Assembly: GCF_053078305.1 (NCBI RefSeq)
Contig: NZ_CP166879.1
Strand: one strand, 5' to 3'
Length of the DNA stretch: 64,000 nucleotides
The notes under the pieces: generated by a model
The model's database searches: none
The model's input: the letters and a program-made list of their open reading frames with translations, nothing else
Told to the model about the DNA's origin: nothing
Shown here: piece after piece, positions 1 to 64,000 of the stretch
Numbering within the stretch: the stretch's first letter is position 1
How the letters are laid out: every line of letters begins with the position of its first letter
Made by a program: the position numbers and the translations under genes

Positions 1-1007
1 GCATCTGGCAGGTTGAACTGCCTGATGTCCCTCGCAAGCAGATACCAACTATTCTGCCCGCCTTACTGGAAGAAGAGCTGAACCAGGATATCGATGAACT
101 GCATTTCGCCCCGTTGAAAATCGACCAGCAACTGGCAACCGTGGCAGTGATTCACCAACAGCATATGCGCAACATTGCGCAGTGGTTGCAGGAAAACGGC
201 ATCACCCGCGCTACCGTCGCGCCAGACTGGATGTCTATTCCTTGTGGATTTATGGCTGGCGATGCGCAACGGGTTATCTGCCGCATCGATGAATGCCGGG
301 GATGGAGCGCCGGGCGGGCGCTGGCTCCGGTCATGTTCCGCGCCCAGCTAAATGAGCAGGATTTACCGCTTTCGCTAACCGTAGTCGGCATTGCACCGGA
401 AGAGCTATCAGTATGGGCTGGCGCAGATGCTGAACGCCTGACCGTTACGGCTCTGCCCGCCATTACCACTTATGGCGAACCGGAAGGGAACCTGCTAACA
501 GGGCCGTGGCAGCCTCGCGTCAGCTACCGAAAACAGTGGGCGCGCTGGCGAGTGATGATTCTGCCGATATTGCTGATTCTGGTTGCGCTGGCAGTGGAAC
601 GGGGCGTGACGTTATGGAGCGTCAGCGAACAGGTGGCGCAAAGCCGCGACCAGGCGGAGAAACAGTTCTTAACGTTGTTCCCGGAGCAGAAGCGGATTGT
701 GAATTTACGCTCTCAGGTGACGATGGCGCTGAAAAAATATCGCCCACAGGCCGACGATACCCGGCTGCTCGCCGAGTTGTCAGCGATAGCCAGCACCCTG
801 AAATCAGCGTCACTTTCCGACATCGAGATGCGTGGTTTCACCTTTGATCAAAAACGCCAGACGCTTCACCTCCAGTTGCGGGCAGCAAACTTTGCCAGTT
901 TCGACAAACTGCGTAGTGCACTGGCAACCGATTATGTTGTGCAACAGGACGCGTTACAGAAAGAGGGTGATGCGGTTTCCGGCGGCGTAACGTTGCGGAG
1001 GAAATAA
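1..1007 (+). CDS. gspL: Type II secretion system protein L (GspL/YghE-like), 5'-partial
   Basis: Reading frame of ORF 114..1007 stays open back to the window start; C-terminal TM segment (WRVMILPILLILVALAV); GspM-like gene starts 2 bp downstream; position next to pheV remnant matches yghE-yghD-pheV synteny. Confidence 0.65.
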   Translation, partial: IWQVELPDVPRKQIPTILPALLEEELNQDIDELHFAPLKIDQQLATVAVIHQQHMRNIAQWLQENGITRATVAPDWMSIPCGFMAGDAQRVICRIDECRGWSAGRALAPVMFRAQLNEQDLPLSLTVVGIAPEELSVWAGADAERLTVTALPAITTYGEPEGNLLTGPWQPRVSYRKQWARWRVMILPILLILVALAVERGVTLWSVSEQVAQSRDQAEKQFLTLFPEQKRIVNLRSQVTMALKKYRPQADDTRLLAELSAIASTLKSASLSDIEMRGFTFDQKRQTLHLQLRAANFASFDKLRSALATDYVVQQDALQKEGDAVSGGVTLRRK

Positions 1008-1008
1008 C

Positions 1009-1545
1009 ATGTTACGCGATAAATTTATTCACTATTTTCAGCAATGGCGTGAACGCCAGTTAAGCCGTGGCGAACACTGGCTGGCACAACACCTGGCGGG
1101 GCGTTCTCCGCGTGAAAAGGGCATGTTACTGGCAGCGGTGGTGTTCCTGTTTAGCGTCGGATATTACGTCCTCATCTGGCAGCCGTTGAGCGAACGGATA
1201 GAACAACAGGAGACGATGTTGCAGCAACTGGTGGCGATGAACACCCGACTGAGGAGCGCCGCGCCGGATATTATTGCAGCGCGAAAATCCGCCACGACAG
1301 CACCTGCGCAGGTATCGCGGGTCATCAGTGACAGTGCTTCCGCGCACTCGGTGGTCATCAAGCGGATAGCCGAGCGTGGGGAGAATATTCAGGTCTGGAT
1401 AGAACCTGTGGTGTTTAATGACCTTCTGAAATGGTTAAACGCACTGGATGAAAAATATGCGCTGCGGGTAACACAAATTGATGTCAGTGCTGCTGAGAAG
1501 ACTGGGATGGTGAATGTGCAGCGGCTGGAGTTTGGACGAGGGTAA
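1009..1545 (+). CDS. gspM: Type II secretion system protein M (GspM/YghD-like)
   Basis: 178-aa ORF with single N-terminal TM helix (LLAAVVFLFSVGYYVLIW), size and position typical of GspM immediately after GspL. Confidence 0.65.
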   Translation: MLRDKFIHYFQQWRERQLSRGEHWLAQHLAGRSPREKGMLLAAVVFLFSVGYYVLIWQPLSERIEQQETMLQQLVAMNTRLRSAAPDIIAARKSATTAPAQVSRVISDSASAHSVVIKRIAERGENIQVWIEPVVFNDLLKWLNALDEKYALRVTQIDVSAAEKTGMVNVQRLEFGRG

Positions 1546-1650
1546 AGTTTCAGGAGATTAATATCAATAAAATTACTCTCGTTAACGTGGCGAGAGTAAT
1601 TCCCCCAGACTTTATAAGCTAATTTTTTTCGTGAAGGTTATTGTCAGATC

Positions 1651-1681
1651 CAAAAGCAAAAACCCGCCTTGTGGGCGGGTT
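1651..1681 (-). terminator. Rho-independent terminator (native pheV terminator)
   Basis: GC stem aacccgcc/ggcgggtt with 4-nt loop; on the minus strand it is followed by a U-rich tract (plus-strand caaaagcaaaa). Lies 12 nt 3' of the tRNA-Phe fragment. Confidence 0.5.
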
Positions 1682-1693
1682 CTTAAGAATTAG

Positions 1694-1715
1694 TGGTGCC
1701 GGACTCGGAATCGAA
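1694..1715 (-). other. 3'-terminal ~22 nt of a tRNA-Phe gene (att-site direct repeat; genomic island boundary)
   Basis: Plus strand TGGTGCCGGACTCGGAATCGAA is the reverse complement of the acceptor/T-arm 3' end of tRNA-Phe (one C short of the canonical sequence as I recall it); similarity stops abruptly after GAATCGAA, so the tRNA body is absent here. Confidence 0.6.
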
Positions 1716-2001
1716 GATTTCATTTATCATATTGATATTGATGTGATTTATTTAGTTTGATTAAAAATGTACCCTCATTTGTACCCGCAGTCCCTTTTGA
1801 TATTGAAAGGGAATCACACTCGGGATCAGGCTGAGAGCACAGAAAGAAAGTGCTTGGCTATTATATCGTTAATTCTGTCAATCAGTTCCAGCCTTTTGAA
1901 AGTGATGTGTGCAGATCCCTTCTTAAAGTATTTAATGATGAACATCTCGTCTTCATAGCGCTCTTTACCCTGAACAGACCGGATATGCTAATCCAGACGA
2001 A

Positions 2002-2667
2002 TTATGATATTTTCCCGGTTGTCGGGAATGGGGTTGCCACTGAAGAGATGCTGCATCCTTTCCTAGTCGGCAACCCGGTCAGTCTGTGGTCCGGTGATAA
2101 GATGAATCCCCACCGGCCCCATCTCACCAGATTGTTGATAATGATTTTACTTCCAAATTTACAGGGAGAGTTGGTTTTATAATTCCAACTCAGTCCCCTG
2201 AAGACGTTAATCACTCCCTGCTCAAACACCTCATCCTTATTCTGGTGCAGTTGTTCAAATGTGCTCATAATGTTCGCTTCACTGATTTCCGGAAAATTAT
2301 TGTACTCCAGTGACCGGTACCATGTATCACGGGTCTGCGCATCCATTAATGACAGCATCCCGGAGCGTTGCATCAGGTCACGCCAGATTTCACGGTCAAG
2401 GTTTCGGGTGATGGCTTTCATTGCCGTTTCAGTTTTCTCCATGAGCCAGCAGCCGCAGCGAAAATCCTGTTTCATCGCCCAGTCCCGGGCGCTTTTACCA
2501 CCAATGCTTTTTGTCAGTACTGAGATTTCAGTCAGTTGCCGGATAAGCGTTTCGGTTTGTTGCAGTGCTGCATTCCGTACCGTCACAACGTGTCGGATAC
2601 TGGTGGAGCAGATAACGTCCGTATGCCCGGTGACCACTTCCGGACGGGAGATTGTGATGTCTGACAT
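2002..2667 (-). CDS. DUF4942-like protein, island-edge gene; C-terminus possibly altered
   Basis: 221-aa ORF; family assignment from memory of the gene usually found beyond yeeW in CP4-44-like modules; last ~30 residues look unrelated (possible frameshift/truncation). Confidence 0.4.
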   Translation of the reverse strand: MSDITISRPEVVTGHTDVICSTSIRHVVTVRNAALQQTETLIRQLTEISVLTKSIGGKSARDWAMKQDFRCGCWLMEKTETAMKAITRNLDREIWRDLMQRSGMLSLMDAQTRDTWYRSLEYNNFPEISEANIMSTFEQLHQNKDEVFEQGVINVFRGLSWNYKTNSPCKFGSKIIINNLVRWGRWGFILSPDHRLTGLPTRKGCSISSVATPFPTTGKIS

Positions 2668-2751
2668 TATCGGTTTCCCTTTTGGTTTATAAACGAAAAC
2701 GCCAGCCGTATTCAGGCTGGCGTCAGGGTAATGAAGCGTGGTGAGTGATAT

Positions 2752-2949
2752 TCACCGGTTCTGGTGCAGAAGCTGCAGATGACGCAGGGTACGGACATCC
2801 TCTCTGGCCTGTTCGATACAGGGCAACAGTGCTGTCGAATCCGTTCTATCCTCATCGTTGTCAAAGATAATTCCCGATTCGCAGTCGATATTGTCCTGTA
2901 GCCACGCAATCAGAATATCCAGTGCGGTTTCCGTGGTTAATGATTTCAT
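2752..2949 (-). CDS. YeeW-like small protein
   Basis: 65-aa product from internal Met (MKSLTTETALDILIAWLQDN...); position downstream of the cbtA region as in CP4-44. Confidence 0.45.
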   Translation of the reverse strand: MKSLTTETALDILIAWLQDNIDCESGIIFDNDEDRTDSTALLPCIEQAREDVRTLRHLQLLHQNR

Positions 2950-2960
2950 GTTGTTCCTGG

Positions 2961-3449
2961 TTACCAGTCGAAAGTGGGCAGGTCCGGCAGACATTCAGCG
3001 CTGACATCCAGATGAATGAGACTGACGCCATAACGTTGGATGAGTGTGACAACCAGACGACGGAACGTTTTTGACAGCCCCAGGCGTTTAAGCCGCAGAA
3101 CCGGATATGACCACGCATCGGTACGTAACAGATATCCGCTACCTGTGAAATGAATCCATTCTGATTCACCGAAGTCACTGGTCTGGTGTGACAGCGAGTA
3201 CAACCAGGCGTTATCCTTTTCCGTGATATGTGCGGTACTGCAGCGTATGCCGGCAAGGGTTGCAAACGGTGGTAGTGTGCAGGTTGACTGTTGGTCGGAT
3301 TCCTCCACCACGCGGAGTGAATAACCGTTTTCAGCGACATTGTTAATCAGTTCAGCGAGATTAACACCATCAATGTCAACGACAATGCGCCCCATGTTCA
3401 GCGCCCGCACGTTAATGCTGTCGGCTTCCAGCGTCAGGGAAAGTTTCAT
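2961..3449 (-). CDS. Conserved hypothetical protein downstream of cbtA
   Basis: 162-aa ORF whose ATG overlaps the cbtA stop in an ATGA arrangement (3446-3449), suggesting translational coupling; preferred over the overlapping alternative-frame ORF 2861..3340. Confidence 0.5.
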   Translation of the reverse strand: MKLSLTLEADSINVRALNMGRIVVDIDGVNLAELINNVAENGYSLRVVEESDQQSTCTLPPFATLAGIRCSTAHITEKDNAWLYSLSHQTSDFGESEWIHFTGSGYLLRTDAWSYPVLRLKRLGLSKTFRRLVVTLIQRYGVSLIHLDVSAECLPDLPTFDW

Positions 3450-3823
3450 CGTTTCGCCTCCGGATGCTTACCCCGGGTAATGTTATTTACCGTTCTGTAA
3501 TTGTCGCGGGTCATCAGGCCGGTCGCCCGGCGAGCCCGGAGGATATCAATACTGTTTATTAACTGAGAGCGGGGACTAGTGCTGAACCGGGGCTGGTCGG
3601 TACGCACCAGCGCGTATTTTTCAACGAGAAAGTTCACCGCGTCACACAGTGAAATGCCTGCCTCAATATGCTGCTCAATCACACGTTCATCGGAGAACGG
3701 TGTGTCATTTAGCGTGAGGCCGTAGTGCTGGTCCAGCAGTCGGGTGAGCAGTGTCTGCCAGATGGTTACTGGAGATGGGCAGCGCGATGCCTCCCGTACG
3801 TGTGTGTCGGGTAATGTGTTCAT
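3446..3823 (-). CDS. cbtA: CbtA-family toxin (YeeV/YkfI/YpjF-like, cytoskeleton-targeting)
   Basis: 125-aa product closely matching remembered YeeV sequence (…WQTLLTRLLDQHYGLTLNDTPFSDERVIEQHIEAGISLCDAVNFLVEKYALVRTDQ…). Confidence 0.85.
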   Translation of the reverse strand: MNTLPDTHVREASRCPSPVTIWQTLLTRLLDQHYGLTLNDTPFSDERVIEQHIEAGISLCDAVNFLVEKYALVRTDQPRFSTSPRSQLINSIDILRARRATGLMTRDNYRTVNNITRGKHPEAKR

Positions 3824-3912
3824 ACTGAAGATTTTCCTGATATGCAGAGATGAAAAATGGGAAAGTGGCGTGGTGAAAACACCAGGCCGGAGCAGAAGGT
3901 TATTCTGATGAT

Positions 3913-4281
3913 TTACTTTTTCGTTTCGGGCGTCGGATAAACAGCCATATAAACGTAACCACAGGAGCCGAGGGTGTCGGCTTCGCAGGTCAGTCCTCTG
4001 GCATACAGCGTGACGGTATGCTGATGGCGGGGATTCAGTTCACCGCTGGTGAGCATGAGTTCCAGTTGTTTCATCAGCAGCGGAAAGGCCTGGTCCAGAT
4101 GGTACGCATCCGCGTCGCTGAACCGGCCTCTGATACCGGCGCGGTCGGCAAGGTAATACAACCGGTTACCCTCCTGCACCAGACGGGCGCCAAAACAGGG
4201 TGTTATAGTGCAGGGCAGCCCCCACCAGGGGCGGTTGTTATAGTCGTCGGGATAATTTGTCTCATGGTGCGTGTCTGACAC
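3913..4281 (-). CDS. cbeA: CbeA-family antitoxin (YeeU/YafW/YfjZ-like)
   Basis: 122-aa product matching remembered YeeU (…RPWWGLPCTITPCFGARLVQEGNRLYYLADRAGI…TLGSCGYVYMAVYPTPETKK); immediately upstream of toxin gene. Confidence 0.85.
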   Translation of the reverse strand: MSDTHHETNYPDDYNNRPWWGLPCTITPCFGARLVQEGNRLYYLADRAGIRGRFSDADAYHLDQAFPLLMKQLELMLTSGELNPRHQHTVTLYARGLTCEADTLGSCGYVYMAVYPTPETKK

Positions 4282-4443
4282 GATAAAGTCCTCACAGAAA
4301 ATCGGTTAAGAAGGGGTTAACGATGACAGGTCAGCCGGTGTGGAGACCGGCTTCGGTGAAGATGTATTCATTGATGAGAAGGGCCTCATCCACAGCGGCG
4401 TCTGAGGTCATCTGGTCGTACTCGTTTTCCGGGTGACGGAACA

Positions 4444-4665
4444 TTAGTTCAGAGTGACGCTCATCAGCCGGACATACGGGCCAAAACTGTCCTTACGGCG
4501 TTCAGCAAACACGGCCAGCACACCGGGAATATCCTGCACTTCACGACCGGTATACGCCTCAGCACTGCCGTGCCAGCGGTACTTACCGGTGCAGAACGGA
4601 AATAGACGGGATGCAGGATGCTGTTGGTGAATACGCATGGCTTCACCACGGGTGATAATTTTCAT
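4444..4665 (-). CDS. yeeT: YeeT-like DUF987 protein
   Basis: 73-aa product MKIITRGEAMRIHQQHP…RLMSVTLN, near-identical to remembered YeeT; conserved position upstream of cbeA. Confidence 0.8.
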   Translation of the reverse strand: MKIITRGEAMRIHQQHPASRLFPFCTGKYRWHGSAEAYTGREVQDIPGVLAVFAERRKDSFGPYVRLMSVTLN

Positions 4666-4733
4666 AATGGGATACCTCTGAAGACAGAAGATAAAAGTGA
4701 AAACAGGTGTGATGTGATTGTGGCGGTGACGGG

Positions 4734-5225
4734 TTAAAGCAGACCATGTTCGGCAAAGGAGAAAACCTGGCTGCCACCGACTATCAGATGGTCCGGCACC
4801 CGGATATCCACCAGGCCCAGTGCCTGTACCAGACGTTCGGTGATAAGGCGGTCTGCCTTACTGGGGGTGACTTCACCGGACGGGTGATTGTGCGCCAGCA
4901 CCACGGCAGCGGCATTGTGGTACAGGGCGCGTTTAATCACCTCCCGGGGATGGACTTCTGTGCGGTTGATGGTGCCTGTGAAGAGGGTTTCACCGGCAAT
5001 CAACTGATTCTGGTTGTTCAGATACAGCACCCGGAATTCTTCACGCTCCAGTCCAGCCATGTTCAGAATCAGCCATTCCCGTGCCGCTCGGGTGGAGGTG
5101 AAGGCCACGCCGGGTTCATGAAGATGGCGGTCCAGGGTTTTCAGGGCCCGCAGAATGAGACTGCGCTCGCCGGGCGTCATCTCTCCGGGCAGAAAGGAAA
5201 GCTGCTGCATTGTCCCTGCCTCCAT
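4734..5225 (-). CDS. yeeS: RadC-like JAB-domain protein (YeeS/YkfG/YfjY-like)
   Basis: JAMM/JAB motif region (…AAVVLAHNHPSGEVTPSKADRLITERL…); start may be the second Met at 5210. Confidence 0.8.
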   Translation of the reverse strand: MEAGTMQQLSFLPGEMTPGERSLILRALKTLDRHLHEPGVAFTSTRAAREWLILNMAGLEREEFRVLYLNNQNQLIAGETLFTGTINRTEVHPREVIKRALYHNAAAVVLAHNHPSGEVTPSKADRLITERLVQALGLVDIRVPDHLIVGGSQVFSFAEHGLL

Positions 5226-5699
5226 TCAGTCAATGATGCGCATAATGGCGCTGCATTCCGGATGCTGCAGGGCGTAATCCCGCAGCCGGTAATAATGGAC
5301 CGTCATGGCATAACACTCTGTACGACAGGCATGATGACTGTACGTCATCAGACAGGCAGCAATGCCGGCAGCTTCCGGACTCATTTCAGCGCGGTTACCG
5401 TTCATGGCATTGAACAGTACCCATGTTTCGTCATCATCGTCATCCGGTTCAGGGGCCATAAATGCCCCGCCGTTGTTCAGGGTGTACAGATTCCAGATGC
5501 CCCCGCAGTAGTCTTCGCACAAACGGTCCATCCAGCCGAAGACACGGGGCTCCAGGGTCACCCACTGTGGAATGAGGCTAAAATGCTGCGGCCAGAAGCT
5601 GATGCGCTGTTCATCAGGGACTATGGTGGCAACCAGTTGTTGCAGGCCAGTCTCCGGTGCACAGGCTGAAGAGGTGGTGTTCTGAGACAATGTTTTCAT
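5226..5699 (-). CDS. Antirestriction protein, ArdB/KlcA family (YfjX/YafX-like)
   Basis: ~157-aa product from internal Met (MKTLSQN…); acidic stretch PEPDDDDDETW; stop abuts radC-like start; conserved position in CP4-type modules. Confidence 0.75.
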   Translation of the reverse strand: MKTLSQNTTSSACAPETGLQQLVATIVPDEQRISFWPQHFSLIPQWVTLEPRVFGWMDRLCEDYCGGIWNLYTLNNGGAFMAPEPDDDDDETWVLFNAMNGNRAEMSPEAAGIAACLMTYSHHACRTECYAMTVHYYRLRDYALQHPECSAIMRIID

Positions 5700-5792
5700 G
5701 TGTGAAATCCTTGTAATGTGAATAAATGAGAGGAAATAAAGGCCGGGGGCTGACAACATCACGTTCATCACTGACCGTGAGACCCGGCAATA

Positions 5793-6038
5793 TCAGGGAT
5801 GAATGATATTCGGCTGAAATTCCGGACAGCCGTACGCGTAACCGTTCCGGTCACAGACGGATGGCCAGATGCCATTGCCTGTACTCAGTCTGCACAGACT
5901 GAGTTCTCCGGGACGGTAAAGCAGACGGGTACACCAGGCGCACAGGTCATCATCAGAAATGGAACGACATCCCGGCAGCGCCTCCGGGGCGTCGGGTGAT
6001 ACGGGTGCCTGAATCACGCCTTCAGGGATATGTTTCAT
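5793..6038 (-). CDS. Small DUF905-type protein (YkfF-like)
   Basis: 81-aa product from Met at 6038; its ATG overlaps the upstream stop as TGATG (6036-6040); position between DUF932 and antirestriction genes as in CP4-6/CP4-57. Confidence 0.6.
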   Translation of the reverse strand: MKHIPEGVIQAPVSPDAPEALPGCRSISDDDLCAWCTRLLYRPGELSLCRLSTGNGIWPSVCDRNGYAYGCPEFQPNIIHP

Positions 6039-6859
6039 CAGCGCATGCTCTCCAGCAGCGTTTCTGCCATCACCCACAATGCGCGGTTGAGCTTAATATC
6101 GGTGTCGATGCTGTGAATGGCACGGGTGTGGATACGTTTTCCTTTTGCACTGCGACCGGAAATCCCGCCTTTCAGCATATTCTCCTGGATGGTCTGATAA
6201 GCACTCCACAGGTCCTTACCGTAATCCTCCCGGCGTCGCGGTGTCAGAATGTCGGCGGTAGTGATGGGCTGATGTTCGTCACCATAACGGTAAGTCAGTG
6301 CCGCCTGTGCCAGCGCCTGGCGTGCCGGTGGCGGCAGGACCAGCGACTGCATGGCATCACGCTTCTCCTCTATCCGGTCAAACACGCCCACCACCTCGTA
6401 AGCCCCTTCAATGACTCTGTCCACCACATTTCCCCGGTGCGGAACACGCACTTCCCCCAGAGACTGACCACAGACGCATCCGTTCTGGCAGACGAACCTG
6501 AAGTAACCCGGCAGCATCTGGTAGCTGGAGGTACCGTCATGGGAGTTGAGCAGAATAATTTCAGGGACATGTTCTCCGTTTATCTCTCCGGCCCGCCGCA
6601 GACGCAGCATGTGTTTTGTGTATCCCCGGCGGCCCGGGTCGCGCACACGGGTCTGGCAGGCGAAGAATGGCTGAAAGCCTTCCCGCTGCAGGCTTTCCAG
6701 CACAGTGATGGTGGGGATGTACGTATAGTTCTGGCTTCGGGACGTGTGTTTCTCTTCCCCGAAAATCCCCGGCACATGGTGCATCAGCTCTTCATATGTC
6801 AGCGGACGGTCACGGCGTATCTGGTTTGCAGCATAACCAAAACGACTTGCTAATCGCAT
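6038..6859 (-). CDS. DUF932 protein (YafZ/YfjQ-like)
   Basis: 273-aa ORF, the size characteristic of YafZ/YfjQ; uninterrupted; strong coding appearance. Confidence 0.75.
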   Translation of the reverse strand: MRLASRFGYAANQIRRDRPLTYEELMHHVPGIFGEEKHTSRSQNYTYIPTITVLESLQREGFQPFFACQTRVRDPGRRGYTKHMLRLRRAGEINGEHVPEIILLNSHDGTSSYQMLPGYFRFVCQNGCVCGQSLGEVRVPHRGNVVDRVIEGAYEVVGVFDRIEEKRDAMQSLVLPPPARQALAQAALTYRYGDEHQPITTADILTPRRREDYGKDLWSAYQTIQENMLKGGISGRSAKGKRIHTRAIHSIDTDIKLNRALWVMAETLLESMR

Positions 6860-6904
6860 AATTTGCTCCTTATCGGTGGTTAAGATTTACTGGTGTAATA
6901 AATG

Positions 6905-6936
6905 AAAAAAGCCGCGTCTCCCGGAGAAGACGCGGC
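6905..6936 (-). terminator. Rho-independent terminator
   Basis: Stem gccgcgtct/agacgcggc with 8-nt loop; on the minus strand followed by UUUUUU (plus-strand aaaaaa at 6905-6910). Confidence 0.5.
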
Positions 6937-7269
6937 CTGATGGACGAAATTAATGAGGTTTATTGTCTGAGAAGCCCTCCACTGGCGAGCCACGCATTAA
7001 GCTGTTTTCCGGCATCAGCTTCAGAGTTCCGGCAGCGTCAGCGTCGCTGACCTTCCGCGTTGCGGATAACCCGACGGAAATGCATTCCCGGGTCATCCTG
7101 GATAAACACATTGCGGTAAGCGGTTATGACAGCAACCGCCTGCCCGTATGAGAAAGATCCTTCAGCCAGGACATACTCTGTGTGTAACCCGGCATATCTG
7201 GTTTCTCCTGATAAATAGCCTCTGCCATACGTTGTGGCAGAGGCTGAAGCATGAAACTGACTTCAGGGA

Positions 7270-7725
7270 TCAGTTAACATTTTTTCCGGAAACGGTAATC
7301 AGCAGTGGATGGTAGTCCTGGGGATTGAAAACCGATAACGGCAGACTGACACGATGGCCGTTACTTTCTTCAGTTGCTTTAATGATTTCGGTTGTGGCGA
7401 CATTTTCCACGCACTCCGTTTCCAGAAATGCGTCTGTGGTTCGCGTGGCATTACTGTCACCAAAAGCTTCCGTTTCCATTTTTCTGGTCACCAGCGTCTG
7501 ACCATATTTGTCTTTGAGTTGCAGAGTGATGGTGAGGGGGCCAAATCCTTCATCGTTTCCGCCATTATCCAGCCGGAACTGGTAAGCACAAATATTTCCC
7601 GGGAGCCATATTGTATCTGTATTGCGTATACTGATGTAACGTTGATCCTGTGCCCGGAGTGGGGCAGACCACGTTAACCCCAGAATGAAGGCGGTAATCA
7701 TGCAGGTTTTGAACAGGTGAATCAT
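7270..7725 (-). CDS. Secreted/periplasmic protein of unknown function
   Basis: 151-aa ORF with N-terminal signal peptide (MITAFILGLTWSAPLRAQ); no recognisable catalytic motif. Confidence 0.55.
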   Translation of the reverse strand: MIHLFKTCMITAFILGLTWSAPLRAQDQRYISIRNTDTIWLPGNICAYQFRLDNGGNDEGFGPLTITLQLKDKYGQTLVTRKMETEAFGDSNATRTTDAFLETECVENVATTEIIKATEESNGHRVSLPLSVFNPQDYHPLLITVSGKNVN

Positions 7726-7800
7726 GGTATTTACCTCTCTGAGTCATGACGATGACACTGACAAATCAGGTGATAAAGCGTAAAAGGCGCAGAATAGCCG

Positions 7801-10323
7801 TTATGCCGGTAACTCCGGGGGTAATGCTTCTTCCAGTCGGTTAACCATATTGCCGAGATGGGATGCATCATATTCCATGACGGGGCGTTGCCTGATGATA
7901 CTGACCACCAGTGGTTTGATTAACATATTGGTCGCGGCCCGTTGTTGTATACCGGCGGCGAAAATGATCTCCAGAGCATTCTGATCGATAACACGGGCCA
8001 GATTCGCGTTCAGATTTTCAATCTCATGTCCGGTCAGCAGGAAACTGCCGGCAAGCCATGTCACCTGCTCCTGAATCATTGCCAGAATTTTGACGCGATC
8101 TTCTTCAACCAGCGCTCCGGCAATTTTTCCTGATACAGCGGAGGCAATCATTCCCCCCAGAACACCGCCAACCACACGCCCTGTCAGTGCACCAAATGGT
8201 CCCAGTGGACTGAACAATATCCCGCCCGCCACTGACCCGACAGCACCACCTGCCACACCGGAAGATGCCACGGCAAGATTCCTGATGAACTGCGCACCGG
8301 AGATCCGTCCCCGCAACATTTTGATCATGTCAGGGCCGGTTGTGACAGCTACCAGTGCCAGAGATGTCACCAGCGTACCCTTCATCACTTTGTTCAGGGC
8401 ACTGATATTTCCTGCACCGGTCCCCTTCTGAAGAGCCAGTCGGACAGTCGGGCTGGCAGTCGAAAAATCAATGTGCTTCAGCATACCCTGAACAACAGTG
8501 AGCCGGTGAAGTTGCTGGGTTGTGACGTAGACAGCCAGTGTGCGGGTGAAGGTTTTTCCTGCCTGGACAGCAGCTGTCTGCAGGGCAGCATCGCGATCGC
8601 CGGTGCTGAGCCAGAAGATCGATGCCGTCAGGGCAAAACTGATCCCTCCGGCCGCCAGACTGACAACCGACCCCTCGGCAATATCATAAGTGACCGATTC
8701 GATGGTCCCGAACCGGGTGATATTACGGGCCTGAGTATAAGTCAGATGTCCCCGACGAATCAGCCGGGACGCTTCTGCGGGATCGGTTACACCGGGTACT
8801 TTACCTTCGCGGATCTTATTCCTCATGGTTTCAACAGCGCCGGCATACTGATCACGGGGGACTTCCAGTTGCATGGGGCCATTATTTCCCATGTAACGAT
8901 ACTGTCCGTTTTGTCCGTCGAATGCCGCACCGACGCTACGGGCTGCAGTTGAACAATATTTCGTCTGGATTTCTGTTCCGCTGACCAGTCTGTCTGCTCC
9001 ATTTCTGGCATTATTATCACCGAGGATCCGTGCGTTTTTCAGACGGACTCTGTCGACAATATGGTTTCCCCGTTCAGCGGCAAACCCATGTCCCTGCCCT
9101 CCGGAAGCAAACATTTTCTCATTTGTACTCCAGGTTTCCGGCAGTTTCATGAGAATCAGACCATTCGCCGTTGCATCGGAAATAAAGCTGTTGTAAGGGC
9201 GTTCATAAATTTCCTGACACAGTGTTTCTGTTTCGCGACAAAGAGAGGAGCAGTACCATTCCGGATCCGGCTTATGATTTTCCGGGGCATGATGTACTTC
9301 TGTCAGCCCGCAGGAGGCACAGATACGAAGCTCATCCACGTGATGGAATGATACAAAACGGCGACCTTCTGAAAAGGGATACCAGTCACCGCCGTCCAGG
9401 CAACGATCGAGAAAATCGTCATTCGCTTCCGGTGATAAATTCAGGCGGTTCCGGAAGAGCGTTTTCAGTTCATCAGGTGTGAATGACAGGTTCTCTTTCA
9501 ACTGTTCGTTAAACCCTGCCATGTTTCTTTCATACCAGGCATTGTTCAGTAACCAGTTTCCGTCTGCCAGTTCAAATTCCCTCAGCTCTCCCCGGGAAAT
9601 CCGTTGAGAAATGAGCGTCAGCCAGATGCGCTCCGTCAGTGAGTCAGGAAGGCTGTAATCGTTTTGCAAACTGGTCAGCCACGATTTACTGTTGAGCACC
9701 GGTTGTTCTTCCAGTGTCTGGCTGATGGCACAGGTCAGTTTTTTCAGCGCCTGGATCTGGCTGGCCGCCCATAGCAGCGTCACTAATGCAGCCAGCCAGT
9801 ACAACAACCCGCCCCACCACATCAGTGACGGTGAAATATCGTACTGTAACGCGATCAATGGTGCGCATGCAGAACACGCCATAAGGAAAAAGGCAGTATA
9901 AAAACAGCAGTAATACCCGTTAATTTCCTTGCTGATATCTTCTGGTGTGATCCCGTTCTGCTGAATGTTTTTGATCTGCAGGGGAACAGCCAGCAGACCA
10001 CCGGCGAGAGCAGTGGTCAGAATAAATTTCACAGAGTCAAAGGTGTGAGCCTCCAGCGCGATATGTTTACCATCAAGTCCCCACATGAAGCTGATGATCA
10101 TTCCGGCAATCGTCAGAAATACGCCTGCCAGCCAGCGAATATGGAACAACCGGGTTATGCGTTCGGTGATATAGCCAGCCAGTAAGGCCGGGCCGAACAG
10201 ACACAGCAATATGAGCCCTGCCAGCGCAGAAGCCGTGCTGATTAATGCTCTGAACAAAAGGCGAAGAATGGCAAATCCTGCGATCAGCAGGATCAGCGCG
10301 CCGACTATCTGTAACATAGTCAC
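7801..10323 (-). CDS. Large inner-membrane protein, YeeR-like
   Basis: 840-aa ORF immediately downstream of flu (position of yeeR in CP4-44); multiple N-terminal TM helices, Cys/His cluster (CASCGLTEVHH…CSSLC), Gly-rich hydrophobic C-terminal segment. Confidence 0.65.
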   Translation of the reverse strand: MTMLQIVGALILLIAGFAILRLLFRALISTASALAGLILLCLFGPALLAGYITERITRLFHIRWLAGVFLTIAGMIISFMWGLDGKHIALEAHTFDSVKFILTTALAGGLLAVPLQIKNIQQNGITPEDISKEINGYYCCFYTAFFLMACSACAPLIALQYDISPSLMWWGGLLYWLAALVTLLWAASQIQALKKLTCAISQTLEEQPVLNSKSWLTSLQNDYSLPDSLTERIWLTLISQRISRGELREFELADGNWLLNNAWYERNMAGFNEQLKENLSFTPDELKTLFRNRLNLSPEANDDFLDRCLDGGDWYPFSEGRRFVSFHHVDELRICASCGLTEVHHAPENHKPDPEWYCSSLCRETETLCQEIYERPYNSFISDATANGLILMKLPETWSTNEKMFASGGQGHGFAAERGNHIVDRVRLKNARILGDNNARNGADRLVSGTEIQTKYCSTAARSVGAAFDGQNGQYRYMGNNGPMQLEVPRDQYAGAVETMRNKIREGKVPGVTDPAEASRLIRRGHLTYTQARNITRFGTIESVTYDIAEGSVVSLAAGGISFALTASIFWLSTGDRDAALQTAAVQAGKTFTRTLAVYVTTQQLHRLTVVQGMLKHIDFSTASPTVRLALQKGTGAGNISALNKVMKGTLVTSLALVAVTTGPDMIKMLRGRISGAQFIRNLAVASSGVAGGAVGSVAGGILFSPLGPFGALTGRVVGGVLGGMIASAVSGKIAGALVEEDRVKILAMIQEQVTWLAGSFLLTGHEIENLNANLARVIDQNALEIIFAAGIQQRAATNMLIKPLVVSIIRQRPVMEYDASHLGNMVNRLEEALPPELPA

Positions 10324-10393
10324 TCCGTGATGAATATCATGTTATTGTTAATGCCAGCGAATGTGGCGTTGAATATCCGTTGCGCCGGTCCGG

Positions 10394-10418
10394 GTCCCGG
10401 TCATGATGACCGGGACCA
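10394..10418. repeat. Near-perfect 25-bp palindrome between flu and the YeeR-like gene
   Basis: ggtcccggtcatgatgaccgggacc reads the same on both strands except the central base. Confidence 0.8.
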
Positions 10419-10437
10419 CAGAGAGGCGATGGTTCTG

Positions 10438-13400
10438 TCAGAAGGTCACATTCAGCGTGGCCTGACCGTTATAGCCTTCAGCGCTGCTGCCGCTGACGCT
10501 GTGGACATAACCTGCCTGAACGCCCAGGGTGATGTTTTCCCGGACACGGGCTTCCAGTCCGGCCTGCAGGTCCAGTGACGTACCATTCTGTGACGGTGAG
10601 AACGTCATGTTACTGCCGGCTGCGGCTGTACCCATGCTCATGTCCCCCCGGGAGCTGAAGGTGCGGATAACAGAAGGCTGTACCCACCAGTTCACCGGCA
10701 GTTCACGCACACTGTGTTTGGCACTGCCGCGCAGGGTGTCACGGGATGAGGTGCCTTTACCAAAGTTCATATCGTTGTGGCTGCCCAGACGGAAGCCGGC
10801 ACGCACATGTTGTGCACTGCCATGCCCGAACTTCACATAACCGGCGTTGTCCTGACCGTCATCCAGGGAGAGTCCCTGCCAGGTGTACTGCAGTTGCGGC
10901 TCCAGCATCAGATTGTCAGTGATACTGAAGGGCAGACCGGTTTCCAGTGAACCCAGCCAGCCCCGGCCCCGGACGCGGAAGTCGTTATTGTCCGATGAGG
11001 CTTTCATGCTGTGGCGGGTTCCCTGGGCCACAATGTCAGCCCACAGGCCGGAGGCGTTGTGTATCAGATTCAGGTATCCGCCCAGGCTGCCGGCATCATC
11101 CCGGACCGTGCCGGCACGGGAGCCGTCATCATCCTTAACATCAACGGAAGAATGGCCTGCAGCACCATACACCCCTGTCGTCAGAGACATACCGGCAACC
11201 TCTGTTCTCATCAGGTCACCCTCCAGACGGACGAAGCCATAGCTGCCGCTGCTTTCCGGCGTGGCCCCACGGACAATACCGCCGTTGTTATCGTGACCGA
11301 GATGGCCGCCCTGAATGCTGAGACGGACGCTGTTATTTTCACCGTTTACACCGGTCTGATGGCTGCGGGAGCCTGCCAGAATCCGGTCATAGTCCATTGC
11401 CTGTGTCAGCATGGAGGCATACAGGGGGACTTCTGCACGATAAGCATTTTCACTGCGCAGATACCAGCTCTCATCACTGTCCCGGTTGAGGGAGTAGTTA
11501 AAGGCCCCGGCCTGCAGCCTGTTCCCCTGGACAAAGGCCCCTTCCTCCGTGGTGGCACCGTTAATGGCTTCCACCACCTGAATACCCTTACCGCTGGTCG
11601 CCAGCCCCGACGCACTGTTGCCGGCGTTCACCATGTTCAGGATGGTTTTTCCGGTTGCCCTGCCGCCGTCAATGACCAGTCTGTCAGCATTGTTCTGTGC
11701 CATATCCGGGCGTACACGCAGGCTGATGGTGCCATTCTGCCCGTTCAGGTTTTTCACTTTCAGGGTTGCCGGTACGAACTTCCCTGTGCGGGTGGAGGTG
11801 AAATGAATCTGTCCGGCATGGCTGAGGTCATCCACCACCGACTGCACCGTGGCGTTATCAGGGATATTCCAGGTGGCACCGGAGGCGAGAGTGACATTCG
11901 TGGGGTCAATGGCACCGTTCAGCACAGTGCTGCCGGTCAGCTTCAGGGCTGTACCGCGCTGAGCAATGACATCCGTGGTGACGGTACTGTCGTTCAGCGT
12001 CAGCGTGCCTTCATTCAGGTTGACGGCTTTCTGGGTGAGTGTGGTGTTGCTGACAGTGAGTGTGCCACTTCCTGATTTTTCCACGCTGCCGTTACCGGTG
12101 AGAGAGCCTCCCTGCAGGAGTGCATCGCCTTCACGGATGGTCAGGGTATCGTTGTTCACCGTCTTCCCGGAAAGGGTAAGTATGGCGCCGTTATTCAGCG
12201 TGGTGGTGCCCGCCAGTGTGCCGCCCCTGGCGGTGAACAGTCCGCCATTTACCGTGGTATCCGTGGCCGTATCACCGGCGTTCAGCGTGAATGAACTGCC
12301 TTTTTCCAGCATCAGGGCATCCGCCTGACCGCCTCCGATACTGAATGCCTTTCCGTCGCTCCGTGTACCACTGACAGCGGCACCGGAATCGGCCAGCAGT
12401 ACACCGCCATTTCCCATGGATACGGTGGTGGCGGTACCACCGTTGCGGACATCCAGCGTTCCGCCATCATCCACACGGGTATTAGTGGCTGTGTGTCCGC
12501 TCAGCACATCCAGACGTCCGCCATTTTCCAGTACGACATTATCAGCTTTACCCTCCACAACAGAGAATGCTCCCAGGCGGTTTGTACCGGTAACGGTTGC
12601 AGCCGTACTGGTAACCAGTGCACCGCCCGTGTTCTGGGTGACATCAGACGCTTTACCGCCGGCATTCACCTGCAGCTTTCCTTTCTGGTTGATGGTGGTA
12701 TGCGCGGCAGTTCCTCCTTCCTTAATCACCTGCCAGCCATCACGGTTTATCAGCGTCTCTGTTGCCGTGCCACCGTTGTGTACATACTGGTTACCCCCCT
12801 CCAGCCGGGTGTTATGTGCCTCTCCGTGTACCGTCTGGTCACCACCGGCGTAAATGAGGGTGTCCCGTGCCATCCCCGAAGACCAGATAACCTGCCGGCC
12901 ATTTTTGTTGATGGTGGTGGATTCAGCCGTCCCTCCGACCATCTGACCGCTGGACACATTTTCAGACTCCGGACCACCTTCTGCACCGGTGTTGACGATG
13001 GTTCCGGTTGCCAGTCCGCCATGTTTTATGGTCTGGTAACCATCCAGGTTAATAATTGTACCGGCAGCTTTCCCTCCCCCGTGTACCCACTGCTCACCTC
13101 TGTTATCCAGCGTGGTGTTCACCGCCAGTCCGTTAAGGCTCTGCCCTCCGCCATCACGAATAACCGTATCACTGGCAGTTCCTCCTGCCTGCACAATCTG
13201 ACGACCATTTGCGGTGACAGTGGTGTTTCTGCCTGTGCCACCCGCGTTTATCCATTGCCCGCCGGTGTTTTCGTCACTGTCCGGCCCCAGCTCAAGCCCG
13301 GTACTGACAGTCACGCCATCAGCTGTTCCGGATACAAACTGGTTGTCATGGTTTACCAGTGTTCCGCCATTCACTGTTTCACCCGGGTGCACAACGATGT

Positions 13401-13566
13401 CAGCAGCCAGCACCGGGAGTGACGTGACCGCGGCAAGAGACAGTGCAACCGCCACACCGCCACGTTTACCCCGTGCGCGGGCCAGTTCGGAGGCAACCAC
13501 GAAAGCGCCCGTAATGTGATTCCATACCAGCCTGTAGCAGGTATTCAGATGTCGTTTCATCAGCAT
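10438..13566 (-). CDS. flu: Antigen 43 (Ag43) self-associating autotransporter adhesin
   Basis: 1042-aa product matching remembered Ag43 along its length: extended signal peptide MKRHLNTCYRLVWNH…, passenger repeats, C-terminal beta-barrel ending …GYNGQATLNVTF. True start probably Met at 13560. Confidence 0.95.
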   Translation of the reverse strand: MLMKRHLNTCYRLVWNHITGAFVVASELARARGKRGGVAVALSLAAVTSLPVLAADIVVHPGETVNGGTLVNHDNQFVSGTADGVTVSTGLELGPDSDENTGGQWINAGGTGRNTTVTANGRQIVQAGGTASDTVIRDGGGQSLNGLAVNTTLDNRGEQWVHGGGKAAGTIINLDGYQTIKHGGLATGTIVNTGAEGGPESENVSSGQMVGGTAESTTINKNGRQVIWSSGMARDTLIYAGGDQTVHGEAHNTRLEGGNQYVHNGGTATETLINRDGWQVIKEGGTAAHTTINQKGKLQVNAGGKASDVTQNTGGALVTSTAATVTGTNRLGAFSVVEGKADNVVLENGGRLDVLSGHTATNTRVDDGGTLDVRNGGTATTVSMGNGGVLLADSGAAVSGTRSDGKAFSIGGGQADALMLEKGSSFTLNAGDTATDTTVNGGLFTARGGTLAGTTTLNNGAILTLSGKTVNNDTLTIREGDALLQGGSLTGNGSVEKSGSGTLTVSNTTLTQKAVNLNEGTLTLNDSTVTTDVIAQRGTALKLTGSTVLNGAIDPTNVTLASGATWNIPDNATVQSVVDDLSHAGQIHFTSTRTGKFVPATLKVKNLNGQNGTISLRVRPDMAQNNADRLVIDGGRATGKTILNMVNAGNSASGLATSGKGIQVVEAINGATTEEGAFVQGNRLQAGAFNYSLNRDSDESWYLRSENAYRAEVPLYASMLTQAMDYDRILAGSRSHQTGVNGENNSVRLSIQGGHLGHDNNGGIVRGATPESSGSYGFVRLEGDLMRTEVAGMSLTTGVYGAAGHSSVDVKDDDGSRAGTVRDDAGSLGGYLNLIHNASGLWADIVAQGTRHSMKASSDNNDFRVRGRGWLGSLETGLPFSITDNLMLEPQLQYTWQGLSLDDGQDNAGYVKFGHGSAQHVRAGFRLGSHNDMNFGKGTSSRDTLRGSAKHSVRELPVNWWVQPSVIRTFSSRGDMSMGTAAAGSNMTFSPSQNGTSLDLQAGLEARVRENITLGVQAGYVHSVSGSSAEGYNGQATLNVTF

Positions 13567-13751
13567 TTCCTTAATCAGAGTGAGAGTGAATAAAAAAGCC
13601 GGTATCCACAGATGTGGATACCGGCAGGTAAAGGGTTACAGTGCCAGAGGTCCGGCTGACGGAAGTTTCTGACGTGTGGCTCTGTTGTTCCCTGAATGTC
13701 TTTCTGTACGTATCTGTGCATGTTACTGACAAAGGTTATTATTAGCTTATC

Positions 13752-13787
13752 GATCGATATAAACGATCGATAAAATAGGTATCGATC
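13752..13787 (-). promoter_or_regulatory. agn43 phase-variation switch: three GATC Dam sites in the OxyR operator region
   Basis: GATC at 13752, 13765 and 13784 within tatcGATCgatataaacGATCgataaaataggtatcGATCg, ~190-220 bp upstream of the flu start codon. Confidence 0.8.
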
Positions 13788-13892
13788 GTTTTATTCTATT
13801 GTTTGGCTATTGCACGGACAAGAGAGACAGTAACGAAAACAGCGCTTTTGTGAGCAGACTCAGAGTCAGGGAGGGCATCAGTCACGACAGGT

Positions 13893-14765
13893 TCAGAAGA
13901 AAATCCAGTTCCATACCGCACGGGCAACAGAGACCACCGTGTTACGAACAGCGCGCAGGGCCGTACGGACAACAGAGGCAACACAGACGCTCTCCGCTGT
14001 GTCAAATATCCGGTCCACCGCACCGGTAAACTGTTCACGGGCCTGAGACCGGACAGATTCCGTGCGCAGCTCGTCCTGCAGTCGGGTCATCAGGGGACTG
14101 GCGGCATGGTCGGGAAGCGCTGTCATGAGCGCACTGACCAGCGTATCCAGTTCCCAGCCGGTGCGGGCCGATACGGCCACAACCGGATGTACGGGCCGGA
14201 ACAGACGGAATACCGCCTCCGTTTTTTCGCGAATATTCTGTGCCTGTGCAGGAGAAGGCTGAATACCGGCCATATCCCATTCATGGCAGGGCTCCGTTTT
14301 GTCGGCCTGCGTCACCACAAACAGCACCTGCTGATGTCCCCGGTGCAGGATGTGTCGCCAGAAATACTCATCCACAGACAGGGCCCGGTCATCGGCTTTA
14401 ATCAGCCACAGCACCAGGTCAAGTTCAGGCAGAATGTCACGGTACAGGGCCTCATACTCTGCATCCCTGTCCCGGCTCTCGCCCACCCCGGGCAGGTCAG
14501 TGATAACCATGCTGTGACCGTGGCCACTCAGACGGAAGCGCCGTACTTCCCGGGTGCCGGCGTGAACATCACTGACCGGGGTGACCTCCCCCTGAAACAG
14601 TGCATTACAGAGTGAGGATTTACCGGCCCCGCTTTTACCCATAATGCCAATCACGGGTTCGTGACGGGTGAGTTTGCGCAGATGTTCCAGGATGTGACGG
14701 GAAAGTGAGTAAGGCAGGGAGGAGAGCGGTTTTTCAATTGCCTCAATGGCATCAGACGGATTCAT
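13893..14765 (-). CDS. yeeP: YeeP/YkfA/YfjP-family GTPase
   Basis: P-loop GIMGKSGAGKSSL plus G-motifs (DLPGVG, TQADK); ~290 aa from Met at 14765 (ORF extends to 14804); upstream of flu as in CP4-44. Confidence 0.8.
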   Translation of the reverse strand: MNPSDAIEAIEKPLSSLPYSLSRHILEHLRKLTRHEPVIGIMGKSGAGKSSLCNALFQGEVTPVSDVHAGTREVRRFRLSGHGHSMVITDLPGVGESRDRDAEYEALYRDILPELDLVLWLIKADDRALSVDEYFWRHILHRGHQQVLFVVTQADKTEPCHEWDMAGIQPSPAQAQNIREKTEAVFRLFRPVHPVVAVSARTGWELDTLVSALMTALPDHAASPLMTRLQDELRTESVRSQAREQFTGAVDRIFDTAESVCVASVVRTALRAVRNTVVSVARAVWNWIFF

Positions 14766-15208
14766 ACATGTATTCCCGGTGAAAAAAGACAAAACCCCGC
14801 GCACCGGAAAGGTGGCGGGGGATCCACGGAGATAATATCTGTCTGAAATTGTTTTGAATCGATGGGATTGTTGCGTATTAACATGAAGGAGATCAGGACT
14901 TATCCGTTACTGGGTGATCTCCTTCCATGAAAATACGCAGTTATTGTTAAACAGCAGGCTGATTTCTCCGTAAAGGGGAAAATATTTATCGGCTGCATGA
15001 TTATCAGGTGTGTCTGTGTTTACTGCTGTGAGTATTTTTCAGTGTATTGTGGGGGAGATGTCAGTGGGAGATATTAAATTTACGTTTATAATTATCTTAC
15101 TTCTTCTGTGTGTTTTTTATAAGAGTGCACACGTAATGATATCTGTTGATACCATGTGGTTAAGTGTTTCCCTTCCGGGTCATGCGTACTTGCAAAATGG
15201 CATCTGAA

Positions 15209-15238
15209 TCGATCACGGTTTGGCCAAACCGTGATCGA
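15209..15238. repeat. Perfect 30-bp palindrome in ORF-free AT-rich region
   Basis: tcgatcacggtttgg|ccaaaccgtgatcga: 15-bp arms, no spacer, contains two GATC sites. Confidence 0.9.
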
Positions 15239-16106
15239 ATAGAGAGGAATACGCACGTAATGATTAAATGCTTTTGTTACACCATTCTTCCGGCATGAAT
15301 ATTTATCCAGTTCCCTTTTTTATTTGTGTAGTGATACTGTCGGAATAGCGTTCAGTAATGTGAAGCGTCCTGTTAAAAATCTTTAATAAATGTGTCACCC
15401 TGGTCAGGAAATATCTGCTGAGATATTATTAGTTGGTGGTGTTTTTACTGAGTAATAGCTGGCTTTTAATTCCTGAACTGAAATACTGTCGCTCGTCAGG
15501 GTTTAATTAAAACTGGATGATGATGTGAAAATGAAGGCTGGTTTTTGTGTTTGTCGAGGAAGTGTTGTTTTTATCCATTCTCATCATTGGCTGGCTGCGA
15601 TTATACAGAAGTATTTGAAGAAAAAATGGTGCATTTTATCTGTGCCGGCAGGGAGGGGGATTTTCCTGATATGTCAGTATTAAATGGTTTTTGTTATTTA
15701 TAAAAATGTCATCCTGTCCATAGAATATTGTACTGAGTACTCAGCATTCAGCGCAGGAACTGTCATCTTCTTTATTTTATTCTTCTTCAGGAGGGCAGTT
15801 TTCTGAAAGCGTTACTCCGGGGAAACTGTTTATGTTTATTCCCGGCAGGAAACCCGTACCTGCAATACCCTGGATGATGCTTTTTGCTGGTACGTTGTTG
15901 TGTGAAAATTAATCAACATGTGTGCTCCGGAGAGCGCCCGTAGACGCACAGATTCATTCTGACATTCTTTAGCGACAAAATATCGATTGGTTATTATTTA
16001 ACCTGAAAATCGACAGAAATTTTTATCCTGTATTGATTCTGATGCTATTTTTGCTATTAGTAGCAATAGTTGCGGTACTTTATGTTCTGTGTGTTGTAAG
16101 GTCATT

Positions 16107-17597
16107 ATGCCATACTTTCAGTATCCTGATGAGTTTCCCCTGAGCTCGCTGCCTCCACTCATTCGTGATGCCGTTATTGAAGCTCAGCAAATCACGCAGG
16201 CTCCCCTGGGGCTTGTGGCAGCATCTGCCCTGGGCGCTGTTTCACTTGTCTGCCAGAATCTGATTGATGTCTGCAGACTGAATACACTGCGGGGGCCGGT
16301 TTCTCTTTTCTTACTGACGCTTGCTGAGTCCGGAGAACGAAAAACCGCAGTGGACAAATTATTAATGGAGCCCCTGTACCAGCAGGAGATGCTGTTATAT
16401 TCCAGACACAAAAATGAACTGACGACATGGAAAAATAAGGAAGAGCTTTTAAAGGCGCAGAAAAAAGCATTGTTGTCAAAACTGAATAAAGAACTCCGCA
16501 AAGGCGCGGATGAGTCAGAAACGCTCAGACAACTGGAAGCGCTTCAGAAAAACAGAGGGGAAAAACCTGTAAGATATAAATTCATTTTTAATGATGCCAC
16601 GACAGCAGCAATTAAAGATCAGCTTTGTGGTCAGTGGCGTTCAGTGGGTATCATGTCTGATGAAGCCGGTATAATATTTGATGGGTATACCCTGTCTGAG
16701 CTGCCTTTTATTAACAAAATGTGGGATGGCTCCGTATTGTCGGTGGACAGAAAGAATGAACCCGAACAGATGATTGAAAATGCCAGAATGACATTATCTC
16801 TCATGGTACAACCCGGTCTTTTTGACCGATATATGGAGCGAAAAGGTTCTGTTGCCAGGGACAGTGGTTTTCTTGCCCGTTGTCTAATCAGTAAACCTGC
16901 CACCACGCAGGGGAAACGCTTTATTAACGGAGCAGTGACCCCGGGAGAATCATTAACGGCATTTCATGAACGATTAATGGAACTGGCCAGAGGCAGTATT
17001 GAAAAATCCAGTAAGGATGAACGTTATTGTCTGCATTTTTCTCCAGAAGCGCAAAAAATATTTATTGATCACTATAATGTTCTGGAGCAGGATTTGTCTC
17101 CTTCCGGACCCTTAAGCCAGTTTCGGGGGCATGTTTCAAAAAAAACAGAAAACATTGCGAGAATTGCTGCGTTATTGCAGTATTTCAGTCAGGGTGAAGG
17201 GAAAATCTCTGCCGATATCATGACGTCTGCTGTCGTAATAAGTTCGTGGTACACAGATGAATATAAAAAATTATTTGCGTTACCTGATGAATCTGAACTG
17301 CAGCTGCAGGACGCCCGGGAGCTGCTCGACTGGCTCATTGAGGAGTGCCGCGGAGAATGCCCGCCCCGTGTCAGGAAAAATTATATTCTCCAGTGTGGCC
17401 CGGGCCGGTTCAGGAACAGGAAAAAGCTGAACGTCCTGCTGAACATTCTTGCATCTCAACTCAGGCTCTCTGTCGTGCAGGAAGGAAAAACCACCTATGT
17501 CCTGCTTTCCGAAATAAACAATATCACGCTGCCTGAACTGAATGCGTGCTACAGCCAGAAACTGATAAGATGGCATGAGCAATCCTTTGGCTTATAA
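16107..17597 (+). CDS. DUF3987 protein (YfjI-like; related to P4 alpha primase C-terminal region)
   Basis: ~496-aa ORF with AAGGT RBS before ATG 16107; family assignment from memory of island-borne YfjI-like proteins. Confidence 0.55.
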   Translation: MPYFQYPDEFPLSSLPPLIRDAVIEAQQITQAPLGLVAASALGAVSLVCQNLIDVCRLNTLRGPVSLFLLTLAESGERKTAVDKLLMEPLYQQEMLLYSRHKNELTTWKNKEELLKAQKKALLSKLNKELRKGADESETLRQLEALQKNRGEKPVRYKFIFNDATTAAIKDQLCGQWRSVGIMSDEAGIIFDGYTLSELPFINKMWDGSVLSVDRKNEPEQMIENARMTLSLMVQPGLFDRYMERKGSVARDSGFLARCLISKPATTQGKRFINGAVTPGESLTAFHERLMELARGSIEKSSKDERYCLHFSPEAQKIFIDHYNVLEQDLSPSGPLSQFRGHVSKKTENIARIAALLQYFSQGEGKISADIMTSAVVISSWYTDEYKKLFALPDESELQLQDARELLDWLIEECRGECPPRVRKNYILQCGPGRFRNRKKLNVLLNILASQLRLSVVQEGKTTYVLLSEINNITLPELNACYSQKLIRWHEQSFGL

Positions 17598-17718
17598 TGT
17601 TCCCTGTTGCTGAGACGGATTATTCAGTGGTGGTATCGCAGTATGCCCGTCACCCCCCGCTTCTGCATGAGGGTGACGGAGGAAAAGTAAGTGTGCGGAG
17701 GCCCGGGAGCGTTATGAA

Positions 17719-18420
17719 TCAACAGGCGTATAACAGGTACTCGTCAATCATCAGTTCCAGCTCGCGCTTTTCCCGTTTGCGCGCCACAGCCCAGTTTTCA
17801 AGCTCTGCATGTGATTTATGCTTTAACTCTTCAGTCCAGGGCTGCATGGAGTGGGCACACATCAGATCATACCAGCACAGCCATATCAGCGTGTGGTAGA
17901 GATCACGATCGTCGAAACGCCGGAGCAGGCTGTTCAGCCTGTTTGCCAGCCGGTTTTCACCCAGACGATGTGGCTCACTGAGTAAAACGCCGCCCAGATT
18001 AAAATGTGTAAGCAGCATGATTTCATGGGTCTGAATGCTGGTCATTAACCCTTCCTGAATGGCAGGAATGAACGGTGGTGTTCCCGGGTTGACGACCTGA
18101 TAGAGTCCCTGTGGTGCCACTGAGATGATAGTGCCTTTTTCCGGCAGAAAAAAGTGTGCCAGGGTCAGACGGTGATAACCATGAAGATGCGGAGACCCCA
18201 TTCCATGAGCGACGATAAGCCTCGTTCTGATGCTGGATGAGCAGCAGCTCACACCGGTTTTCAAGTTTTTGCATAATATTCTCTCCTTTAGCGCGCAGCA
18301 AAATGCCTCCGGGGGCCGGATCATGCCTTTGCTGCGGTGGAACGGATAACGGTCAGGAATTACGGACGGGACTGTGCAATACGCGCCTGCAGCCAGGCTT
18401 CCACTTCGCTTTTCAGCCAT
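17719..18420 (-). CDS. Hypothetical protein, probably frameshifted or with a later start
   Basis: Long ORF overlaps alpA by 60 nt; a GGAGAG-ATG start at 18265-18267 opens a different frame (ORF 18023..18301) that runs only 92 codons before stopping, with the long frame offset from it by one base. Confidence 0.3.
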   Translation of the reverse strand: MAEKRSGSLAAGAYCTVPSVIPDRYPFHRSKGMIRPPEAFCCALKERILCKNLKTGVSCCSSSIRTRLIVAHGMGSPHLHGYHRLTLAHFFLPEKGTIISVAPQGLYQVVNPGTPPFIPAIQEGLMTSIQTHEIMLLTHFNLGGVLLSEPHRLGENRLANRLNSLLRRFDDRDLYHTLIWLCWYDLMCAHSMQPWTEELKHKSHAELENWAVARKREKRELELMIDEYLLYAC

Positions 18421-18566
18421 CGGGAGCTACGGCCCAGTTTGATGGGGGCAGGAAAGGCACCATCCTTGATGAGCTTGTAAAACCATTTATCGGTCAGGCC
18501 GGTCAGCTGAGTGATAAACGACATGTCGACCATCTGGTCATCCATCAGTGAAACTGGGGTATTCAT
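18360..18566 (-). CDS. alpA: AlpA-family phage/island transcriptional regulator
   Basis: 68-aa product from Met at 18566 with GGAGG RBS; AlpA-type HTH (…LTGLTDKWFYKLIKDGAFPAPIKLGRSSRWLKSEVEAWL). Confidence 0.75.
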   Translation of the reverse strand: MNTPVSLMDDQMVDMSFITQLTGLTDKWFYKLIKDGAFPAPIKLGRSSRWLKSEVEAWLQARIAQSRP

Positions 18567-18951
18567 GAAAATGTTCCTCCGGATGTTGTTAATCTCAACC
18601 AGCGTTGGTGATGAAAACAACGCACCACCTTCCCCGGCATAACAACCGGGGAAAAACGTAAAAAATGAGTAGGGGAATATTCCTGCCAGGAGAGAAACTG
18701 TTGTGTACAGGCAATACAGGTTGTCTGTTTTGTCAGTGAAGCCGGTATAAACGGAAGATGATTTTGTGTTGCCGGAATATGGGATGGCGTTTTGCCGTGA
18801 CGGGATCAGTATTTTCAGTGATGATTATTACTGCACAGGGGAGTATCGGAGATAAACCACGCCCTGTACCTGCCAGAGCGGTGGTTTGTATTTACTGAAC
18901 GGAAGATAAAGCAGAGGTAAACACTGTCGCGGTGAAGGTAGAAGGCTGAAA

Positions 18952-19743
18952 TTATTCTCTGTAATTACAAACAACAGTGATCTTATCCGGTTTTTTTACC
19001 GTTACGGGTTTCAGAGGGTCAATTTTATATACAGGGGTAATGAGCACGCCGGAATTTATGGAAAAAAGAGGGACCCAGCAATAAACGTCCGGATATTTCT
19101 GTGTCTCCGGAATACCTTTTGCGCCAGAGACCATCAGATCTGTAACGCTCACAAAAAATGACTGCCGCAAATCAAAAAAGTACTCGTTATATATCACATC
19201 CTTTGCCAGCAGGATGACGGCATTACCAACAGCCGCTTTTACAGGTATTTTATCAGATGGATTATCGTGATTGTATATTGTTCTTTCGATATAAATAAAA
19301 CAGGCATATTTCGTCTTCTCCCCGGATAGCTGCATCTGGTATTCGCAAATGTCTTTGATACACCGACTTTCAACCCTTCCAATCATCTTATCCCGGCGAT
19401 AGTGTCTTTTATGTTTCAGCGCGTACAGAACACCATTTGAACTGTCAAACTCCAGGATTCTTCTGGTGAAAAGTTTGTTTTCCCAGATTTCCAGACAATA
19501 CTTCTCTGCACTGACGACATTGCGTTTGCGAGGAAGATCCCGTTGATACACTCCATTTAATAAGCGTGACTGCAGTTCGCCTGCAAGTTGATAATAACAG
19601 TTAATATCGTTAAGGACAGGTGCTGTGGCGCTGAGTAATGCGTTGATTACCTTAGAGCGCGAAAGTTTGTGGGTATGACAGTACTCATCCACAATTCGCA
19701 GCGTCTCATCACTGGTCATATTGAAAGTTATACGTGTTGTCAT
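18952..19743 (-). CDS. Hypothetical protein with N-terminal ribbon-helix-helix-like region
   Basis: 263-aa ORF in visibly AT-rich DNA; N-terminus TRITFNMTSDETLRIVDEYCHTHKLSRSKVINALL has the strand-helix-helix pattern of CopG/Arc-type RHH domains; remaining ~215 aa unassigned. Confidence 0.5.
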   Translation of the reverse strand: MTTRITFNMTSDETLRIVDEYCHTHKLSRSKVINALLSATAPVLNDINCYYQLAGELQSRLLNGVYQRDLPRKRNVVSAEKYCLEIWENKLFTRRILEFDSSNGVLYALKHKRHYRRDKMIGRVESRCIKDICEYQMQLSGEKTKYACFIYIERTIYNHDNPSDKIPVKAAVGNAVILLAKDVIYNEYFFDLRQSFFVSVTDLMVSGAKGIPETQKYPDVYCWVPLFSINSGVLITPVYKIDPLKPVTVKKPDKITVVCNYRE

Positions 19744-20069
19744 GATGATGTTTTCTGTTAATCATACGGGTTGATATGCATAACATTTCATAAAAAATAC
19801 TTTTAATTCATATAATTGATTTTTTGACTGGTTTTATCCTCGTGTGGTGGAAAGCAGTATTACTGCCACTGTAGCCAGCATAAATCTATCACACAGAACC
19901 ACCGAAAATGAAGCATTGCTCAGGGGAACACTCATACGAGTTCTCTGAACTGTGATAACCAGTATTTTTCGTTTTGGATGATTTGTTTATCGTTACAGCT
20001 ACAGGTAGTTCATGTACCATTAAAAAATAATTAAGGTTAATTAGTATTATTTATAGAAGTATGTTTATG

Positions 20070-20900
20070 TAACTCTACCTTGTAAATGAACTCTGTCATT
20101 GTACCTTGTAATTCTATCCTGTAATTCTACCTCGTAAATACACCTTGTAACCAGGTCCTGCAGAAGTCTGTCTCATAGAAGTATCTGTGCAGCGATATTC
20201 TCTGTAGTACTTGTAACACTGTCCTTAACCCTCTCTGCTGCAATGTAATCCCGTAACACCTGAATATAAATCTGTAATGTACACACTGACTGTAACGTAC
20301 TTTGTTAAGTAATGCCTGTTGTGTGGAGACTATTCTGGGTCCGCCATTGCTTTTGTGCGTTTGTGTAAGTGTTTTTGGCTAAATAAGAGTATGACTTCGC
20401 CAGTGTTGATACAGTGGATAACGGTGATTAAGGAATTACTGTTAATGATCTGTTCCTGCAGCTTACCTGATGAGTTTTGGTAGTAATACGTAAAAGAGTA
20501 TGCCTTATACCATTAAAAACAGCCTTACGGCGTGTTGTTTAACCCTGTACCTCTGTTACTCATGTAGTACGTTACGGAAAACTACGTTAATTGTCATATC
20601 GGGTTATGGCGTTATGCCTTCAGTATTAAAAACATTTTTTACCGGAGAAACAGGGAAGTGGAAAGGCTTTCGGGATAACGTCAGGCCATTCTGACGGTAT
20701 TACGTTAATCACAGTACAGGATAACGGGAGGGTAATGGAATTTTAAACCAGAGTAGTTCCGCTGTTGTTCACTGGAAAAAGTGATTGCCCACACGCGTTA
20801 TAAACGCCTTCCCGCTTCAGTCTGGTTACCAGAGCTTCAGGCGTTATATGCGCTGTAACGGGCTGTTACGTATGCTGTTCTCTGTCTGCTTCTGATACCC
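20070..20900. repeat. Dense array of short GTAAC/GTTAC-core repeats (iteron-like) in AT-rich intergenic region
   Basis: At least 20 copies of yCTTGTAAy, CTGTAATG, CTGTAACG, CGTTACGG, ACGTTAAT, GGATAACG, GCTGTTACG in both orientations between divergent genes 18952-19743(-) and 20996-21595(+). Confidence 0.6.
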
Positions 20901-20995
20901 GTGGACGTCGTTACCGGAGGTCACCCTGCCTGATAACGTTTTCTTCAAATTTACGGCAACGCGTCTTCCTGTGTTACAGAACACGAGGAAGAAAC

Positions 20996-21595
20996 ATGAA
21001 GACTTACAACGCCAATCCCGGTTACGAAATGGATCCCCAGCTCCTGACACACTTTAATCAGCATCTGGATTCATTATTCGGGGTCTATTCGAAGCTGTTA
21101 CCGTTCAGAATGGATTTTGCTTACCGAAAAAACACATTCAGCTACGGATGCGCCTGCAGGTACGCCATGTGCGCGGAGATGCTGCAACTGATTAACGAGG
21201 TGGGAGAGAAACTGGTCGGGTATGCCTGGGTGATGGAATATACAGAACGTAAAGGGCTTCACATTCATTTTGTGGGCTATCTGAACGGTCAGATCCACAG
21301 GAGTTCGTATCTGGTATCCAGATTGATGGGAGATATCTGGAGGCGGGTTACCGGGGGGGATGGTTACTACCACTGGTGCCGGTTTAATAAAAATTATCCG
21401 GTAAACATTAATCACGTCATTCACTATTCAGACCACAAAGCGGTGAATGCTTTACGCTATGCCATTAGCTACCTTGCCAAACGAGAACAGAAAGAATGTG
21501 GCATCGTTCTTGGTTGCAGCAGGCTTCCTGAAAAAAGTCACCGGGGGCGACCGCGACTGGACAGCACCCTGCCGGGGATATGTTCTCAGGTATAA
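20996..21595 (+). CDS. HUH-motif protein (candidate inovirus-Gp2 / YagK-YfjJ family)
   Basis: 199-aa ORF with GAGGAAG RBS; candidate HUH motif (GLHIHFVGY) and Tyr motif (RYAISYLAKRE) resembling rolling-circle Rep/relaxase motifs II and III. Confidence 0.5.
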   Translation: MKTYNANPGYEMDPQLLTHFNQHLDSLFGVYSKLLPFRMDFAYRKNTFSYGCACRYAMCAEMLQLINEVGEKLVGYAWVMEYTERKGLHIHFVGYLNGQIHRSSYLVSRLMGDIWRRVTGGDGYYHWCRFNKNYPVNINHVIHYSDHKAVNALRYAISYLAKREQKECGIVLGCSRLPEKSHRGRPRLDSTLPGICSQV

Positions 21596-21970
21596 GGTTC
21601 TGAGCGACAACTGCGGACTGGCTCTAATCTTTGCAGTCGGTTCCGGAGGCTACTTCAGAGGCACTATGCATTTTTTACGATGTGGTTACTCCGTATGAAC
21701 GAAACCATACGGAGACTTAACCATACATGACACACCAGTAAAACCCCTGATGGCTGCAACGGTGCTGCATGCGCTGGATGTCCATCTCTGCTTGCTGACA
21801 GTTTTTTACGTCGGTGGGCCATTGTGTGACAACCACAGTGCTGTAACAGCAGCCTGCCTGTTTTACCTTAACCCCATTCCAGATTTTTAACTGAACCGCC
21901 ATTCACACCCTGACCACGCTGCCCGTACCGGGACGCTTGCTGCCTGCGTGTCGTCTGGCGGCTGAGGAAT

Positions 21971-22360
21971 ATGACGATGTACGCAAAATCTTTTCTCGCA
22001 TTCGATGGCAACGGATGCCTGACCGTTGCCCGTACTGCACAGACAGCGCCTTACGATCGATACACCTGTCACCTTTGCGGCAGTGCGCTCAGATACCACC
22101 CGCAATGCGATACCGAACGTCCCTGGTTTGAACACACTGGCGAAGGGCTGGCTGAGCACGGTCATGAGTGCCCTTATGTCAGACCGGAGCGCAGAGAAAT
22201 ACTGTTGATTAAACGCTTACAGCAATGGGTACCGGATGCCTTACCCGTGGTGCGTAAAGCCAGCTGGCACTGCAGACAATGCCAGCACGATTATTATGGG
22301 GAGCGGTACTGCACACACTGTCATACAGGGCGTTTCAGTGAGGAGGCAGTGGCAGGATGA
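21971..22360 (+). CDS. Cys-rich putative zinc-ribbon protein (paralog 1)
   Basis: 129 aa; CxxC near N-terminus (CHLCGS), WFEH motif, C-terminal WHCRQC-x10-CTHCH zinc-ribbon-like pattern. Confidence 0.5.
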   Translation: MTMYAKSFLAFDGNGCLTVARTAQTAPYDRYTCHLCGSALRYHPQCDTERPWFEHTGEGLAEHGHECPYVRPERREILLIKRLQQWVPDALPVVRKASWHCRQCQHDYYGERYCTHCHTGRFSEEAVAG

Positions 22361-22782
22361 ACGGTCTAAAAACGGGGCTGGGGATGACGCCGGGTGAGCA
22401 CATTATCAGTGCCGATTCTGCGCTCAGCAGAAATATCAGGCATTGTTTCTGCCTTTCCTGTCGTGGTCGGTTGATTTTGCAGACAGATGCTCAGGGGGCG
22501 TGGTTTGAGCATGATTTACATGCCCTGAGCGAGCAACAGAAGGCGGCCTGTGTGGTGCTGAATCCGGAAAAATCCCATCCTTACATTGATGATATGGCGA
22601 TGTTTTTATCGCCATTACCGGTCGTACTGGAGTGGCATTGTGTGATGTGTGAGCAGTTTTTTCATGGGAAGAAATTCTGTGAGGCCTGTGGTACGGGGAT
22701 TTATTGCAGAGCAACATGTACGAAGTCTGTTTACAGCTACCAGCCAGATTTGTACCAGGACTGCGGAGGTGCGAGTACTTAA
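22357..22782 (+). CDS. Cys-rich putative zinc-ribbon protein (paralog 2)
   Basis: 141 aa; same architecture as paralog 1 (CFCLSC, WFEH, WHCVMC-x10-CEAC); start overlaps upstream stop (ATGA), GAGGAGG RBS. Confidence 0.5.
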   Translation: MNGLKTGLGMTPGEHIISADSALSRNIRHCFCLSCRGRLILQTDAQGAWFEHDLHALSEQQKAACVVLNPEKSHPYIDDMAMFLSPLPVVLEWHCVMCEQFFHGKKFCEACGTGIYCRATCTKSVYSYQPDLYQDCGGAST

Positions 22783-23253
22783 TCCAAAATATCCGCTCTG
22801 CGCAGGGCGTTCAGAGGTATTGCCAGCCTGCATTTTATCCGGTGTTTCGCACCCACCCCGTTCGTGACACAAAGGCGCGACACCGGATATCCGCAGTCCT
22901 GCTTACCTGAATAAAACCCGGGGGATTGATTGTGTACTGTGGTGCGAAATCGCACCGTGATCGCGGATTCGCCGAATCTGCACTGTGGTGTCAATAAACC
23001 ACACGCGAGAGTCCTCTCCGTATTGATCAGTGCATCAGGACGATTTCTGCATTGTTAATCCAGGGGCTGCATTATTCATTTCCCTGCTAATGGACGTTAC
23101 ATCCTAGATATTCATGATCCTGATTTCCCTGAGCAGTATCAGCGCTTATTGGAGCGTCTGGATTATCTGACGAAGCCCGGTACTAAAGCATCAGGCCAGC
23201 GTAACTCTGGCTACAGCGGTTTTTGACCTGTTGTAACTGTAAGGTGATTTATT

Positions 23254-23820
23254 ATGTATACAGAATCAAACGTTAAGCTTTCCTGTAACGCCCTCTGGCA
23301 AAAGTGTGTCCTTGCAACTCTGTATCGGGCTGCAGCCACACATCCTGAAATTAAATTATTACAATTTAAATTAATACCTTGCCCTGGTATTAATAAGGCC
23401 ATTCCCTCTCTGATGGCTGATTTTACTGGTGAACTGCATAGACTCATTTCTGAATATTTGCAGTGCAAGCGACGTAAAGATAAATCTGTTGAGCCCACCC
23501 CTTTATATTATCTCTGGAGTAGGGAGGCTGTGGCTAACGGTACCACTCCTTATCTTATGGTGCTGCTACTTAATAATGATGTCTGGTGTAAGAGTCGTGA
23601 GGTGGTGGTTCTCAGAAATCTGATTGAGCAGGCGTGGGGAAAAGTATTGGGTGAAGATAACTCCATTACACATCTGGTTGTGTATCCTGAAGTGCTGTCG
23701 TTGGTATTTGATGCAGCTAACACATACAACGCTGAGCCTGGTGTACTGGAACAGACAGCCCGGGCTTACATTGAATCGCATGGTGCTGTTGAACGTTATC
23801 TTGGGTGTAGTGACTTTTAA
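23254..23820 (+). CDS. Hypothetical protein
   Basis: 188-aa ORF with AAGGTGA RBS 8 nt upstream of ATG; no motif recognised. Confidence 0.45.
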   Translation: MYTESNVKLSCNALWQKCVLATLYRAAATHPEIKLLQFKLIPCPGINKAIPSLMADFTGELHRLISEYLQCKRRKDKSVEPTPLYYLWSREAVANGTTPYLMVLLLNNDVWCKSREVVVLRNLIEQAWGKVLGEDNSITHLVVYPEVLSLVFDAANTYNAEPGVLEQTARAYIESHGAVERYLGCSDF

Positions 23821-24267
23821 CGTCAGGTGACGCATTGTCACTTCTGACCTGCTACCTGTACGCCGGAATATAATGGTCAGAGAGGCATATTTCGACGCCC
23901 CTAATCTGGGGCGTTTGATTCTGGATGTCTGGAACAATCCGGGCTTTGTGTCACCGGGCGCATCAAAGCAGTACCACCCGGGATGTGGCGCTGGATCGTC
24001 ATTTACCGGACTGCGAAGACATACTTAAAGAGGTGATATGGGCGTTCAGTGATTTTGTCCGCGATAATCGTGGTGTGTATGATCCGGAAGCCCGTTACCC
24101 CGCCGGTAATACCTGGTATCCCGTAACAGGCCAGTTCTGAAAGCACAGCTCAGCAGATTCCCCGCATTCGCACAATCTTCATAAATCTCACAGAGGACAT
24201 TCTGACCATGTTGACTACAACAAGCCACGACAGCGTATTTCTGCGTGCCGATAATTCCCTGATTGAC

Positions 24268-24516
24268 ATGAACTATATCACCAGTTTCACCGGTATGACC
24301 GACAGAGGGTTTTATAAGCTGATCAGTGAAGATTCATCAAGCCGGGCCGATCCAGCCGCAGGTATAAAAGCGAAGTGTCACAGTAGATACAGTAACGAAT
24401 CGAAGAATCACGGGGGCAGAAGTATGAAACGTGTTGTGATACCGGTACGCTGGCAATGTTCAACGTGTCAGCGCTGGTATTGTGGCGCTGTTCCCTGGTG
24501 CTGGTCCCCCCCGTGA
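24268..24516 (+). pseudogene. alpA-like gene remnant
   Basis: Only the first ~22 codons (MNYITSFTGMTDRGFYKLISED) resemble AlpA (compare MSFITQLTGLTDKWFYKLIKDG at 18360-18566); the rest of the ORF is unrelated. Confidence 0.5.
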
Positions 24517-25712
24517 ATCTTCCTGCGTCCCCTCCGGTCAGCCGGCACTTTGTCATCCTGACTGATTCATCATTCCTTTCATATTGCCAGTCACAGCTGC
24601 TTGCATCGAACCGTACTTGTGTTGATGCGTCTGCACCGACTTAACCAAATTCAACAGAGATAAAATAGTGCAAATCACCGAAGCCTTACTTTCAGAGCCG
24701 GGGGAAATCCGGCGTTTTGTTCAGCAGGCGGTGGATCACTGGCCGCATCTGCTGGCAATCCACTTCACACTTCATTCGACCAGAGTAAATATTGATGATT
24801 ACTAGATTCGTGTATTTTATCAGGCATTTTACTTGCGAATAAATCCCCTTGTTATCCAGCGAAACCACACCGGTAGCTATTACCATATGTCGTAATACAC
24901 TAGTTACAGGAAAAACATGCAGGTTCCGCAATACGTTGTGTGTTGCTGCTTAGTCAGGATCTTTTCTTCCATGCGAGATACGACAACACTTTTGAGGAAG
25001 GATGTTCGTAACTGGTAGAGTTACTACAACAGGCATGGGAGGCTCCGGCTCTGACAGACATTGTACTGTGGAATGTTGTTACAGGTTGGGGCGGCAACCG
25101 TGCCAGGAGACTATGAGCCGTTCACGGCATTAAAGGCCACACTTCAGTCGTTTACATTCCCTGTGGTGGCAGGCATCTTCCGTTAAGGCGTCAGAGCGTT
25201 ACCAACGTTATGTTGTCATGGCTCACCTTTCATAGTCGATGCTTATCTGGTGACTGAAACTAGCCGCAGATAAAGAGTGTGAAGTTGATACCATGGAGTG
25301 GAGTGACGTGCAGGCAGGAGATTCGCTCTATGCAGGGTTGTGAGATGAATTCAAACCGGCTGTCAGCGCCAGTGATATTTGAAGATTCGTCCGGTTGTTA
25401 TCCAGTGTGCATTAAAAACCCAGACATTATGGACAATACAACGGCTTCCATAACAGGGAGGAGCCTGTTTATTATCCGGGCGTAATGACTCACCTTTGTG
25501 GGCTTTTTCCCGTCGCGCTTTTAACGTTGAAGGCATTTTCTGCCTGCCGATTCAGGACAGCGACAAAAGCCATATCAGACTATTGGTCAATGATGACCAG
25601 CGTCTGGAGTAGATGATAAGCCAAATTGATAAGCTGGAATATGTGATGAAAGTGCAACGTAATCAGTCCAATCCGACGATGTTTAACAAGAGTACGGTGT
25701 TTTTTCAGTAAG

Positions 25713-26498
25713 TCATTCGTCTTCTGAATCAGGTGTAATGATCTTTACAGAAGCATTCCGGCAGTGCGTAACATAATCTGCCGGTAACGGACGATCGCTA
25801 ATCAGAACATCAAATGCAGAGAGCGGTGCGAGGCTGGCAGAGGCTACTTCATCGAACAAGGCGTGGCGGGCGAGCAAAATTTTCCGTAGTCCACGGGCCA
25901 TCGCTTTACGCTTAGTGGCAAGATCTTCGGGATTAAACCAGCTGACGCCAAAGTGATCATGTACACCGCTGGCGGAAATAAATATTTTTCGCGGATTGAG
26001 AGAGTCTAATGGCGAAGAGTTACTGGCATCGTAAAAAGCATCACTTCTGGCACGATACGTACCACCACAAAGTATTGCTGTCACATTAGGTTTTTCATTC
26101 AACGCAACAAAGACACGATGTGAGTAACAGATGCCAGTGAAGGTGATTGCATCCGGGATCATGCTTATAACGAGCGGTATCTCCTGGCCATTATCAAAGA
26201 AGATCAGATCATTTTCATTAACCATTCCGGCGGCCAGAATTGCAATAGGTAAGTCATCACGATGATTTCTCGGAACGTCCTGGATTACTGGCATGGATGG
26301 TGCGGGTTTATGCACCATTACAATATAGCCACCCAGTAGGGTCAGTGGCAGAGGTTCATCTTCCTGATGGAGATCGCGACGAATAGTCATTACAGAAACT
26401 TCCAGCATTCGTGCCGCGTCTTTCAAATGGATTCTGTCGGTTTTCTTAAGTATTTCAATCAAACGTCGGATACGCTCTTTTTGCTTCGTTTCCATCAA
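25713..26498 (-). CDS. deoQ: DeoR-family transcriptional regulator (DeoQ-like)
   Basis: 261 aa; N-terminal DeoR-type HTH (…ARMLEVSVMTIRRDL) plus sugar-binding-like C-terminal domain; divergent from the kinase gene. Confidence 0.75.
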   Translation of the reverse strand: MMETKQKERIRRLIEILKKTDRIHLKDAARMLEVSVMTIRRDLHQEDEPLPLTLLGGYIVMVHKPAPSMPVIQDVPRNHRDDLPIAILAAGMVNENDLIFFDNGQEIPLVISMIPDAITFTGICYSHRVFVALNEKPNVTAILCGGTYRARSDAFYDASNSSPLDSLNPRKIFISASGVHDHFGVSWFNPEDLATKRKAMARGLRKILLARHALFDEVASASLAPLSAFDVLISDRPLPADYVTHCRNASVKIITPDSEDE

Positions 26499-26800
26499 CG
26501 CTCTCTCCGTAAAAATGTTATAAAAATAACATTATGGCATTAGTAAACATTGTTTTAGTTACCATACTATACGACCGACCCTTTGAAATGAAAAGGGTAT
26601 AGACTGCTGAATTTTCGGTATTAATCCTGTTAGGTTGCTTATGATTAGATAGTGTTGGCCTGAGTGATAAGACTGGAAGTCTATTAAATAAACATCGGGT
26701 TGATGTGCTAATCGCGATCTCAGTCACAAATGATGCAAAAGTAACATGCTAATGTTATTTAAATACCATTGTTATGCGAAAGTTTATAAGAGGTAGTGAA

Positions 26801-27721
26801 ATGGACATTGCAGTTATTGGTTCCAATATGGTGGATCTCATTACTTACACTAATCAGATGCCTAAAGAAGGAGAAACTCTGGAAGCACCTGCCTTCAAAA
26901 TCGGATGTGGTGGGAAAGGTGCTAATCAAGCGGTGGCGGCGGCTAAATTGAATTCAAAAGTCCTGATGCTGACTAAAGTAGGTGATGATATTTTTGCGGA
27001 TAATACTATTCGTAATCTTGAATCTTGGGGAATTAATACCACTTATGTTGAGAAAGTCCCCTGTACCAGCAGTGGTGTTGCGCCGATCTTTGTTAATGCT
27101 AACTCGAGCAATAGTATTTTAATAATTAAGGGGGCGAATAAATTTCTTTCCCCGGAAGATATCGATCGAGCTGCAGAAGATCTGAAAAAATGCAAATTGA
27201 TCGTTTTACAACTGGAAGTTCAACTGGAAACAGTTTACCACGCGATTGAGTTTGGTAAGAAAAATGGTATTGAAGTGTTATTAAATCCGGCTCCGGCATT
27301 GCGTGAGTTAGATATGTCTTATGCCTGCAAATGTGATTTCTTTATCCCGAATGAAACAGAACTGGAAATATTAACCGGTATGTCGGTTGATACTTATGAT
27401 CATATTCGTTTGGCCGCACGTTCGTTAGTTGATAAAGGGCTGAACAATATTATTGTTACCATGAGCGAAAAAGGCGCATTATGGATGACCCGTGATCAGG
27501 AAGTCCATGTTCCTGCATTCAAAGTAAATGCTGTTGATACTAGTGGCGCTGGTGACGCATTTATTGGTTGCTTTTCCCATTATTATGTTCAAAGCGGTGA
27601 TGTTGAAGCCGCTTTGAAAAAAGCCGCTCTCTTTGCCGCTTTCAGCGTCACAGGGAAAGGTACGCAATCATCTTATCCGAGTATTGAACAATTTAATGAA
27701 TTTTTAACCTTAAACGAATAA
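26801..27721 (+). CDS. deoK: Ribokinase-family sugar kinase (deoxyribokinase DeoK-like)
   Basis: PfkB/ribokinase signatures (GGKGANQAVAAA near N-terminus; DTSGAGDAF near C-terminus); AAGAGG RBS 5 nt before ATG 26801. Confidence 0.8.
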   Translation: MDIAVIGSNMVDLITYTNQMPKEGETLEAPAFKIGCGGKGANQAVAAAKLNSKVLMLTKVGDDIFADNTIRNLESWGINTTYVEKVPCTSSGVAPIFVNANSSNSILIIKGANKFLSPEDIDRAAEDLKKCKLIVLQLEVQLETVYHAIEFGKKNGIEVLLNPAPALRELDMSYACKCDFFIPNETELEILTGMSVDTYDHIRLAARSLVDKGLNNIIVTMSEKGALWMTRDQEVHVPAFKVNAVDTSGAGDAFIGCFSHYYVQSGDVEAALKKAALFAAFSVTGKGTQSSYPSIEQFNEFLTLNE

Positions 27722-27748
27722 TCATCCTGCACAGTTAAAGGTAGCACT

Positions 27749-64000: not shown

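Follow-up and report, generated by a model that had tools for sequence, protein, structure and literature searches.

The satellite phage P4 integrates at leuX, and P4-type island integrases are tyrosine integrases with an N-terminal arm-binding domain that target the 3' ends of tRNA genes. Among the described systems that resemble the locus considered here are the GI-pheV islands, for which the attR sequence TTCGATTCCGAGTCCGG-CACCA has been tabulated in 16 reference strains, including 536, APEC O1, H10407, 55989, 042, and REL606, and termed a 23-bp imperfect repeat (PLoS Genet 2024, PMC11537424). The gene intP4 is the only one common to all GI-pheV islands, and flu and yee modules adjoin attR; the attR variants differ from pheV on the island-proximal side only and share the terminal GGCACCA, with the CATCA of EC958 representing a later change (PMC11537424). 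The LAA pathogenicity island of LEE-negative STEC is inserted at pheV between yqgA and yghD, has 23-bp imperfect direct repeats of the pheV 3' end, and is an IS-bounded mosaic of four modules; hes, the gene that defines it, lies near pheV, some 3.3 kb away from the integrase (PMC5539235). Another pheV island, that of E. coli AL862 (PAI II AL862 in PMC7545054), carries a deoK deoxyribose operon.

We analyzed a 64-kb stretch of DNA, referred to here as the window, and asked what the short noncoding segment at positions 1651 to 1715 represents. On the plus strand, this segment reads caaaagcaaaaacccgccttgtgggcgggttcttaagaattagTGGTGCCGGACTCGGAATCGAA. We conclude, with a probability of about 0.93, that it marks where a GI-pheV genomic island meets the chromosome at its distal end (attR). 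The minus strand from 1715 to 1694 contains the 22-mer TTCGATTCCGAGTCCGGCACCA, which occurs once in the window. When aligned with K-12 pheV, the 22-mer corresponds to nucleotides 54 to 76 of the tRNA with one G of a GGG run missing, and it comprises the 7-nt T-loop, the 3' strand of the T-stem, the 3' strand of the acceptor stem, and ACCA. An ungapped 23-mer of the pheV 3' end had no match in the window, even with up to 3 mismatches allowed. A chance resemblance of these 22 nt to tRNA-Phe is refuted, as the 22-mer was expected zero times by chance (100 shuffles) and is syntenic with K-12 pheV. The original prediction of a 22-nt copy of the tRNA-Phe 3' end, made from the letters of the window, is thus borne out by alignment, by uniqueness, and by the shuffles. 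The check that it proposed for an intact tRNA-Phe next to the fragment found none there, and ARAGORN and Rfam detected no tRNA genes in the whole 64-kb window.

The identity of the locus comes from comparison with the empty site of K-12 MG1655, in which the gene order is yqgA, pheV (76 nt), and yghD. The K-12 site aligns with the window through yghD, the intergenic sequence, the terminator, and the tRNA 3' end with scattered substitutions only. This homology ends after ...GGAATCGAA, at the first base of the T-loop, and divergence is complete beyond that point. The alignment indicates that the terminator is pheV's own and that the fragment lies exactly where the pheV 3' end belongs. The synteny of both elements with K-12 further indicates that the locus is pheV rather than pheU; of the two tRNA-Phe genes originally proposed as the possible site of the scar, pheV therefore stands and pheU does not. 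The repeat derives from the final 23 bp of pheV and is situated at that gene's locus, on the side of the K-12 backbone where yghD lies. The fragment had also been placed between core genes of the GspL/GspM type and accessory DNA, and this placement holds: the DNA beyond yghD is absent from K-12, where pheV is directly beside yghD, and few genomes cover most of the window.

The minus-strand terminator next to the fragment, which had been described as canonical, was confirmed as well. A terminator consensus scan identified a 12-pair hairpin at 1685 to 1657 followed by UUUUUGCUUUUG, and this hairpin is the only terminator-like site between 1400 and 2100. It starts 8 bases downstream of the 22-mer on the minus strand, and a 71-nt sequence containing the terminator folds with an energy of -23.3 kcal/mol (z = -3.0). 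With its GC-rich hairpin and U-tract, the element has the sequence features of a Rho-independent terminator 3' of pheV, and the identical sequence is found directly after intact pheV in K-12. A different canonical terminator directly follows intact pheV on the island side in strain STEC17-190 (positions 6153 to 6176 of the extracted locus), which indicates that the island brings a replacement terminator and that the native one is left stranded beside the scar. The coordinates of these and other features are collected in the table.

Table. Features at and beyond the pheV junction in the 64-kb window
Feature	Position	Strand	Basis
gspL/yghE 3' part (type II secretion L protein), chromosomal backbone	1..1007	+	ORF; CUVET19-1937 and STEC17-190 have gspL annotated at the corresponding position; K-12 yghE
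yghD (GspM family), 178-aa ORF, last backbone gene before the island	1009..1545	+	yghD annotated in all relatives; K-12 neighbor of pheV
Native pheV intrinsic terminator (predicted), hairpin 1685-1657 plus U-tract, now apart from the tRNA gene	1646..1685	-	Scan, fold, K-12 identity
attR core, 22-nt copy of pheV nt 54-76 minus one G	1694..1715	-	Alignment; same string as published GI-pheV attR
GGCACCA, candidate strand-exchange segment	1694..1700	-	Sole stretch identical in tabulated attR variants (except EC958, CATCA) and in gapped and ungapped copies
Noncoding island terminus (putative att arm)	1716..1825		About 85-100% conserved beside the scar in 329 genomes, at pheV and pheU
Island body, at least 62.3 kb in the window, continuing past its end	1716..64000		44.4 kb colinear with the ~104-kb STEC17-190 island
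DUF4942 pseudogene, first island gene	1826..2667	-	Pfam DUF4942 on a 221-aa ORF; relatives annotated as frameshifted with an internal stop
yee-type module: DUF957, DUF5983, CbtA toxin, CbeA/YeeU antitoxin, DUF987, RadC-like JAB, antirestriction, DUF932	2752..6859	-	93-96% colinear with annotated STEC17-190 genes
flu module: 840-aa protein, Ag43 autotransporter (10438-13566), IS102 RNA element, GTPase (13893-14804)	7801..14804	-	ORFs, STEC17-190 colinearity, Rfam

The other end of such an island can be seen in STEC17-190 (NZ_CP075649.1), which has yghD and the same gapped 22-mer scar. Some 104 kb away from that scar lies an intact pheV containing the full 23-mer, accompanied by yqgA and by a tyrosine integrase of 421 aa. 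The integrase (WP_001218780.1) has the P4-type set of domains (PF13356 Arm-DNA-bind_3, PF22022 Phage_int_M, and PF00589 Phage_integrase), and its match to NCBIfam PRK09692 falls below the family cutoff. The window is colinear with the STEC17-190 pheV island over 44.4 of its 64 kb, in the same gene order and up to its last base, which maps 17.3 kb short of the STEC17-190 pheV. A tblastn search with the STEC17-190 integrase revealed no P4-type integrase in the 64-kb window (best E = 2.5). Two further parts of the original prediction are supported by this comparison, namely, that the fragment is the partial direct repeat at the distal end of the island, since the same scar pairs with intact pheV and an integrase in STEC17-190, and that the tRNA gene and integrase lie outside the window, where in STEC17-190 they are found ~104 kb from the scar. 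With each checkable element holding and the STEC17-190 pattern matching, we consider the earlier interpretation supported; the integrase and attL of this particular island are inferred from relatives.

These observations fit a model in which a P4-type tyrosine integrase would recombine the island attP with pheV, a chromosomal tRNA-Phe gene, at its 3' end. After integration of this kind, the side facing yqgA, outside the window, would hold intact pheV together with the integrase and the island, while the side facing yghD would retain a 22-nt imperfect direct repeat of the tRNA 3' end to which the original pheV terminator is still attached. In place of that terminator, the tRNA would receive one from the integrase-proximal arm of the island. 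Viewed from within the window, where neither an integrase nor a second repeat is visible and IS elements are frequent in the island, the fragment might instead be a decayed tRNA gene in which pheV was cut by a deletion or an IS event and not by site-specific integration. However, hundreds of genomes share exactly this break point, which also recurs at pheU, the adjoining 110 nt are a conserved island terminus and not an IS end, and a full matching repeat and an integrase are present at the other island end in relatives. We therefore regard decay of this kind as highly improbable. The sequence from 1716 to the end of the window is island DNA.

In comparison with the described systems, the window shows no difference in kind from the GI-pheV islands of the 23-bp imperfect attR type: the attR string is identical, the position in the K-12 backbone is the same, and flu and yee modules lie beside attR (PMC11537424). 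The intP4-type integrase beside pheV at the other end is likewise seen in the colinear STEC17-190 island. The cargo of the window is a mosaic that, as a whole, is present in none of 5426 complete E. coli genomes. With LAA, the island shares the pheV site, the imperfect repeats, the yqgA and yghD flanks, and the IS-bounded modular structure (PMC5539235); the part corresponding to the hes-bearing, integrase-proximal end of LAA would fall outside the window, and the window cargo resembles that of the STEC17-190 island instead. The AL862 pheV island has in common with the window the deoK deoxyribose operon (window positions 25713 to 30090), whereas the rest of its cargo differs. In the window, this operon encodes a DeoR regulator, a ribokinase-type kinase, a permease, and an epimerase and is 99.3% identical to that in STEC17-190. 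The similarity to P4 at leuX consists of the targeting of a tRNA gene at its 3' end, the distal junction with its short direct repeat of that end, and, in a relative, the tyrosine integrase with an N-terminal arm domain; the tRNA is a different one, and the window showed no genes for phage structure or replication. Because this exact attR has already been tabulated for 16 strains (PMC11537424), the scar is correctly identified but already known, and the result amounts to routine island delineation. It does fix one boundary of a large virulence and fitness island, with the 62 kb to its right being mobile DNA, and it tells annotators to look past the window end for the integrase and the tRNA gene.

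We next surveyed 5426 complete E. coli genomes. The site was empty, with the terminator contiguous with a complete pheV, in 1858 of them, while the 76-nt sequence of terminator plus scar was present at ≥99% in at least 859. The junction from yghD to the first island gene was covered to at least 80% in 682 genomes. Coverage at the same level extended over positions 1 to 25000 of the window in only 29 genomes and over positions 40000 to 64000 in none. For positions 1400 to 2400, which include yghD, the scar, and the start of the island, the best full-length match among these genomes was 98.8% identical. The only 100% match to window positions 1694 to 1830 was in FEX669 (positions 3900 to 4022 of the extracted locus), where the kps capsule region, and not yghD, is on the chromosomal side of the scar.

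The terminus of the island immediately adjoins the scar and contains two direct repeats, TGTACCCTCA at 1768 to 1777 and TGTACCCGCA at 1780 to 1789, that are twelve bases apart. These repeats are candidate arm-type sites for the integrase, and in unrelated genera, comparable CCC-ended repeat pairs are similarly distant from the core. The fit of such pairs to arm-type sites suggests that the 110-nt terminus is an att arm. At the opposite arm, we observed that the region downstream of K-12 pheU (terminator and yjdQ; positions 700 to 751 of the extracted locus) is homologous to the integrase-proximal arm of the island, suggesting that what K-12 retains at pheU is the decayed remainder of an island from this family. 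A search for an attR copy at K-12 pheU found none; the yjdQ remnant and the arm on the integrase side are all that is present there.

The missing G distinguishes the scar from the 3' end of pheV, and we examined its distribution. At pheU, beside cadC, the same gapped 22-mer is joined to the same island terminus in MEI005, F1022, STEC1589, and SB0258h1 (positions 2990 to 3011 of the extracted locus in one and approximately 1501 to 1522 in three). The flank at these pheU scars is the integrase arm of an older island with a yjdQ-like integrase remnant, as in K-12, which implies that the tRNA end once adjoining it must have been functional and ungapped. With record span used as a proxy for gap state, which indels elsewhere can mislead, 60 of 60 sampled rows of the 329 terminus-bearing genomes extend through the gapped form. 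In a separate count by the same proxy, about 5 of 60 sampled genomes were scored as ungapped. Two of these five ungapped-scored rows, strain 488 and YJ4, were aligned, and both are indeed ungapped, so that 23-mer scars occur at pheU (strain 488) as well as at pheV (YJ4). The island terminus and neighboring proteins of strain 488 match those of CUVET19-1937, whose scar is gapped and located at pheV.

Outside Escherichia, a scan of one genome per species, using a pattern that detects the gapped 22-mer and the ungapped 23-mer and leaves other mutant forms uncounted, identified orphan gapped 22-mers in Budvicia aquatica, Limnobaculum allomyrinae, four Xenorhabdus species, and one Marinobacter strain. 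Orphan ungapped 23-mers were found by the same scan in Yersinia ruckeri (two loci), Y. pekkanenii, and Serratia sp. DD3. A tRNA gene was absent from the non-Escherichia loci scanned, and the flanking sequences vary from genus to genus. The orphan fragments belong to several island-side sequence families, each with a CCC-ended direct repeat pair approximately 55 to 90 nt from the core. The gap, found at both pheV and pheU as well as in other genera, is thus recurrent.

We somewhat favor the interpretation that the missing G is carried by the attP core of the island and that strand exchange takes place within the last 7 nt, GGCACCA. Under this arrangement, positions 1701 to 1715 would be island derived rather than displaced native tRNA DNA. 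It is favored by the four genomes in which the gapped 22-mer and the same terminus are found at pheU beside a different flank, and by the tabulated attR variants, which differ from pheV island-proximally only and share GGCACCA (PMC11537424). We had taken the gap at pheU as proof that the gap is island borne; the ungapped 23-mers at both loci weaken that argument, and an island-borne gap is now the favored reading only. Against it stand these same ungapped scars, one of which, in strain 488, has the terminus of the gapped CUVET19-1937, and the exact match between the start of the identity block and that of the 7-nt T-loop. Williams is said to have described, in 2002, an identity block starting at the T-loop as a signature of T-loop crossover.

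Crossover in the T-loop would place the same boundary at the same position but reverse the origin of the repeat. The 22-mer would then be the displaced original 3' end of pheV, the functional end at attL would be island derived, and one G would have been lost later from the now-unselected copy, such that the island, if lost through the action of its integrase, would leave behind a crippled pheV of 75 nt. A pheV of this length does occur: seven island-free yqgA-pheV-yghD genomes, representing at least two flank haplotypes, have the same one-G gap within an otherwise full-length pheV of 75 nt. In two examples, EC2 and TW10590 (both at positions 2559 to 2633 of the extracted loci), ARAGORN calls the gene in a shifted register only. 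These seven genes look like footprints of island loss and carry exactly the gap that T-loop excision would leave, but they account for only 7 of the 1858 empty sites. All families observed have an identity block that opens with the first base of the T-loop, and the gap state is independent of the island-terminus allele, both of which are consistent with T-loop crossover. So is a gapped pheV fragment of ~47 nt in ET846, which runs from the anticodon stem to the 3' end and lies beside the native terminator under an unrelated island (positions ~5510 to 5560 of the extracted locus). On the other hand, loss of the same single G must then have arisen and become the majority state in independent events at the two loci, pheV and pheU, with a further recurrence in other genera. 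Published attR variants also differ from pheV within the T-loop, which is awkward if the T-loop is the overlap region (PMC11537424). Weighing these points, we regard T-loop crossover as a serious but less probable account, to which we would give about one chance in three. As a separate observation, the pheV island of ET846 is 24.6 kb long and encodes a type I restriction-modification system and two recombinases, and its native terminator is cut by IS1.

With an attP-borne gap and exchange in GGCACCA as the preferred reading, the loss of this particular G may still be other than random, although we consider this rather doubtful. The gap could be an attP variant that fixes the position of exchange and is tolerated or favored, or, under T-loop crossover, it could make the island a holder of a "tRNA hostage." If the latter were true, loss of the island would leave a crippled tRNA-Phe gene, islands with a gapped attR would persist longer and be overrepresented, and the seven footprint genomes would be rare survivors of island loss. 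The observations on the gap are modestly interesting and bear on where strand exchange occurs; its recurrence makes two points testable, namely, the position at which the integrase cuts and whether imperfect repeats stabilize islands.

Several features of the cargo were noted in addition. The only Rfam match in the window is a full-length IS102 RNA (RF00124; 252.9 bits) on the minus strand at 13585 to 13789, directly upstream of the Ag43 gene. Positions 38976 to 50970 encode a type I secretion set (TolC, ABC ATPase, and HlyD) followed by a 1,614-aa Ig-like repeat protein, after which there is a YadA-like trimeric autotransporter. At the position of the 1,614-aa protein, STEC17-190 encodes a giant GA-like protein of 4,813 aa, and positions 44330 to 51177 of the window had no megablast match in STEC17-190. 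Copies of the IS66 family are present at 30336 to 35805 and at 51178 to 53710, and one IS66-bearing segment that is absent from STEC17-190 contains a truncated second PAPS-reductase/DUF3440 ORF (33414 to 34214) and a 212-aa ORF. Three adjacent genes at 57848 to 61918 may form a defense cluster. The first is PAPS-reductase-like with a weak match to BrxP; a divergent gene, without a PADLOC match, is IbrB-like according to the STEC17-190 annotation; and a 595-aa NERD-UvrD protein matches the PADLOC candidate defense family C3a187 over its full length (E = 4e-135).

Follow-up and report, generated by a model that had tools for sequence, protein, structure and literature searches.

At one end of the 64-kb window (the whole stretch of DNA analysed here, 64,000 nucleotides) lies a run of small genes which a sequence-only reading took for a complete, intact CbtA/CbeA toxin–antitoxin and CP4-type accessory module at an island edge. 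The question raised by this locus is whether it is such a module, and how much of it is still whole. The block very probably represents the conserved accessory module at the distal end of a large (>62 kb) E. coli island of CP4/P4 type integrated at pheV, with an intact nine-gene core and a decayed periphery. The decayed genes are DUF4942, DUF905 and DUF8835. Blocks of this kind are the standard set at the distal ends of E. coli islands inserted at tRNA genes, and are ordinary and previously described.

Gene content and island boundary

A same-strand gene run was present on the minus strand at 2002–6859, with family matches far beyond chance (Pfam). The order was DUF932, orf81, ArdB antirestriction, RadC-like JAB, DUF987, a DUF8835 relic, CbeA, CbtA, DUF5983 and DUF957, followed 3′ by a terminator-like hairpin and a dead DUF4942 gene (Table 1). 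Except for the relic, all genes of the run, DUF932 to DUF957, were full length relative to PGAP-annotated homologs, and alignments of these nine core genes were full-length, stop-free and at 85–100% identity.

Table 1. Features mapped in and around the accessory block.
Feature	Coordinates	Strand	Evidence
Island boundary, displaced tRNA-Phe (pheV) 3′ end, 22 nt, one G missing	1693..1715	-	exact 17-mer match 1699-1715; K-12 pheV-yghD alignment
DUF4942 (methyltransferase-like) pseudogene	1826..2667	-	profile coverage, homolog alignment
Terminator-like hairpin, 10 pairs then T run, after DUF957	2698..2724	-	consensus scan only
DUF957-type small protein, 65 aa, intact	2752..2949	-	PGAP homolog
DUF5983 protein, 162 aa, intact	2961..3449	-	Pfam, homolog alignment
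cbtA (yeeV-family) toxin, 125 aa, intact	3446..3823	-	Pfam, homolog alignment
cbeA (yeeU-family) type IV antitoxin, 122 aa	3913..4281	-	Pfam, homolog alignment, PDB matches
37-codon relic ORF in yeeT-cbeA spacer, DUF8835 3′ end	4331..4444	-	homolog comparison
DUF987 (YeeT), 73 aa, intact	4444..4665	-	Pfam, homolog alignment
RadC-like JAB/JAMM protein (YeeS family), 158 aa by homologs' start	4734..5210	-	Pfam, homolog alignment, motif
ArdB/KlcA-type antirestriction protein, 157 aa by homologs' start	5226..5699	-	Pfam, PDB matches
orf81, conserved 81-aa Cys-rich protein	5793..6038	-	homolog conservation
DUF932 protein (YfjQ/YafZ family), 273 aa, intact	6038..6859	-	Pfam, homolog alignment
Strong terminator-like hairpin, 13 pairs then T run, between DUF905 relic and DUF932	6909..6938	-	consensus scan
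True DUF905 (UPF0401: YkfF/YubL) homolog, upstream of DUF932, outside 2002-6859	7038..7169	-	Pfam PF06006

Pfam profiles were matched by CbtA (CbtA_toxin, PF06755, positions 1–112 of 112, E 2.8e-61), CbeA (CbeA_antitoxin, PF06154, 1–100 of 101, E 5.5e-54), the RadC-like protein (RadC, PF04002, 2–121 of 121, E 1.5e-44), the antirestriction protein (Antirestrict, PF03230, 1–92 of 92, E 3.1e-37), DUF932 (E 4.8e-52), DUF987 (E 5.4e-40) and the DUF5983 protein (DUF5983_N, E 4.4e-29; DUF5983, E 7.5e-21). The DUF957 protein had no match in the Pfam copy used and was identical over 65/65 residues to WP_044186375.1, a PGAP "DUF957 domain-containing protein". No module protein matched NCBIfam. The RadC-like protein carried HNHPSGxxxPSxxD, and the stretch AHNHPSGEVTPSKAD in its translation agrees with the metal-binding motif H-x-H-P-S-x...-S-x-x-D. 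The longest ORF of the antirestriction gene reached 5771, giving 181 aa. Two plus-strand ORFs, at 4746–5669 (307 aa) and 5996–6853 (285 aa), are probably antisense shadows of RadC/ArdB and DUF932, respectively, because the Pfam matches of those genes lie on the minus strand.

The genes had been described as tightly spaced with overlapping start and stop codons, which was true of three junctions only, TGATG at DUF932/orf81, TAATG at DUF987/relic ORF and ATGA at cbtA/DUF5983, whereas the remaining junctions had spacers of 11–162 nt. The label "YeeW-like", given earlier to a separate gene, fits DUF5983, which that reading had entered as a "downstream ORF".

The island-edge position was confirmed. 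Window positions 1540–1715 were collinear with the K-12 yghD–pheV spacer as far as the last 22 nt of pheV, where homology ended, and the pheV terminator hairpin lay just outside this boundary (1657–1685). The gene run ended (DUF4942, 1826) 110 nt from the island/chromosome junction. The displaced copy of the tRNA 3′ end, which borders chromosomal DNA at the distal junction, is the direct repeat expected of a tRNA-integrated CP4/P4-type island. No tRNA gene was found in the 64-kb window, and the proximal island end, where an integrase beside an intact pheV would be expected, lies beyond it.

The hairpin following DUF957, placed by a consensus scan, probably marks the end of an operon-like run. 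Neither DUF932 nor cbeA was preceded by a convincing sigma-70 promoter in a simple scan; it returned 3 sites, fewer than the 5.7 of shuffled controls, and therefore no promoter is claimed. An Rfam E-value scan of 1–14000 found no RNA element inside the module. Apart from one insignificant match over the pheV remnant, the same scan gave just the IsrC/IS102 sRNA, which lies upstream of Ag43.

The toxin–antitoxin pair and related islands

The earlier reading of the block as a known CP4-type module that combines a type IV toxin–antitoxin pair (CbeA/CbtA) with an antirestriction gene was borne out by Pfam and homolog alignment. The genes cbeA and cbtA lay in this order on the same strand, separated by an 89-nt spacer as in K-12 (PMC5371832), and cbeA had a GTG start and a ribosome-binding site as in K-12. 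Both proteins were 85% identical to their K-12 counterparts and free of internal stops (CbtA, 125 vs 124 aa; CbeA, 122 aa in both). CbeA also matched the solved YeeU structures PDB 2INW (E 3e-72) and 2H28 (E 1.9e-71). In CbtA, F65, the determinant of FtsZ interaction (PMC5624674), was kept and was invariant in the toxin alignment. The window protein had R14/C15 where K-12 has S14/R15, so that the MreB determinant R15 was absent. The R15C change abolishes MreB interaction in K-12 CbtA, yet YpjF carries C15 and binds MreB (PMC5624674). MreB targeting by the window CbtA is thus uncertain, while Cys15, which is shared by YpjF and YkfI, is no bar to membership of the CbtA family.

The earlier view that the module is likely functional is plausible for the toxin–antitoxin pair. 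The contrast drawn earlier with "decayed K-12 counterparts" did not hold for the toxin–antitoxin genes, as the K-12 pairs cbtA/cbeA, ykfI/yafW and ypjF/yfjZ are all intact in sequence, and experiments have shown that the toxins are toxic and are neutralised by the antitoxins (PMC5624674; PMC5371832). Decay in CP4-44 of K-12 concerns yeeP and yeeW, the latter being a 64-aa N-terminal remnant of the DUF5983 gene.

CP4-44 carries yeeS-yeeT-cbeA-cbtA-yeeW in the order and orientation of the window, with the same cbeA GTG start and a similar cbeA–cbtA spacer (~89 nt). Identities amounted to 146 residues for YeeS (148 aa in K-12), 72/73 for YeeT, 104/122 for CbeA and 105/125 for CbtA. Differences were that DUF957 is only a ~170-nt remnant in CP4-44, that DUF932 and antirestriction genes are not annotated in the stretch examined, and that its yeeT–cbeA spacer is 73 nt, reflecting a larger deletion, versus 162 nt in the window. 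The modules of CP4-6 (yafZ...ykfF-yafX-ykfG-ykfH-yafW-ykfI) and CP4-57 (yfjQ...ypjI-yfjX/lfgA-yfjY/lfgB-ypjJ-yfjZ-ypjF) were paralogous, with the same family content but only 54–79% protein identity, shorter toxins and antitoxins, and 20-nt spacers. In both, DUF905 is directly upstream of the antirestriction gene, an arrangement that the earlier reading had assumed here as well. In the window, orf81 occupies that place, and the DUF905 homolog precedes DUF932.

Outside K-12, the same series appears in a published table for the Shigella flexneri SRL island (orf48–orf56) and the EDL933 LEE island (L0007–L0010), comprising YfjQ, YfjX/KlcA, YeeS, YeeT, YeeU, YeeV, YeeW/L0008, DUF957/L0009 and DUF4942/L0010 (PMC6980539). 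This likeness is one of published gene lists rather than sequence, and DUF4942 is listed as a protein in the SRL island but is a pseudogene in the window. A presence/absence table reports module genes in tRNA-Phe (pheV/pheU) and selC islands of LEE-negative STEC, namely YeeP, YeeR, YeeS, YeeT, YeeU, YeeV, YafZ, YkfF, KlcA, Ag43 and DUF957 (PMC6174562). The antirestriction protein matched E. coli CFT073 ArdB (PDB 2WJ9, E 1e-110), which has been solved and is active in vivo, over all 157 residues, and also KlcA (PDB 2KMG, E 6.5e-20). No sequence-level difference from CFT073 ArdB/KlcA was found.

Of 5426 complete E. coli genomes, 3333 had the identical gene order, and the block, whose median copy number per genome is three, is among the commonest E. 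coli accessory modules. None of the complete RefSeq E. coli genomes covered it at 99% identity or more, the best full-length match reaching 97.7% across 96% of the 5.8-kb query. Only two records had their best place at 99% identity or above. The nearest relatives by exact-protein look-up were GCA_001902675.1 (99.1%) and GCA_001902735.1 (98.8%). Module genes, lesions included, were identical or nearly so in two assemblies besides that of the window.

Decayed genes and orf81

The view of the module as complete and intact stood for the nine core genes, which had no inactivating lesion, but not for the rest, as exact alignment revealed inactivating mutations in DUF4942 inside the range and in DUF905 outside it. 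The DUF4942 gene lacked one nucleotide between 2107 and 2106, and TAG codons interrupted its frame at 2065–2063 and 1990–1988, ahead of its natural stop at 1828–1826. Instead of an uninterrupted frame of ~280 aa, only positions 1–101 of the 190-position profile were covered, and the 221-aa ORF at 2002–2667 is the frameshifted front of the pseudogene. The same lesions occurred in FEX669 (PGAP "frameshifted; internal stop") and L015/L017.

Completeness also failed at DUF8835, most of which has been deleted from the yeeT–cbeA spacer. The full gene ("antitoxin of toxin-antitoxin stability system") encodes 227 aa, and roughly a third of E. coli genomes carry it at full length; the window keeps its last 37 codons, 552 nt having been lost. 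The common yeeT–cbeA spacer is a scar left by deletion of DUF8835. In L015/L017/L018 the 37-aa relic is annotated as a gene.

The gene labelled DUF905 within the range is orf81, the assignment being rejected because PF06006 had no match at 5793–6038. In the real DUF905 homolog, a TGA at 7040–7038 cut the gene to 43 codons, limiting the match to profile positions 3–43 of 70, and the frame had no ATG start. Directly upstream of the ArdB gene and coupled in translation to DUF932, orf81 had no Pfam, NCBIfam, PHROG or PADLOC match, and none in Pfam even at E ≤ 1. Its 184 homologs across Enterobacterales, from Escherichia to Yersinia and Serratia, conserved C33, C36, C49 and C71; the family is in no curated collection, and PGAP calls its members in other strains "hypothetical protein". 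An AlphaFold2 model from a 24-sequence alignment (mean pLDDT 54) was too poor for a fold search. There is a slim chance that orf81 represents an uncharacterised factor, which may bind zinc, with a role in the establishment or anti-defence of enterobacterial islands.

Proposed function and significance

By analogy with characterised K-12 homologs, CbtA would bind FtsZ and MreB and so block division and elongation, and CbeA, as a type IV antitoxin, would neutralise it through the cytoskeletal targets rather than by binding the toxin. Loss of the pair or silencing of the antitoxin would then be penalised, favouring retention of this island end, although an "addiction" role for chromosomal CbtA/CbeA pairs is not firmly established; deletions in K-12 alter oxidative-stress resistance and biofilm (PMC5371832). 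Judging from its homologs, ArdB would act in vivo as an inhibitor of type I restriction. Along with DUF932/RadC and the methyltransferase-like DUF4942, it resembles an establishment/anti-defence set that may derive from a transferable ancestor; plasmid leading regions co-cluster toxin–antitoxin, antirestriction and methyltransferase genes (PMC11541004).

The breakage of three neighbouring genes counts against this reading, in that selection over the whole block is relaxed. The block could be a decaying, silent relic whose ORFs persist only through recent island arrival or exchange. Consistent with this are the lesions in or beside it, namely the frameshift and two stops of DUF4942, the nonsense codon of DUF905 and the loss of 552 nt from DUF8835, as well as the lack of a promoter-like site upstream in the scan. 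The module was also ~100% identical to that of L015 while the chromosomal flank differed by 2.8%, in keeping with recent horizontal sharing that left little time for decay. However, nine consecutive genes were full length without stops. Compared with the FDAARGOS_944 copy, which is ~93% identical, the proteins were 85–98% identical and the core genes free of indels, which argues for purifying selection. The K-12 homologs reside in cryptic elements just as old and are demonstrably active (PMC5624674; PMC5371832). A silent relic is considered improbable.

Still less probable, and indeed very unlikely, is that CbtA/CbeA, possibly with DUF5983 and DUF957, serve mainly as a host anti-phage abortive-infection or stress-response module. 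Some type IV systems, e.g., AbiE, reportedly act by abortive infection (PMC3985639), and toxin deletion in K-12 lowers oxidative-stress resistance (PMC5371832). The ATGA overlap couples DUF5983 translationally to cbtA, which suggests a functional link. Yet no block protein matched any PADLOC defence model, so that a catalogued defence system is unsupported; the neighbours are anti-restriction genes, which serve a mobile element and not its host; and no phage phenotype was reported in the literature consulted.

For the conserved distal accessory module, the significance lies mostly in annotation, the toxin–antitoxin pair and ArdB having characterised homologs. Corrections for annotators are the true extent and pseudogene status of DUF4942, the mislabelled "DUF905" and the origin of the common yeeT–cbeA spacer in a DUF8835 deletion. 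Beyond these, orf81, DUF5983, DUF957 and DUF8835 are conserved, little-explored genes that are physically coupled to a toxin–antitoxin pair and an antirestriction gene.

Gene content and integrity of the module

Every gene of the CP4-type module was carried on the minus strand. Global alignments against the annotated homologs of strains FEX669 and FDAARGOS_944 and of the three K-12 modules revealed that nine genes (DUF932, orf81, ArdB, RadC, DUF987, CbeA, CbtA, DUF5983, and DUF957) were stop-free and full length. The match of the antirestriction protein to the ArdB structure 2WJ9 (E 1e-110) spanned the entire protein; KlcA was matched at E 6.5e-20, and RadC carried the JAMM motif. Searches of NCBIfam and PADLOC gave zero matches among the module proteins. 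The sequence-only reading had called the module complete and intact; this held for the nine genes, but not for DUF4942, a pseudogene, for DUF905, mislabelled in that reading and in fact truncated, or for DUF8835, deleted to a relic. On the alignments, the module is intact at its core and decayed at its periphery.

Features of the module and the island (E, Pfam E-value)
Feature	Position in window	Strand	Remarks
DUF4942-type 221-aa ORF	2002-2667	-	profile positions 1-101 of 190 only
DUF957-type 65-aa ORF	2752-2949	-	identical to PGAP "DUF957 domain-containing protein"
DUF5983	2961-3449	-	Pfam match
CbtA toxin	3446-3823	-	E 2.8e-61
CbeA antitoxin	3913-4281	-	E 5.5e-54
DUF987/YeeT	4444-4665	-	E 5.4e-40
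RadC-like JAB protein	4734-5210	-	E 1.5e-44
Antirestriction protein PF03230	5226-5699	-	E 3.1e-37; start as in homologs
orf81	5793-6038	-	81 aa; no family match
DUF932	6038-6859	-	273 aa; E 4.8e-52; first in transcription order
True DUF905 homolog	7038-7169	-	upstream of DUF932
IrmA	7270-7725	-	CP4-44-like upstream neighbour
YeeR-like membrane protein	7801-10323	-	840 aa (K-12 YeeR 510 aa)
Ag43	10438-13566	-	CP4-44-like upstream neighbour
IsrC/IS102 sRNA	13585-13789	-	Rfam 252.9 bits
YeeP-like GTPase	13893-14804	-	intact
Type I secretion set (OEP, ABC, HlyD)	38976-43703	+
Ig-like repeat protein	43988-48832	+	1614 aa; after type I secretion set
Trimeric autotransporter adhesin	49228-50970	+
NERD-UvrD helicase	59320-61107	+

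Compared with an intact 280-aa homolog, DUF4942 lacked 1 nt between 2107 and 2106 (codon 188) and had two in-frame TAG codons (2065-2063 and 1990-1988). The left boundary of 2002 proposed earlier was merely the end of the frameshift product, the frame continuing to its natural stop at 1828-1826. FEX669 carried the same allele, flagged by PGAP as "frameshifted; internal stop", and the lesions recurred in two further assemblies, which excludes sequencing error; from its sequence, the gene is a pseudogene.

The ORF previously read as DUF905 was orf81, a four-Cys ORF that did not match PF06006 even at E ≤ 1. Its family comprised 184 database proteins from Escherichia coli, Citrobacter, Klebsiella, Salmonella, Yersinia, Serratia, and Mixta, with identity down to 52% and C33, C36, C49, and C71 conserved, and was included in none of the curated families. 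Sequence comparison marks orf81 as a genuine conserved gene with no assigned function; its AlphaFold2 model was of low confidence (pLDDT 54). Many E. coli copies had frameshifts. A premature TGA (7040-7038) left the true DUF905 homolog, which lay outside the range of the earlier reading, with only 43 codons, matching positions 3-43 of the 70-position profile; its frame had no ATG start. A 6-nt duplication (GACGCT) adjoined this TGA, and an AC-repeat slip had put the ATG out of frame; in FEX669, this region had a 119-nt internal deletion instead.

The 162-nt yeeT-cbeA spacer (4282-4443) included a 37-codon ORF (4331-4444, minus strand) representing the 3' end of a gene whose full-length form, of 227 aa, was found in strain GmF046. 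This gene was labelled "DUF8835 domain-containing" in GmF046 and "antitoxin of toxin-antitoxin stability system" elsewhere, and had undergone an exact deletion of 552 nt in the window. Among 5426 complete E. coli genomes, 1938 had the full gene and 3458 the deleted form. Full-length homologs (50–60% identity) on alphaproteobacterial plasmids adjoined ParB-N and strawberry-notch genes.

The overlapping start and stop codons described earlier were present at three junctions, TGATG (DUF932/orf81), ATGA (cbtA/DUF5983), and TAATG (coupling the relic ORF to the DUF987 stop); the remaining gaps were 93, 15, 68, 162, 89, 11, and 84 nt. Terminator-like hairpins found by a consensus scan before DUF932 (6909-6938) and after DUF957 (2698-2724) suggest that DUF932 to DUF957 may form one transcription unit, with DUF4942 separate.

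The CbtA/CbeA pair and its K-12 counterparts

The K-12 counterparts had been described as decayed, which holds only in part: in CP4-44, yeeW is the 64-aa front of DUF5983, DUF957 is a ∼170-nt remnant and yeeP is decayed; DUF932 and the antirestriction gene were not annotated in the CP4-44 stretch read. In contrast, all three K-12 toxin-antitoxin pairs were intact, and they are experimentally toxic and neutralisable (PMC5624674; PMC5371832).

CbtA and CbeA each had 85% identity to their K-12 counterparts; cbeA shared its GTG start and RBS with the K-12 gene, and CbeA matched the solved YeeU structures 2INW and 2H28. By analogy with K-12 work, CbtA would block FtsZ and MreB, and CbeA would counteract it at the level of these targets. 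F65 was conserved; CbtA, YpjF, and YkfI no longer bind FtsZ when this residue is substituted (PMC5624674). Around codon 15 (3779-3781), the window and its closest strains had R14/C15 versus S14/R15 in K-12. R15C abolishes MreB binding of K-12 CbtA, whereas YpjF, with a natural C15, retains it (PMC5624674); MreB targeting by this allele is thus not predictable, and the toxin might act on FtsZ only.

Island setting, distribution, and meaning

The genes gspL/gspM (yghE/yghD; 114-1545) were 98.4% identical to those of another E. coli strain. Window 1540-1715 was collinear with the K-12 yghD-pheV spacer, including the pheV terminator hairpin, and ended with the last 22 nt of pheV, minus one G, beyond which homology stopped. 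This pheV 3' remnant and the end of K-12 homology at 1715 bear out the placement of the module at the island edge. No tRNA gene was found in the 64-kb window, so the island reaches past 64 kb and the module sits at its integrase-distal end. Neighbours like those upstream of the module in CP4-44 were mirrored at 7270-14804 (minus strand), and the remaining cargo (16000-61200, plus strand) also included DUF3987, an MFS transporter, and an IS66 transposase.

An exact-protein look-up led to GCA_001902675.1 (L015) and GCA_001902735.1, 99.1 and 98.8% identical to window 4-9823 (ungapped), with the same organisation and lesions. Within 2000-7000, L015 differed by 0–1 nt per module gene (9 in ArdB), versus 43 of ∼1500 positions (2.8%) in the gspL/gspM flank (4-1545). 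This contrast suggests that the island was shared horizontally or that the flank recombined.

The module is already known and very common in E. coli: of 5426 complete genomes, 3333 contained the 5.8-kb block (coverage ≥80%), and the number of matching places in a genome had a median of three. The sequence-only reading had likewise called the module known. The Shigella SRL island has the same tabulated series (YfjQ, YfjX/KlcA, YeeS, YeeT, YeeU, YeeV, YeeW, DUF957, and DUF4942), with reference to L0007-L0010 from the LEE island of EDL933 (PMC6980539), and the module is also reported from STEC pheV/pheU/selC islands (PMC6174562). Overall, the observation of the sequence-only reading was confirmed in part and its interpretation supported in part. 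Toxin-antitoxin, antirestriction, and methyltransferase genes co-cluster in plasmid leading regions (PMC11541004), and this likeness supports the view that the block may be an establishment and retention set.

Follow-up and report, generated by a model that had tools for sequence, protein, structure and literature searches.

The window analysed here is a 64,000-nucleotide stretch of contig NZ_CP166879.1 (NCBI RefSeq assembly GCF_053078305.1), given as one strand, 5' to 3'. At the locus under study it carries the following features.

10438–13566, minus strand: flu/agn43, the Ag43 autotransporter gene and the upstream gene of the published agn43-yeeR-irmA unit
10393–10417, no strand: perfect 12+1+12 palindrome in the flu-yeeR spacer, a hairpin in the mRNA with no U-tract
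10323–10326, minus strand: Shine-Dalgarno sequence GGAG, read directly in the sequence
7801–10317, minus strand: full-length yeeR coding sequence, from the open reading frame list and the RefSeq annotation of homologous copies
7270–7725, minus strand: irmA (IrmA family protein), the downstream neighbour of yeeR
5187–8796, no strand: stretch deleted in E. coli K-12, from BLASTN of a K-12-type locus (L001) against the window together with annotations

The gene of interest, an intact yeeR, belongs to the cargo of a CP4-44-type integrative island. Its neighbours are agn43 on one side and irmA on the other, a gene order shared with annotated genomes, and this position together with a 99.9% match to the K-12 gene bears out the yeeR identity proposed by an earlier note made from the sequence alone. 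That note had also listed an 840-aa reading frame at 7801–10323, which we confirmed as a single open reading frame on the minus strand when begun at the GTG at 10323, with the stop codon at 7801–7803. Translation probably begins at the ATG at 10317 and yields 838 aa, since GGAG precedes this codon by 5 nt and the RefSeq protein is of that length. Homologous copies begun at this ATG are named 'YeeR family protein' or 'hypothetical protein' in RefSeq. All residue numbers below follow the 840-aa numbering, and the RefSeq number is obtained by subtracting 2.

The palindrome that had been described as near-perfect is present between the gene and flu, and is in fact perfect: two arms of 12 nt (10393–10404 and 10406–10417) are 100% complementary around one central base. 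It begins 20 nt past the flu stop codon, occurs once in the window, where zero matches are expected by chance, and is found unchanged in K-12 and two further E. coli copies. The whole 117-nt spacer has a folding energy of −40.1 kcal/mol (z = −3.75 against shuffles). A canonical intrinsic terminator was considered and rejected, as the palindrome has no T-run, is not called by a terminator scan, and is crossed by agn43-yeeR-irmA read-through transcription, demonstrated by RT-PCR (PMC4807369). In the mRNA this stable hairpin probably acts as a partial attenuator, or else protects the 3' end of the flu message. Expression of flu rises 63.6-fold in a gcvB mutant derived from K-12, but that of yeeR only 4.6-fold (PMC8614746).

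The earlier note had suspected that the protein is larger than K-12 YeeR, and the comparison with K-12 shows that the K-12 gene is a deletion remnant. The two genes share 99.9% nucleotide identity over nt 1–1527 only, and the genomes matching this portion at 99.9% are K-12-type, annotated 'yeeR: protein YeeR'. The K-12 locus passes from yeeR straight into yeeS; window positions 8796 to 5187 are gone, and with them the last ~331 yeeR codons, irmA, DUF905, DUF932, the antirestriction gene and the 5' end of yeeS. In the present window, DUF905 survives only as a pseudogene. K-12 YeeR (b2001, CP4-44 prophage) is therefore the same gene in the same place, between agn43 and the yeeS-cbtA block, but its 510-aa product, fused onto yeeS, lacks residues 510–840, i.e. 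the last stretch of the core domain and the entire C-terminal membrane module described below. As a consequence, K-12 phenotypes reveal little on intact YeeR. The truncation itself has been published before (PMC6480617, PMC4807369) and is not new here. The function of YeeR, unknown according to the earlier note, is so in the literature too: PMC4807369 terms the protein 'uncharacterized', and our literature search on YeeR with defence, nuclease or PDC-M09 found no function assignment among the papers covered. Copies of at least 80% length occur in 1,800 of 5,426 complete genomes, at 97–99.7% identity, and 782 of the 2,582 genomes with a yeeR match have no such copy; the gene is often truncated or IS-interrupted, as in K-12 and CFT073. 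Among E. coli alleles dN/dS is ~0.22 in every domain, indicating purifying selection.

The protein can be divided into the following parts, all encoded on the minus strand.

9754–10317, minus strand: N-terminal membrane domain, residues 1–190, with 5–6 hydrophobic helices (hydropathy, AF2)
9331–9711, minus strand: predicted tandem winged-helix module, residues ~205–331
9202–9330, minus strand: predicted Cys4 zinc ribbon, residues 332–374 (cysteine conservation)
9100–9195, minus strand: low-confidence linker, residues 377–408 (AF2 pLDDT <50 throughout)
8674–9099, minus strand: conserved core domain, residues ~409–550, with a predicted PD-(D/E)xK-type fold
7804–8673, minus strand: C-terminal helical membrane-associated module, residues 551–840 (conservation, family hydropathy)
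8119–8286, minus strand: glycine-zipper hydrophobic hairpin within that module, residues ~680–735 (28% Gly; AF2 pLDDT <50)

This anatomy is the new result, with its 5–6 N-terminal TM helices, conserved Cys4 ribbon and amphipathic helical region bearing a glycine zipper. Protein hydropathy gives six hydrophobic segments in residues 1–191, in agreement with the family-average profile and with AF2 helices of pLDDT 83–97, so the large polytopic membrane protein of the earlier note holds. The module that follows was compared with the C-terminal tandem winged helices of SelB, to which its sequence identity is just 10–11%; SelB differs in binding SECIS RNA on the ribosome, and the comparison implies no functional relation to YeeR. 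The Cys/His cluster noted before, CASCGLTEVHHAPENHKPDPEWYCSSLCRETETLCQEIYERPYNS, corresponds to residues 335–379. Its cysteines (C335, C338, C358, C362 and C369) are conserved, whereas H344, H345 and H350 vary, leaving a cysteine cluster. The ribbon cysteines, an EW ahead of C358 and a TE after C362 are kept in all long homologues. TRASH/FCS-type ribbons are defined by the spacing C-x2-C-x19-22-C-x3-C, and the YeeR spacing, C335-x2-C338-x19-C358-x3-C362 plus C369, fits this pattern. No zinc-ribbon, TRASH or FCS Pfam model matched the ribbon, and zf-MYND, Zn_ribbon_IS1595 and Zn_Ribbon_1 appeared as scattered noise at E 0.01–8. The ribbon would be expected to bind zinc.

Conservation in YeeR peaks between the Cys cluster and the Gly tail rather than in either of them, at residues ~409–550, which the first reading of the sequence had not flagged. 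Invariant here are H412, G413, E417, D424, D444, R445, Q453, K455, Y477, E487, P489 and D491. The predicted core runs α-β-β-β-α-β, the topology that defines the PD-(D/E)xK superfamily, with E417 in helix 1, D444 just ahead of strand 2, and Q453-x-K455 in strand 3. None of these four residues varies in two homologue sets, of 92 and 62 sequences, or in the PDC-M09B family. E417, D444 and K455 occupy the expected places along the predicted fold, while the (D/E) site of the (D/E)-x-K motif is occupied by an invariant Gln, Q453. TnsA has a comparable E-D-QxK set, which we take to be E63, D114, Q130 and K132 with the corresponding roles (the TnsA sequence was verified against 1f1z, and the Hjc sequence used is the verified 1gef). 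YeeR resembles the PD-(D/E)xK nucleases Hjc, TnsA, NucS, MspJI, FokI and HamA in predicted core topology and in the placement of the helix-1 Glu, the pre-strand-2 Asp and the strand-3 x-K motif. It differs from them in that invariant H412, R445, Y477, E487 and D491 have no canonical counterpart, and in that its core sits between two membrane modules.

No sequence or profile similarity was detected between the core and recognised PD-(D/E)xK families: hhalign of the core profile against Hjc (1gef) and TnsA (1f1z) gave 0.9% probability, phmmer and profile searches of PDB sequences returned nothing, Pfam at E ≤ 10 for residues 195–560 of ten diverse members returned noise alone, and Foldseek of the full YeeR model against PDB gave no match at E ≤ 0.001. 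Short coincidences with Hjc and TnsA (GHGFA and GQGHG) were rejected as not structurally equivalent. Scans of whole YeeR against Pfam, NCBIfam and PHROGs yielded no assignment.

The C-terminal module contains a conserved RGRISGAQF-KN motif, an invariant D742 within an EDD motif, and R813, and its family-averaged hydropathy peaks at residues 547–572, 642–670, 683–708 and 707–735. Glycine makes up 28% of residues 681–720, and G692, G693, G696, G700, G715, G719, G723 and G724 are conserved. The region forms a Gly-rich hydrophobic hairpin with the repeated small-xxx-small spacing of glycine zippers, as the earlier note had proposed. The Pfam C19orf12 glycine-zipper model matches weakly (E 0.0076, under the Pfam cut-off).

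Core and C-terminal module together constitute Pfam PF27347 (YeeR_C), which precomputed annotation places on the 99%-identical cluster (P0001) and on nearly all homologues. The family comprises 1,097 clusters at 50% identity (E ≤ 1e-3). This part is constant whereas the N-termini differ, being 6TM-winged helix-zinc, Sel1/TPR, TM2, TerB, PARG+ARH or none, and the invariant motifs are retained from Gamma- and Betaproteobacteria to Firmicutes. Shedu SduA and NERD-domain proteins are defence nucleases with a constant PD-(D/E)xK core and variable sensor N-termini. They resemble YeeR, with its predicted nuclease-like core, in having a conserved core of this kind, swappable N-termini including TM helices, a single gene and a mobile-element location. 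Shedu SduA and NERD proteins differ in lacking the large conserved C-terminal helical and glycine-zipper module, and Pfam and PADLOC scans detected no homology between them and YeeR.

One match leads to a defence candidate of PADLOC. In profile–profile comparison (hhalign), PDC-M09B aligned with the YeeR core at 96.3% probability (E 1.7e-9). PDC-M09B, of ~480 aa, has the YeeR_C module layout and a homologous core; the motifs HG-x2-AE, D, QxK[FY] and [IV]PKD are common to both, short YeeR_C proteins give weak full-length HMM matches, and PDC-M09, like YeeR, is cargo of AlpA/YfjJ/DUF932-type islands. The difference is that YeeR has 400 more N-terminal residues (TM bundle, winged helices and zinc ribbon). 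The PDC-M09B model matches YeeR only partially and weakly (E 1.3e-5, residues 412–554, compared with 5e-214 for a true PDC-M09B), and pairwise BLASTP of the two proteins is not significant. Because the model match is weak and the core homology supported, we regard YeeR as a relative of PDC-M09B, not a member. A fusion of PDC-M09A (N half) with PDC-M09B (C half) was rejected, since PDC-M09A is unlike residues 1–400 and its sole match to YeeR consists of Gly-rich segments at 23% probability. The window has no PDC-M09A partner: irmA, the DUF932 gene and the GTPase gave no match, and the neighbours of yeeR are flu and irmA. The authors of the PDC systems present them as candidates, in this case for phage defence (Payne et al. 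bioRxiv 10.1101/2024.01.29.577857).

Relatives of YeeR occupy mobile elements and defence islands. A YeeR orthologue of 68% identity lies 36 bp downstream of WYL-PDC-M09A-PDC-M09B and adjoins dndBCDE (L020/L021). Further relatives adjoin a TIR effector, a complete Azaca system, toxin-antitoxin pairs (HicAB, HepT/MNT) or, on a conjugative plasmid of Lactococcus, a WYL regulator, and a temperate phage harbours a relative near its endolysin and invertase genes. Across ~13 contexts no conserved partner gene was seen.

Taken together, we propose that YeeR is a membrane-tethered, nucleic-acid-targeting conflict or defence effector, a predicted function to which we give a probability of about 45%. 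Transcription of the gene comes from the phase-variable agn43 promoter, reading through the conserved hairpin. The bundle of 5–6 TM helices and the C-terminal zipper hairpin would hold three modules, presumably cytoplasmic, at the inner membrane: the tandem winged helix, the Cys4 zinc ribbon and the restriction-endonuclease-like core. The winged-helix and zinc modules may engage DNA or RNA on the membrane's inner face, and the core, with its E417/D444/Q453-x-K455 constellation, may cut nucleic acid or at least bind it. The C-terminal module would anchor or oligomerise YeeR and might be a second, membrane-damaging output. YeeR would then act in conflicts of mobile elements with hosts or phages, which makes it a candidate defence gene and not an adhesin helper.

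It is also conceivable, if unlikely, that YeeR acts mainly on the membrane. Whether as a pore-forming or abortive-infection effector or as a dynamin-partner-like paddle, it would disturb or reshape the inner membrane through oligomerisation of its C-terminal module, and the nuclease-like core would be a sensor or scaffold devoid of catalysis. The C-terminal module matches the core in conservation, includes the glycine zipper, and has invariant polar residues (Q604, S675, Q678, N682, D742 and R813), and the Gln at the (D/E) position could signal lost catalysis. There is in addition a likeness to Eleos (LeoA/LeoBC): the LeoB/LeoBC C-terminal membrane region is matched by the Gly-rich membrane region of short YeeR homologues (E 4e-5 to 6e-7) and by PDC-M09A (2.8e-5), and a YeeP-type small GTPase similar to LeoA/LeoBC is encoded just upstream of flu in the window. 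YeeR itself, however, matches no Leo model, and Pfam, NCBIfam and PADLOC scans found no dynamin-type GTPase domain in it; the Leo similarity may be compositional (Gly/Ala-rich). Moreover, E417, D444, Q453 and K455, together with H412, R445, E487 and D491, are invariant across ~150 diverse sequences and PDC-M09B, a pattern typical of an active site, which argues against a mere scaffold.

A service to the island itself, through DNA processing or exclusion during CP4-44-type transfer or establishment, e.g. entry exclusion, seems to us distinctly unlikely. It would suit a membrane-tethered protein with predicted DNA-binding-type modules, and in Enterobacteria yeeR always lies amid DUF932, KlcA/ArdB-type antirestriction, RadC/JAB, AlpA and YfjJ genes, a cargo slot that PDC-M09AB fills in Aeromonas islands. 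Yet many relatives, the Pseudomonas, Methylomonas, Deefgea and short Firmicute forms among them, lie outside this island type, and K-12 and many other strains retain the island though their yeeR is truncated or IS-disrupted.

We give little credence to an accessory role in the biogenesis, display or regulation of Ag43 or IrmA, and thereby in aggregation or biofilm formation. The agn43-yeeR-irmA unit is co-transcribed and OxyR-repressed in UPEC (PMC4807369), flu and yeeR respond jointly in K-12 (PMC8614746), and irmA adjoins yeeR in Serratia also. Against this, IrmA is released into the supernatant even when Ag43 and YeeR are absent (PMC4807369), Ag43 mediates autoaggregation in K-12 despite the truncated yeeR, and irmA has its own promoter in EAEC 042 (PMC9431211). 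Winged helices, a zinc ribbon and a nuclease-like fold do not suggest secretion, and the homologues examined outside Enterobacteria have no autotransporter or IrmA neighbour, so that the link to aggregation and biofilm raised in the earlier note finds no support in the homologue distribution. Finally, that yeeR is a decaying passenger, currently functionless in E. coli, is highly improbable: its frequent truncation or IS interruption (K-12, CFT073 and the 782 genomes above) and the decay of its DUF905 neighbour are outweighed by the dN/dS value across all domains, the 1,800 genomes with near-identical full-length copies, and the motifs kept as far as Firmicutes.

Among the uncharacterised 'y' genes of E. 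coli, yeeR is one whose function decades of K-12 work could not reveal because K-12 has only a stump. Roughly one complete E. coli genome in three carries an intact or near-full-length copy, and uropathogenic strains express the gene along with the phase-variable adhesin Ag43. The structural hypothesis of a nuclease-like core with named residues, a membrane tether and defence-candidate kin makes its function experimentally addressable. If the proposal of a membrane-tethered effector is true, the defence repertoire would gain a new membrane-tethered nuclease-fold family and the PADLOC candidate PDC-M09 would obtain a mechanistic handle, and a phase-variable coupling of aggregation and immunity would be a possibility worth testing. 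A broader and doubtful extension is that YeeR_C/PDC-M09B forms a widespread, unrecognised immunity class of membrane-tethered restriction-endonuclease fold, with E. coli immunity phase-switched together with Ag43 by Dam/OxyR. Were this so, invading nucleic acid would be attacked at the inner membrane, or sensed there to trigger membrane damage, and the aggregated phase-ON cells would be the protected cells.

The yeeR gene is, as the earlier note claimed, one open reading frame of 840 aa; it runs on the minus strand and is read from a GTG. It lies in this order:

7270-7725, minus strand, irmA
7801..10323, minus strand, yeeR
10438-13566, minus strand, flu (agn43)

The ATG at 10317 is more likely the start codon than the GTG at 10323, because a GGAG (10326-10323) stands 5 nt ahead of it and the homologous RefSeq copies begin at the equivalent ATG, giving 838 aa. 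Residue numbers here follow the 840-aa form; RefSeq protein numbering is lower by 2. Two homologue alignments (26 and 92 sequences) and an AlphaFold2 model computed from the larger one (mean pLDDT 77.6) give the anatomy of YeeR:

Residues 1-190, N-terminal membrane part, 5-6 predicted TM helices (pLDDT 83-97)
Residues ~205-331, predicted tandem winged helix
Residues 332-374, zinc-ribbon-like element, conserved C335-x2-C338-x19-C358-x3-C362, plus C369, EW357 and TE366
Residues 377-408, linker (pLDDT <50)
Residues ~409-550, core, the most conserved domain, with a set of invariant residues in the homologue alignments
Residues 551-840, C-terminal module of helices, Gly-zipper at ~680-735 with low confidence

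Hydropathy bears out the proposed polytopic protein and its Gly-rich hydrophobic C-terminal region, with six hydrophobic segments inside residues 1-191, another at 551-573 and 28% Gly at residues 681-720. The peptide quoted as a Cys/His cluster maps to residues 335-379; its cysteines are conserved across the homologue alignments, but H344, H345 and H350 are not. We take the cysteine spacing to be that of the TRASH/FCS-type definition, and none of the Pfam zinc-ribbon models matches the element.

Invariant residues in the core are G411, H412, G413, F/A/A, E417, D424, G442, A443, D444, R445, Q453, K455, Y456, Y477, E487, V488, P489, D491 and D547. Modelled alone, residues 398-560 reach a pTM of 0.76 and give the same order of elements as the full-length model:

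Residues 412-426, predicted helix, bearing E417
Residues 431-433, predicted strand
Residues 445-447, predicted strand, D444 immediately before
Residues 450-454, predicted strand, bearing Q453, with K455 next
Residues 460-465, predicted helix
Residues 485-488, predicted strand, bearing E487
Residues 490-505, predicted helix

Given this alpha-beta-beta-beta-alpha-beta order and residues at canonical positions, the modelled core probably adopts a PD-(D/E)xK restriction-endonuclease-like fold. It differs from the canonical motif in that the (D/E) position is held by Gln (Q453). The active nuclease TnsA (E63, D114, Q130 and K132) is a precedent for Gln at this position; the TnsA sequence compared agrees with 1f1z. 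None of the sequence-based methods applied detects PD-(D/E)xK similarity in the core, and hhalign assigns a probability of only 0.9% when the core profile is set against the verified sequences of Hjc and TnsA. We regard catalysis by the modelled core as a candidate activity.

The C-terminal module carries conserved polar residues (Q604, S675, Q678, K681, N682, D742 and R813), and its family-averaged hydropathy peaks at 547-572, 642-670, 683-708 and 707-735. Segment 574-650 is strongly positive (9.5 K/R vs 3.1 D/E per sequence), which puts a plain four-pass topology at odds with the positive-inside rule; a single Gly-zipper hairpin next to helices that form a cytoplasmic domain is equally possible. 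From prediction and context we propose, with a probability of roughly 0.45 for the mechanism as a whole, that YeeR is a membrane-tethered nucleic-acid-targeting conflict or defence effector. It would be tethered to the inner membrane; on the cytoplasmic side, nucleic acid would be bound by the winged-helix and zinc-ribbon modules and cut, or at least engaged, by the core. For the C-terminal module the proposed roles are anchoring or oligomerisation, with membrane damage as a possible further effect. The strongest rival, though an unlikely one, has YeeR acting mainly on the membrane, with a core that is not catalytic. The proposed nucleic-acid-targeting protein would be a conflict, defence or exclusion effector in one polypeptide, carried as cargo of integrative islands; in E. 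coli its expression comes from read-through transcription that starts at the phase-variable agn43 promoter.

Residues 412-554 match PDC-M09B, one component of the PADLOC candidate phage-defence system PDC-M09, weakly (E 1.3e-5), and short proteins of the YeeR_C type (core plus C-terminal module) align along almost all of the model, with E-values as low as 1.9e-8. Pairwise BLASTP and profile-versus-single-sequence comparison of YeeR with PDC-M09B stay below significance. The PDC-M09B family was gathered and 31 members were aligned; their invariant residues repeat the YeeR motifs, PDC-M09B KHGEIAE, P-x-DYLIDG-x2-VQSKF and HIPKD corresponding to YeeR GHGFAAE, GADRLVDG-x2-IQTKY and EVPKD. Compared as profiles, the two families match at 96.3% probability (E 1.7e-9, 50 columns). 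Citrobacter-type genomes (L020/L021, 5761-11523) carry, in order, a WYL regulator, PDC-M09A (E 3e-120), PDC-M09B (E 5e-214), then, 36 bp downstream, a YeeR orthologue that shares 68% identity with the window protein, and dndBCDE; this gives a tandem of two paralogous YeeR_C-type proteins. The PDC systems number 145, all untested candidates identified through 'guilt by embedding' in BREX, DISARM and type I R-M loci (bioRxiv 10.1101/2024.01.29.577857). In Aeromonas, PDC-M09A-B fill the cargo slot of AlpA/YfjJ/DUF932 islands, as flu-yeeR-irmA do in E. coli; both the Citrobacter-type loci and L022-L024 (~6075-8449) show PDC-M09 (A+B) as cargo of such islands. Comparison rejected PDC-M09A as the origin of the YeeR N-terminus. 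A 148-aa ORF just before irmA in Serratia (L019) weakly matches PDC-M09A (2.4e-8), as if a remnant.

Searched exhaustively with HMMER, the core profile returned 1,097 clusters (50% identity) at E <= 1e-3, 605 of them at E <= 1e-30. What stays constant is the core together with the C-terminal helical/Gly module, the unit named YeeR_C (PF27347) in Pfam. N-termini vary: YeeR-type 6TM-wH-Zn, Sel1/TPR repeats, TM2, TerB, FGE-sulfatase, a further ~175-aa domain, or none (470-520 aa proteins). Such a layout, in which N-terminal modules are exchanged while an effector-like part is kept, is typical of conflict systems. Microbial PARG and ADP-ribosylglycohydrolase domains were seen once, in a metagenomic protein of 1,335 aa (P0222; L006 4620-8627) whose gene is flanked by HD-domain and radical-SAM genes; this hints that some members are linked to ADP-ribose chemistry, a point outside every explanation offered here. 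The family is rare among plasmid records (11/72,556, several of them chromosome-sized, 1-5 Mb) and phage records (1/50,697). Same-length homologues (39-69% identity) occur in Serratia, Citrobacter-type Enterobacteriaceae, Methylomonas, Shewanella, Pseudomonas, Herbaspirillum, Cupriavidus and Deefgea. Relatives have these neighbours:

Methylomonas: HicAB, a GYF_2 protein, DUF6399, a TIR effector (PADLOC 2.7e-30), IS66 nearby
Herbaspirillum: divergently adjacent complete Azaca ZacABC (4e-219, 1e-100, 3e-82), integrase-bounded element
Deefgea: HepT/MNT toxin-antitoxin pairs on either side, IS21 and integrase fragment beside
Firmicute metagenome contigs: flanked by integrases, a resolvase and relaxase fragments
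Lactococcus conjugative plasmid: immediately preceded by a WYL regulator, BnzA-like fragment downstream, Abi gene nearby
Oscillospirales temperate phage: endolysin on one side, invertase on the other
Serratia (L019 7608-11520): irmA-yeeR in a CP4-like island, irmA upstream of yeeR (reverse of the window order), no Ag43 gene

Pseudomonas (L005) and a metagenomic locus (L010) have no mobile or defence genes near the relative. These ~13 contexts, anecdotal and lacking a background rate, are consistent with yeeR-type genes being mobile-element or defence-island cargo. That YeeR serves the island's own transfer or exclusion is somewhat less probable than the membrane-acting rival. An accessory role for Ag43 or IrmA is improbable. 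In UPEC, agn43-yeeR-irmA is co-transcribed and OxyR-repressed; IrmA release is independent of Ag43 and of YeeR, which is termed 'uncharacterized' (PMC4807369). The neighbourhoods, which outside Enterobacteria showed neither an autotransporter nor IrmA beside the relatives, speak against a dedicated Ag43 helper.

By megablast, yeeR is present in 2,582/5,426 complete E. coli genomes, 1,800 of which hold a copy of at least 80% of its length, annotated 'hypothetical protein' or 'YeeR family protein'. The match in K-12-type genomes is limited to nt 1-1527 (99.9% identity, annotated 'yeeR'). Alignment of the K-12-type locus confirms that K-12 YeeR is a truncated version: window 8796..5187 (3,610 bp) is missing, taking the last ~331 yeeR codons, irmA, DUF905, DUF932, an antirestriction gene and the first yeeS codons, a truncation already published (PMC6480617; PMC4807369). 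E. coli alleles that share 97-99.7% identity with the window show a dN/dS of ~0.22, both overall and domain by domain, and a decaying passenger is the least credible reading. Compared with L017 and L018, 7801-10317 (minus strand) shows mosaic divergence, with synonymous divergence of ~0.14 in the 5' half (TM, winged-helix/zinc) and 0.02-0.03 in the core and C-terminal regions, which suggests that allele lineages recombined inside yeeR. Downstream of irmA, the DUF905 gene (~6958-7195, minus strand) is a pseudogene here, with a 2-bp insertion after codon 4 and TGG>TGA relative to the 77-aa gene of strain 09A19CPO009 (L002).

A palindrome does separate flu from yeeR (10393-10417), but 'near-perfect' was too weak, as its two 12-nt arms are fully complementary around a single central base. 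It begins 20 nt past the flu stop codon, is single-copy in the window (chance expectation, none) and is identical in K-12 and two further strains. For the spacer RNA the folding energy is -40.1 kcal/mol (z = -3.75); no U-tract follows the palindrome and the terminator scan makes no call there. In a K-12-derived gcvB mutant, flu rises 63.6-fold versus 4.6-fold for yeeR (PMC8614746), a gap that fits a hairpin acting as a partial barrier or 3'-end stabiliser and not as a full terminator. EAEC 042 has a separate promoter for irmA (PMC9431211). The stretch from the GTPase gene to flu holds, immediately ahead of the flu start codon (13566), a full-length match to IS102 RNA (RF00124; 13585-13789, minus strand; 252.9 bits, E 4.6e-48), the sole Rfam match in the 64-kb window, which contains no tRNA genes. 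The GTPase gene (13893-14804, minus strand) encodes an intact 303-aa YeeP-type protein whose counterpart in the K-12-type locus is annotated as a partial pseudogene. In PADLOC this protein matches LeoBC (1.6e-8) and LeoA (8e-5), dynamin-like defence proteins of Eleos, in their GTPase parts; the C-terminal membrane part of LeoB/LeoBC is matched by short YeeR_C proteins and PDC-M09A. The left flank of the island (YfjI family, fucP, rbsK-like, YagM family, IS elements) is an uncommon or mosaic arrangement, because the best complete E. coli genome records cover only 61% of 14800-39700, at 93.8% identity.

The yeeR gene, its operon, the K-12 truncation, the Pfam entry and the distant PADLOC relative were already known. 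In the literature searched we found no domain dissection of YeeR, nuclease-like fold with named invariant residues or tandem winged helix, and no YeeR-PDC-M09B homology or WYL-M09A-M09B-YeeR arrangement. Prediction and context support YeeR as a candidate PD-(D/E)xK-fold conflict protein in a new membrane-tethered architecture; this brings no surprise of principle, and it makes a widespread E. coli y-gene directly testable.

Follow-up and report, generated by a model that had tools for sequence, protein, structure and literature searches.

Antigen 43 of E. coli is encoded by flu (agn43), and its expression is subject to a phase-variation switch in which the methyltransferase Dam and the regulator OxyR compete for the same sites. 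The stretch of DNA analysed here (64,000 nucleotides, hereafter the window) carries a flu copy with an intergenic region of 326 bp in front of it (13567-13892), which reaches from the stop codon of a yeeP-like GTPase gene (13893) to the ATG of the longest flu open reading frame (13566), both genes lying on the minus strand. The locus therefore raises the question whether this interval contains a complete Dam/OxyR switch and, if so, which transcripts and genes would be governed by it. According to our comparison of sequences, the region is very probably the flu/agn43 control region with its Dam/OxyR switch, situated in a pheV-associated island of E. coli.

Cis elements of the flu control region

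The flu gene itself is intact (10438-13560, minus strand). It encodes 1040 amino acids with matches to the Pfam families ESPR, AIDA, AC_1 and Autotransporter. Over its entire length, the protein shares 89% identity with Flu of K-12, with the divergence located mostly in the N-terminal passenger region, and it is 96.7% identical to Ag43 of JJ1886 (ST131). By direct reading of the sequence, the translation start region (13558-13572, minus strand) consists of the Shine-Dalgarno motif AAGGA (13572-13568) and the ATG equivalent to that of K-12 (13560-13558). In related alleles, PGAP, the automated annotation of NCBI, starts agn43 at the equivalent of ATG 13560 as well. An extra in-frame ATG is found two codons upstream of the K-12 start (13564-13566) and originates from an A>T change which is present in 7 of 10 alleles; its use is unlikely, because it follows the Shine-Dalgarno motif by only 1 nt. 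These ten alleles, on which all allele comparisons below are based, were chosen across the identity range and are 86-98% identical to the window. The upstream neighbour of the control region, the yeeP-like GTPase gene (13893-14765, minus strand; Pfam MMR_HSR1), is intact, too. In related records it is annotated as a "GTPase family protein" of 873 nt, and its product has 290 amino acids according to this annotation or 303 amino acids when the longest ORF is taken.

A promoter scan of the minus strand returned one sigma-70-like promoter, TTGTCC-17 nt-TAGAAT (13821-13793), which is located directly upstream of the GATC sites. Its −35 hexamer (TTGTCC, 13816-13821) and its −10 hexamer (TAGAAT, 13793-13798, separated by the 17-nt spacer) are both identical to those of K-12 and invariant in the ten alleles. 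Three GATC sites in the flu 5′ region, 13 and 19 bp apart, had been pointed out in the initial annotation, and they were found upstream of the minus-strand flu gene with exactly this start-to-start spacing, beginning at 13752, 13765 and 13784. In the direction of transcription they are GATC-I (13784-13787), GATC-II (13765-13768) and GATC-III (13752-13755), and all three are invariant in the ten alleles, as is the block AGAATAAAACGATC.

The start of the flu transcript can be placed with the help of two related strains. In K-12, the isrC annotation begins at the G of GATC-I. In the ST131 strain EC958, the 5′ end of the agn43-yeeR-irmA mRNA was mapped by 5′ RACE to a position 228 bp upstream of the ATG (Moriel et al., PMC4807369), and exactly this distance separates the G of GATC-I from the ATG in JJ1886, another ST131 strain; the corresponding distance in the window copy is 227 nt. 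Since the K-12 annotation start and the RACE distance both lead to the G of GATC-I, we infer that +1 of the flu transcript is the G at 13787 on the minus strand. The G of the upstream GATC is reportedly the start point of agn43 transcription, and the footprint of OxyR(C199S) is said to extend from −16 to +42. The equivalent of this footprint in the window, which we take to be 13803-13746, spans the −10 hexamer and all three GATC sites.

A search with the OxyR consensus ATAGnTnnnAnCTAT-N7-ATAGnTnnnAnCTAT gave 14 of 20 matching positions at 13789-13753, in the same register and with the same score as in K-12. The predicted tetramer site is composed of the half-sites ACGATCGATACCTAT (6/10) and ATCGTTTATATCGAT (8/10) with 7 nt between them; as a sequence match only, it contains the GATC sites and overlaps the start point. 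A third OxyR-like half-site (6/10; 13731-13745) follows 22 bp further downstream and belongs to a second register with a score of 14/20 (13767-13731), which is present in K-12, too. Its sequence, AATAATAAC, is largely invariant in the ten alleles. Three unrelated sites of the window also reach 14/20 in the consensus scan and, for this reason, the consensus match is not independent evidence; it is the identity to the experimentally shown site which counts. In this respect, the proposed match to the Dam/OxyR switch of agn43 is borne out by the alignment to the K-12 control region: the columns of the three sites coincide with those of GATC-I, GATC-II and GATC-III of K-12, and all of them lie within the best OxyR-consensus match (13789-13753), none outside.

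Overall, the intergenic region is 96% identical to the yeeP-isrC-flu region of K-12 MG1655 (NC_000913). The K-12 locus, situated in the CP4-44 prophage, shares with the window the hexamers, three GATC sites at 19 and 13 bp, the register and score of the OxyR site, as well as the leader hairpin and the terminator described below. It differs by five substitutions in a core of 101 bp (13835-13735), two of which are found in the OxyR site and three in the promoter spacer. Further differences are a 4-nt insertion before the Shine-Dalgarno motif and the extra in-frame ATG in the window copy. Moreover, yeeP is a pseudogene in K-12 in contrast to the intact yeeP-like gene of the window, and the locus resides in CP4-44 there, whereas the island is located at pheV here.

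These substitutions raise the possibility that the switch is present in sequence but locked, i.e., that changes in the OxyR site or in the spacer render flu constitutively ON or OFF. Besides the five differences from K-12 within the core, it speaks for this possibility that, according to the literature, a certain affinity of binding is a prerequisite of phase variation, which is also dependent on how many GATC sites are present (PMC2909390). However, the two changes in the OxyR site (+5 A>G and +9 T>C) fall on positions which are unspecified in the consensus and leave the score unchanged. Furthermore, the window carries the majority base at both positions (+5, 7/10; +9, 6/10) among the natural alleles, and its 101-bp core recurs at 100% identity in ten or more complete genomes of E. 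coli; among 5426 E. coli genomes, 1843 have a match to the core. The allele of ST131 carries changes adjoining GATC-I, GATC-II and GATC-III and, thus, is more divergent than the window core, which is closer to K-12 and to the consensus; nevertheless, the ST131 allele is still repressed by OxyR, with a 121-fold effect in EC958 (PMC4807369; JJ1886 serves as sequence stand-in). Because the variant bases are common in nature and OxyR represses even an allele of greater divergence, we regard a locked switch as improbable. The description of the switch as apparently intact, given in the initial annotation, therefore stands: the promoter hexamers equal those of K-12, the three GATC sites are kept and the flu ORF is uninterrupted.

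The leader RNA and the genes downstream of the switch

A covariance model search (cmscan) identified the flu leader as the small RNA IsrC/IS102 (Rfam RF00124) at 13585-13789 on the minus strand, with 252.9 bits compared to a gathering score of 46 and with the complete model covered (1-206 of 206). The same family covers the annotated isrC of K-12 with 252.6 bits, which agrees with the earlier statement that IsrC maps to the yeeP-flu interval in K-12, where isrC is indeed annotated. As RF00124 matches 13789-13585 and covers K-12 isrC, the 5′ end of the RNA falls at the switch, and the RNA runs collinear with flu. IsrC is, therefore, more than a neighbour of the switch: with its start at GATC-I and its end at the leader terminator, it represents the flu leader after premature termination. 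Consequently, IsrC would be phase-variable, too.

Two structures are predicted within the leader. The first is a 5′ hairpin formed by the palindrome of GATC-II and GATC-III (11 bp; 13746-13774, minus strand), which appears in the minimum free energy fold as well as in the Rfam consensus structure. The second is an intrinsic terminator (13590-13625, minus strand), recognized by the terminator scan and by folding, which consists of a perfect GC-rich stem of 12 bp (13625-13598) and TTTTTTAT and lies 30 nt before the start codon. In K-12, the terminator stem contains one G-U pair, whereas it is perfect in the window copy. Across the ten alleles, 92% of the cells are paired in the leader hairpin and 98% in the terminator; double-sided changes were absent from both structures in these alleles, so that covariation neither supports nor contradicts them. 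Apart from these two structures, the regions of GATC-I and GATC-II form, as a consequence of the change +5 A>G, a perfect inverted repeat of 10 bp (13761-13791), which the terminator scan flagged as terminator-like on the plus strand. Due to this repeat, the 5′ leader could fold into a I:II hairpin in place of the II:III hairpin.

A transcript started at GATC-I would thus open with a leader of approximately 198 nt, the annotated sRNA IsrC/IS102, and would stop at the intrinsic terminator. Read-through by antitermination would then yield the flu mRNA and would most likely proceed into yeeR and irmA. Control of flu by antitermination of IsrC has been described (PMC5389530).

One might object that IsrC is an independent sRNA gene and that the GATC sites and OxyR chiefly control this sRNA, with flu being transcribed from another promoter. 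The separate ncRNA annotation in K-12, the existence of an Rfam family of its own and the strong terminator between IsrC and flu could be read in this way. Yet no other promoter-like site was found in the 30 nt from the terminator to the ATG, the literature describes IsrC as an antitermination-controlled flu leader (PMC5389530) and the 5′ end of the flu-yeeR-irmA mRNA determined by RACE falls at the GATC-I position (PMC4807369). We therefore consider a separate flu promoter very unlikely. In addition, the views of IsrC as a gene and as a leader are largely compatible and differ mostly in naming; in either case, both RNAs would be phase-variable.

With IsrC as the leader of flu, the next question concerns the extent of the transcription unit. 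Downstream of flu, and adjacent to it on the minus strand, follow a yeeR-like gene of 838 amino acids (7801-10317), identified as an ORF with the position and length of the gene downstream of agn43 in EH01-18-02, and irmA, encoding the interleukin receptor mimic protein A (7270-7725; Pfam PF18673, E = 2.1e-37), as second and third gene, respectively. In the complete flu-yeeR-irmA gene set (7270-13787, minus strand), a terminator scan detected no terminator-like sites between the genes. In EC958, agn43-yeeR-irmA form one operon according to RT-PCR, and in an oxyR mutant of this strain the agn43 transcript is increased 121-fold and the irmA transcript 12.9-fold (PMC4807369). The IrmA protein is likewise raised in oxyR mutants of CFT073 and 83972 (PMC4807369). 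The operon of these uropathogenic strains (CFT073, PAI-pheV and PAI-serX; ST131 strain EC958; PMC4807369) resembles that of the window in the gene order flu, yeeR, irmA on one strand and in its presence in a pheV island; for ST131, the position of the transcription start coincides with GATC-I as well. K-12, in contrast, has a disrupted yeeR and no irmA (PMC4807369), while both genes are complete in the window. As the gene set matches the OxyR-repressed operon of EC958 and no terminator separates the genes, control by the switch probably extends to the entire operon of flu, yeeR and irmA, and the cytokine-receptor mimic IrmA would then be phase-variable along with Ag43.

GATC sites beyond the switch

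How informative the GATC sites are by themselves was judged from their distribution. The 64-kb window contains 150 GATC sites compared to approximately 264 expected, i.e., the motif is under-represented. In a simulation which distributed 150 sites randomly over 64 kb, 31% of the trials contained a triple within 32 bp or less. Locally, the clustering is conspicuous: no GATC other than the switch sites occurs between 10294 and 14821, and the probability that three sites distributed randomly over 4.5 kb come to lie so close together is ~1.5e-4. A second triple is located at 27164, 27179 and 27199 (27164-27202; spacing 15 and 20) inside the ORF of a pfkB-family sugar kinase. No OxyR-like match was found at 27164-27202 in the consensus scan, and this triple is taken as a result of chance or of coding constraint. 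Another triple of this kind was encountered in an unrelated Firmicutes MAG, again within a pfkB gene (L013, 2380-2415). Because a triple arises in 31% of random placements and a second one exists in the kinase ORF, GATC clustering by itself is weak evidence, and homology decides. Accordingly, a chance cluster without regulatory meaning, to which the two last-named facts would lend some credit, can be dismissed with near certainty for the sites in front of flu, because they align column for column, in exact register, with the experimentally defined sites of K-12 and, moreover, do not vary among alleles with 86-97% protein identity, in contrast to positions in their flanks.

In contrast to its control region, the flu coding sequence is free of GATC, compared to an expectation of 9.1 ± 2.3 sites from synonymous codon shuffling (none of 2000 shuffles reached zero). 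TCGA is absent as well (expected 5.7 ± 2.0; 3 of 2000 shuffles were as low). The agn43 genes of K-12, JJ1886 and PSJ-07 show the same picture, likewise with no GATC, and the gene of EH01 contains two GATC sites, at 87-97% nucleotide identity between the alleles. This pattern might suggest that GATC, and also TCGA, have been actively purged from the agn43 coding sequence and that the purge is tied to the switch. If this was true, the purge could insulate the switch from processive Dam, SeqA tracts or MutH nicking, and the epigenetic state would be set only by the OxyR-protected triplet. However, other genes of the island are as depleted as flu, e.g., a type I secretion ABC gene with one GATC compared to 9.3 expected, or an HlyD gene with none compared to 5.7. 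GATC-free stretches of 7.2, 5.2 and 3.7 kb are found at 54020-61210, 1914-7156 and 40630-44351, respectively, and GATC-free regions of at least 1 kb have been reported for mobile elements, including GI-pheV of EC958 (PMC4659465). Given the depletion of other island genes and the published pattern in mobile elements (PMC4659465), the GATC-free flu gene is probably an instance of the known, generic GATC avoidance in such elements. A purge linked to the switch appears doubtful to us, and the GATC-free ORF was set aside as a switch-specific feature, generic avoidance being the default.

We also searched species-representative genomes with the invariant pattern of 33 bases and with a looser pattern of 20 bases. 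The 33-base pattern had no match in these genomes, and no agn43 locus was found with either pattern; presumably, the representative genome of E. coli lacks agn43. The looser pattern yielded two loci in Raoultella and one chance match in a Firmicutes kinase gene. The Raoultella loci are located in Raoultella ornithinolytica (L014, 5040-6000) and in a Raoultella MAG (L015, 9310-10273). Their block consists of AACGATCAAT, a gap of 9 nt and TTATCGATCGTTTATATCGATC, has three GATC sites at the 19/13 spacing of agn43 and contains a 22-nt identical core. A fourth GATC is present 55 bp upstream, inside an OxyR half-site of 9/10. The block overlaps a promoter-like site and is situated about 100 bp upstream of an unannotated membrane protein of 256-276 amino acids, for which no match in Pfam or NCBIfam and no credible match in PADLOC was obtained. 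Among 5426 E. coli genomes, 83 contain the same module. The single genome examined, 2022CK-00450 (L016, 7040-8001), has it in a small island between yggS and yggR, where all four GATC sites are kept and the neighbouring genes encode a serine recombinase, a helicase and an anti-phage protein. Judged from its sequence, this four-GATC module outside the window may be an undescribed phase switch of the Dam/OxyR type.

Island context and proposed operation of the switch

The window starts with gspL, followed by gspM/yghD (both recognized by Pfam). Adjoining gspM/yghD, a fragment of 22 nt (1694-1715, minus strand) marks the island boundary; we take it to be the 3′ end of tRNA-Phe (pheV), bar one missing G. 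In other E. coli genomes, a tRNA-Phe is annotated under the match to 1694-1715. The chromosomal flank shares 99% identity with E. coli and is the only part of the window by which the species is identified. The designation of flu as an island copy is thereby confirmed, the pheV island boundary being about 12 kb away. Beyond this boundary, the window consists of mosaic island DNA with DUF4942, DUF932, IrmA, YeeR, Flu, GTPase, YfjI and IS66, and it further contains a type I secretion system with a repeat adhesin as well as YadA-like adhesins. No intact tRNA is present in the 64-kb window and, hence, the island exceeds 62 kb. Among complete E. coli genomes, no match to the whole island in one piece was found; pieces of it are about 94-99% identical at best. 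The pheV island of CFT073 carries agn43a (PMC4807369), and the island of the window is of the pheV type, i.e., of the kind carrying agn43a in that strain. As a separate observation, the repeat adhesin gene (43988-48832; 1614 amino acids with Ig-like Big_13 repeats) adjoins the TolC-like, ABC and HlyD genes of type I secretion and includes at least three tandem units of 1002 bp, with segments of 300 nt being 100% identical between units. Tandem Repeats Finder reported nothing for these repeats at its maximum period of 500, and they were confirmed by a separate repeat search.

Every cis element needed for the switch is present and intact in the window. The genes for the trans-acting factors, dam and oxyR, are both absent from the 64 kb; E. 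coli carries dam and oxyR. On this basis, the switch would operate as follows. The sigma-70 promoter would start transcription at the G of GATC-I (13787), and the predicted OxyR tetramer site (13789-13753) would overlap this start and hold the three Dam targets. With the GATC sites unmethylated, reduced OxyR would bind, block RNA polymerase and keep Dam off the sites, resulting in a heritable OFF state. If, after replication, Dam methylated the sites, OxyR could not bind and the promoter would fire, resulting in a heritable ON state. This scheme follows what is known for agn43, where Dam methylation of the three GATC sites prevents OxyR binding (ON), OxyR on unmethylated sites represses transcription and blocks Dam (OFF), and the heritable states interconvert at about 1e-3 per generation (PMC3764049, PMC2909390, PMC4872104). 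For the present strain, OxyR binding, the methylation states, ON/OFF switching, read-through of the terminator and cotranscription are inferred.

The scheme can be compared with two related kinds of phase-variation switch. In gtr and opvAB of Salmonella, the GATC sites are embedded in OxyR half-sites as well, and OxyR binding excludes methylation and vice versa (PMC2909390, PMC4856963). However, these loci have four GATC sites and two alternative sites for OxyR, an activating and a repressing one, whereas agn43 has a single repressing site with three GATC sites (PMC2909390). The loci are not homologous. The pap system is comparable in that a heritable methylation pattern arises from Dam competing with a DNA-binding protein. 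Its regulator, in contrast, is Lrp/PapI instead of OxyR, and its two GATC boxes are 102 bp apart (PMC2909390); its sequence is unrelated.

The switch described here is already known and its sequence is identical to copies in other E. coli genomes, so that the mechanism as such gains nothing new. Its relevance concerns the island: the adhesin locus carries a textbook epigenetic switch and, therefore, aggregation and biofilm formation by Ag43, probably along with IrmA, should be expressed in part of the population only. This is useful for annotation and for phenotyping of the strain, since the results differ depending on whether an ON or an OFF colony is picked (PMC3764049).

Follow-up and report, generated by a model that had tools for sequence, protein, structure and literature searches.

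The 1,341 bp which separate a YeeP/YfjP-like GTPase gene from a divergent yfjI-family gene in a CP4-like genomic island of E. coli very probably form an intergenic spacer where two modules of that island meet, and both of the hairpins visible in this spacer very probably derive from IS21-family insertion sequences, of which they would be non-autonomous remnants. The gap is real but ordinary, a module boundary with a spacer that carries IS debris. The main value of the analysis lies in this correction, as what looks like a regulatory palindrome with Dam sites between two divergent island genes turns out to be IS debris. Comparison also locates the constraint within this widespread gap in two short edge elements, and judging from their deep conservation, which is confined to these stretches, the two edges would be the working parts of the gap.

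The gap and the island around it

The window, i.e. the whole stretch of DNA that was analysed, comprises 64,000 nucleotides (64 kb) of contig NZ_CP166879.1 and holds a CP4-like E. coli genomic island. All positions refer to this window, and the features discussed are collected in Table 1. The gap was taken as 14766-16106, its bounds being set by the annotation of a 99.1%-identical genome, in which the GTPase starts with the ATG at 14765 and YfjI with the ATG at 16107. A sequence-only reading of the window had described an AT-rich segment free of ORFs between a YeeP-like and a YfjI-like gene, and all of this is borne out. The longest ORF wholly within the gap has 65 aa (15010-15207) and none is longer; the GC content of the gap is 36-41% (0.36-0.41 over 14800-16150) as compared to 0.54-0.62 in the GTPase and Ag43 genes; and the flanks are an MMR_HSR1 GTPase on the left (E 9e-15) and a DUF3987/YfjI protein on the right (E 2e-95).

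In strain ST130, which carries a 99.1%-identical copy of the locus adjoining yghD and the gsp genes, PGAP labels the two flanking genes "GTPase family protein" and "YfjI family protein" and leaves the gap between them without annotation. When a 1,284-bp query from the gap was counted as present at a coverage of at least 80%, it was found in 1,812 of 5,426 complete E. coli genomes, about one third, at identities of 80-99%. Among the approximately 70 records listed, of 1,973 matching, no annotated feature lay beneath the gap match.

Table 1. Features in and next to the gap, in window coordinates.
Feature	Position	Strand	Evidence and remarks
Ag43	10438-13566	minus	
IS102/isrC RNA	13585-13789	minus	Rfam RF00124, 252.9 bits
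YeeP/YfjP-like GTPase gene, left flank	13893-14765	minus	Pfam MMR_HSR1, E 8.7e-15
GTPase promoter and leader (predicted)	14766-14858	minus	Cross-genus conservation, folds
Mini-IS #2	14872-14939	none	68 bp, imperfect terminal inverted repeats of ~24 nt, TGCGTATTAACATGAAGGAGATCA ... TGATCTCCTTCCATGAAAATACGCA
Left target-site duplication	15185-15190		6 bp, CGTACT; alignment with O26 empty site
Mini-IS #1	15191-15255	none	65 bp, TG...CA, both ends of an ISSso4-like IS21-family IS
Right target-site duplication	15256-15261		6 bp, CGTAAT; alignment with O26 empty site
Central AT-rich spacer	15262-16042 plus 14940-15184		No gene, RNA family or constraint detected
Imperfect palindromic element	16043-16073	plus	TGCTATTTTTGCTA-TTAG-TAGCAATAGTTGC; ends 34 nt before the yfjI ATG
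YfjI-family (DUF3987) gene, right flank	16107-17597	plus	Pfam DUF3987, E 2.2e-95

The position of the module boundary was given by the loci of other genera. In more than 20 of these, similarity to the window breaks off near 14860, approximately 95 nt ahead of the start codon of the GTPase; beyond this point the loci carry unrelated genes. Since conservation with other genera stops there, the gap marks a module junction. A junction between island modules had been one of the suggestions of the sequence-only reading, together with a comparison of related islands as the way to check it, and this comparison does map a boundary within the gap, near 14860, where the conserved module headed by the GTPase begins. 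In the other genera only 84-493 bp are found upstream of the GTPase; this short space, together with the unrelated upstream genes, indicates that the long gap is specific to this type of E. coli island.

The central ~1.05 kb of the gap bears no sign of purifying selection and, on the evidence of the two main haplotypes on which this reading is based, appears to drift neutrally, because its divergence is close to the third-codon-position rate and its indels are not kept to multiples of three. Between the window and the KY172 haplotype the identity per 100 bp is 0.66-0.96 across the spacer and that of the third codon positions of the flanking genes is 0.87-0.92, while indels of 1, 2, 3, 7, and 29 bp separate the haplotypes in the spacer. 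Two small ORFs at 15525-15683 and 15684-15806 were considered as genes and ruled out, as both are frameshifted in the other haplotype. When the right-hand 833 bp of the gap were searched against plasmids, only chromosome-sized records filed as plasmids matched, and within the 64-kb window the gap showed no self-similarity besides the palindrome described below.

Two other readings of the gap as a whole were weighed against this one. In the first, the gap would encode a long non-coding RNA or form an extended, structured 5' UTR of yfjI, and the hairpins would be RNA structures. This would be in keeping with the strong strand asymmetry across 14650-15850 (GC skew of up to +0.375, with G>C and T>A), which counts against a neutral spacer, and with the retention of the gap in more than 1,800 genomes. 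We nevertheless consider it unlikely, as an Rfam 15 scan at E<=1 over 13000-18000 recovered IS102/isrC alone, which lies outside the gap, promoter- and terminator-like sites are no commoner in the gap than in shuffles, the hairpin arms are broken without compensation in the Ecol_656 haplotype, the divergence is near neutral and includes indels, and the region was not found outside E. coli. That the gap is a decayed gene is slightly more improbable still. The candidates would be the variable gene which precedes the GTPase in other genera, where a gene of 294-401 aa ends 84-125 nt before the GTPase ATG, or alpA, which in K-12 immediately precedes yfjI; but tblastn searches with the upstream proteins of the other genera and with AlpA, IntA, YfjH, and YfjJ gave no significant match (best E values of 0.03-0.25), the nine longest stop-free stretches of the gap (44-75 aa) have no match in Pfam, and in none of the matches listed does PGAP annotate a pseudogene. 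The reading of a spacer carrying IS remnants at a module junction is therefore retained in what follows.

Two miniature elements with IS21-family ends

The most conspicuous feature of the gap, reported by the sequence-only reading as a perfect 30-bp palindrome with two GATC sites at 15209-15238, is exactly as described. The arms, 15209-15223 and 15224-15238, adjoin each other without a spacer and pair at 100% of their positions, the GATC sites are at 15211-15214 and 15233-15236, and the 26-nt core found no match in 100 shuffles with three mismatches allowed. This palindrome is the junction between two repeats, L1 and R1, of a 65-bp element, mini-IS #1, which consists of the first 33 nt (IRL and repeat L1) and the last 32 nt (repeat R1 and IRR) of an ISSso4-like parent IS, with TG at 15191-15192 and CA at 15254-15255 as its termini. 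The two repeats TCGATCACGGTTTGG, with one GATC each, face each other and are joined at GG/CC. The palindrome is perfect over 30 bp because the element retains only the outermost transposase-binding repeat of each IS end, and it contains two GATC sites because every terminal repeat of the parent IS carries one.

The identity of the parent came from a 91-bp palindrome probe which matched 470 plasmids, most of them over one half only, either 15191-15224, corresponding to IRL, or 15223-15256, corresponding to IRR, at 94-97% identity to the ends of the parent IS. In three plasmids the first half sits ~200 bp upstream of istA and the second half is at the opposite end of the IS, an element labelled by PGAP as IS21 family or ISSso4 family. 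The parent IS is 2,639 bp long, starts with TGCAAAATGGCATCTGAATCGATC and ends with GATCGAATAGAGCGGAATACGCA, and carries five GATC-containing repeats of ~15 bp at its left end and two or three at its right end. In L005, the one full-length copy from which a clean target-site duplication (TSD) was obtained, it is flanked by the 6-bp TSD GATCAC. The 64-kb window holds no full-length ISSso4-like IS, and no other IS21-like ends were found in it with up to five mismatches.

An empty site was available for comparison. When five alleles were aligned, exactly 71 bp were missing from that of O26:H11, namely the 65-bp element and one 6-bp repeat, and this allele reads GGTCATG-CGTAAT-GATT where the filled site is CGTACT-(65 bp)-CGTAAT, the two copies of the TSD differing by one mismatch. 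The contiguous empty site was found at 1,466 places in 1,186 of the 5,426 genomes, and the full-length mini-IS #1 in 823; the element is carried by only ~40% of alleles. With both ends of the parent, TG...CA termini, a TSD of the parental size and an empty site, mini-IS #1 appears to have been inserted by transposition into CGTAAT with duplication of 6 bp, and to be still polymorphic in E. coli. IstA and IstB of a full-length copy would be expected to mobilise it in trans, and it presumably has no function for the host.

The 65-bp element also occurs on ~62 plasmids, both of those inspected for this assignment being IncF; there it lies between the stb/parM region and cargo genes and has a different right flank. 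The plasmid copy keeps the parental base (GCCAATCC) and its palindrome is imperfect; a single T-to-A difference from it makes the fused repeats of the window perfectly palindromic. The spread between plasmid and chromosome may have occurred by recombination and not by independent transposition, because no TSD flanks the plasmid copy and ~10 bp of its left flank are the same as in the chromosomal copy. The identical 65-bp element was seen at one chromosomal locus and in one plasmid context only, while related mini-ISs of the same ends are present at other sites; a further IRR/IRL mini-IS was found near hha in ST130.

The second, imperfect hairpin of the sequence-only reading, placed by it at 14888-14928, is also real, its position being about 3 nt off. 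Perfect 11-nt arms at 14885-14895 and 14915-14925 enclose a loop of 19 nt, and are surrounded by an outer pair of 14 nt (14872-14885 and 14926-14939) that is 86% complementary. This hairpin is the core of mini-IS #2, the DNA fold of which has -19.1 kcal/mol (z -7.0). The element begins with TGCGTATT and ends with AATACGCA, the terminal octamer of the right end of the parent IS followed by ...GATCA, and its termini thus resemble the IRR of the ISSso4-like IS (TGCGTATT...GATCA). An 80-bp probe found mini-IS #2 in 2,748 genomes as compared to 1,938 with the locus. The independent copies match exactly 14872-14938, some of them under "hypothetical protein" annotations; one copy is near papX in strain YP3 (L042), and a hybrid with an IRL-type end lies between Ag43 and DUF932 in ST130 and LHM10-1. 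There is no recognisable TSD, the flanks GATTGT and GTTATT being different, and no empty site was found, the element being present in every one of the five E. coli alleles aligned. Three positions of the stem differ in the Ecol_656 haplotype with no compensating change, which argues against a selected structure in this hairpin. With inverted repeats of IS type at its ends and further copies in unrelated surroundings, mini-IS #2 is probably an older mini-IS of 68 bp with ends related to those of mini-IS #1.

For the 30-bp palindrome itself the sequence-only reading had offered other explanations. An operator for a dimeric island regulator of the divergent GTPase and yfjI genes was suggested by its perfect dyad symmetry, its two GATC sites and its placement between divergent genes. 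This is now scarcely credible: the palindrome is missing at the homologous locus in the 1,186 genomes with the empty site and is found in no other genus, its arms are terminal repeats of the IS21 family, that is a pair of IS ends which occur beside istA on many plasmids, and it lies ~330 bp from the GTPase promoter and ~870 bp from the start of yfjI. An operator should be kept wherever the locus is kept, and this is the behavior of the element at 16043-16073 and not of the 30-bp palindrome. The proposal of a recombination site stands in the sense of ends recognised by a transposase and falls in any other sense. An Frpo-like ssDNA promoter, an oriT, a replication origin, and a Xer or att site were also considered for the palindrome and are excluded by the match to IS ends together with the empty site. 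A more serious alternative, which is possible and which we still regard as doubtful, is that mini-IS #1 is not a transposed miniature but the dead remnant of a full IS inserted here and reduced in situ by an internal deletion. A full IS that inserted here and then lost everything between L1 and R1 would account equally well for the TSD and the empty site, the junction falls in a GGCC microhomology, and on chromosomes the element is essentially confined to a single locus; it is the recurrence of the identical derivative, with the same junction, on the plasmids with their different right flank that speaks against a deletion at this site, as do the other combinations of the same ends at other sites and the lack of a full IS at the site among the matches listed. 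Transposition of a ready-made miniature remains our preferred reading for mini-IS #1. As IS21-type mini-elements are unannotated by PGAP in the genomes inspected, they need to be masked by annotators and by those searching for motifs.

The conserved edges of the gap

On the minus strand the left edge would provide a constitutive-type sigma-70 promoter followed by a terminator-like hairpin which would gate the GTPase gene and, downstream of it, isrC and Ag43. The predicted promoter has a -35 box TTCAAA at 14853-14858, a spacer of 15 nt and a -10 box TATTAT at 14832-14837. The leader continues with a hairpin at 14795-14820 (CCCCGCCACC-TTTCC-GGTGCGCGGGG) and a U-tract at 14782-14794 ahead of the ATG. 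A scan of the gap for sigma-70 promoter and terminator consensus sequences, in which counts were not above those of shuffles, missed this promoter because its spacer has 15 nt.

The evidence for constraint on the leader comes from other genera. A GTPase protein scan with one genome per species gave 31 loci, the homologues in other genera being 45-61% identical at the protein level, and in these other-genera loci the ~80-95 nt before the GTPase ATG are ~80% identical to 14766-14859. The leader is conserved in this way in Citrobacter, Yersinia, Photorhabdus, Hafnia, Serratia, Edaphovirga, and Salmonella diarizonae, as well as in Enterobacter, Lelliottia, Xenorhabdus, and Pectobacterium. The spacer between the -35 and -10 boxes is near-invariant over at least 10 genera, and the 20-nt promoter core AATTTCAGAYAGATATYATC, which corresponds to TTCAAA-15-TATTAT, is found exactly in 17 loci and is unique in the window. 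A metagenome scan with a 16-nt promoter core returned mostly chance matches and nine loci with the GTPase gene downstream, and a viral scan added two further GTPase-bearing loci with the promoter core.

A hairpin forms in every one of the 28 leaders examined (-7 to -22.6 kcal/mol), and 26 of them have a U-rich tail, with stems of at least five sequences which are unrelated to one another. Between the hairpin and the AUG lie 19-31 nt, and the distance from the -10 box to the AUG is 67-70 or 77-79 nt. These folds were computed on single sequences; RNAalifold run on a MAFFT alignment gave no pairs because MAFFT misaligned the stems. The stretch 14782-14820 thus has the features of an intrinsic terminator or attenuator, i.e., a GC-rich stem-loop, a U-tract, a placement between promoter and start codon, and a structure that is kept. 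The promoter and terminator-like leader are common to island GTPase operons across Enterobacterales, including yfjP of K-12.

Rather speculatively, the segment 14766-14858 may be a new regulatory gate for the conserved GTPase-DUF932-antirestriction-RadC-CbeA/CbtA module found in enterobacterial islands, acting via factor-dependent antitermination or a similar attenuation. A PF05930 AlpA-family HTH gene at 18360-18566 and a partner ORF travel with the module in eight other genera, and the 68-aa HTH protein could perhaps drive such a switch at the GTPase leader. We take this island "AlpA" to belong to an excisionase-like family unrelated to the AlpA of Pseudomonas.

The right edge, on the plus strand, would be the second working part, in the form of the palindromic element directly upstream of yfjI. 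Its degenerate motif, TGCTATTTNNGCNANTNNTAGC, has a single match in the window, where 0.01 would be expected. The palindrome is present in 13 of the 13 yfjI-bearing loci that matched (a count which leaves out the matching loci L150 and L158), including CP4-57 of K-12, and YfjI homologues with the palindrome from viral contigs have 51-53% protein identity. The K-12 version CTGCTATTTCCGCCATTAATAGCGGAATAGC is an imperfect palindrome of ~30 bp which ends 47 nt before the yfjI ATG, while the version in L171 is perfect, with 15-nt arms. Symmetric changes, from CC/GG to TT/AA, are seen between versions and would be compatible both with binding by a protein dimer and with hairpin formation in the RNA. 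The gap thus has an operator-like palindrome, but it is this one at 16043-16073 and not the site named by the sequence-only reading. As a side finding the GTPase leader is of modest interest, and together with the yfjI palindrome it deserves follow-up; the leader in particular offers a testable handle on the switching of cryptic island modules, including Ag43 and the CbtA/CbeA toxin-antitoxin genes.

Comparison with known systems

For the antitermination hypothesis the relevant systems are the loading sites of processive antiterminators, such as those of lambda Q at PR' and of P. aeruginosa AlpA at PalpB (PMC7969949, PMC9371919). The GTPase leader resembles them in that a specific conserved sequence separates -35 from -10 and a predicted intrinsic terminator precedes the first gene. 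It differs from both in that the initial transcribed region has no convincing -10-like pause element, the conserved GTGAAT box being a poor -10 mimic (three of six positions, no A at position 2), and from the P. aeruginosa site in that its motif bears no relation to the ABE (GGGACG). For the island, neither a homologue of Q nor one of the P. aeruginosa AlpA was identified.

The closest relatives of the promoter itself are those of the K-12 paralogues yfjP and ykfA, which read TTGAAA-15-TATCAT where the window has TTCAAA-15-TATTAT, and which a genomic SELEX study lists as constitutive sigma-70 (RpoD) promoters (Shimada et al., 2014; PMC3946193); the promoter of the window allele is by comparison a prediction from its sequence. 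In the sequence of yfjP the leader hairpin, U-tract, and ATG lie at the same distance from the promoter as in the window. The SELEX study is silent on the leader hairpin and on the cross-genus conservation of the spacer, and no description of a terminator or leader upstream of yfjP was found in the literature searched.

With IS21-family ISs of the ISSso4-like type, which encode istA and istB, mini-IS #1 shares the IRL and IRR ends, the TG...CA termini, a GATC repeat on each side, and a 6-bp TSD. It differs from them in the loss of istA and istB, in its size (65 bp vs 2,639 bp), and in keeping one of about five left repeats and one of two or three right repeats.

MITEs are non-autonomous miniature derivatives of bacterial ISs. 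In the literature searched we found no description of IS21-derived MITEs in E. coli. Mini-IS #1 departs from the MITE pattern in its very low copy number and in a mobility that is a prediction only, but it is like MITEs in being small and non-coding, in having the terminal inverted repeats of its parent IS and a TSD, in its presence/absence polymorphism, and in the occurrence of related copies at several sites.

Conserved blocks at the edges of the gap

At the left edge of the gap between the YeeP/YfjP-like GTPase gene and yfjI, a hairpin lies between the GTPase promoter and the ATG, and the spacer of this promoter is near-invariant. K-12 yfjP and at least 10 genera of enterobacteria share this promoter/leader block, for which Rfam has no family. 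At GTPase loci of other genera (L012-L029) a co-oriented gene of 294-401 aa stops at the promoter core, some 84-125 nt before the GTPase ATG; these genes belong to three families which are weakly related or unrelated, and a counterpart is absent from the window. The plus strand of 14650-15850 is strongly asymmetric in composition, with a GC skew that reaches +0.375 and an AT skew near -0.2; neither a coding nor an RNA signal was found in this interval.

The palindrome at the right edge could be either an operator or an RNA hairpin. The motif TGCTATTTNNGCNANTNNTAGC upstream of yfjI also precedes yfjI in CP4-57 of K-12, and is found upstream of YfjI homologues with about 52% identity.

Features in the window and in compared loci
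Feature	Location	Strand	Remarks
IS102/isrC small RNA	window 13585-13789	minus	Rfam RF00124, 252.9 bits
GTPase promoter (TTCAAA-15-TATTAT) and terminator-like leader hairpin	window 14766-14858	minus	5' of ATG
Imperfect ~30-bp palindrome	window 16043-16073		upstream of yfjI
Uncharacterised ORF	window 17719-18420	minus	adjoins HTH gene
Phage_AlpA-family HTH gene	window 18360-18566	minus	PF05930, E 1e-8
65-bp mini-IS, plasmid copy	L002 5990-6080		IncF plasmid p309074-2
Additional mini-IS21-type elements	L001 (ST130) 15431-15514, 25041-25106; L166 ~3501-3535

Mini-IS elements and their targets

The host sequence holds a direct repeat, CGTAATGAT, at 15132-15140 and 15256-15264, and mini-IS #1, the 65-bp IS21-family remnant, inserted at the second copy; the bases directly before the first copy, GAGTGCACA, bear a faint likeness to an IS end. 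In O26:H11 FWSEC0001 (L007 4193-7167) an IS66-family insertion (ISEc8) splits yfjI, and this allele also lacks mini-IS #1. The plasmid copy has no target duplication, and its left flank of 10-12 bp (CATGTATACTGC) is similar to the chromosomal flank CATGCGTACT, a likeness which may be due to common descent or to a preference for certain targets. Other mini-IS21-type elements, 66-84 bp long and with varied combinations of IRL and IRR ends, are sited near hha and between Ag43 and DUF932 in ST130 and L166, and none of them is annotated.

Neighbouring genes and small RNA

Homologues of the HTH gene and its adjoining ORF occur in eight other genera (65-78% and 26-38% aa identity, respectively), where the pair lies 1.5-2.5 kb upstream of the GTPase gene and divergent from it. 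The orientation of the pair in the window is the opposite, which suggests an inversion. On the other side of the GTPase gene, IS102/isrC is located between it and Ag43, the same arrangement as in CP4-44 of K-12.

Follow-up and report, generated by a model that had tools for sequence, protein, structure and literature searches.

A widely shared gene order near the attR end of a pheV-type genomic island

The stretch of DNA analyzed here (64,000 nucleotides of NZ_CP166879.1, assembly GCF_053078305.1; hereafter the window) contains, within a short distance, a DUF3987 gene, an intact alpA gene on the opposite strand, a broken second alpA and an HUH-type gene. A preliminary description located all four at approximately the positions found here, and read them as a scrambled, P4/satellite-like remnant in which at least two integrative-element modules had been fused and partly deleted. 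The locus thus raises the question of whether this arrangement is the product of a local rearrangement or the inherited architecture of a larger island. The features on which the answer depends are as follows (L numbers, here and below, denote loci of relatives).

1694–1715, minus strand: attR, the last 23 nt of tRNA-Phe (pheV) minus one C (exact match, yghD adjoining)
13896–14765, minus strand: YeeP/YfjP-like GTPase gene (97% amino acid identity to an annotated GTPase family protein)
16107–17597, plus strand: YfjI-family DUF3987 gene, intact, convergent with hyp190/alpA1 (Pfam PF13148, E=2.3e-95)
17719–18274, minus strand: hyp190, conserved gene downstream of alpA1, frameshifted (tblastn match split over two frames)
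18360–18566, minus strand: alpA1, intact, 68 aa (Pfam Phage_AlpA, PF05930, 35.4 bits; cutoff, 21)
18952–19743, minus strand: YagM-family (UCP007319) gene, intact (93% identity to an annotated YagM family protein)
20068–20150, plus strand: 13-bp unit, TGTAAnTCTACCT, repeated six to seven times (TRF score 82)
20772–20825, plus strand: Hha/YmoA-family remnant (81-bp internal deletion relative to the Hha gene of L005, DNA alignment)
20996–21595, plus strand: intact gene for a YagK/YfjJ (“inovirus Gp2”) nuclease of the HUH type, both catalytic motifs present
21977–22360 and 22357–22782, plus strand: two overlapping DUF7828 + Zn_ribbon_11 genes, intact paralogs (Pfam E=8.6e-28 and 1.9e-22)
23030–23226, plus strand: YagK/YfjJ-type C-terminal fragment, also frameshifted (BLASTP to YagK/YfjJ C-termini; tblastn in two frames)
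23254–23820, plus strand: YagK188, full-length YagK/YfjJ homolog, 188 aa (Pfam YagK_YfjJ_C, 38.5 bits)
23994–24480, plus strand: 487-bp alpA2-bearing segment (blastn breakpoints and junction alignment)
24208–24386, plus strand: alpA2 pseudogene (13-bp deletion, frame shifted after codon 41)
24668–25038, plus strand: UCP030791-family pseudogene (first 45 codons open, 24668–24805; remainder degraded and diverged)

Position of the region within the island

The window covers the attR end of a pheV-type genomic island. The attR sequence matches the tRNA-Phe 3′ end in 22 of 23 nt, is unique in the window (no occurrence is expected by chance) and is flanked by gspL/yghD, as identified from an annotated relative. 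Its position fixes the orientation of the island, and the integrase end therefore lies to the right, beyond 64 kb. The view that the element lacks an integrase is thus correct for the window, in which no integrase was found, nor was one found in the annotated relatives of any of its parts; however, the position of attR places the integrase/pheV end of the island outside the window. No tRNA gene is present in the 64-kb window, and between 15 and 25 kb, where cryptic att repeats had been suspected, no att-like tRNA 3′ end was found.

From the GTPase gene to attR runs a block comprising the GTPase, Ag43, DUF932, antirestriction, RadC, CbeA/CbtA and DUF4942 genes, and positions 1–16000 of the window are collinear with an annotated locus of FDAARGOS_944 at 94.8% identity. 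The segment from 13.9 to 25.0 kb is, with high probability, the conserved backbone of a pheV-integrated island of the CP4-44/SRL PAI/GI-pheV kind, with a widely shared architecture. It is situated between the attR-side block and the cargo, and its nucleotide identity to the best-matching complete E. coli genomes is only 92–95%. In its mosaic nature the island agrees with what has been published for GI-pheV islands, whose “flu” and “yee” modules have been described as recurring (PMC11537424). This layout is already known: it is the standard maintenance backbone that islands inserted at tRNA-Phe genes in Escherichia widely share.

Backbone genes and their order

The genes are arranged in the order GTPase, YfjI, hyp190, AlpA, YagM, Gp2, two zinc-ribbon genes, YagK-like, alpA2 and UCP030791, with YfjI on the plus strand, hyp190, AlpA and YagM on the minus strand, and Gp2 again on the plus strand. 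It is true, as had been pointed out, that this differs from an int-alpA-yfjI-yfjJ arrangement, the genes of which are co-directional in CP4-57 of strain K-12. The term “scrambled” is nevertheless inappropriate, because hundreds to thousands of E. coli genomes are collinear with the window in order and orientation. Of 5426 complete E. coli genomes, 795 cover at least 80% of the convergent junction between the YfjI 3′ end, hyp190 and AlpA, and 3495 have some match to it, counts that reflect nucleotide coverage and samples at evenly spaced ranks rather than a full synteny census. In seven of 12 rows sampled in this way the junction was spanned with the same three annotated genes, and in most rows of the sample the genes from AlpA to the zinc-ribbon pair lay in one place. 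Collinear annotated relatives comprise L001, L002, L004 and L009; furthermore, unrelated E. coli strains carry both alpA copies and all YagK-type sequences in one uninterrupted, collinear series, at other integration sites as well. Conservation of the intact arrangement across many genomes, which the preliminary description had named in advance as evidence against its own reading, is therefore what was found: the backbone gene order is inherited and widely shared, and is not a local rearrangement.

The same families in the same order are found in the SRL PAI, in CP4-44-type elements and in the “flu”/“yee” modules of GI-pheV. In the Shigella SRL PAI gene table, a YfjJ-like Gp2 (orf39) is followed by Hha (orf40), a Vis/AlpA-like gene (orf41), hypotheticals, a YeeP GTPase (orf46) and Ag43 (orf47), after which come YfjQ and further genes up to L0010/DUF4942 (PMC6980539). 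GI-pheV shares with the window the attR-side block and the attachment at pheV (PMC11537424). The window copy differs from many of these relatives in having a YagM-family gene and a 13-bp array where they have only Hha, and in its own set of lesions (hyp190, small65, alpA2 and UCP030791). On the other hand, in relatives from Citrobacter and Pectobacterium, which have a simpler, single-copy layout, AlpA is located downstream of Gp2 rather than of YagM, which indicates that the architecture has been reshuffled on deeper timescales.

The DUF3987 gene shares 52.6% identity with K-12 YfjI (BLASTP). Its description as primase-C-terminal-like did not hold, since Pfam detects DUF3987 only and no primase domain, and the PHROGs label of the family is “DNA helicase” (phrog_2373, E=1.2e-81). 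A published prediction makes DUF3987 a mobile-element helicase (PMC5862659), and the product is a putative helicase-type P-loop ATPase. AlpA1, for which the PHROG label is “excisionase and transcriptional regulator”, is a winged-helix regulator or excisionase of the AlpA/Vis family. The Gp2-type protein has the H-hydrophobic-H metal-binding motif and the catalytic tyrosine motif of the HUH superfamily; H89 and H91 are near-invariant and the YLAK motif is kept in homologs down to 35% identity. It scores below the Pfam cutoffs (REP_ORF2-G2P, 23.8 versus 27.8 bits; YagK_YfjJ_C, 22.5 versus 25.8 bits), and these domains do occur in some of its homologs. YagK188 has lost the HUH histidines and the tyrosine: in the alignment, P-Y-L stands where H-x-H is expected, and Q where Y is expected. 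The C-terminal fragment at 23030–23226 corresponds to residues 150–206 of YfjJ, and the two DUF7828 zinc-ribbon proteins are 31% identical to each other.

The YagM-family protein shares 24.5% identity with K-12 YagM, and PF27701 is found in its homologs; its AF2 model is poor. The 13-bp array lies about 325 bp upstream of this gene, and matches to the repeat pattern are clustered at this place only. Of six loci compared, L001, L002 and L005 carry yagM and have the array, and L003, L004 and L009 have neither; the array is possibly a protein-binding site. The annotation of relatives includes Hha. Not mentioned in the preliminary description were hyp190, the YagM-family gene, the DUF7828 genes, the Hha remnant and the two YagK/YfjJ-type sequences other than the HUH-type gene.

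Lesions and the second alpA copy

Decay, which had been proposed under the heading of partial deletion, is real and small in scale. It consists of five small lesions: a 17-bp deletion near codon 18 of the 190-aa gene hyp190, relative to L001 and L002 (DNA alignment); the 81-bp deletion in the Hha remnant; the frameshift in the YagK fragment; the 13-bp deletion in alpA2; and the degraded UCP030791 gene. At least one of them, the alpA2 frameshift, is common to other strains. The remaining backbone genes are intact and, as judged by substitution rates, under purifying selection: dN/dS is 0.0–0.4 for the seven intact genes, with values of 0.0–0.08 for alpA1, 0.10–0.12 for the GTPase gene, 0.13–0.25 for the zinc-ribbon pair, about 0.3 for the YagM-family gene and 0.3–0.4 for YagK188. 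However, hyp190, located directly after alpA1, is broken in this copy, and the module may thus not work fully here.

A 10-bp direct repeat, TGTGGCGCTG (23984–23993 and 24481–24490), flanks the alpA2-bearing segment on both sides. E. coli OkiPb01677 lacks the segment and retains one copy of the repeat. Homologs of the segment were found in 2540 genomes. A second, broken alpA was correctly recognized, but of the 63 codons in the reference allele about 57 are retained, rather than only about 22 as had been stated; the in-frame recognizable part, of about 27 codons, is what had been seen. E. coli PSUO2 carries the same frameshifted allele, annotated as “AlpA family transcriptional regulator, frameshifted”, in a 487-bp segment that is 99.2% identical. 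The two alpA copies share 66% amino acid identity over 47 aa and have no mutual blastn match, and in PSUO2 both lie in one contiguous backbone, which does not favor a duplication of alpA or a local joining of two modules. They are old paralogs that both belong to one shared backbone.

The short reading frame noticed at 24650–24790 is indeed a gene fragment, namely the first 45 codons of a UCP030791-family gene, and is 100% identical to an annotated 45-aa product. Its N-terminus matches a 165-aa protein of OkiPb01677 (L002). Homology to L002 breaks at about 24780, and the degraded UCP030791 homology runs to about 25038. This pseudogene forms the right edge of the backbone, beyond which lies sugar-utilization cargo.

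Possible functions and alternative readings

The K-12 element that had been suggested for comparison, CP4-57 (intA-yfjH-alpA-yfjI-yfjJ ... yfjP-yfjQ ... yfjZ-ypjF), shares with the window AlpA, YfjI, a YfjJ-type HUH protein and the GTPase, together with DUF932, antirestriction, RadC-like and CbtA/CbeA-type toxin-antitoxin genes. Besides the 52.6% identity of YfjI, BLASTP against K-12 proteins gave 25% identity for AlpA (E=6.6e-4) and a marginal match for Gp2 (E=0.005), and the DNA alignment is limited to 700 bp of yfjI, with 68% identity. In CP4-57, alpA, yfjI and yfjJ, all on the plus strand, directly follow intA; in the window, YfjI and Gp2 lie on the strand opposite to that of AlpA and the GTPase, and tens of kb separate the module from the integrase end. 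The divergence of the two elements is old.

A feasible, though somewhat doubtful, model is that these genes serve the mobility of the island. AlpA1 would be a Vis/Xis-like DNA-binding protein and would gate excision either by controlling transcription of the island's P4-type integrase or by serving as a directionality factor. That AlpA1 is only 25% identical to K-12 AlpA counts against the model. AlpA of CP4-57 and Rox of the SRL PAI have the same excision-gating role. The Gp2-type HUH nuclease and the YfjI helicase-like ATPase might then nick and unwind the excised circle, leading to its replication or transfer; an HUH nuclease with a helicase is a classic pairing for these processes.

A rival explanation of the architecture is the reading in which two integrative elements, each with an alpA and a yfjJ-type gene, inserted in tandem and then underwent fusion, inversion and partial deletion in this lineage. 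Two oppositely oriented AlpA-family genes and three YagK/YfjJ-type sequences, one of them a C-terminal fragment only, would be accounted for in this way, as would a repeat-flanked alpA2 segment that is missing in some relatives and the single-copy layout in Citrobacter and Pectobacterium; GI-pheV islands are, besides, known mosaics. Yet unrelated strains have the whole series uninterrupted and collinear, also at other integration sites, PSUO2 carries the same alpA2 frameshift, and the 15–25 kb interval is devoid of an att-like tRNA 3′ end. Such an event in this lineage is improbable. Since both alpA and YagK sequences are collinear elsewhere and the alpA copies have diverged, any fusion would be an ancient event that preceded the backbone family as a whole, rather than a feature of the window. 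Still harder to credit, and already largely refuted, is a degraded P4-like phage satellite or phage-inducible chromosomal island. Satellites frequently contain a helicase-like gene, the AlpA/Vis-family regulator is a point of likeness with P4, and related islands use P4-type integrases; but a tblastn search with YfjI against 50,697 phage records gave only four weak matches (23–33% identity), none of them P4, and there is no homolog of the P4 alpha primase-helicase in the region. By blastn, the 8-kb region had no match to P4, to any satellite or to any deposited phage. Among ten of its proteins scanned, no Pfam, NCBIfam or PHROG match to a primase domain, to psu/delta/sid or to capsid-related (including capsid-hijacking) families was obtained, and the flanking Ag43, DUF932, ArdB-like antirestriction, RadC and CbtA/CbeA genes are typical of genomic islands rather than of satellites.

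The backbone genes may instead have been kept for host or island functions unrelated to mobility. AlpA1 might, for example, be a transcription antiterminator or an activator of neighboring island genes, and interference with phages or plasmids might be the task of Gp2, YfjI and the zinc-ribbon proteins. Purifying selection even in integrase-less islands, such as the CP4-44-type locus of strain E16, is consistent with this idea, as are the conservation of YagK188 despite its missing catalytic residues, the anti-phage genes neighboring in CP4-57 (abpAB, rnlAB) and the defense cargo in which Pseudomonas relatives are rich. The excision roles of CP4-57 AlpA and SRL PAI Rox and the nuclease-helicase pairing argue the other way, and no match to a defense family was obtained in a scan that did not include the PADLOC library; we consider this explanation unlikely.

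Returning to mobility, it is tempting to speculate that AlpA, the Gp2-type nuclease, YfjI, the paired zinc-ribbon proteins, and YagM with the 13-bp array constitute an uncharacterized, self-contained mobility/replication unit, the excised circle being replicated by a rolling-circle mechanism or passed to a phage or plasmid, with YagK188 as a regulator. The chances of this are small, and if true it would concern the whole Escherichia/Shigella island family rather than the window in particular. Transfer of this kind, by a jumbo phage, has recently been demonstrated for Pseudomonas islands, the core genes of which likewise include AlpA, Gp2-like and RadC genes (PNAS 2025, PMC12595487). These tmRNA-integrated islands, I23, I44 and I55, have a tyrosine integrase at one end, variable and often defense-related cargo, and a conserved far-end region encoding AlpA, inovirus Gp2-like, RadC and HTH proteins (PMC12595487). 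They resemble the window island in their described gene content, and differ from it in genus, attachment site (tmRNA) and integrase type.

Gene content and state of the region

The region is an ordinary, already described backbone of a pheV-type island with minor, partly shared lesions. Its genes were mapped from an ORF listing, Pfam and PHROG scans, and tblastn using the proteins of annotated relatives, and those named in the preliminary description are all real and lie about where they had been placed. An NCBIfam scan of the region's proteins yielded nothing further, and a PDB sequence search was empty for the Gp2 and YfjI proteins.

Features of 13.9-25.5 kb, with pairwise dN/dS between intact genes of the window and their orthologs (substitution counts are small)
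13896-14765, minus strand: YeeP-like GTPase; dN/dS 0.10-0.12
16107-17597, plus strand: YfjI/DUF3987; Pfam E=2.3e-95
17719-18274, minus strand: hyp190, conserved 190-aa hypothetical gene
18360-18566, minus strand: alpA1, AlpA-family, 68 aa; score exceeds the Pfam cutoff; dN/dS 0.0-0.08
18952-19743, minus strand: YagM-family gene; dN/dS about 0.3
19744-20995: spacer, 1.25 kb
20996-21595, plus strand: YagK/YfjJ "inovirus Gp2" gene (Gp2); dN/dS 0.20-0.28
21977-22360 and 22357-22782, plus strand: two overlapping DUF7828 zinc-ribbon genes; dN/dS 0.13-0.25
23030-23226, plus strand: another YagK/YfjJ gene, C-terminal fragment
23254-23820, plus strand: YagK188, third YagK/YfjJ homolog, full-length; dN/dS 0.3-0.4
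23873-24028, plus strand: small ORF
24208-24386, plus strand: alpA2, second alpA
24668-24805, plus strand: 45-codon frame
from about 25.5 kb: cargo (ACT-domain pseudogene, DeoR, ribokinase, FucP)

All dN/dS values indicate purifying selection and point to a backbone that is maintained and not simply decaying; YfjI, the Gp2-type HUH nuclease, the zinc-ribbon pair, YagM, and AlpA evolve under purifying selection and occur in a substantial proportion of E. coli genomes.

Among the lesions, hyp190 is frameshifted by a 17-bp deletion, a Hha/YmoA remnant (20772-20825) carries an internal 81-bp deletion, and the YagK C-terminal fragment at 23030-23226 is additionally frameshifted. The second alpA had been described as a remnant of about 22 codons; it is no such stump, because alignment with the allele of E. 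coli GmF052 shows that about 57 of 63 codons are retained, with the frame shifted by a 13-bp deletion after codon 41. The GmF052 reference allele also ends early relative to alpA1. The suspicion that a short frame near 24650-24790 is a further gene fragment was borne out: the 45 codons at 24668-24805 form the N-terminus of a UCP030791-family gene (165 aa in E. coli OkiPb01677), homology to which extends, degraded and diverged, to about 25038.

In GmF052, two parts of UCP030791-family genes lie 10 kb apart (positions 22135-22272 of that locus, N-terminal 45 codons; 32192-32461, C-terminal), with DeoR/ribokinase/FucP/PTS/LacI sugar cargo between them. Because these parts flank the cargo, they suggest that it entered via recombination at or within the UCP030791-family gene. 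The window (compare 24780-25711) is without the downstream UCP030791 partner and the ECs1377 gene.

Arrangement and ancestry of the backbone

In K-12 CP4-57, alpA, yfjI, and yfjJ follow intA co-directionally, whereas in the window YfjI and Gp2 are opposed to AlpA and the GTPase. The reported departure from an int-alpA-yfjI-yfjJ order thus stands with respect to CP4-57, but the layout seen in the window is conserved in its own right and not, as had been proposed, scrambled. It is matched gene for gene in E. coli GmF052, OkiPb01677, E16, and PSUO2, the E16 copy being located at the CP4-44 site, near tRNA-Asn. In 795 of 5426 complete E. coli genomes, a single collinear stretch covers at least 80% of the convergent junction comprising the YfjI 3′ end, hyp190, and alpA1 (16900-18650), and the same three annotated genes span the junction in 7 of 12 matches sampled at evenly spaced ranks. 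A 6.8-kb search found AlpA-to-zinc-ribbon or YfjI-to-zinc-ribbon in one place in most of 25 evenly spaced matches. The same order appears in a table of the Shigella SRL PAI (YfjJ-like Gp2, Hha, Vis-like AlpA, hypotheticals, YeeP, Ag43), an island in which rox, an additional and separate AlpA-family gene, stands next to the integrase (PMC6980539). Conservation across many genomes is the outcome that the preliminary description itself had named as refuting its reading. The supposed scrambled satellite was a false lead: the window shows the usual backbone of pheV-type pathogenicity islands and brings no new kind of element to light.

Likeness to P4 or other satellites was not upheld either. YfjI lacks a primase domain and gave only four weak matches against 50,697 phage records, P4 not among them; nucleotide comparison of the 8-kb core matched neither P4 nor any satellite, and no capsid-hijacking family was matched among ten scanned proteins. 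DNA similarity to CP4-57 is limited to 700 bp of yfjI at 68%, and the yagK-intF stretch of CP4-6 has no DNA similarity to the region.

The gene content and order had also been read as pointing to at least two fused, partly deleted integrative-element modules. The two alpA copies share 66% identity over 47 residues and have no blastn match to each other, and are thus old paralogs; a recent duplication was rejected on the same blastn self-comparison. The right-hand block consists of the YagK fragment, YagK188, alpA2, and UCP030791, followed in relatives by ECs1377 and CDI genes, and in PSUO2 it is contiguous and stands directly after the zinc-ribbon genes. PSUO2 has the identical frameshifted alpA2 (487-bp segment, 99.2%), and 2540 genomes, O157:H7 included, contain a homolog of the alpA2 segment. 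In OkiPb01677, the 487-bp segment is missing and a single copy of the 10-bp repeat TGTGGCGCTG is left at the junction, as if that lineage had lost the segment by a microhomology deletion. A search for cryptic att repeats at 15-25 kb, using regular expressions for generic T-loop-to-CCA ends and nine tRNA 3′ ends, gave no credible site or tRNA-end remnant, and a repeat scan of 13.5-26 kb found chance-level short pairs only, besides a 13-bp array and a 30-bp palindrome. The age of the paralogs, the contiguity in PSUO2, and the lack of a tRNA-end remnant at 15-25 kb argue against a local fusion; there is no sign of an event specific to the window, and an ancient accretion of two elements is conceivable.

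Citrobacter (7043-9798 of its locus) and Pectobacterium (7710-15649) have a compact, simpler single-copy backbone, in which a Gp2-AlpA-hyp191 operon is divergent from YagM-GTPase-...-RadC-CbeA-CbtA-DUF4942. AlpA is there downstream of Gp2, not of YagM, and in Pectobacterium a phage-type integrase lies 2 kb beyond DUF4942.

Attachment site and extent of the island

Over its left 16 kb, the window is collinear (94.8% identity) with an annotated E. coli locus of the order gspL-yghD, DUF4942, DUF957, DUF5983, CbtA, CbeA, DUF987, RadC/JAB, antirestriction, DUF932, Ag43, GTPase. Between yghD and DUF4942, positions 1694-1715 match the final 23 nt of tRNA-Phe in reverse complement, one C being absent, and represent the attR of the pheV island; attR variants of this kind have been reported for GI-pheV (PMC11537424). 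This attR, with its 1-nt deletion, was spotted by eye and then located by exact search, a mismatch-only search with the 23-nt pheV 3′ end having given no match. The window contains no tRNA gene, and no integrase was found in its right two-thirds, which consists of cargo and IS elements. Since attR is at the left and neither a tRNA gene nor an integrase lies inside, the island exceeds 62 kb in length, with the pheV/integrase end beyond the window. The earlier characterization of the element as "without integrase" therefore applies to the window only.

Two IS66-family elements (30418-32376, truncated; 51264-53680) flank parts of the cargo, and split PAPS-reductase/DUF3440 (IbrA-like) frames are present at 32989-34214. 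The core flank and backbone (1-16000) show just 92-95% identity to their best matches among 5,426 complete E. coli genomes, and the type I secretion/giant repeat-protein cargo (32252-46789) shows 99.1% identity to one E. coli genome, so that the window comprises segments of sharply different age. One possible host is a divergent Escherichia lineage with recently acquired secretion/repeat-protein cargo.

Predicted functions and repeats

AlpA1 is a member of the AlpA/Vis/excisionase family (Pfam, PHROG). AlpA of CP4-57 and Rox of the SRL PAI are both tied to the control of integrase expression or excision, and by analogy AlpA1 most likely has such a role. DUF3987 is a predicted helicase of mobile elements (PMC5862659), and YfjI has a deviant Walker A motif (AESGERKT) and a Walker B-like motif (IMSDEAG). 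The predicted pair of HUH nickase and helicase suggests that the excised island may replicate as a rolling circle or be transferred. Neither catalytic motif survives in YagK188, where the HUH histidines are gone and so is the catalytic tyrosine; because YagK188 is nevertheless full length with constrained dN/dS, it could be a Rep-like protein without catalytic activity, kept for another role. In layout logic, the element resembles a recently described class of Pseudomonas islands in which an integrase occupies one end and the AlpA, Gp2-like, and RadC genes lie at the opposite end (PMC12595487).

An array of six to seven 13-bp direct repeats TGTAAnTCTACCT (20068-20150), lying about 325 bp upstream of the yagM-family gene, gives rise on the minus strand to a series of overlapping promoter-like hexamers. 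Among six E. coli loci, the array is present in all three with yagM and absent from all three without it; it is also absent from the homologous Citrobacter and Pectobacterium loci. YagM has no Pfam match even at E up to 5, and its AF2 model (pLDDT 53) is too poor for use; a weak match to aCcr1 (E=0.002), the sole support, makes it a tentative candidate for a ribbon-helix-helix protein binding the 13-bp repeats.

The GTPase-YfjI spacer holds a 67-bp insert (15189-15255) with a perfect 30-bp palindrome (15209-15238) that includes two GATC sites. The insert is missing from the same spot in OkiPb01677 and E16 and present in a further E. coli locus (L003). Since L003 has diverged copies at other places, as does another locus, L005, the insert is a candidate small mobile palindromic repeat. 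The sole match of the Rfam scan, outside 16107-24790, is a full-length IS102 (isrC-type) sRNA (252.9 bits) at 13585-13789 on the minus strand, between the GTPase gene and Ag43, and corresponds to the established regulatory segment that precedes flu.

Follow-up and report, generated by a model that had tools for sequence, protein, structure and literature searches.

A 17-bp deletion in the gene downstream of alpA, very probably a lineage-specific frameshift pseudogene of a conserved 190-aa protein

Island layout around alpA

Islands of the CP4-57 and CP4-44 type in E. coli carry alpA, yfjI (DUF3987), Gp2-like YagK/YfjJ genes, a YeeP-like GTPase and an Ag43-type autotransporter, and all of these recur in the window, the 64,000-nucleotide stretch of contig NZ_CP166879.1 (RefSeq assembly GCF_053078305.1) that we analysed. 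In K-12 CP4-57, alpA is followed directly by a co-oriented yfjI. The window differs in that a 190-aa gene of no named family, here in broken form, lies between the two and in that yfjI is convergent (Table 1). The identity of the upstream gene as alpA, proposed earlier in a sequence-only reading of this DNA, is borne out by a Pfam match to PF05930 Phage_AlpA (E=5.4e-9; 36.2 bits, gathering cutoff 21), together with HTH_17 (E=5.8e-7) and PHROG excisionase/regulator families; an identical protein is on record in E. coli as an AlpA family regulator. The ATG of the broken gene follows the end of alpA after an 85-nt gap and in the same orientation, and alpA, the broken gene, and both of its overlapping open reading frames (ORFs) all lie on the minus strand.

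Distant homologues of the gene occur in a shared order: a Gp2-like (REP_ORF2-G2P) gene, alpA, an optional small or Zn-ribbon gene, the 190-aa homologue, and then variable cargo. This cargo comprises type I R-M (L023, L024), BrxR-GmrSD with type I R-M (L013, L014), or a VgrG/DUF4123 T6SS module (L026); the arrangement as a whole was seen at L013 5381-12573, L023 4011-10576, and L026 1386-8547. On the cargo side of the window we find the convergent yfjI, the YeeP-like GTPase, and the Ag43-type autotransporter. Because the gene always follows alpA and directly precedes variable cargo, it marks the boundary between backbone and cargo in this island family. Judged from this arrangement, the intact protein would belong to an island backbone module (Gp2-like gene, alpA, 190-aa gene) and not to the cargo. 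Neither integrase nor tRNA genes were found within the window, and the ends of the island are therefore undefined.

Several neighbouring features were recorded alongside. The broken gene and yfjI converge, and the 9-bp inverted repeat that lies between their stop codons (Table 1) is kept in intact loci; it has no T-run on either strand and is absent from the terminator scan, so that a terminator role would be conjecture. No Rfam families were found over 17300-19100. Upstream of alpA, a 263-aa protein (18952-19743, minus strand) has been conserved as a neighbour in every locus; the Pfam scan gave no match for it, but it is assigned PF27701 UCP007319 in precomputed tables. Another 263-aa ORF (62508-63299) is not a DNA-level paralogue of this gene. 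Two tandem paralogous DUF7828 + Zn_ribbon_11 genes of 129 and 141 aa (21971-22782, plus strand) are flanked by YagK/YfjJ Gp2-like genes at 20996-21595 and 23254-23820, and in L026 a member of this Zn-ribbon family separates alpA from the 190-aa homologue. A 1614-aa ORF (43988-48832, plus strand) has internal repeats about 1002 nt apart, seen as paired weak tblastn matches at 45226-45363 and 46228-46365, and presumably encodes a large repetitive surface protein.

Table 1. Positions of the broken gene, its remnants and adjoining features in the window.
Feature	Coordinates	Strand	Details
YfjI-family / DUF3987 gene	16089..17597	+	Convergent; Pfam PF13148, E=2.3e-95; YfjI family in orthologous loci
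Perfect 9-bp inverted repeat	17647..17679		CCGTCACCC / GGGTGACGG; 15-nt loop; between convergent stops of broken gene and yfjI
Long ORF	17719..18420	-	233 aa; +1 frame relative to short ORF (ORF list)
3' remnant	17719..18225	-	Residues 23-190 and stop of the 190-aa protein, +1 frame (tblastn, alignment)
CCA codon, L107P	17971..17973	-	Adjoins invariant S105, E106, R109 and L110; inside predicted helix 99-109
Short ORF	18023..18301	-	92 aa counted from TTG at 18301 (ORF list)
Internal ATG, Met31 of intact protein	18199..18201	-	NCBI start of the 160-aa product
Deletion junction	18225..18226	-	Intact orthologues have 17 bp AATGGATGACAAGCGTG, codons 17-22 K-W-M-T-S/N-V (alignment)
5' remnant	18226..18274	-	ATG 18274-18272 and codons 1-16 (MQKLENRCELLLIQHQ), original frame (alignment, tblastn, ORF list)
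Shine-Dalgarno GGAGAG of the gene after alpA	18281..18286	-	6 nt before ATG; identical in intact orthologues
alpA	18360..18566	-	68 aa and stop; AlpA-family HTH regulator/excisionase, immediately upstream

One gene in two frames

The sequence-only reading had described two overlapping frames offset by one base, and both ORFs are present exactly as it gave them. The ribosome-binding site and ATG that it saw opening the first frame also exist, but some 7 nt from where it placed them: the ATG occupies 18274-18272 and GGAGAG 18286-18281, not 18265-18267. Likewise, its length of 92 codons applies when counting starts from the TTG at 18301, whereas the frame spans 83 codons from the ATG preceded by the Shine-Dalgarno (SD) motif, with its stop at 18025-18023. 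When an intact orthologue was searched against the window by tblastn, residues 1-17 matched frame -1 (18274-18224) and residues 23-190 matched frame -2 (18225-17722), the latter at 98.8% identity over 168 residues (E=3.5e-113). Because homology is split between two frames, the ORF overlap is not due to chance. No second copy of the gene was found in the window by the same search.

Alignment with intact homologues, one of the checks proposed at the outset, revealed one 17-bp gap that breaks the frame in the window. The intact orthologues WP_001518309.1 and WP_001296389.1 are 190-aa "hypothetical proteins" encoded by annotated 573-bp CDSs in DETEC-P1056 and Nissle 1917, where the gene is likewise convergent with a YfjI-family gene. 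In a three-way DNA alignment of both CDSs with the window (99% identical per column), the single internal indel is this gap, and the missing AATGGATGACAAGCGTG falls between CATCAGA and ACGAGG at window 18226/18225. Intact orthologues such as CIW80_RS08915 of Nissle 1917 share locus, SD, ATG, and stop with the window gene at about 99% nucleotide identity. The window gene differs from them in being without the 17 bp at codons 17-22, in being frameshifted, and in carrying L107P. Past the junction, its original frame is nonsense until the stop.

We propose that the gene after alpA is, very probably, a lineage-specific frameshift pseudogene of a conserved 190-aa protein that arose through the 17-bp deletion at codons 17-22. 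The suspicion of a frameshifted gene or pseudogene was thus well placed, and comparison with the intact 190-aa orthologues supplies its cause. The ancestor would have encoded a 190-aa protein with its own SD and ATG, co-oriented with alpA and 85 nt after it, and a single 17-bp deletion (18226/18225) would have shifted the reading frame by +1. Ribosomes initiating at the native ATG would then make 16 native and 67 nonsense residues before stopping at 18023, and the remaining 168 codons would be kept only as an out-of-frame ORF.

Two overlapping frames, the first opened by a good SD and ATG, could instead be regulatory, reflecting a programmed ribosomal frameshift or a phase-variable switch. Homologues at every distance, however, are single-frame, and the window has physically lost five to six codons that are conserved elsewhere. 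Microhomology at the junction is limited to 1 nt (A), with no simple, tandem, or homopolymer repeat and no slippery heptamer present there, all of which speaks against both readings; a deletion outside repeats is, moreover, not reversible. We consider a regulatory origin of the two-frame layout exceedingly improbable. As for how the pseudogenizing deletion came about, the intact allele contains an imperfect 12-nt inverted repeat, GCTGCTCATCCA / TGGATGACAAGC (10/12 pairs, 10-nt loop), at 3456-3467 / 3478-3489 of intact locus L001, equivalent to window ~18245-18226. Its right arm lies wholly within the deleted 17 bp, and we speculate that a hairpin of this repeat might have promoted the deletion.

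Distribution of the deletion and of L107P

We compared positions 17600-18700 with 5,426 complete E. coli genomes by megablast. About 1000 genomes cover the region at about 96-97% identity, with matches 12-17 nt longer than the query, and there the annotation of the locus reads "helix-turn-helix transcriptional regulator" and then "hypothetical protein". A junction probe of 100 nt, centred on the deletion site, was then matched to RefSeq complete E. coli genomes. All 751 genomes that span the site with full-length probe matches carry the 17 bp: each match has 85.5% identity (100/117 columns), meaning an extra 17 nt in every one, and a gapless match occurs in none of these 751 spanning complete genomes. 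The intact-allele cluster holds 1855 member sequences, and three intact alleles are each found on at least 1000 contigs. The deletion allele, by comparison, is known from about 26-30 contigs, among them STEC from reindeer and humans, and an exact-sequence look-up placed the 160-aa product from Met31, annotated as "hypothetical protein", on 26 public contigs.

Sequencing error had been raised as one explanation of the two frames; on that account, the 17 bp would be present in the true genome and the 190-aa gene intact. Draft genomes often show artefactual frameshifts, and the deletion is found in 0 RefSeq complete E. coli genomes. Yet ten carrier assemblies from different projects (L003-L012) all hold the window's 1101-nt region exactly, junction included, and the same junction recurs in Logan contig L015, so the lesion is reproducible across independent data. 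At least two of the ten are PacBio assemblies: the carrier STEC strains 453 and 256 come from reindeer and were sequenced by PacBio SMRT (PMC5323612). The loss of 17 nt in non-repetitive, non-homopolymeric sequence is also untypical of read errors. An artefact is therefore hardly credible. The deletion represents an allele that is fixed and passed on vertically; it is no product of sequencing and no signal for recoding. Flanks of 4.7-6.5 kb in the ten carriers are 99.05-100% identical to the window, which indicates some divergence among carriers. The deletion alleles themselves are identical across the gene in the ten assemblies, and decay after inactivation cannot be read from them. Three features that mark a frameshift pseudogene are found together at this locus, namely intact single-ORF orthologues, homology in different frames on the two sides of an indel whose length is not divisible by three, and a reproducible lesion.

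Two observations concern E. coli 453 (GCA_001902675.1) in particular. At L003 3605-5095 no yfjI is called in this PacBio assembly, although the DNA there matches the window at 99.96% identity and is interrupted by just one 1-nt gap; the probable reason is either a separate frameshift or a PacBio indel. The same locus has an IS110-family transposase in place of the Gp2-like gene upstream.

The substitution L107P (Table 1) was considered as a sign of relaxed selection after the deletion. That reading was ruled out by an intact allele with P107 (P0113), present on two Logan contigs; because this allele exists, L107P probably arose before the deletion. Contig L015 (SRR27599715, 1-977) has the same 17-bp deletion with L107 and not P107, so that all four combinations of deletion and L107P exist. 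Upstream of position ~30, L015 consists of unrelated sequence and has no alpA. Its haplotype could stem from recombination between island copies, from recurrence, or from chimeric assembly. The 160-aa entries with L107 (P0112) were examined as candidate independent truncations and set aside: of the six, five are artefacts of contig ends, and the junction is present in L015 alone.

The native start and the intact family

NCBI annotation handles the broken allele by starting it at Met31, which gives a product of 160 aa (e.g., EFL1982820.1). This entry, also UniRef A0AAP7TW48_ECOLX, corresponds exactly to the remnant ORF of the window from Met31 and belongs to the same deletion lineage. It is annotated as a normal gene; comparison with the intact orthologues identifies it as the 3' portion of a 190-aa gene that has been disrupted.

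A start at a later Met had been offered as the alternative to a frameshift, to be favoured if homologues showed no homology upstream of that Met. Such upstream homology is seen. Full-length members of the family, eight representatives among them, are 174-200 aa long, and at 27-41% identity their alignments to the query begin at residue 2-11; that of a 37%-identical homologue begins at residue 9. The full-length homologues have in common an N-terminal motif, YQxWLxxFTRxAV, which spans the deleted codons, and its core YQxWLxxFTR is conserved in the relatives that argue against a later native start. Modelling with AlphaFold2 from 12 family members (mean pLDDT 88, pTM 0.87) gave a long helix at residues 2-28 (pLDDT 93-94), then a beta-hairpin (residues 42-60), and a C-terminal half made up of helices. 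On this comparison of homologues, we reject the later Met as the native start of what would be the ancestral gene.

A separate question is whether the remnant now yields a working 160-aa protein from Met31 (ATG 18201-18199), as the NCBI annotation implies, with no functional loss. Its 160-codon ORF is open and identical in about 26-30 contigs, most invariant positions of the family lie in the C-terminal 100 residues, and many family database fragments are C-terminal only. Against this, most of the short entries of that kind are contig ends, no SD motif is present in the sequence preceding Met31 (ggcttatcgtcgctcatgga), and ribosomes from the native start would cross Met31 out of frame until 18023. 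Residues 10-30 are conserved in all full-length homologues, and residues 2-28 are modelled as a confident long helix, which a Met31 product, starting at an ATG without an SD, would be predicted to lack. We regard a functional Met31 protein as improbable, if less so than either an artefact or recoding. The model and the missing SD at Met31 suggest that the gene is likely non-functional in the window lineage, where the conserved predicted helix 2-28 would be lost.

The intact family is small: 1.84 billion proteins yielded 55 cluster representatives at E<=1e-3. The 190-aa protein gave no significant match in Pfam, NCBIfam, PHROGs, or PADLOC, and a Pfam scan of 12 family members returned noise only. 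The sole entry from a PDB sequence-profile search, ICT1 at E=0.38, is no better than noise, and Foldseek of the model against BFVD gave nothing at E<1. A literature search on the orthologue accessions found no paper. Among phage records there was one match, at 30.7% identity in a 3.6-kb unannotated record. Nine matches were found in plasmid records, mostly megabase-sized and resembling chromosome fragments; the gene is thus essentially chromosomal. The intact protein belongs to an uncharacterised family that may merit study of its own.

Synteny alone invites some guesses at function. The 190-aa gene is probably co-transcribed with alpA, and its product may act with or under AlpA in island regulation. 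More tentatively, we raise the possibility, which we would not favour over its negation, that this undescribed family without a detectable solved-fold match is the fixed last backbone gene of Gp2-like/AlpA-type enterobacterial islands and a candidate AlpA partner controlling island excision or replication, or cargo expression. If so, the island in this STEC lineage could be locked or silenced by the loss of the protein.

Annotation of these genomes should mark the 160-aa "hypothetical protein" as a fragment of the 190-aa gene in pseudogene form. The 17-bp deletion further offers a clean marker of lineage, distinguishing a group of reindeer and human STEC strains of which some are subAB2-3-positive. 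Within the mosaic island, this is one more decayed gene; the wider point is an uncharacterised, syntenically conserved family beside alpA.

Follow-up and report, generated by a model that had tools for sequence, protein, structure and literature searches.

In silico analysis of a divergent yagM/HUH-motif gene pair and its repeat-bearing spacer, a proposed control region of an AlpA-type island in Escherichia coli

Introduction

In many Gammaproteobacteria, genes of the YagK/YfjJ type form part of the core of integrase/AlpA islands. In E. coli K-12 the gene orders of such islands are intA-alpA-yfjI-yfjJ and intF-...-yagM-yagL-yagK. In the tmRNA islands of Pseudomonas, a Gp2-like gene, alpA and intY have been called likely core functions (10.1101/2024.08.29.610337). 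The CP4-57 element carries yfjI and yfjJ, and its AlpA-induced excision leaves cells without circles, which argues against stable autonomous replication (PMC3105296). For islands without capsid or conjugation genes, the question is how the DNA is copied or handed over after excision.

A literature search revealed no experiment on the island YagK/YfjJ-type proteins and no tested function assigned to them. To this extent the sequence-only reading of the present DNA, in which the family was said to have no assigned function, holds, but Pfam, NCBI and UniRef have long labelled the family inovirus Gp2 or rolling-circle Rep-like. Among better characterized proteins, Reps of the AAV Rep and parvovirus NS1 type recognise short tandem DNA repeats beside the nick site, and in geminiviruses the iterons lie between the rep promoter and the rep gene. 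Ribbon-helix-helix (RHH) proteins, omega and ParR among them, bind series of short repeats that are either direct or inverted, and the MOBT proteins are Rep-like relaxases.

The window analysed here is a stretch of 64,000 nucleotides (NCBI RefSeq assembly GCF_053078305.1, contig NZ_CP166879.1). The segment 18952-21595 is explained best, with a probability somewhat better than even, as the central divergent control region and two core genes of a P4-integrase/AlpA-type island of the CP4-6, CP4-44 and CP4-57 kind, with a nickase presumably acting on the excised DNA.

Gene content and island context

The genes and protein motifs under consideration are the following:

18360-18620, minus strand: alpA-family gene, island excision/transcription regulator (TIGR01764 match)
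18952-19743, minus strand: yagM-family gene, 263 aa, PF27701/UCP007319 (open reading frame; PGAP 'YagM family protein')
20735-20825, plus strand: hha/ymoA-family pseudogene, reading ATG GAA TTT TAA, i.e. with a stop at codon 4
20996-21595, plus strand: HUH (Rep-class) endonuclease-like gene, 199 aa
21260-21268 and 21470-21472: codons of H89-I-H91 and of Y159, respectively; further motif residues are E81 and K162
21542-21556, plus strand: AT-hook-like RGRPR at the C-terminus of the 199-aa protein
21971-22782, plus strand: two zinc-ribbon genes, DUF7828/Zn_ribbon_11, downstream of the HUH gene (annotation)

Both open reading frames flanking the spacer, of 263 and 199 residues, are present as first described. 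Citrobacter, Pectobacterium and Salmonella retain the divergent YagM/HUH pair, with a spacer of 370-400 bp, and the synteny HUH-(AlpA)-Zn1-Zn2 has been found in Trabulsiella, Budvicia, Enterobacter and Pseudocitrobacter. Among the loci examined, 13 have AlpA beside the HUH gene; HUH genes adjoin AlpA and/or an integrase across Enterobacterales as well as in metagenomic long forms. The locus is carried by 831 of 5426 complete E. coli genomes. A profile scan of genome contigs with a narrow alignment returned 7 loci, and a tRNA scan of the window found none. On small Acinetobacter plasmids the HUH homolog lies beside a separate Rep_3 initiator, and is therefore evidently not the vegetative replicase there.

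The 199-residue HUH-motif protein

The strings GLHIHFVGY and RYAISYLAK, proposed as the HUH and catalytic tyrosine motifs, are both present in the 199-aa protein. Conservation across homologs had been set beforehand as a test capable of refuting this assignment, and in an alignment of 30 diverse relatives (25-62% identity) the residues are conserved, with R38, D40, E81, H89, H91, W115, Y159, K162, G184 and R187 invariant. As for the two tyrosines of RYAISYLAK, Y159 is found family-wide, unlike Y155, which shows no conservation across the family. The AF2 model (pLDDT 82; element order beta-alpha-beta-beta-alpha-beta-alpha) places H89 and H91 within the predicted strand 87-97 and Y159 within helix 147-161. 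Purifying selection acts on the gene, with dN/dS of 0.11-0.30.

The family comprises 2203 members at E<1e-3 and matches two Pfam HMMs: PF11726 (YagK_YfjJ_C, formerly DUF3296/Inovirus_Gp2) and PF23343 (REP_ORF2-G2P). For the query alone the two E values are weak, 4.6e-4 and 2.4e-4; among the 30 relatives, 15 match PF11726 and 22 match PF23343 (E<=1e-3). Orthologs are labelled by PGAP as 'inovirus-type Gp2' or 'YagK/YfjJ domain-containing', and the HUH identity is already implied by the existing Pfam and NCBI names. In PHROGs the protein matches only phrog_7120, of unknown function. A search of the phage collection gave no detectable homolog in any real inovirus; 'inovirus Gp2' is thus a name and not a habitat. 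For the HUH, zinc-ribbon and YfjI-like proteins NCBIfam offers no family, and a PDB sequence search with the HUH-protein and YagM profiles gave no meaningful match.

By Foldseek, the folds nearest to the model are SIRV1 Rep, parvovirus NS1 and AAV Rep, and in BFVD they are Inovirus Gp2 (E 4e-8), parvovirus NS1 and microvirus Rep; against PDB nothing fell below E 1e-3, and unrelated ferredoxin-like folds were mixed into the list. The assignment of the HUH and tyrosine residues stands because they are invariant in the relatives and because the predicted fold has its best matches among viral HUH Rep nuclease domains. Judged by its motifs, the 199-aa protein carries a Rep-class HUH active-site signature and is a member of the YagK/YfjJ / G2P-Rep family.

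A DNA-processing role other than replication has also been considered, in which the protein would be a Rep-like relaxase or the partner of a recombinase, serving conjugative mobilisation or site-specific rearrangement. On the Rep_3-bearing Acinetobacter plasmids the homolog adjoins a serine recombinase, as yagK adjoins yagL in K-12; 79 of 108 homolog-bearing plasmids are typed mobilizable, one relative carries a fusion to a HerA/FtsK/TrwB-like ATPase, and MOBT offers a precedent for Rep-like relaxases. However, the order HUH-then-Tyr is that of Reps and not the canonical relaxase order, an oriT-like inverted repeat was not found at the locus, and the MOB typing of the plasmids rests on other genes. 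This role is possible, if improbable. Inverted repeats flanking the HUH gene, of the RAYT or IS200 type, were sought as well, and short chance-level pairs were the only result. The preferred explanation, an island nickase, probably involves action on excised island DNA.

The yagM-family gene and its start region

The 263-aa protein shares 25% identity with K-12 YagM (E 6e-16), PF27701 is found on all of its homologs, and the dN/dS of its gene is 0.23-0.35. Downstream of the yagM-family gene, Pectobacterium and Salmonella carry genes for a GTPase, DUF932, antirestriction, RadC and CbeA/CbtA; the yagM-family gene stands at the head of a leftward backbone operon in related islands. An RHH-like N-terminus had been claimed for this protein. 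What speaks for it is a recurrent, sub-threshold match to the RHH family NF053762 (E 2e-4 to 2e-3 in 4 of 5 homologs), accompanied by faint additional profile matches to BrnA, BfmA and YbfE; against it, Pfam gave no RHH match for the N-terminus, and AF2 modelled the protein poorly (pLDDT 52; helices 12-25 and 29-62). Profile matches of this kind point weakly to an RHH-like N-terminus.

Close to the start of the gene lie two short conserved elements:

19756-19784: yagM-proximal conserved blocks, TGTTAATCAT at 19756-19765 and TGCATAAC at 19777-19784

Both blocks occupy the same position beside the yagM start in the Citrobacter, Pectobacterium and Salmonella loci, and may represent the yagM core promoter or operator.

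Composition and repeats of the spacer

The spacer, 19744-20995, contains the following elements in addition to the yagM-proximal blocks and the hha-family pseudogene:

20031-20050, plus strand: TTAAGGTTAATTAGTATTAT, a promoter-like block that includes the -10-like TATTAT (20045-20050)
20068-20158, plus strand: tandem array, 7 copies of a 13-bp unit with the consensus TGTAATTCTACCT (repeat search and TRF)
20210-20370, plus strand: dispersed same-strand TGTAA(C/T) at 20212, 20244, 20253, 20273, 20291 and 20364, partly strain-variable
20416-20939, plus strand: second repeat family, GGATAACG at 20416, 20673 and 20719 and TGATAACG at about 20932
20964-20992, plus strand: hairpin with the Shine-Dalgarno tract of the HUH gene, GAGGAAG, as its 3' arm

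The spacer had been described as an AT-rich intergenic region with more than 20 GTAAC/GTTAC repeats in both orientations. Its GC content is indeed 39.9%, against 48.3% for the window, but it also holds the hha pseudogene and the conserved promoter-like block. The exact GTAAC and GTTAC words number 13, and only the 4-mer core GTAA/TTAC exceeds 20, with 31 occurrences. Enrichment over shuffled sequence is borne out for both: dinucleotide shuffles gave 4.8+-2.1 for the exact words, with 13 or more in 4 of 2000, and 18.6+-3.7 for the 4-mer core, the observed count being reached in 4 of 2000 shuffles. The density of GTAAC/GTTAC at the spacer is the maximum of the window, about 5 times the average. 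Both orientations do occur, but they are split by half: the ratio GTAA:TTAC is 13:2 on the left and 4:12 on the right (Fisher p 0.001), and the sites on the right stand in another sequence context, TTAC(C)GG, with GATAACG as the top enriched word (4 copies against 0.04 expected).

The repeats of the spacer thus belong to at least two motif families. GGATAACG occurs in 6 copies in the window, 3 of them inside 20416-20939, and only some copies of this second family are conserved between strains. TTAC(C)GG sites also fall within 20416-20939.

The possibility of a hidden protein gene across 19744-20735 was rejected, as related genomes have no PGAP annotation there and the open reading frames are short, 43-64 aa. 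An Rfam search of 15-26 kb gave no RNA family, and a terminator scan of the leader found none.

The TGTAA tandem array

The 13-bp array is unique in the window and begins 18 bp past the -10-like hexamer of the promoter-like block. Among E. coli strains the copy number ranges over 6-9 units, one variant being (CTGTAATT)4, and the unit length also varies, with an 8-bp sub-repeat variant. Immediately to the right of the array, strain comparison revealed a variable, indel-rich segment. The YagM/HUH modules of Citrobacter, Pectobacterium and Salmonella lack the array, as do E. albertii and further HUH loci; in these (L007-L012, L017, L019, L020 in all), 2-3-copy lineage-specific repeats are the only ones present. 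The array is real, yet specific to one E. coli lineage.

The sequence-only reading had proposed that these repeats are the iterons of a rolling-circle origin or oriT, where the HUH protein binds, nicks nearby and replicates or mobilises the island. The regular 13-bp direct repeats in 7 units with a conserved core are in keeping with this, as are the likeness of the HUH fold to the repeat-binding AAV Rep and parvovirus NS1, the AT-hook tail encoded beside AT-rich DNA, and the geminivirus-like position between promoter and gene. The proposal is undermined by the absence of the array from sister modules, E. albertii and other HUH loci, by the variation in unit number and length, and by DNA folding, which gave no significant hairpin in or beside the array (z +0.3, +0.8 and +1.35). 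In addition, a nick-motif search of 350 bp upstream of 12 homologs returned nothing above shuffles except the promoter-like block, leaving no conserved candidate nick sequence, and the CP4-57 circles are lost after excision (PMC3105296). An iteron origin is thus clearly unlikely, and since the array is lineage-specific, an origin should not be annotated here without evidence.

The array might instead be a neutral, slippage-prone minisatellite in AT-rich, H-NS/Hha-silenced acquired DNA, its promoter-like and iteron-like features being by-products. Such an origin would suit the range of 6 to 9 copies, the 8-bp variant, the restriction to a single lineage and the indel-rich neighbouring segment; likewise, the minus strand shows six promoter-like matches that overlap one another, and the repeat unit alone generates them. 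Neutrality is, however, at odds with the preservation of the TGTAA core, in which 33 of 35 positions match (94%) while the spacers drift (37 of 56, 66%; p 0.002). Moreover, the units are no identical copies of recent date, all 8 strains in which the array could be delimited keep it, and at least 80% of the region is present in about 700 E. coli genomes. The neutral explanation retains a small chance.

A third proposal makes the array the operator of YagM, acting as an RHH repressor like Stl, omega or CopG and holding the rightward HUH operon shut until induction. The conserved divergent YagM/HUH pairing, the recurrent RHH-family matches, the habit of omega and ParR of binding arrays of short direct or inverted repeats, and the position of the array immediately downstream of the promoter-like block are consistent with it. 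Set against this are the sub-threshold RHH match, with neither a Pfam match nor a good AF2 model, and the fact that YagM orthologs with nearly the same predicted beta-strand (RITFN/RITFS) adjoin array-free spacers; the 19756-19784 blocks are, besides, better operator candidates than the array. YagM as the repressor at the array is possible but rather unlikely. Most likely, the array consists of lineage-specific protein-binding sites just downstream of the rightward promoter and is no universal origin.

Other candidates were discarded. A TyrR box does not fit TGTAA, as the repeats are direct and not palindromic, and LexA, GntR and other LacI-type operators fail on spacing or consensus (both by inspection). 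A hairpin candidate to the right of the array (CTGCAGA...TCTGTGCAG), for which TK3889 offers one apparent compensatory change, was dropped because its folding is not significant.

Promoter-like block, hha pseudogene and Shine-Dalgarno hairpin

The pattern TT[TAC][AG]GGT-N5-9-T[AG]WWAT, which was chosen post hoc, is present in 8 of 17 loci, always on the HUH strand and in no case on the opposite one (shuffle mean 0.15). In E. albertii an identical promoter-like block follows yfjI. The block at 20031-20050 is proposed as the promoter of the rightward (hha)-HUH operon.

The hha-family pseudogene lacks roughly 200 bp relative to the intact gene of E. coli TK3889, which encodes a 70-aa counterpart, and JCH767 has an annotated gene of 49 aa; tblastn detects the remnant at 20757-20822 (E 7e-5). 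One GGTTACC site coincides with a deletion junction of the pseudogene.

The hairpin at 20964-20992 has a folding energy of -14.5 kcal/mol (z -2.9). Equivalent Shine-Dalgarno hairpins are present in 10 of 14 homologous loci, with unrelated stem sequences.

Proposed model and significance

The model starts from observed features (gene identities, motif conservation, synteny, array anatomy and variability, the pseudogene and the hairpin); the nicking activity, its timing, the array-binding protein and the promoter function are what we infer in it. The yagM-family gene would be transcribed leftward, and the promoter-like block at 20031-20050 would direct rightward transcription through a leader of about 940 nt, which the TGTAA array and an hha paralogue, here now a pseudogene, have lengthened in this E. 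coli lineage. The hairpin would occlude the ribosome-binding site of the HUH gene, which is followed by the two zinc-ribbon genes. In the 199-aa protein, the proposed metal ligands are E81, H89 and H91 and the proposed nucleophile is Y159 in the YxxK helix, with the AT-hook at the C-terminus. The array may be an operator or Rep-binding element throttling the operon, bound by the HUH/AT-hook protein or by YagM.

Upon AlpA/integrase-driven excision of the island, the HUH protein would bind AT-rich island DNA and nick one strand, and Y159 would become linked to the 5' end of the nicked DNA. The circular island may thereby be copied transiently as a rolling circle, or handed off as a single strand, for transfer with the aid of a helper.

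A bolder version, which must be considered quite unlikely, treats the YagM/HUH unit as an unrecognised replication-or-transfer switch of the widespread enterobacterial CP4-type islands, with an AT-hook nickase and, in this lineage, the array as its Rep-binding element. The nickase would then be made only once the promoter and the Shine-Dalgarno hairpin have been opened, for instance by AlpA or a helper, and the nicked excised circle would proceed to rolling-circle amplification or single-strand export. Were this true, CP4-type 'cryptic prophages' would be active rolling-circle satellites or mobilisable elements. Returning to the favoured model, the family retains its Rep-class HUH active site intact, with purifying selection, a link to AlpA, and a conserved promoter block and a Shine-Dalgarno-sequestering hairpin in front of the gene. 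This provides concrete targets, namely the substitutions Y159F and H89A/H91A and the DNA 20031-20370.

Comparison with known systems

The closest relatives in K-12 are YagK (HYH, DYLTK) and YfjJ (HYH), which have the signature WxxEY...HxH...Y-x-x-K in common with the 199-aa protein and a like island context beside int, alpA and yfjI. The differences are nevertheless considerable: YagK is only about 24% identical over 113 residues, YfjJ gives a single 18-residue match around the HUH motif, and the C-terminal GRGRPR AT-hook of the 199-aa subfamily is not seen in the aligned YagK C-terminus. The best structural matches are AAV Rep, MVM/B19 NS1, SIRV1 ORF119 and CRESS-DNA virus Reps, in which Glu, HxH and the Tyr-helix follow one another in the same order; the recognition of short tandem repeats by the nick site in viral Reps is the analogy behind the iteron idea.

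The stl-str modules of PICI/SaPI (pri-rep, ori iterons) and the P4 alpha module (ori/crr) likewise combine an integrase, AlpA and a DUF3987/YfjI-type protein, and have, as here, a divergent control region and direct repeats near core genes. In contrast to them, the candidate initiator here is an HUH protein and not a primase-helicase, the repeats do not lie beside yfjI, no capsid or packaging genes are seen, and matches in the viral-contig profile scan are rare (3 loci).

Omega of pSM19035, CopG and ParR may be compared with YagM for its small, putatively beta-alpha-alpha-like N-terminal segment, with weak RHH matches, and for the short repeats of the adjacent control region, whereas YagM, with 263 aa, has a large uncharacterised C-terminal domain. 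Finally, the arrangement in front of the HUH gene is similar to the fold-back inhibition of IS10/IS50, where the 3' arm of a hairpin is also the Shine-Dalgarno sequence directly upstream of the gene for a DNA-breaking enzyme. The hairpin here is conserved as a structure and not as a sequence. It may be conjectured from this analogy that read-through transcripts are selectively inhibited at the HUH gene in the manner of IS10/IS50.

The nickase candidate and its divergent neighbour

Two divergent genes frame the locus, and both open reading frames of the sequence-only reading were borne out:

18952-19743, minus strand, 263-aa protein of the YagM family (PF27701/UCP007319)
20996-21595, plus strand, 199-aa protein, the nickase candidate of the HUH (His-hydrophobic-His) endonuclease superfamily

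The 199-aa protein contains the strings GLHIHFVGY and RYAISYLAK, proposed earlier as HUH and catalytic tyrosine motifs. Among 1.8 billion representative proteins, a profile search picked up 2203 relatives; an alignment of 30 of them (25-62% identity to the query) leaves R38, D40, G75, E81, H89, H91, W115, Y159, K162, G184 and R187 invariant. Both histidines and Y159 are thus conserved, but Y155, the second tyrosine of the proposed motif, is not. The family shows a signature in the order of Rep (rolling-circle initiator type) proteins: a β-strand RxD, a glutamate in the next strand, HxH, a Y-x-x-K helix and an AT-hook-like C-terminal tail (GRGRPR). Pfam gave weak matches to REP_ORF2-G2P (PF23343, 2.4e-4) and YagK_YfjJ_C (PF11726, 4.6e-4). 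The reading frame is intact, and dN/dS of 0.11-0.30 among E. coli copies indicates purifying selection. With high confidence the product is a Rep-class HUH protein, its catalytic activity being deduced. The HUH assignment is sound, yet already implicit in database names: PGAP calls the orthologs “inovirus-type Gp2” or “YagK/YfjJ domain-containing”, and one UniRef relative is a “rolling circle replication-associated protein”.

A second YagK/YfjJ paralogue is encoded at 23254-23820 (188 aa, 29% identity to K-12 YagK); it has YLM at the expected HxH position and is likely to be catalytically dead. A fragment at 24668-24805 resembles the N-terminus of a further family member.

The RHH-like N-terminus proposed for the 263-aa protein is a tentative assignment: its first ~35 residues give recurrent sub-threshold matches to the RHH family NF053762 and fainter ones to BrnA, BfmA and YbfE, but Pfam gave none. 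The AF2 model is poor. YagM homologs with 52-57% identity occur in Citrobacter, Pectobacterium and Salmonella diarizonae, each divergent from an HUH gene with a 192-193-aa product; the pairing in three further genera therefore marks a conserved module.

Repeats and features of the spacer

The region between the two genes covers 1252 bp, with a GC content of 39.9% vs 48.3% window-wide. Its features are:

19756-19784, conserved blocks TGTTAATCAT and TGCATAAC adjoining the yagM start, kept from E. coli to Pectobacterium; candidates for a yagM promoter or operator
20031-20050, HUH strand, promoter-like block TTWRGGT-N5-9-TATWAT kept across genera (7418-7437 in L007, one of the compared loci with family homologs)
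20068-20158, tandem array of seven units, 13-bp period, consensus TGTAATTCTACCT
20416, 20673, 20719 (and 20932), right-half direct repeats GGATAACG / TGATAACG in the leader that follows the promoter-like block
~20735-20825, hha/ymoA-family pseudogene
20964-20992, hairpin directly 5' of the HUH start codon (-14.5 kcal/mol, z -2.9)

More than 20 GTAAC/GTTAC repeats had been claimed; the exact count is 13, and only the 4-mer GTAA/TTAC exceeds 20 (31 vs 18.6±3.7 in shuffles). The enrichment itself is real: 4.8±2.1 copies are expected and 13 or more occurred in 4 of 2000 dinucleotide-preserving shuffles, the density being the highest of the window. To describe the sites as a single GTAAC motif present in two orientations is inaccurate, since GTAA:TTAC is 13:2 in the left half vs 4:12 in the right half (p 0.001), and the right-half sites have different flanks and a different most enriched word (GATAACG, four copies). 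The tandem array occurs once within the window; further same-strand TGTAA copies extend downstream to ~20370. The GGATAACG / TGATAACG repeats form a motif family apart from TGTAA, and their copies are kept between strains only in part.

The region is also not purely intergenic. When complete E. coli genomes were searched sensitively, homologous loci proved to have an annotated Hha/YmoA-family gene directly 5' of the 199-aa gene (an intact 70-aa ORF in strain TK3889, 49 aa annotated in JCH767). By alignment and tblastn the window keeps only a remnant of it, which reads ATG GAA TTT TAA with ~200 bp missing; one counted site, GGTTACC at 20825, lies at a deletion junction. Through an island Hha paralogue directly before the nickase gene, the module may be tied to H-NS/Hha silencing.

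The array as a possible origin

The number of array units differs between E. coli strains (6-9), and in one strain (CTGTAATT)4 replaces the 13-bp units. The TGTAA core is conserved at 33/35 positions vs 37/56 for the spacer bases of the units (p 0.002). The yagM/HUH spacers of Citrobacter, Pectobacterium and Salmonella measure 370-400 bp and have no TGTAA tandem array; Citrobacter carries three copies of TCGTGATA instead. At other HUH loci repeats are two-copy and at chance level, and among words shared 5' of 12 homologs only one block rose above shuffles. DNA folding of the array and its flanks gave no nick-site-like hairpin (z +0.3 to +1.35). Neither of two defining traits of an origin was found on testing (a nick site close to the array, or repeats that recur with the initiator), and the family-level tests of the iteron origin came out negative. 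Because Rep proteins often autoregulate via origin repeats, the array may yet be an origin; as an “iteron origin” it is unproven. The sequence-only observation is confirmed in part and its interpretation supported in part: the ORFs and the HUH assignment stand.

Control of the HUH gene

The block TT[TAC][AG]GGT-N5-9-T[AG]WWAT was found on the HUH-gene strand in 8/17 loci and on the opposite strand in none, against a shuffle mean of 0.15 for a pattern chosen post hoc. It precedes the start codon by 185-228 bp in five loci, 513 bp in Serratia, 586 bp in E. albertii and 965 bp in the window; in L017, L019 and L020 the distance is about 210-230 bp. The array begins 18 bp past the -10-like TATTAT. 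The block is taken as the putative rightward promoter, that of the operon; the array would then lie where an expanded leader begins, an operator-like placement. Alternatively, AlpA-type regulators could bind the block.

In the hairpin the Shine-Dalgarno tract is paired with an upstream anti-SD. Equivalent hairpins with unrelated stem sequences precede the HUH gene in 10/14 homologous loci (z ≤ -2.1 in 7/10), among them L008, L009, L011, L012, L017, L019, L020 and L032; the exceptions include both yfjI-linked loci. The arrangement points to gated translation of a nickase that could be harmful, with a likeness to fold-back inhibition in IS10.

Island context

The remaining island features in the window, which contains no tRNA genes, are:

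1-15000, minus strand, CP4-44-like backbone (CbtA/CbeA-like, RadC/JAB, antirestriction, DUF932, Ag43-type autotransporter, YeeP-like GTPase)
16089-17597, plus strand, YfjI/DUF3987 gene inserted between backbone and alpA/yagM
18360-18620, minus strand, intact alpA
24250-24413, second alpA-like sequence, frameshifted over two reading frames

The yagM homologs of Pectobacterium and Salmonella precede the GTPase ... DUF932, antirestriction, RadC, CbeA/CbtA backbone; in the window this backbone occupies minus-strand DNA further to the left. The island is mosaic in make-up.

The order HUH-AlpA recurs in Trabulsiella, Budvicia, Serratia, Enterobacter and Pseudocitrobacter, with two zinc-ribbon genes next in 4/5. 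Metagenomic relatives of ~360 aa carry the HUH domain in the C-terminal half and adjoin AlpA and integrase, and one 200-aa relative is flanked by both. In an 827-aa relative (L031, a metagenomic contig, 1197-3680) the HUH domain is joined to a HerA/FtsK/TrwB-like ATPase, which hints at nicking coupled to DNA translocation. A viral contig scan yielded three loci; genuine inoviruses in the phage collection have no detectable homologs. On small Acinetobacter plasmids the homologs have a serine recombinase and a distinct Rep_3 initiator as neighbours, and are evidently not the vegetative replicase of these plasmids. A small serine recombinase adjoins the HUH-family gene in L022 (A. lwoffii pALWEK1.14, 4.76 kb), L023 and L002 (CP4-6 yagL-yagK).

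On the best model the locus would combine the control region of an integrase/AlpA island with its core nickase, the TGTAA array being a putative lineage-specific protein-binding or regulatory element. Such islands are very common, and the main value of the work is that their post-excision biology is now experimentally approachable. K-12 carries family members in CP4-57 (intA-yfjH-alpA-yfjI-yfjJ) and CP4-6 (intF-yagN-ykgV-yagM-yagL-yagK). Excision of CP4-57 by AlpA induction leaves cells without prophage and without circles (PMC3105296), which argues against stable autonomous replication. For Pseudomonas tmRNA islands moved by a jumbo phage, the Gp2-like gene, given without mechanism, has been listed with alpA and intY as likely core functions (PNAS/bioRxiv, 10.1101/2024.08.29.610337).

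Follow-up and report, generated by a model that had tools for sequence, protein, structure and literature searches.

A YagK/YfjJ-family protein of Escherichia coli islands that lacks the catalytic residues of its Rep-type HUH relatives

YagK and YfjJ are long-standing 'y-genes' of the cryptic prophages of Escherichia coli K-12, found in CP4-6 and CP4-57, respectively. The gene order in CP4-57 is intA, yfjH, alpA, yfjI, yfjJ. YfjI is a DUF3987 protein, and one protein of this kind was shown to be a 5'-3' helicase (PMC11724360). An 'inovirus Gp2-like' gene has been listed among the likely core functions of intY/alpA islands (bioRxiv 10.1101/2024.08.29.610337). Our search of the literature on YagK and YfjJ returned mentions of the names and no experiment on function or on the nicking of ssDNA, and the literature on the 'YfjJ iModulon' (PMC11472167) gave nothing on mechanism.

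As Rep-type HUH endonucleases for comparison, we took the nuclease domains of AAV Rep and parvovirus NS1, SIRV1 ORF119, pMV158 RepB, and the Rep proteins of Microviridae and CRESS viruses. Ilyina and Koonin reportedly defined the HUH/Rep motifs in 1992, and Chandler and colleagues are said to have reviewed them in 2013 (both cited in PMC9943647). The origin-binding domains of SV40 large T antigen and papillomavirus E1 presumably lack catalytic residues. Jin and colleagues reportedly found in 1997 that replication in vitro is inhibited by RepC/C*, the inactivated initiator of pT181. This form arises by post-translational inactivation of the initiator and is not encoded by a gene of its own. By analogy, these cases may share one concept, that of an initiator-type protein or fold that does not cut and still takes part in the control of replication, whether it binds an origin or inhibits the active form. 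The chemistry of the HUH superfamily is defined by a pair of metal-binding histidines with a hydrophobic residue between them and by a catalytic tyrosine, and where origin-binding domains with this fold recognise dsDNA, they do so outside the active site (PMC9943647). Its enzymes depend on a metal to nick ssDNA at specific sites and form a covalent 5'-phosphotyrosine intermediate.

We analysed a gene of this family in a stretch of DNA of 64 kb, hereafter the window. The gene (23254–23820, + strand) starts with ATG, ends with TAA, and encodes 188 aa; the Shine-Dalgarno sequence AAGGTGA (23241–23247, +) can be read directly 6 nt before the ATG. An earlier, sequence-only reading had described a 188-aa ORF with a good ribosome-binding site, placed between a Cys-rich pair of genes and an alpA remnant. 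Both descriptions hold: DUF7828/zinc-ribbon genes lie on the 5' side and an AlpA-like remnant (24208–24330) on the 3' side. A promoter scan of the + strand placed no sigma-70-like site directly upstream of the gene, but the scan was uninformative because shuffled sequence gave at least as many sites. By our estimate, a random 64-kb sequence would contain fewer than one ORF this long; we take this as secondary, and consider it almost certain that this is a real gene and a homologue of the YagK/YfjJ family chiefly because it is conserved. In most respects it is ordinary, having been catalogued before in a family that is known but uncharacterised. The identical protein is present in NCBI on 24 contigs as an E. 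coli 'YagK/YfjJ domain-containing / DUF3296 / inovirus-type Gp2' protein, and its cluster at 90% identity has 3,028 members, which is represented by 188-aa forms and also includes many shorter entries. What is new is the loss of the active site, which sets this protein apart as a non-catalytic member of a Rep-type HUH family whose signature is clear enough to be put to the test.

YagK/YfjJ proteins as Rep-type HUH proteins

We built alignments of 27–35 members of the family, covering both subfamilies and reaching down to about 15–20% identity. In these, ten columns show no variation or almost none. Four of them (W, E, W, and S) are probably structural, and the remaining six are polar: R-x-D in the first core strand, H-x-H in the third strand, and Y-x-x-K in the C-terminal helix. 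In the intact members, H-hydrophobic-H followed by Y-x-x-K has the order and spacing known from Rep-class HUH endonucleases. The invariant glutamate of the family lies eight residues before the first histidine, an arrangement that we take to resemble the Glu-His-His metal site of AAV Rep.

Profile searches gave a similar picture. REP_ORF2-G2P (PF23343) matches 32 of the 35 aligned members at E ≤ 0.1, and a YagK-like protein of 204 aa (WP_000628304), which we call the partner because its gene lies next to the gene under study in some islands, has a weak match to the PHROG family 'replication initiation protein' (E = 7e-5). A search of the PDB sequences with the profile of the family alignment returned nothing meaningful, the best match being a histidine kinase at E = 1.6. 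In a tblastn search of 50,697 phage records, at BLAST-level sensitivity, neither the 188-aa protein nor the partner matched an inovirus. The former matched a single 4.5-kb E. coli record, and the latter matched that same record and one Microvirus Rep (E = 1e-3).

The window also encodes a YfjI-family DUF3987 protein (16089–17597, +; Pfam DUF3987, E = 2.3e-95), the probable helicase of the island's replication module. From the Rep-type motifs, the profile matches, and the DUF3987 genes of CP4-57 and of the window, we infer that proteins of the YagK/YfjJ family serve their islands as nicking initiators or in a relaxase-like capacity.

Three homologues in the window and the loss of the active site in one of them

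The Pfam family PF11726 (YagK_YfjJ_C, formerly DUF3296 / Inovirus_Gp2), in which membership is given by a score at or above the curated gathering score, matches the 188-aa protein with 38.5 bits (cut-off 25.8, E = 1.4e-9). The names given by RefSeq to the orthologues (YagK/YfjJ domain) agree with this assignment; NCBIfam had no model for the protein. The match spans residues 52–156 and positions 26–134 of the 170 of the profile, and the C-terminal part with the tyrosine motif is unmatched. The sequence-only reading had seen no recognisable motif. This was mistaken as regards profile searches and apt in the literal sense, given that the catalytic motifs of the family are absent.

The same reading had proposed that either this gene or the ORF starting at 20996 was the YagK/YfjJ member. 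Both are homologues, so the choice does not arise, and the window contains yet a third copy. The ORF at 20996–21595 (+) encodes a Rep-like paralogue of 199 aa from a sister subfamily, with intact R-x-D, HIH, and SYLAK motifs, which make it a candidate for the active enzyme of the island. It scores just below both gathering cut-offs (22.5 against 25.8 for PF11726, and 23.8 against 27.8 for PF23343). More generally, its subfamily is poorly covered by the current Pfam models. The third copy is a stub of the partner gene (23071–23226, +), with 51 codons and a stop, detected by tblastn at 86% identity to residues 154–204 of the partner. It keeps the DYLTK tyrosine motif and has lost the start codon and the N-terminal two-thirds.

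The six polar residues (R37, D39, H108, H110, Y185, and K188 in the numbering of the partner) are present in 25 out of 25 other members of the family. In the clade of the 188-aa protein every one of them is replaced: R by Q37, D by K39, the two histidines by P99 and L101, Y by Q167, and K by R170. The region of H-x-H aligns without gaps (GKKHYHLLLLVNRDTWC against GTTPYLMVLLLNNDVWC), with P-Y-L in place of H-Y-H. In the BLAST alignment, the tyrosine falls in a 3-residue deletion of the protein, and there is no Y-x-x-K under either alignment. The position of the family lysine still varies among alleles, which have R or Q. W88, E91, W128, and S186 are kept, and the analogy with AAV Rep makes E91 a likely candidate for the third ligand of the metal. 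At E ≤ 0.1 PF23343 does not match this clade, which makes up exactly the 3 of the 35 members left unmatched by the profile.

The predicted structure retains an alpha/beta fold of the HUH type with a central antiparallel sheet, with a C-terminal helix modelled at low confidence (pLDDT 50–58). Sequence identity to the solved structures of Rep-type HUH endonucleases is 3–17%. No other clade of the family is acidic: this one has a pI of 6.0–6.4 and a net charge of -1 to -3, against a pI of 7.6–9.9 in the family and a net charge of +12 in the nearest (sister) lineage. The protein of the window has an overall pI of 6.4 and a net charge of -1, and nonetheless retains a KRRKDK loop. Because all six invariant polar residues are replaced and the basic surface is neutralised, it is hard to see how this protein could be a nickase, and we consider it very probably catalytically dead. 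The sequence-only reading had called its function unknown, which is right as far as experiments go and understates what the sequence says: all the residues that the family would need for catalysis are lost.

The comparison with the K-12 proteins shows both sides of this divergence. The 188-aa protein is homologous to YagK and YfjJ (21–25% identity), belongs to the same length class, and has the same predicted order of secondary-structure elements. Unlike them, it lacks the six invariant residues, is acidic instead of basic, and sits on an isolated long branch. It likewise departs from the Rep-type HUH endonucleases in having neither the HUH motif nor the catalytic tyrosine, i.e. the features that define the superfamily (PMC9943647). 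In a neighbour-joining tree it is the sister of a lineage of 189-aa proteins (e.g. L001:4050–4619), with a clearly longer branch, and its mean p-distance to other members of the subfamily is 0.755, against 0.60–0.65 for the others. We rejected a recent tandem duplication of the partner as the origin of the gene: the two proteins are 23% identical, and the 188-aa protein groups with the 189-aa lineage.

Among 1.84 billion representative proteins, an exhaustive phmmer search found only 44 matches, from which we set aside four long proteins matched in multiple stretches. The matches above 74% identity are all fragments of the protein itself. The next full-length relatives are 32–36% identical (32–39% for relatives overall) and have an intact HUH motif, and this search revealed no intermediate or dead relatives elsewhere. 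A word-indexed protein search returned only near-identical proteins of E. coli. The gene is nearly confined to this species, with a few records in Salmonella and Klebsiella, has no orthologue in K-12, is rare on plasmids, and is essentially absent from phage records (1 out of 50,697).

Genomic contexts and selection

The sequence-only reading had named absence from all other genomes as the outcome that would speak against the gene, and the opposite was found. Among 5,426 complete E. coli genomes, 1,250 have a megablast match to the gene and 793 (about 15%) cover at least 80% of the ORF, at 90–99% identity. The copies are almost always chromosomal and occur in up to three places per genome. A 'plasmid' copy at 82% identity (L014) was considered as a diverged orthologue and rejected; it is an allele with a double frameshift, and the 1-Mb record that carries it is probably a fragment of a chromosome.

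We distinguished two contexts. In context B (L006–L009, L011, and L015), one strand carries genes for an AlpA-family regulator, a 248-aa protein, a 186-aa HTH_7 protein, the intact partner, and the 188-aa protein, and the partner gene lies 27 bp upstream of the gene under study in all six loci. This operon-like arrangement mirrors the order yagM, yagL, yagK of CP4-6. As in the K-12 islands, AlpA, YagM-like, YagL-like HTH, and YagK-like genes follow each other on one strand, and the partner is 58% identical to the YagK of K-12. Context A (this window, L001, L003, L010, L012, and L013) begins with hha, whole or as a remnant, and a gene for a Rep-like protein of 199 or 189 aa. The zinc-ribbon pair, the stub of the partner, and the gene under study come next, and an AlpA-like gene, again whole or as a remnant, ends the series. 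Every context-A island carries, or once carried, another Rep-like gene. The partner DNA is at least 80% complete in 366 of the complete E. coli genomes, compared with 793 for the gene under study, and most of its partial matches consist of the last 153 nt only. Because the gene outlives its partner, of which the window has only the stub, its role does not strictly depend on it; if it acts on an active enzyme, other Rep-like paralogues, such as the ORF at 20996, would then have to be acted upon.

The closely related context-B islands (L006–L009 and L011, positions 2359–3567) differ by 0–3 nt in the partner gene and by 3–17 nt in the gene under study. This sharp step in diversity across the 27-bp spacer suggests recombination or mosaicism at the junction.

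The zinc-ribbon genes of context A encode proteins with DUF7828 and Zn_ribbon_11 domains: the first (21971–22360, +) has 129 aa (Pfam E = 8.6e-28, dN/dS 0.14), and the second (22357–22782, +) has 141 aa (Pfam E = 1.9e-22, dN/dS 0.15). These paralogues overlap in tandem, are under strong constraint, and have a very high mean dS between islands (0.35 and 0.17). We rejected a fixed association between them and the gene under study, given the context-B islands without the pair. The AlpA-like HTH remnant (24208–24330, +) is frameshifted and matches residues 1–41 of an intact 65-aa protein of E. coli Nissle with 93% identity (tblastn); RefSeq annotates a frameshifted AlpA-family regulator at the orthologous site. 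A second AlpA-like HTH gene (18393–18542, -) is apparently intact and 68% identical to the AlpA-like protein of Nissle. An hha-like remnant (about 20757–20822, +; 62% identity over 26 aa) lies upstream of the ORF at 20996.

The gap of 1.25 kb between the latter ORF and a gene encoding a YagM-family protein (18952–19743, -; named after the RefSeq orthologue in L003) is poor in genes and contains an iteron-like array (20069–20150). The array has five units of about 13 nt with a consensus near CCTTGTAAnTCTA and spacings of 26, 13, 13, and 13, and is surrounded by a TGTAA-rich zone (about 20060–20320). It is the sole such cluster in the 64-kb window, is conserved in the corresponding position of L003, and might serve Rep-like proteins as an origin or operator. 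We did not find it in the context-B loci L006–L009 and L011, which span 3 kb on either side of the gene.

We also noted other features of the window. The only Rfam match in it at the gathering score is the 'IS102' sRNA RF00124 (13585–13789, -; 252.9 bits), just upstream of a gene for an Ag43/AIDA-type autotransporter (10438–13566, -), which is adjoined by an ORF of 839/840 aa (7801–10323, -) with no Pfam match at E ≤ 1e-5. A type I secretion set (38976–48832, +) consists of a TolC-like OEP, an ABC transporter, an HlyD-family protein, and then a bacterial Ig-like protein of 1,614 aa, a probable secreted giant adhesin. Further downstream (zone 49228–55021), two genes for YadA-type trimeric autotransporters (49228–50970 and 53756–55021, +) are separated by an IS66-family transposase (52067–53680) and could represent a single adhesin locus that the IS has divided. 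A protein of 595 aa encoded at 59320–61107 (+) fuses a NERD (nuclease-related) domain with a UvrD-like helicase, an architecture often seen in defence islands.

We sampled 12 alleles across the range of 90–99% identity, diverging by up to 6% at the nucleotide level, and all 12 are exactly 567 nt long, ungapped, and free of stops. The polymorphic sites at codon positions 1, 2, and 3 number 19, 11, and 27 (10 alleles), which fits this reading frame. The Nei-Gojobori dN/dS of the deeper pairs (dS 0.10–0.17) ranges between 0.13 and 0.30. Relative to the consensus of the 12 alleles, 31 variants are synonymous and 31 non-synonymous, with 30% synonymous expected under neutrality (binomial p = 7.5e-4). 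None of these 62 variants is a nonsense change (2.2 expected), a result that is weak alone. The count-based omega is 0.43. When computed in the same six genomes, omega is 0.22 for this gene, and 0.14 and 0.15 for the adjacent zinc-ribbon genes. Because of the dN/dS values, the excess of synonymous changes, and the intact alleles, we conclude that the gene is under moderate purifying selection and is not drifting.

These results bear on the possibility that the gene is a slowly decaying relic that lost its function after duplication, and whose ORF persists because little time has elapsed or because it hitch-hikes in a mobile island. Several observations fit such a scenario: the catalytic residues and the basic charge are lost, the branch is accelerated, remnants lie all around the gene in the window, and in half or more of the carriers the partner has been destroyed. 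Broken alleles are known as well: besides L014 with its double frameshift, P0003 has lost an internal segment and H60 is interrupted by IS1. The protein cluster has its many short entries, and the count-based omega is 0.43. Set against this, the pairwise dN/dS, at dS of up to 0.17, comes near the values of the intact neighbours, synonymous changes are in excess and nonsense changes lacking, and the length is constant in the 12 alleles in spite of their divergence. The dominant cluster is moreover represented by full-length forms, and the ribosome-binding site is kept. We regard the relic as an unlikely explanation, if one to be taken seriously.

Possible roles of the non-catalytic copy

Our best explanation, taken as a whole and with its mechanism, is tentative. 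The gene would be a functional component of an integrative island of E. coli of the CP4-6/CP4-57 type. YagK/YfjJ proteins would be small single-domain Rep-type HUH endonucleases, with a metal held by H-x-H and the glutamate and a nucleophilic tyrosine in the Y-x-x-K helix. They would presumably nick the DNA of the island, leading to rolling-circle replication or to mobilisation after AlpA-driven excision, and would work with the DUF3987 helicase YfjI. The 188-aa protein, having kept the fold while losing the six polar residues and the basic surface, would be a pseudo-enzyme without catalysis. By binding the active paralogue, or by competing with it for a DNA site or a host partner, it might tune, and probably restrain, initiation. 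A regulatory or accessory role of this kind in the Rep-like module is possible, and we hold it with slightly more reserve than the explanation as a whole. Against the latter stand the decay of the neighbours in the window, where alpA, hha, and the partner are all remnants, the selection on the gene, which is only moderate, and its far greater variation than that of the partner in context B. The survival of the gene without its partner, the lack of a sigma-70-like site directly upstream in the promoter scan, and the low-confidence C-terminal helix of the model also count against it.

The protein might instead be a non-catalytic, sequence-specific DNA binder that works on its own, as an independent repressor or an origin marker, and not via its paralogues. 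The model for such a role would be the origin-binding domains of large T antigen and E1, which it resembles in having an HUH-type fold without catalytic residues. Those domains are, however, basic DNA binders fused to SF3 helicases, whereas the 188-aa protein is acidic and free-standing: it is a single domain, with no SF3 helicase fusion and no other fused helicase or oligomerisation domain. The fold kept in the predicted structure is compatible with DNA binding, and the basic loop CKRRKDKS (residues 71–78) is retained and matches the KRKRREGKR loop of the family. HUH-fold origin-binding domains contact dsDNA away from the active site (PMC9943647), and the iteron-like array lies nearby. But the clade, the sole acidic one, has about 13–15 fewer net positive charges than its sister lineage, Arg and Lys are lost from the N-terminal and Tyr helices, which we infer to line the DNA cleft of the HUH fold, and the array was not found in the context-B loci. 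On balance this role seems doubtful.

A new function outside the replication of the island, as a decoy or inhibitor of the Rep of incoming ssDNA phages, plasmids, or competing islands, is improbable. It would agree with the persistence of the gene without its partner and with its high allelic diversity relative to that adjacent gene, and intY/alpA islands similar to this one often carry defence genes together with the Gp2-like core gene (bioRxiv 10.1101/2024.08.29.610337). Yet dN/dS is below 1, and we observed no sign of diversifying selection. Finally, that the protein is still an active nuclease through alternative residues, such as the family-invariant Glu91 with Tyr172, five residues after the lost tyrosine, is barely credible when the metal-binding histidines have become Pro and Leu, the R, D, Y, and K are gone too, the Rep profile PF23343 fails to recognise the clade, and the histidine pair and tyrosine define the chemistry of the superfamily (PMC9943647).

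We return to the preferred reading, that of a pseudo-enzyme acting in the Rep-like module. Unlike RepC/C*, the 188-aa protein is a separately encoded paralogue of the putative active enzymes. In its boldest form, which we think rather unlikely as stated, the proposal is that selection maintains a 'dead Rep' in about 15% of E. coli genomes. This conserved pseudo-nuclease paralogue would control, and probably inhibit, the replication or mobilisation of CP4-type islands by binding the active YagK/YfjJ nickases, or else would block the Rep of competing elements that replicate via ssDNA. If true, it would provide the first mechanistic handle on YagK/YfjJ, comprising an active enzyme and a natural dominant-negative partner.

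The name 'inovirus-type Gp2 protein' implies an active replication enzyme of phages, and this copy is almost certainly none. It offers a ready-made negative control for the biochemistry of YagK/YfjJ proteins. Relatives of these proteins belong to the core of alpA/integrase islands in many Proteobacteria, and the Rep-type signature of the family, together with a paralogue that lacks its residues and is still under selection, leads to a testable model in which an island nickase would be accompanied by a non-catalytic modulator.
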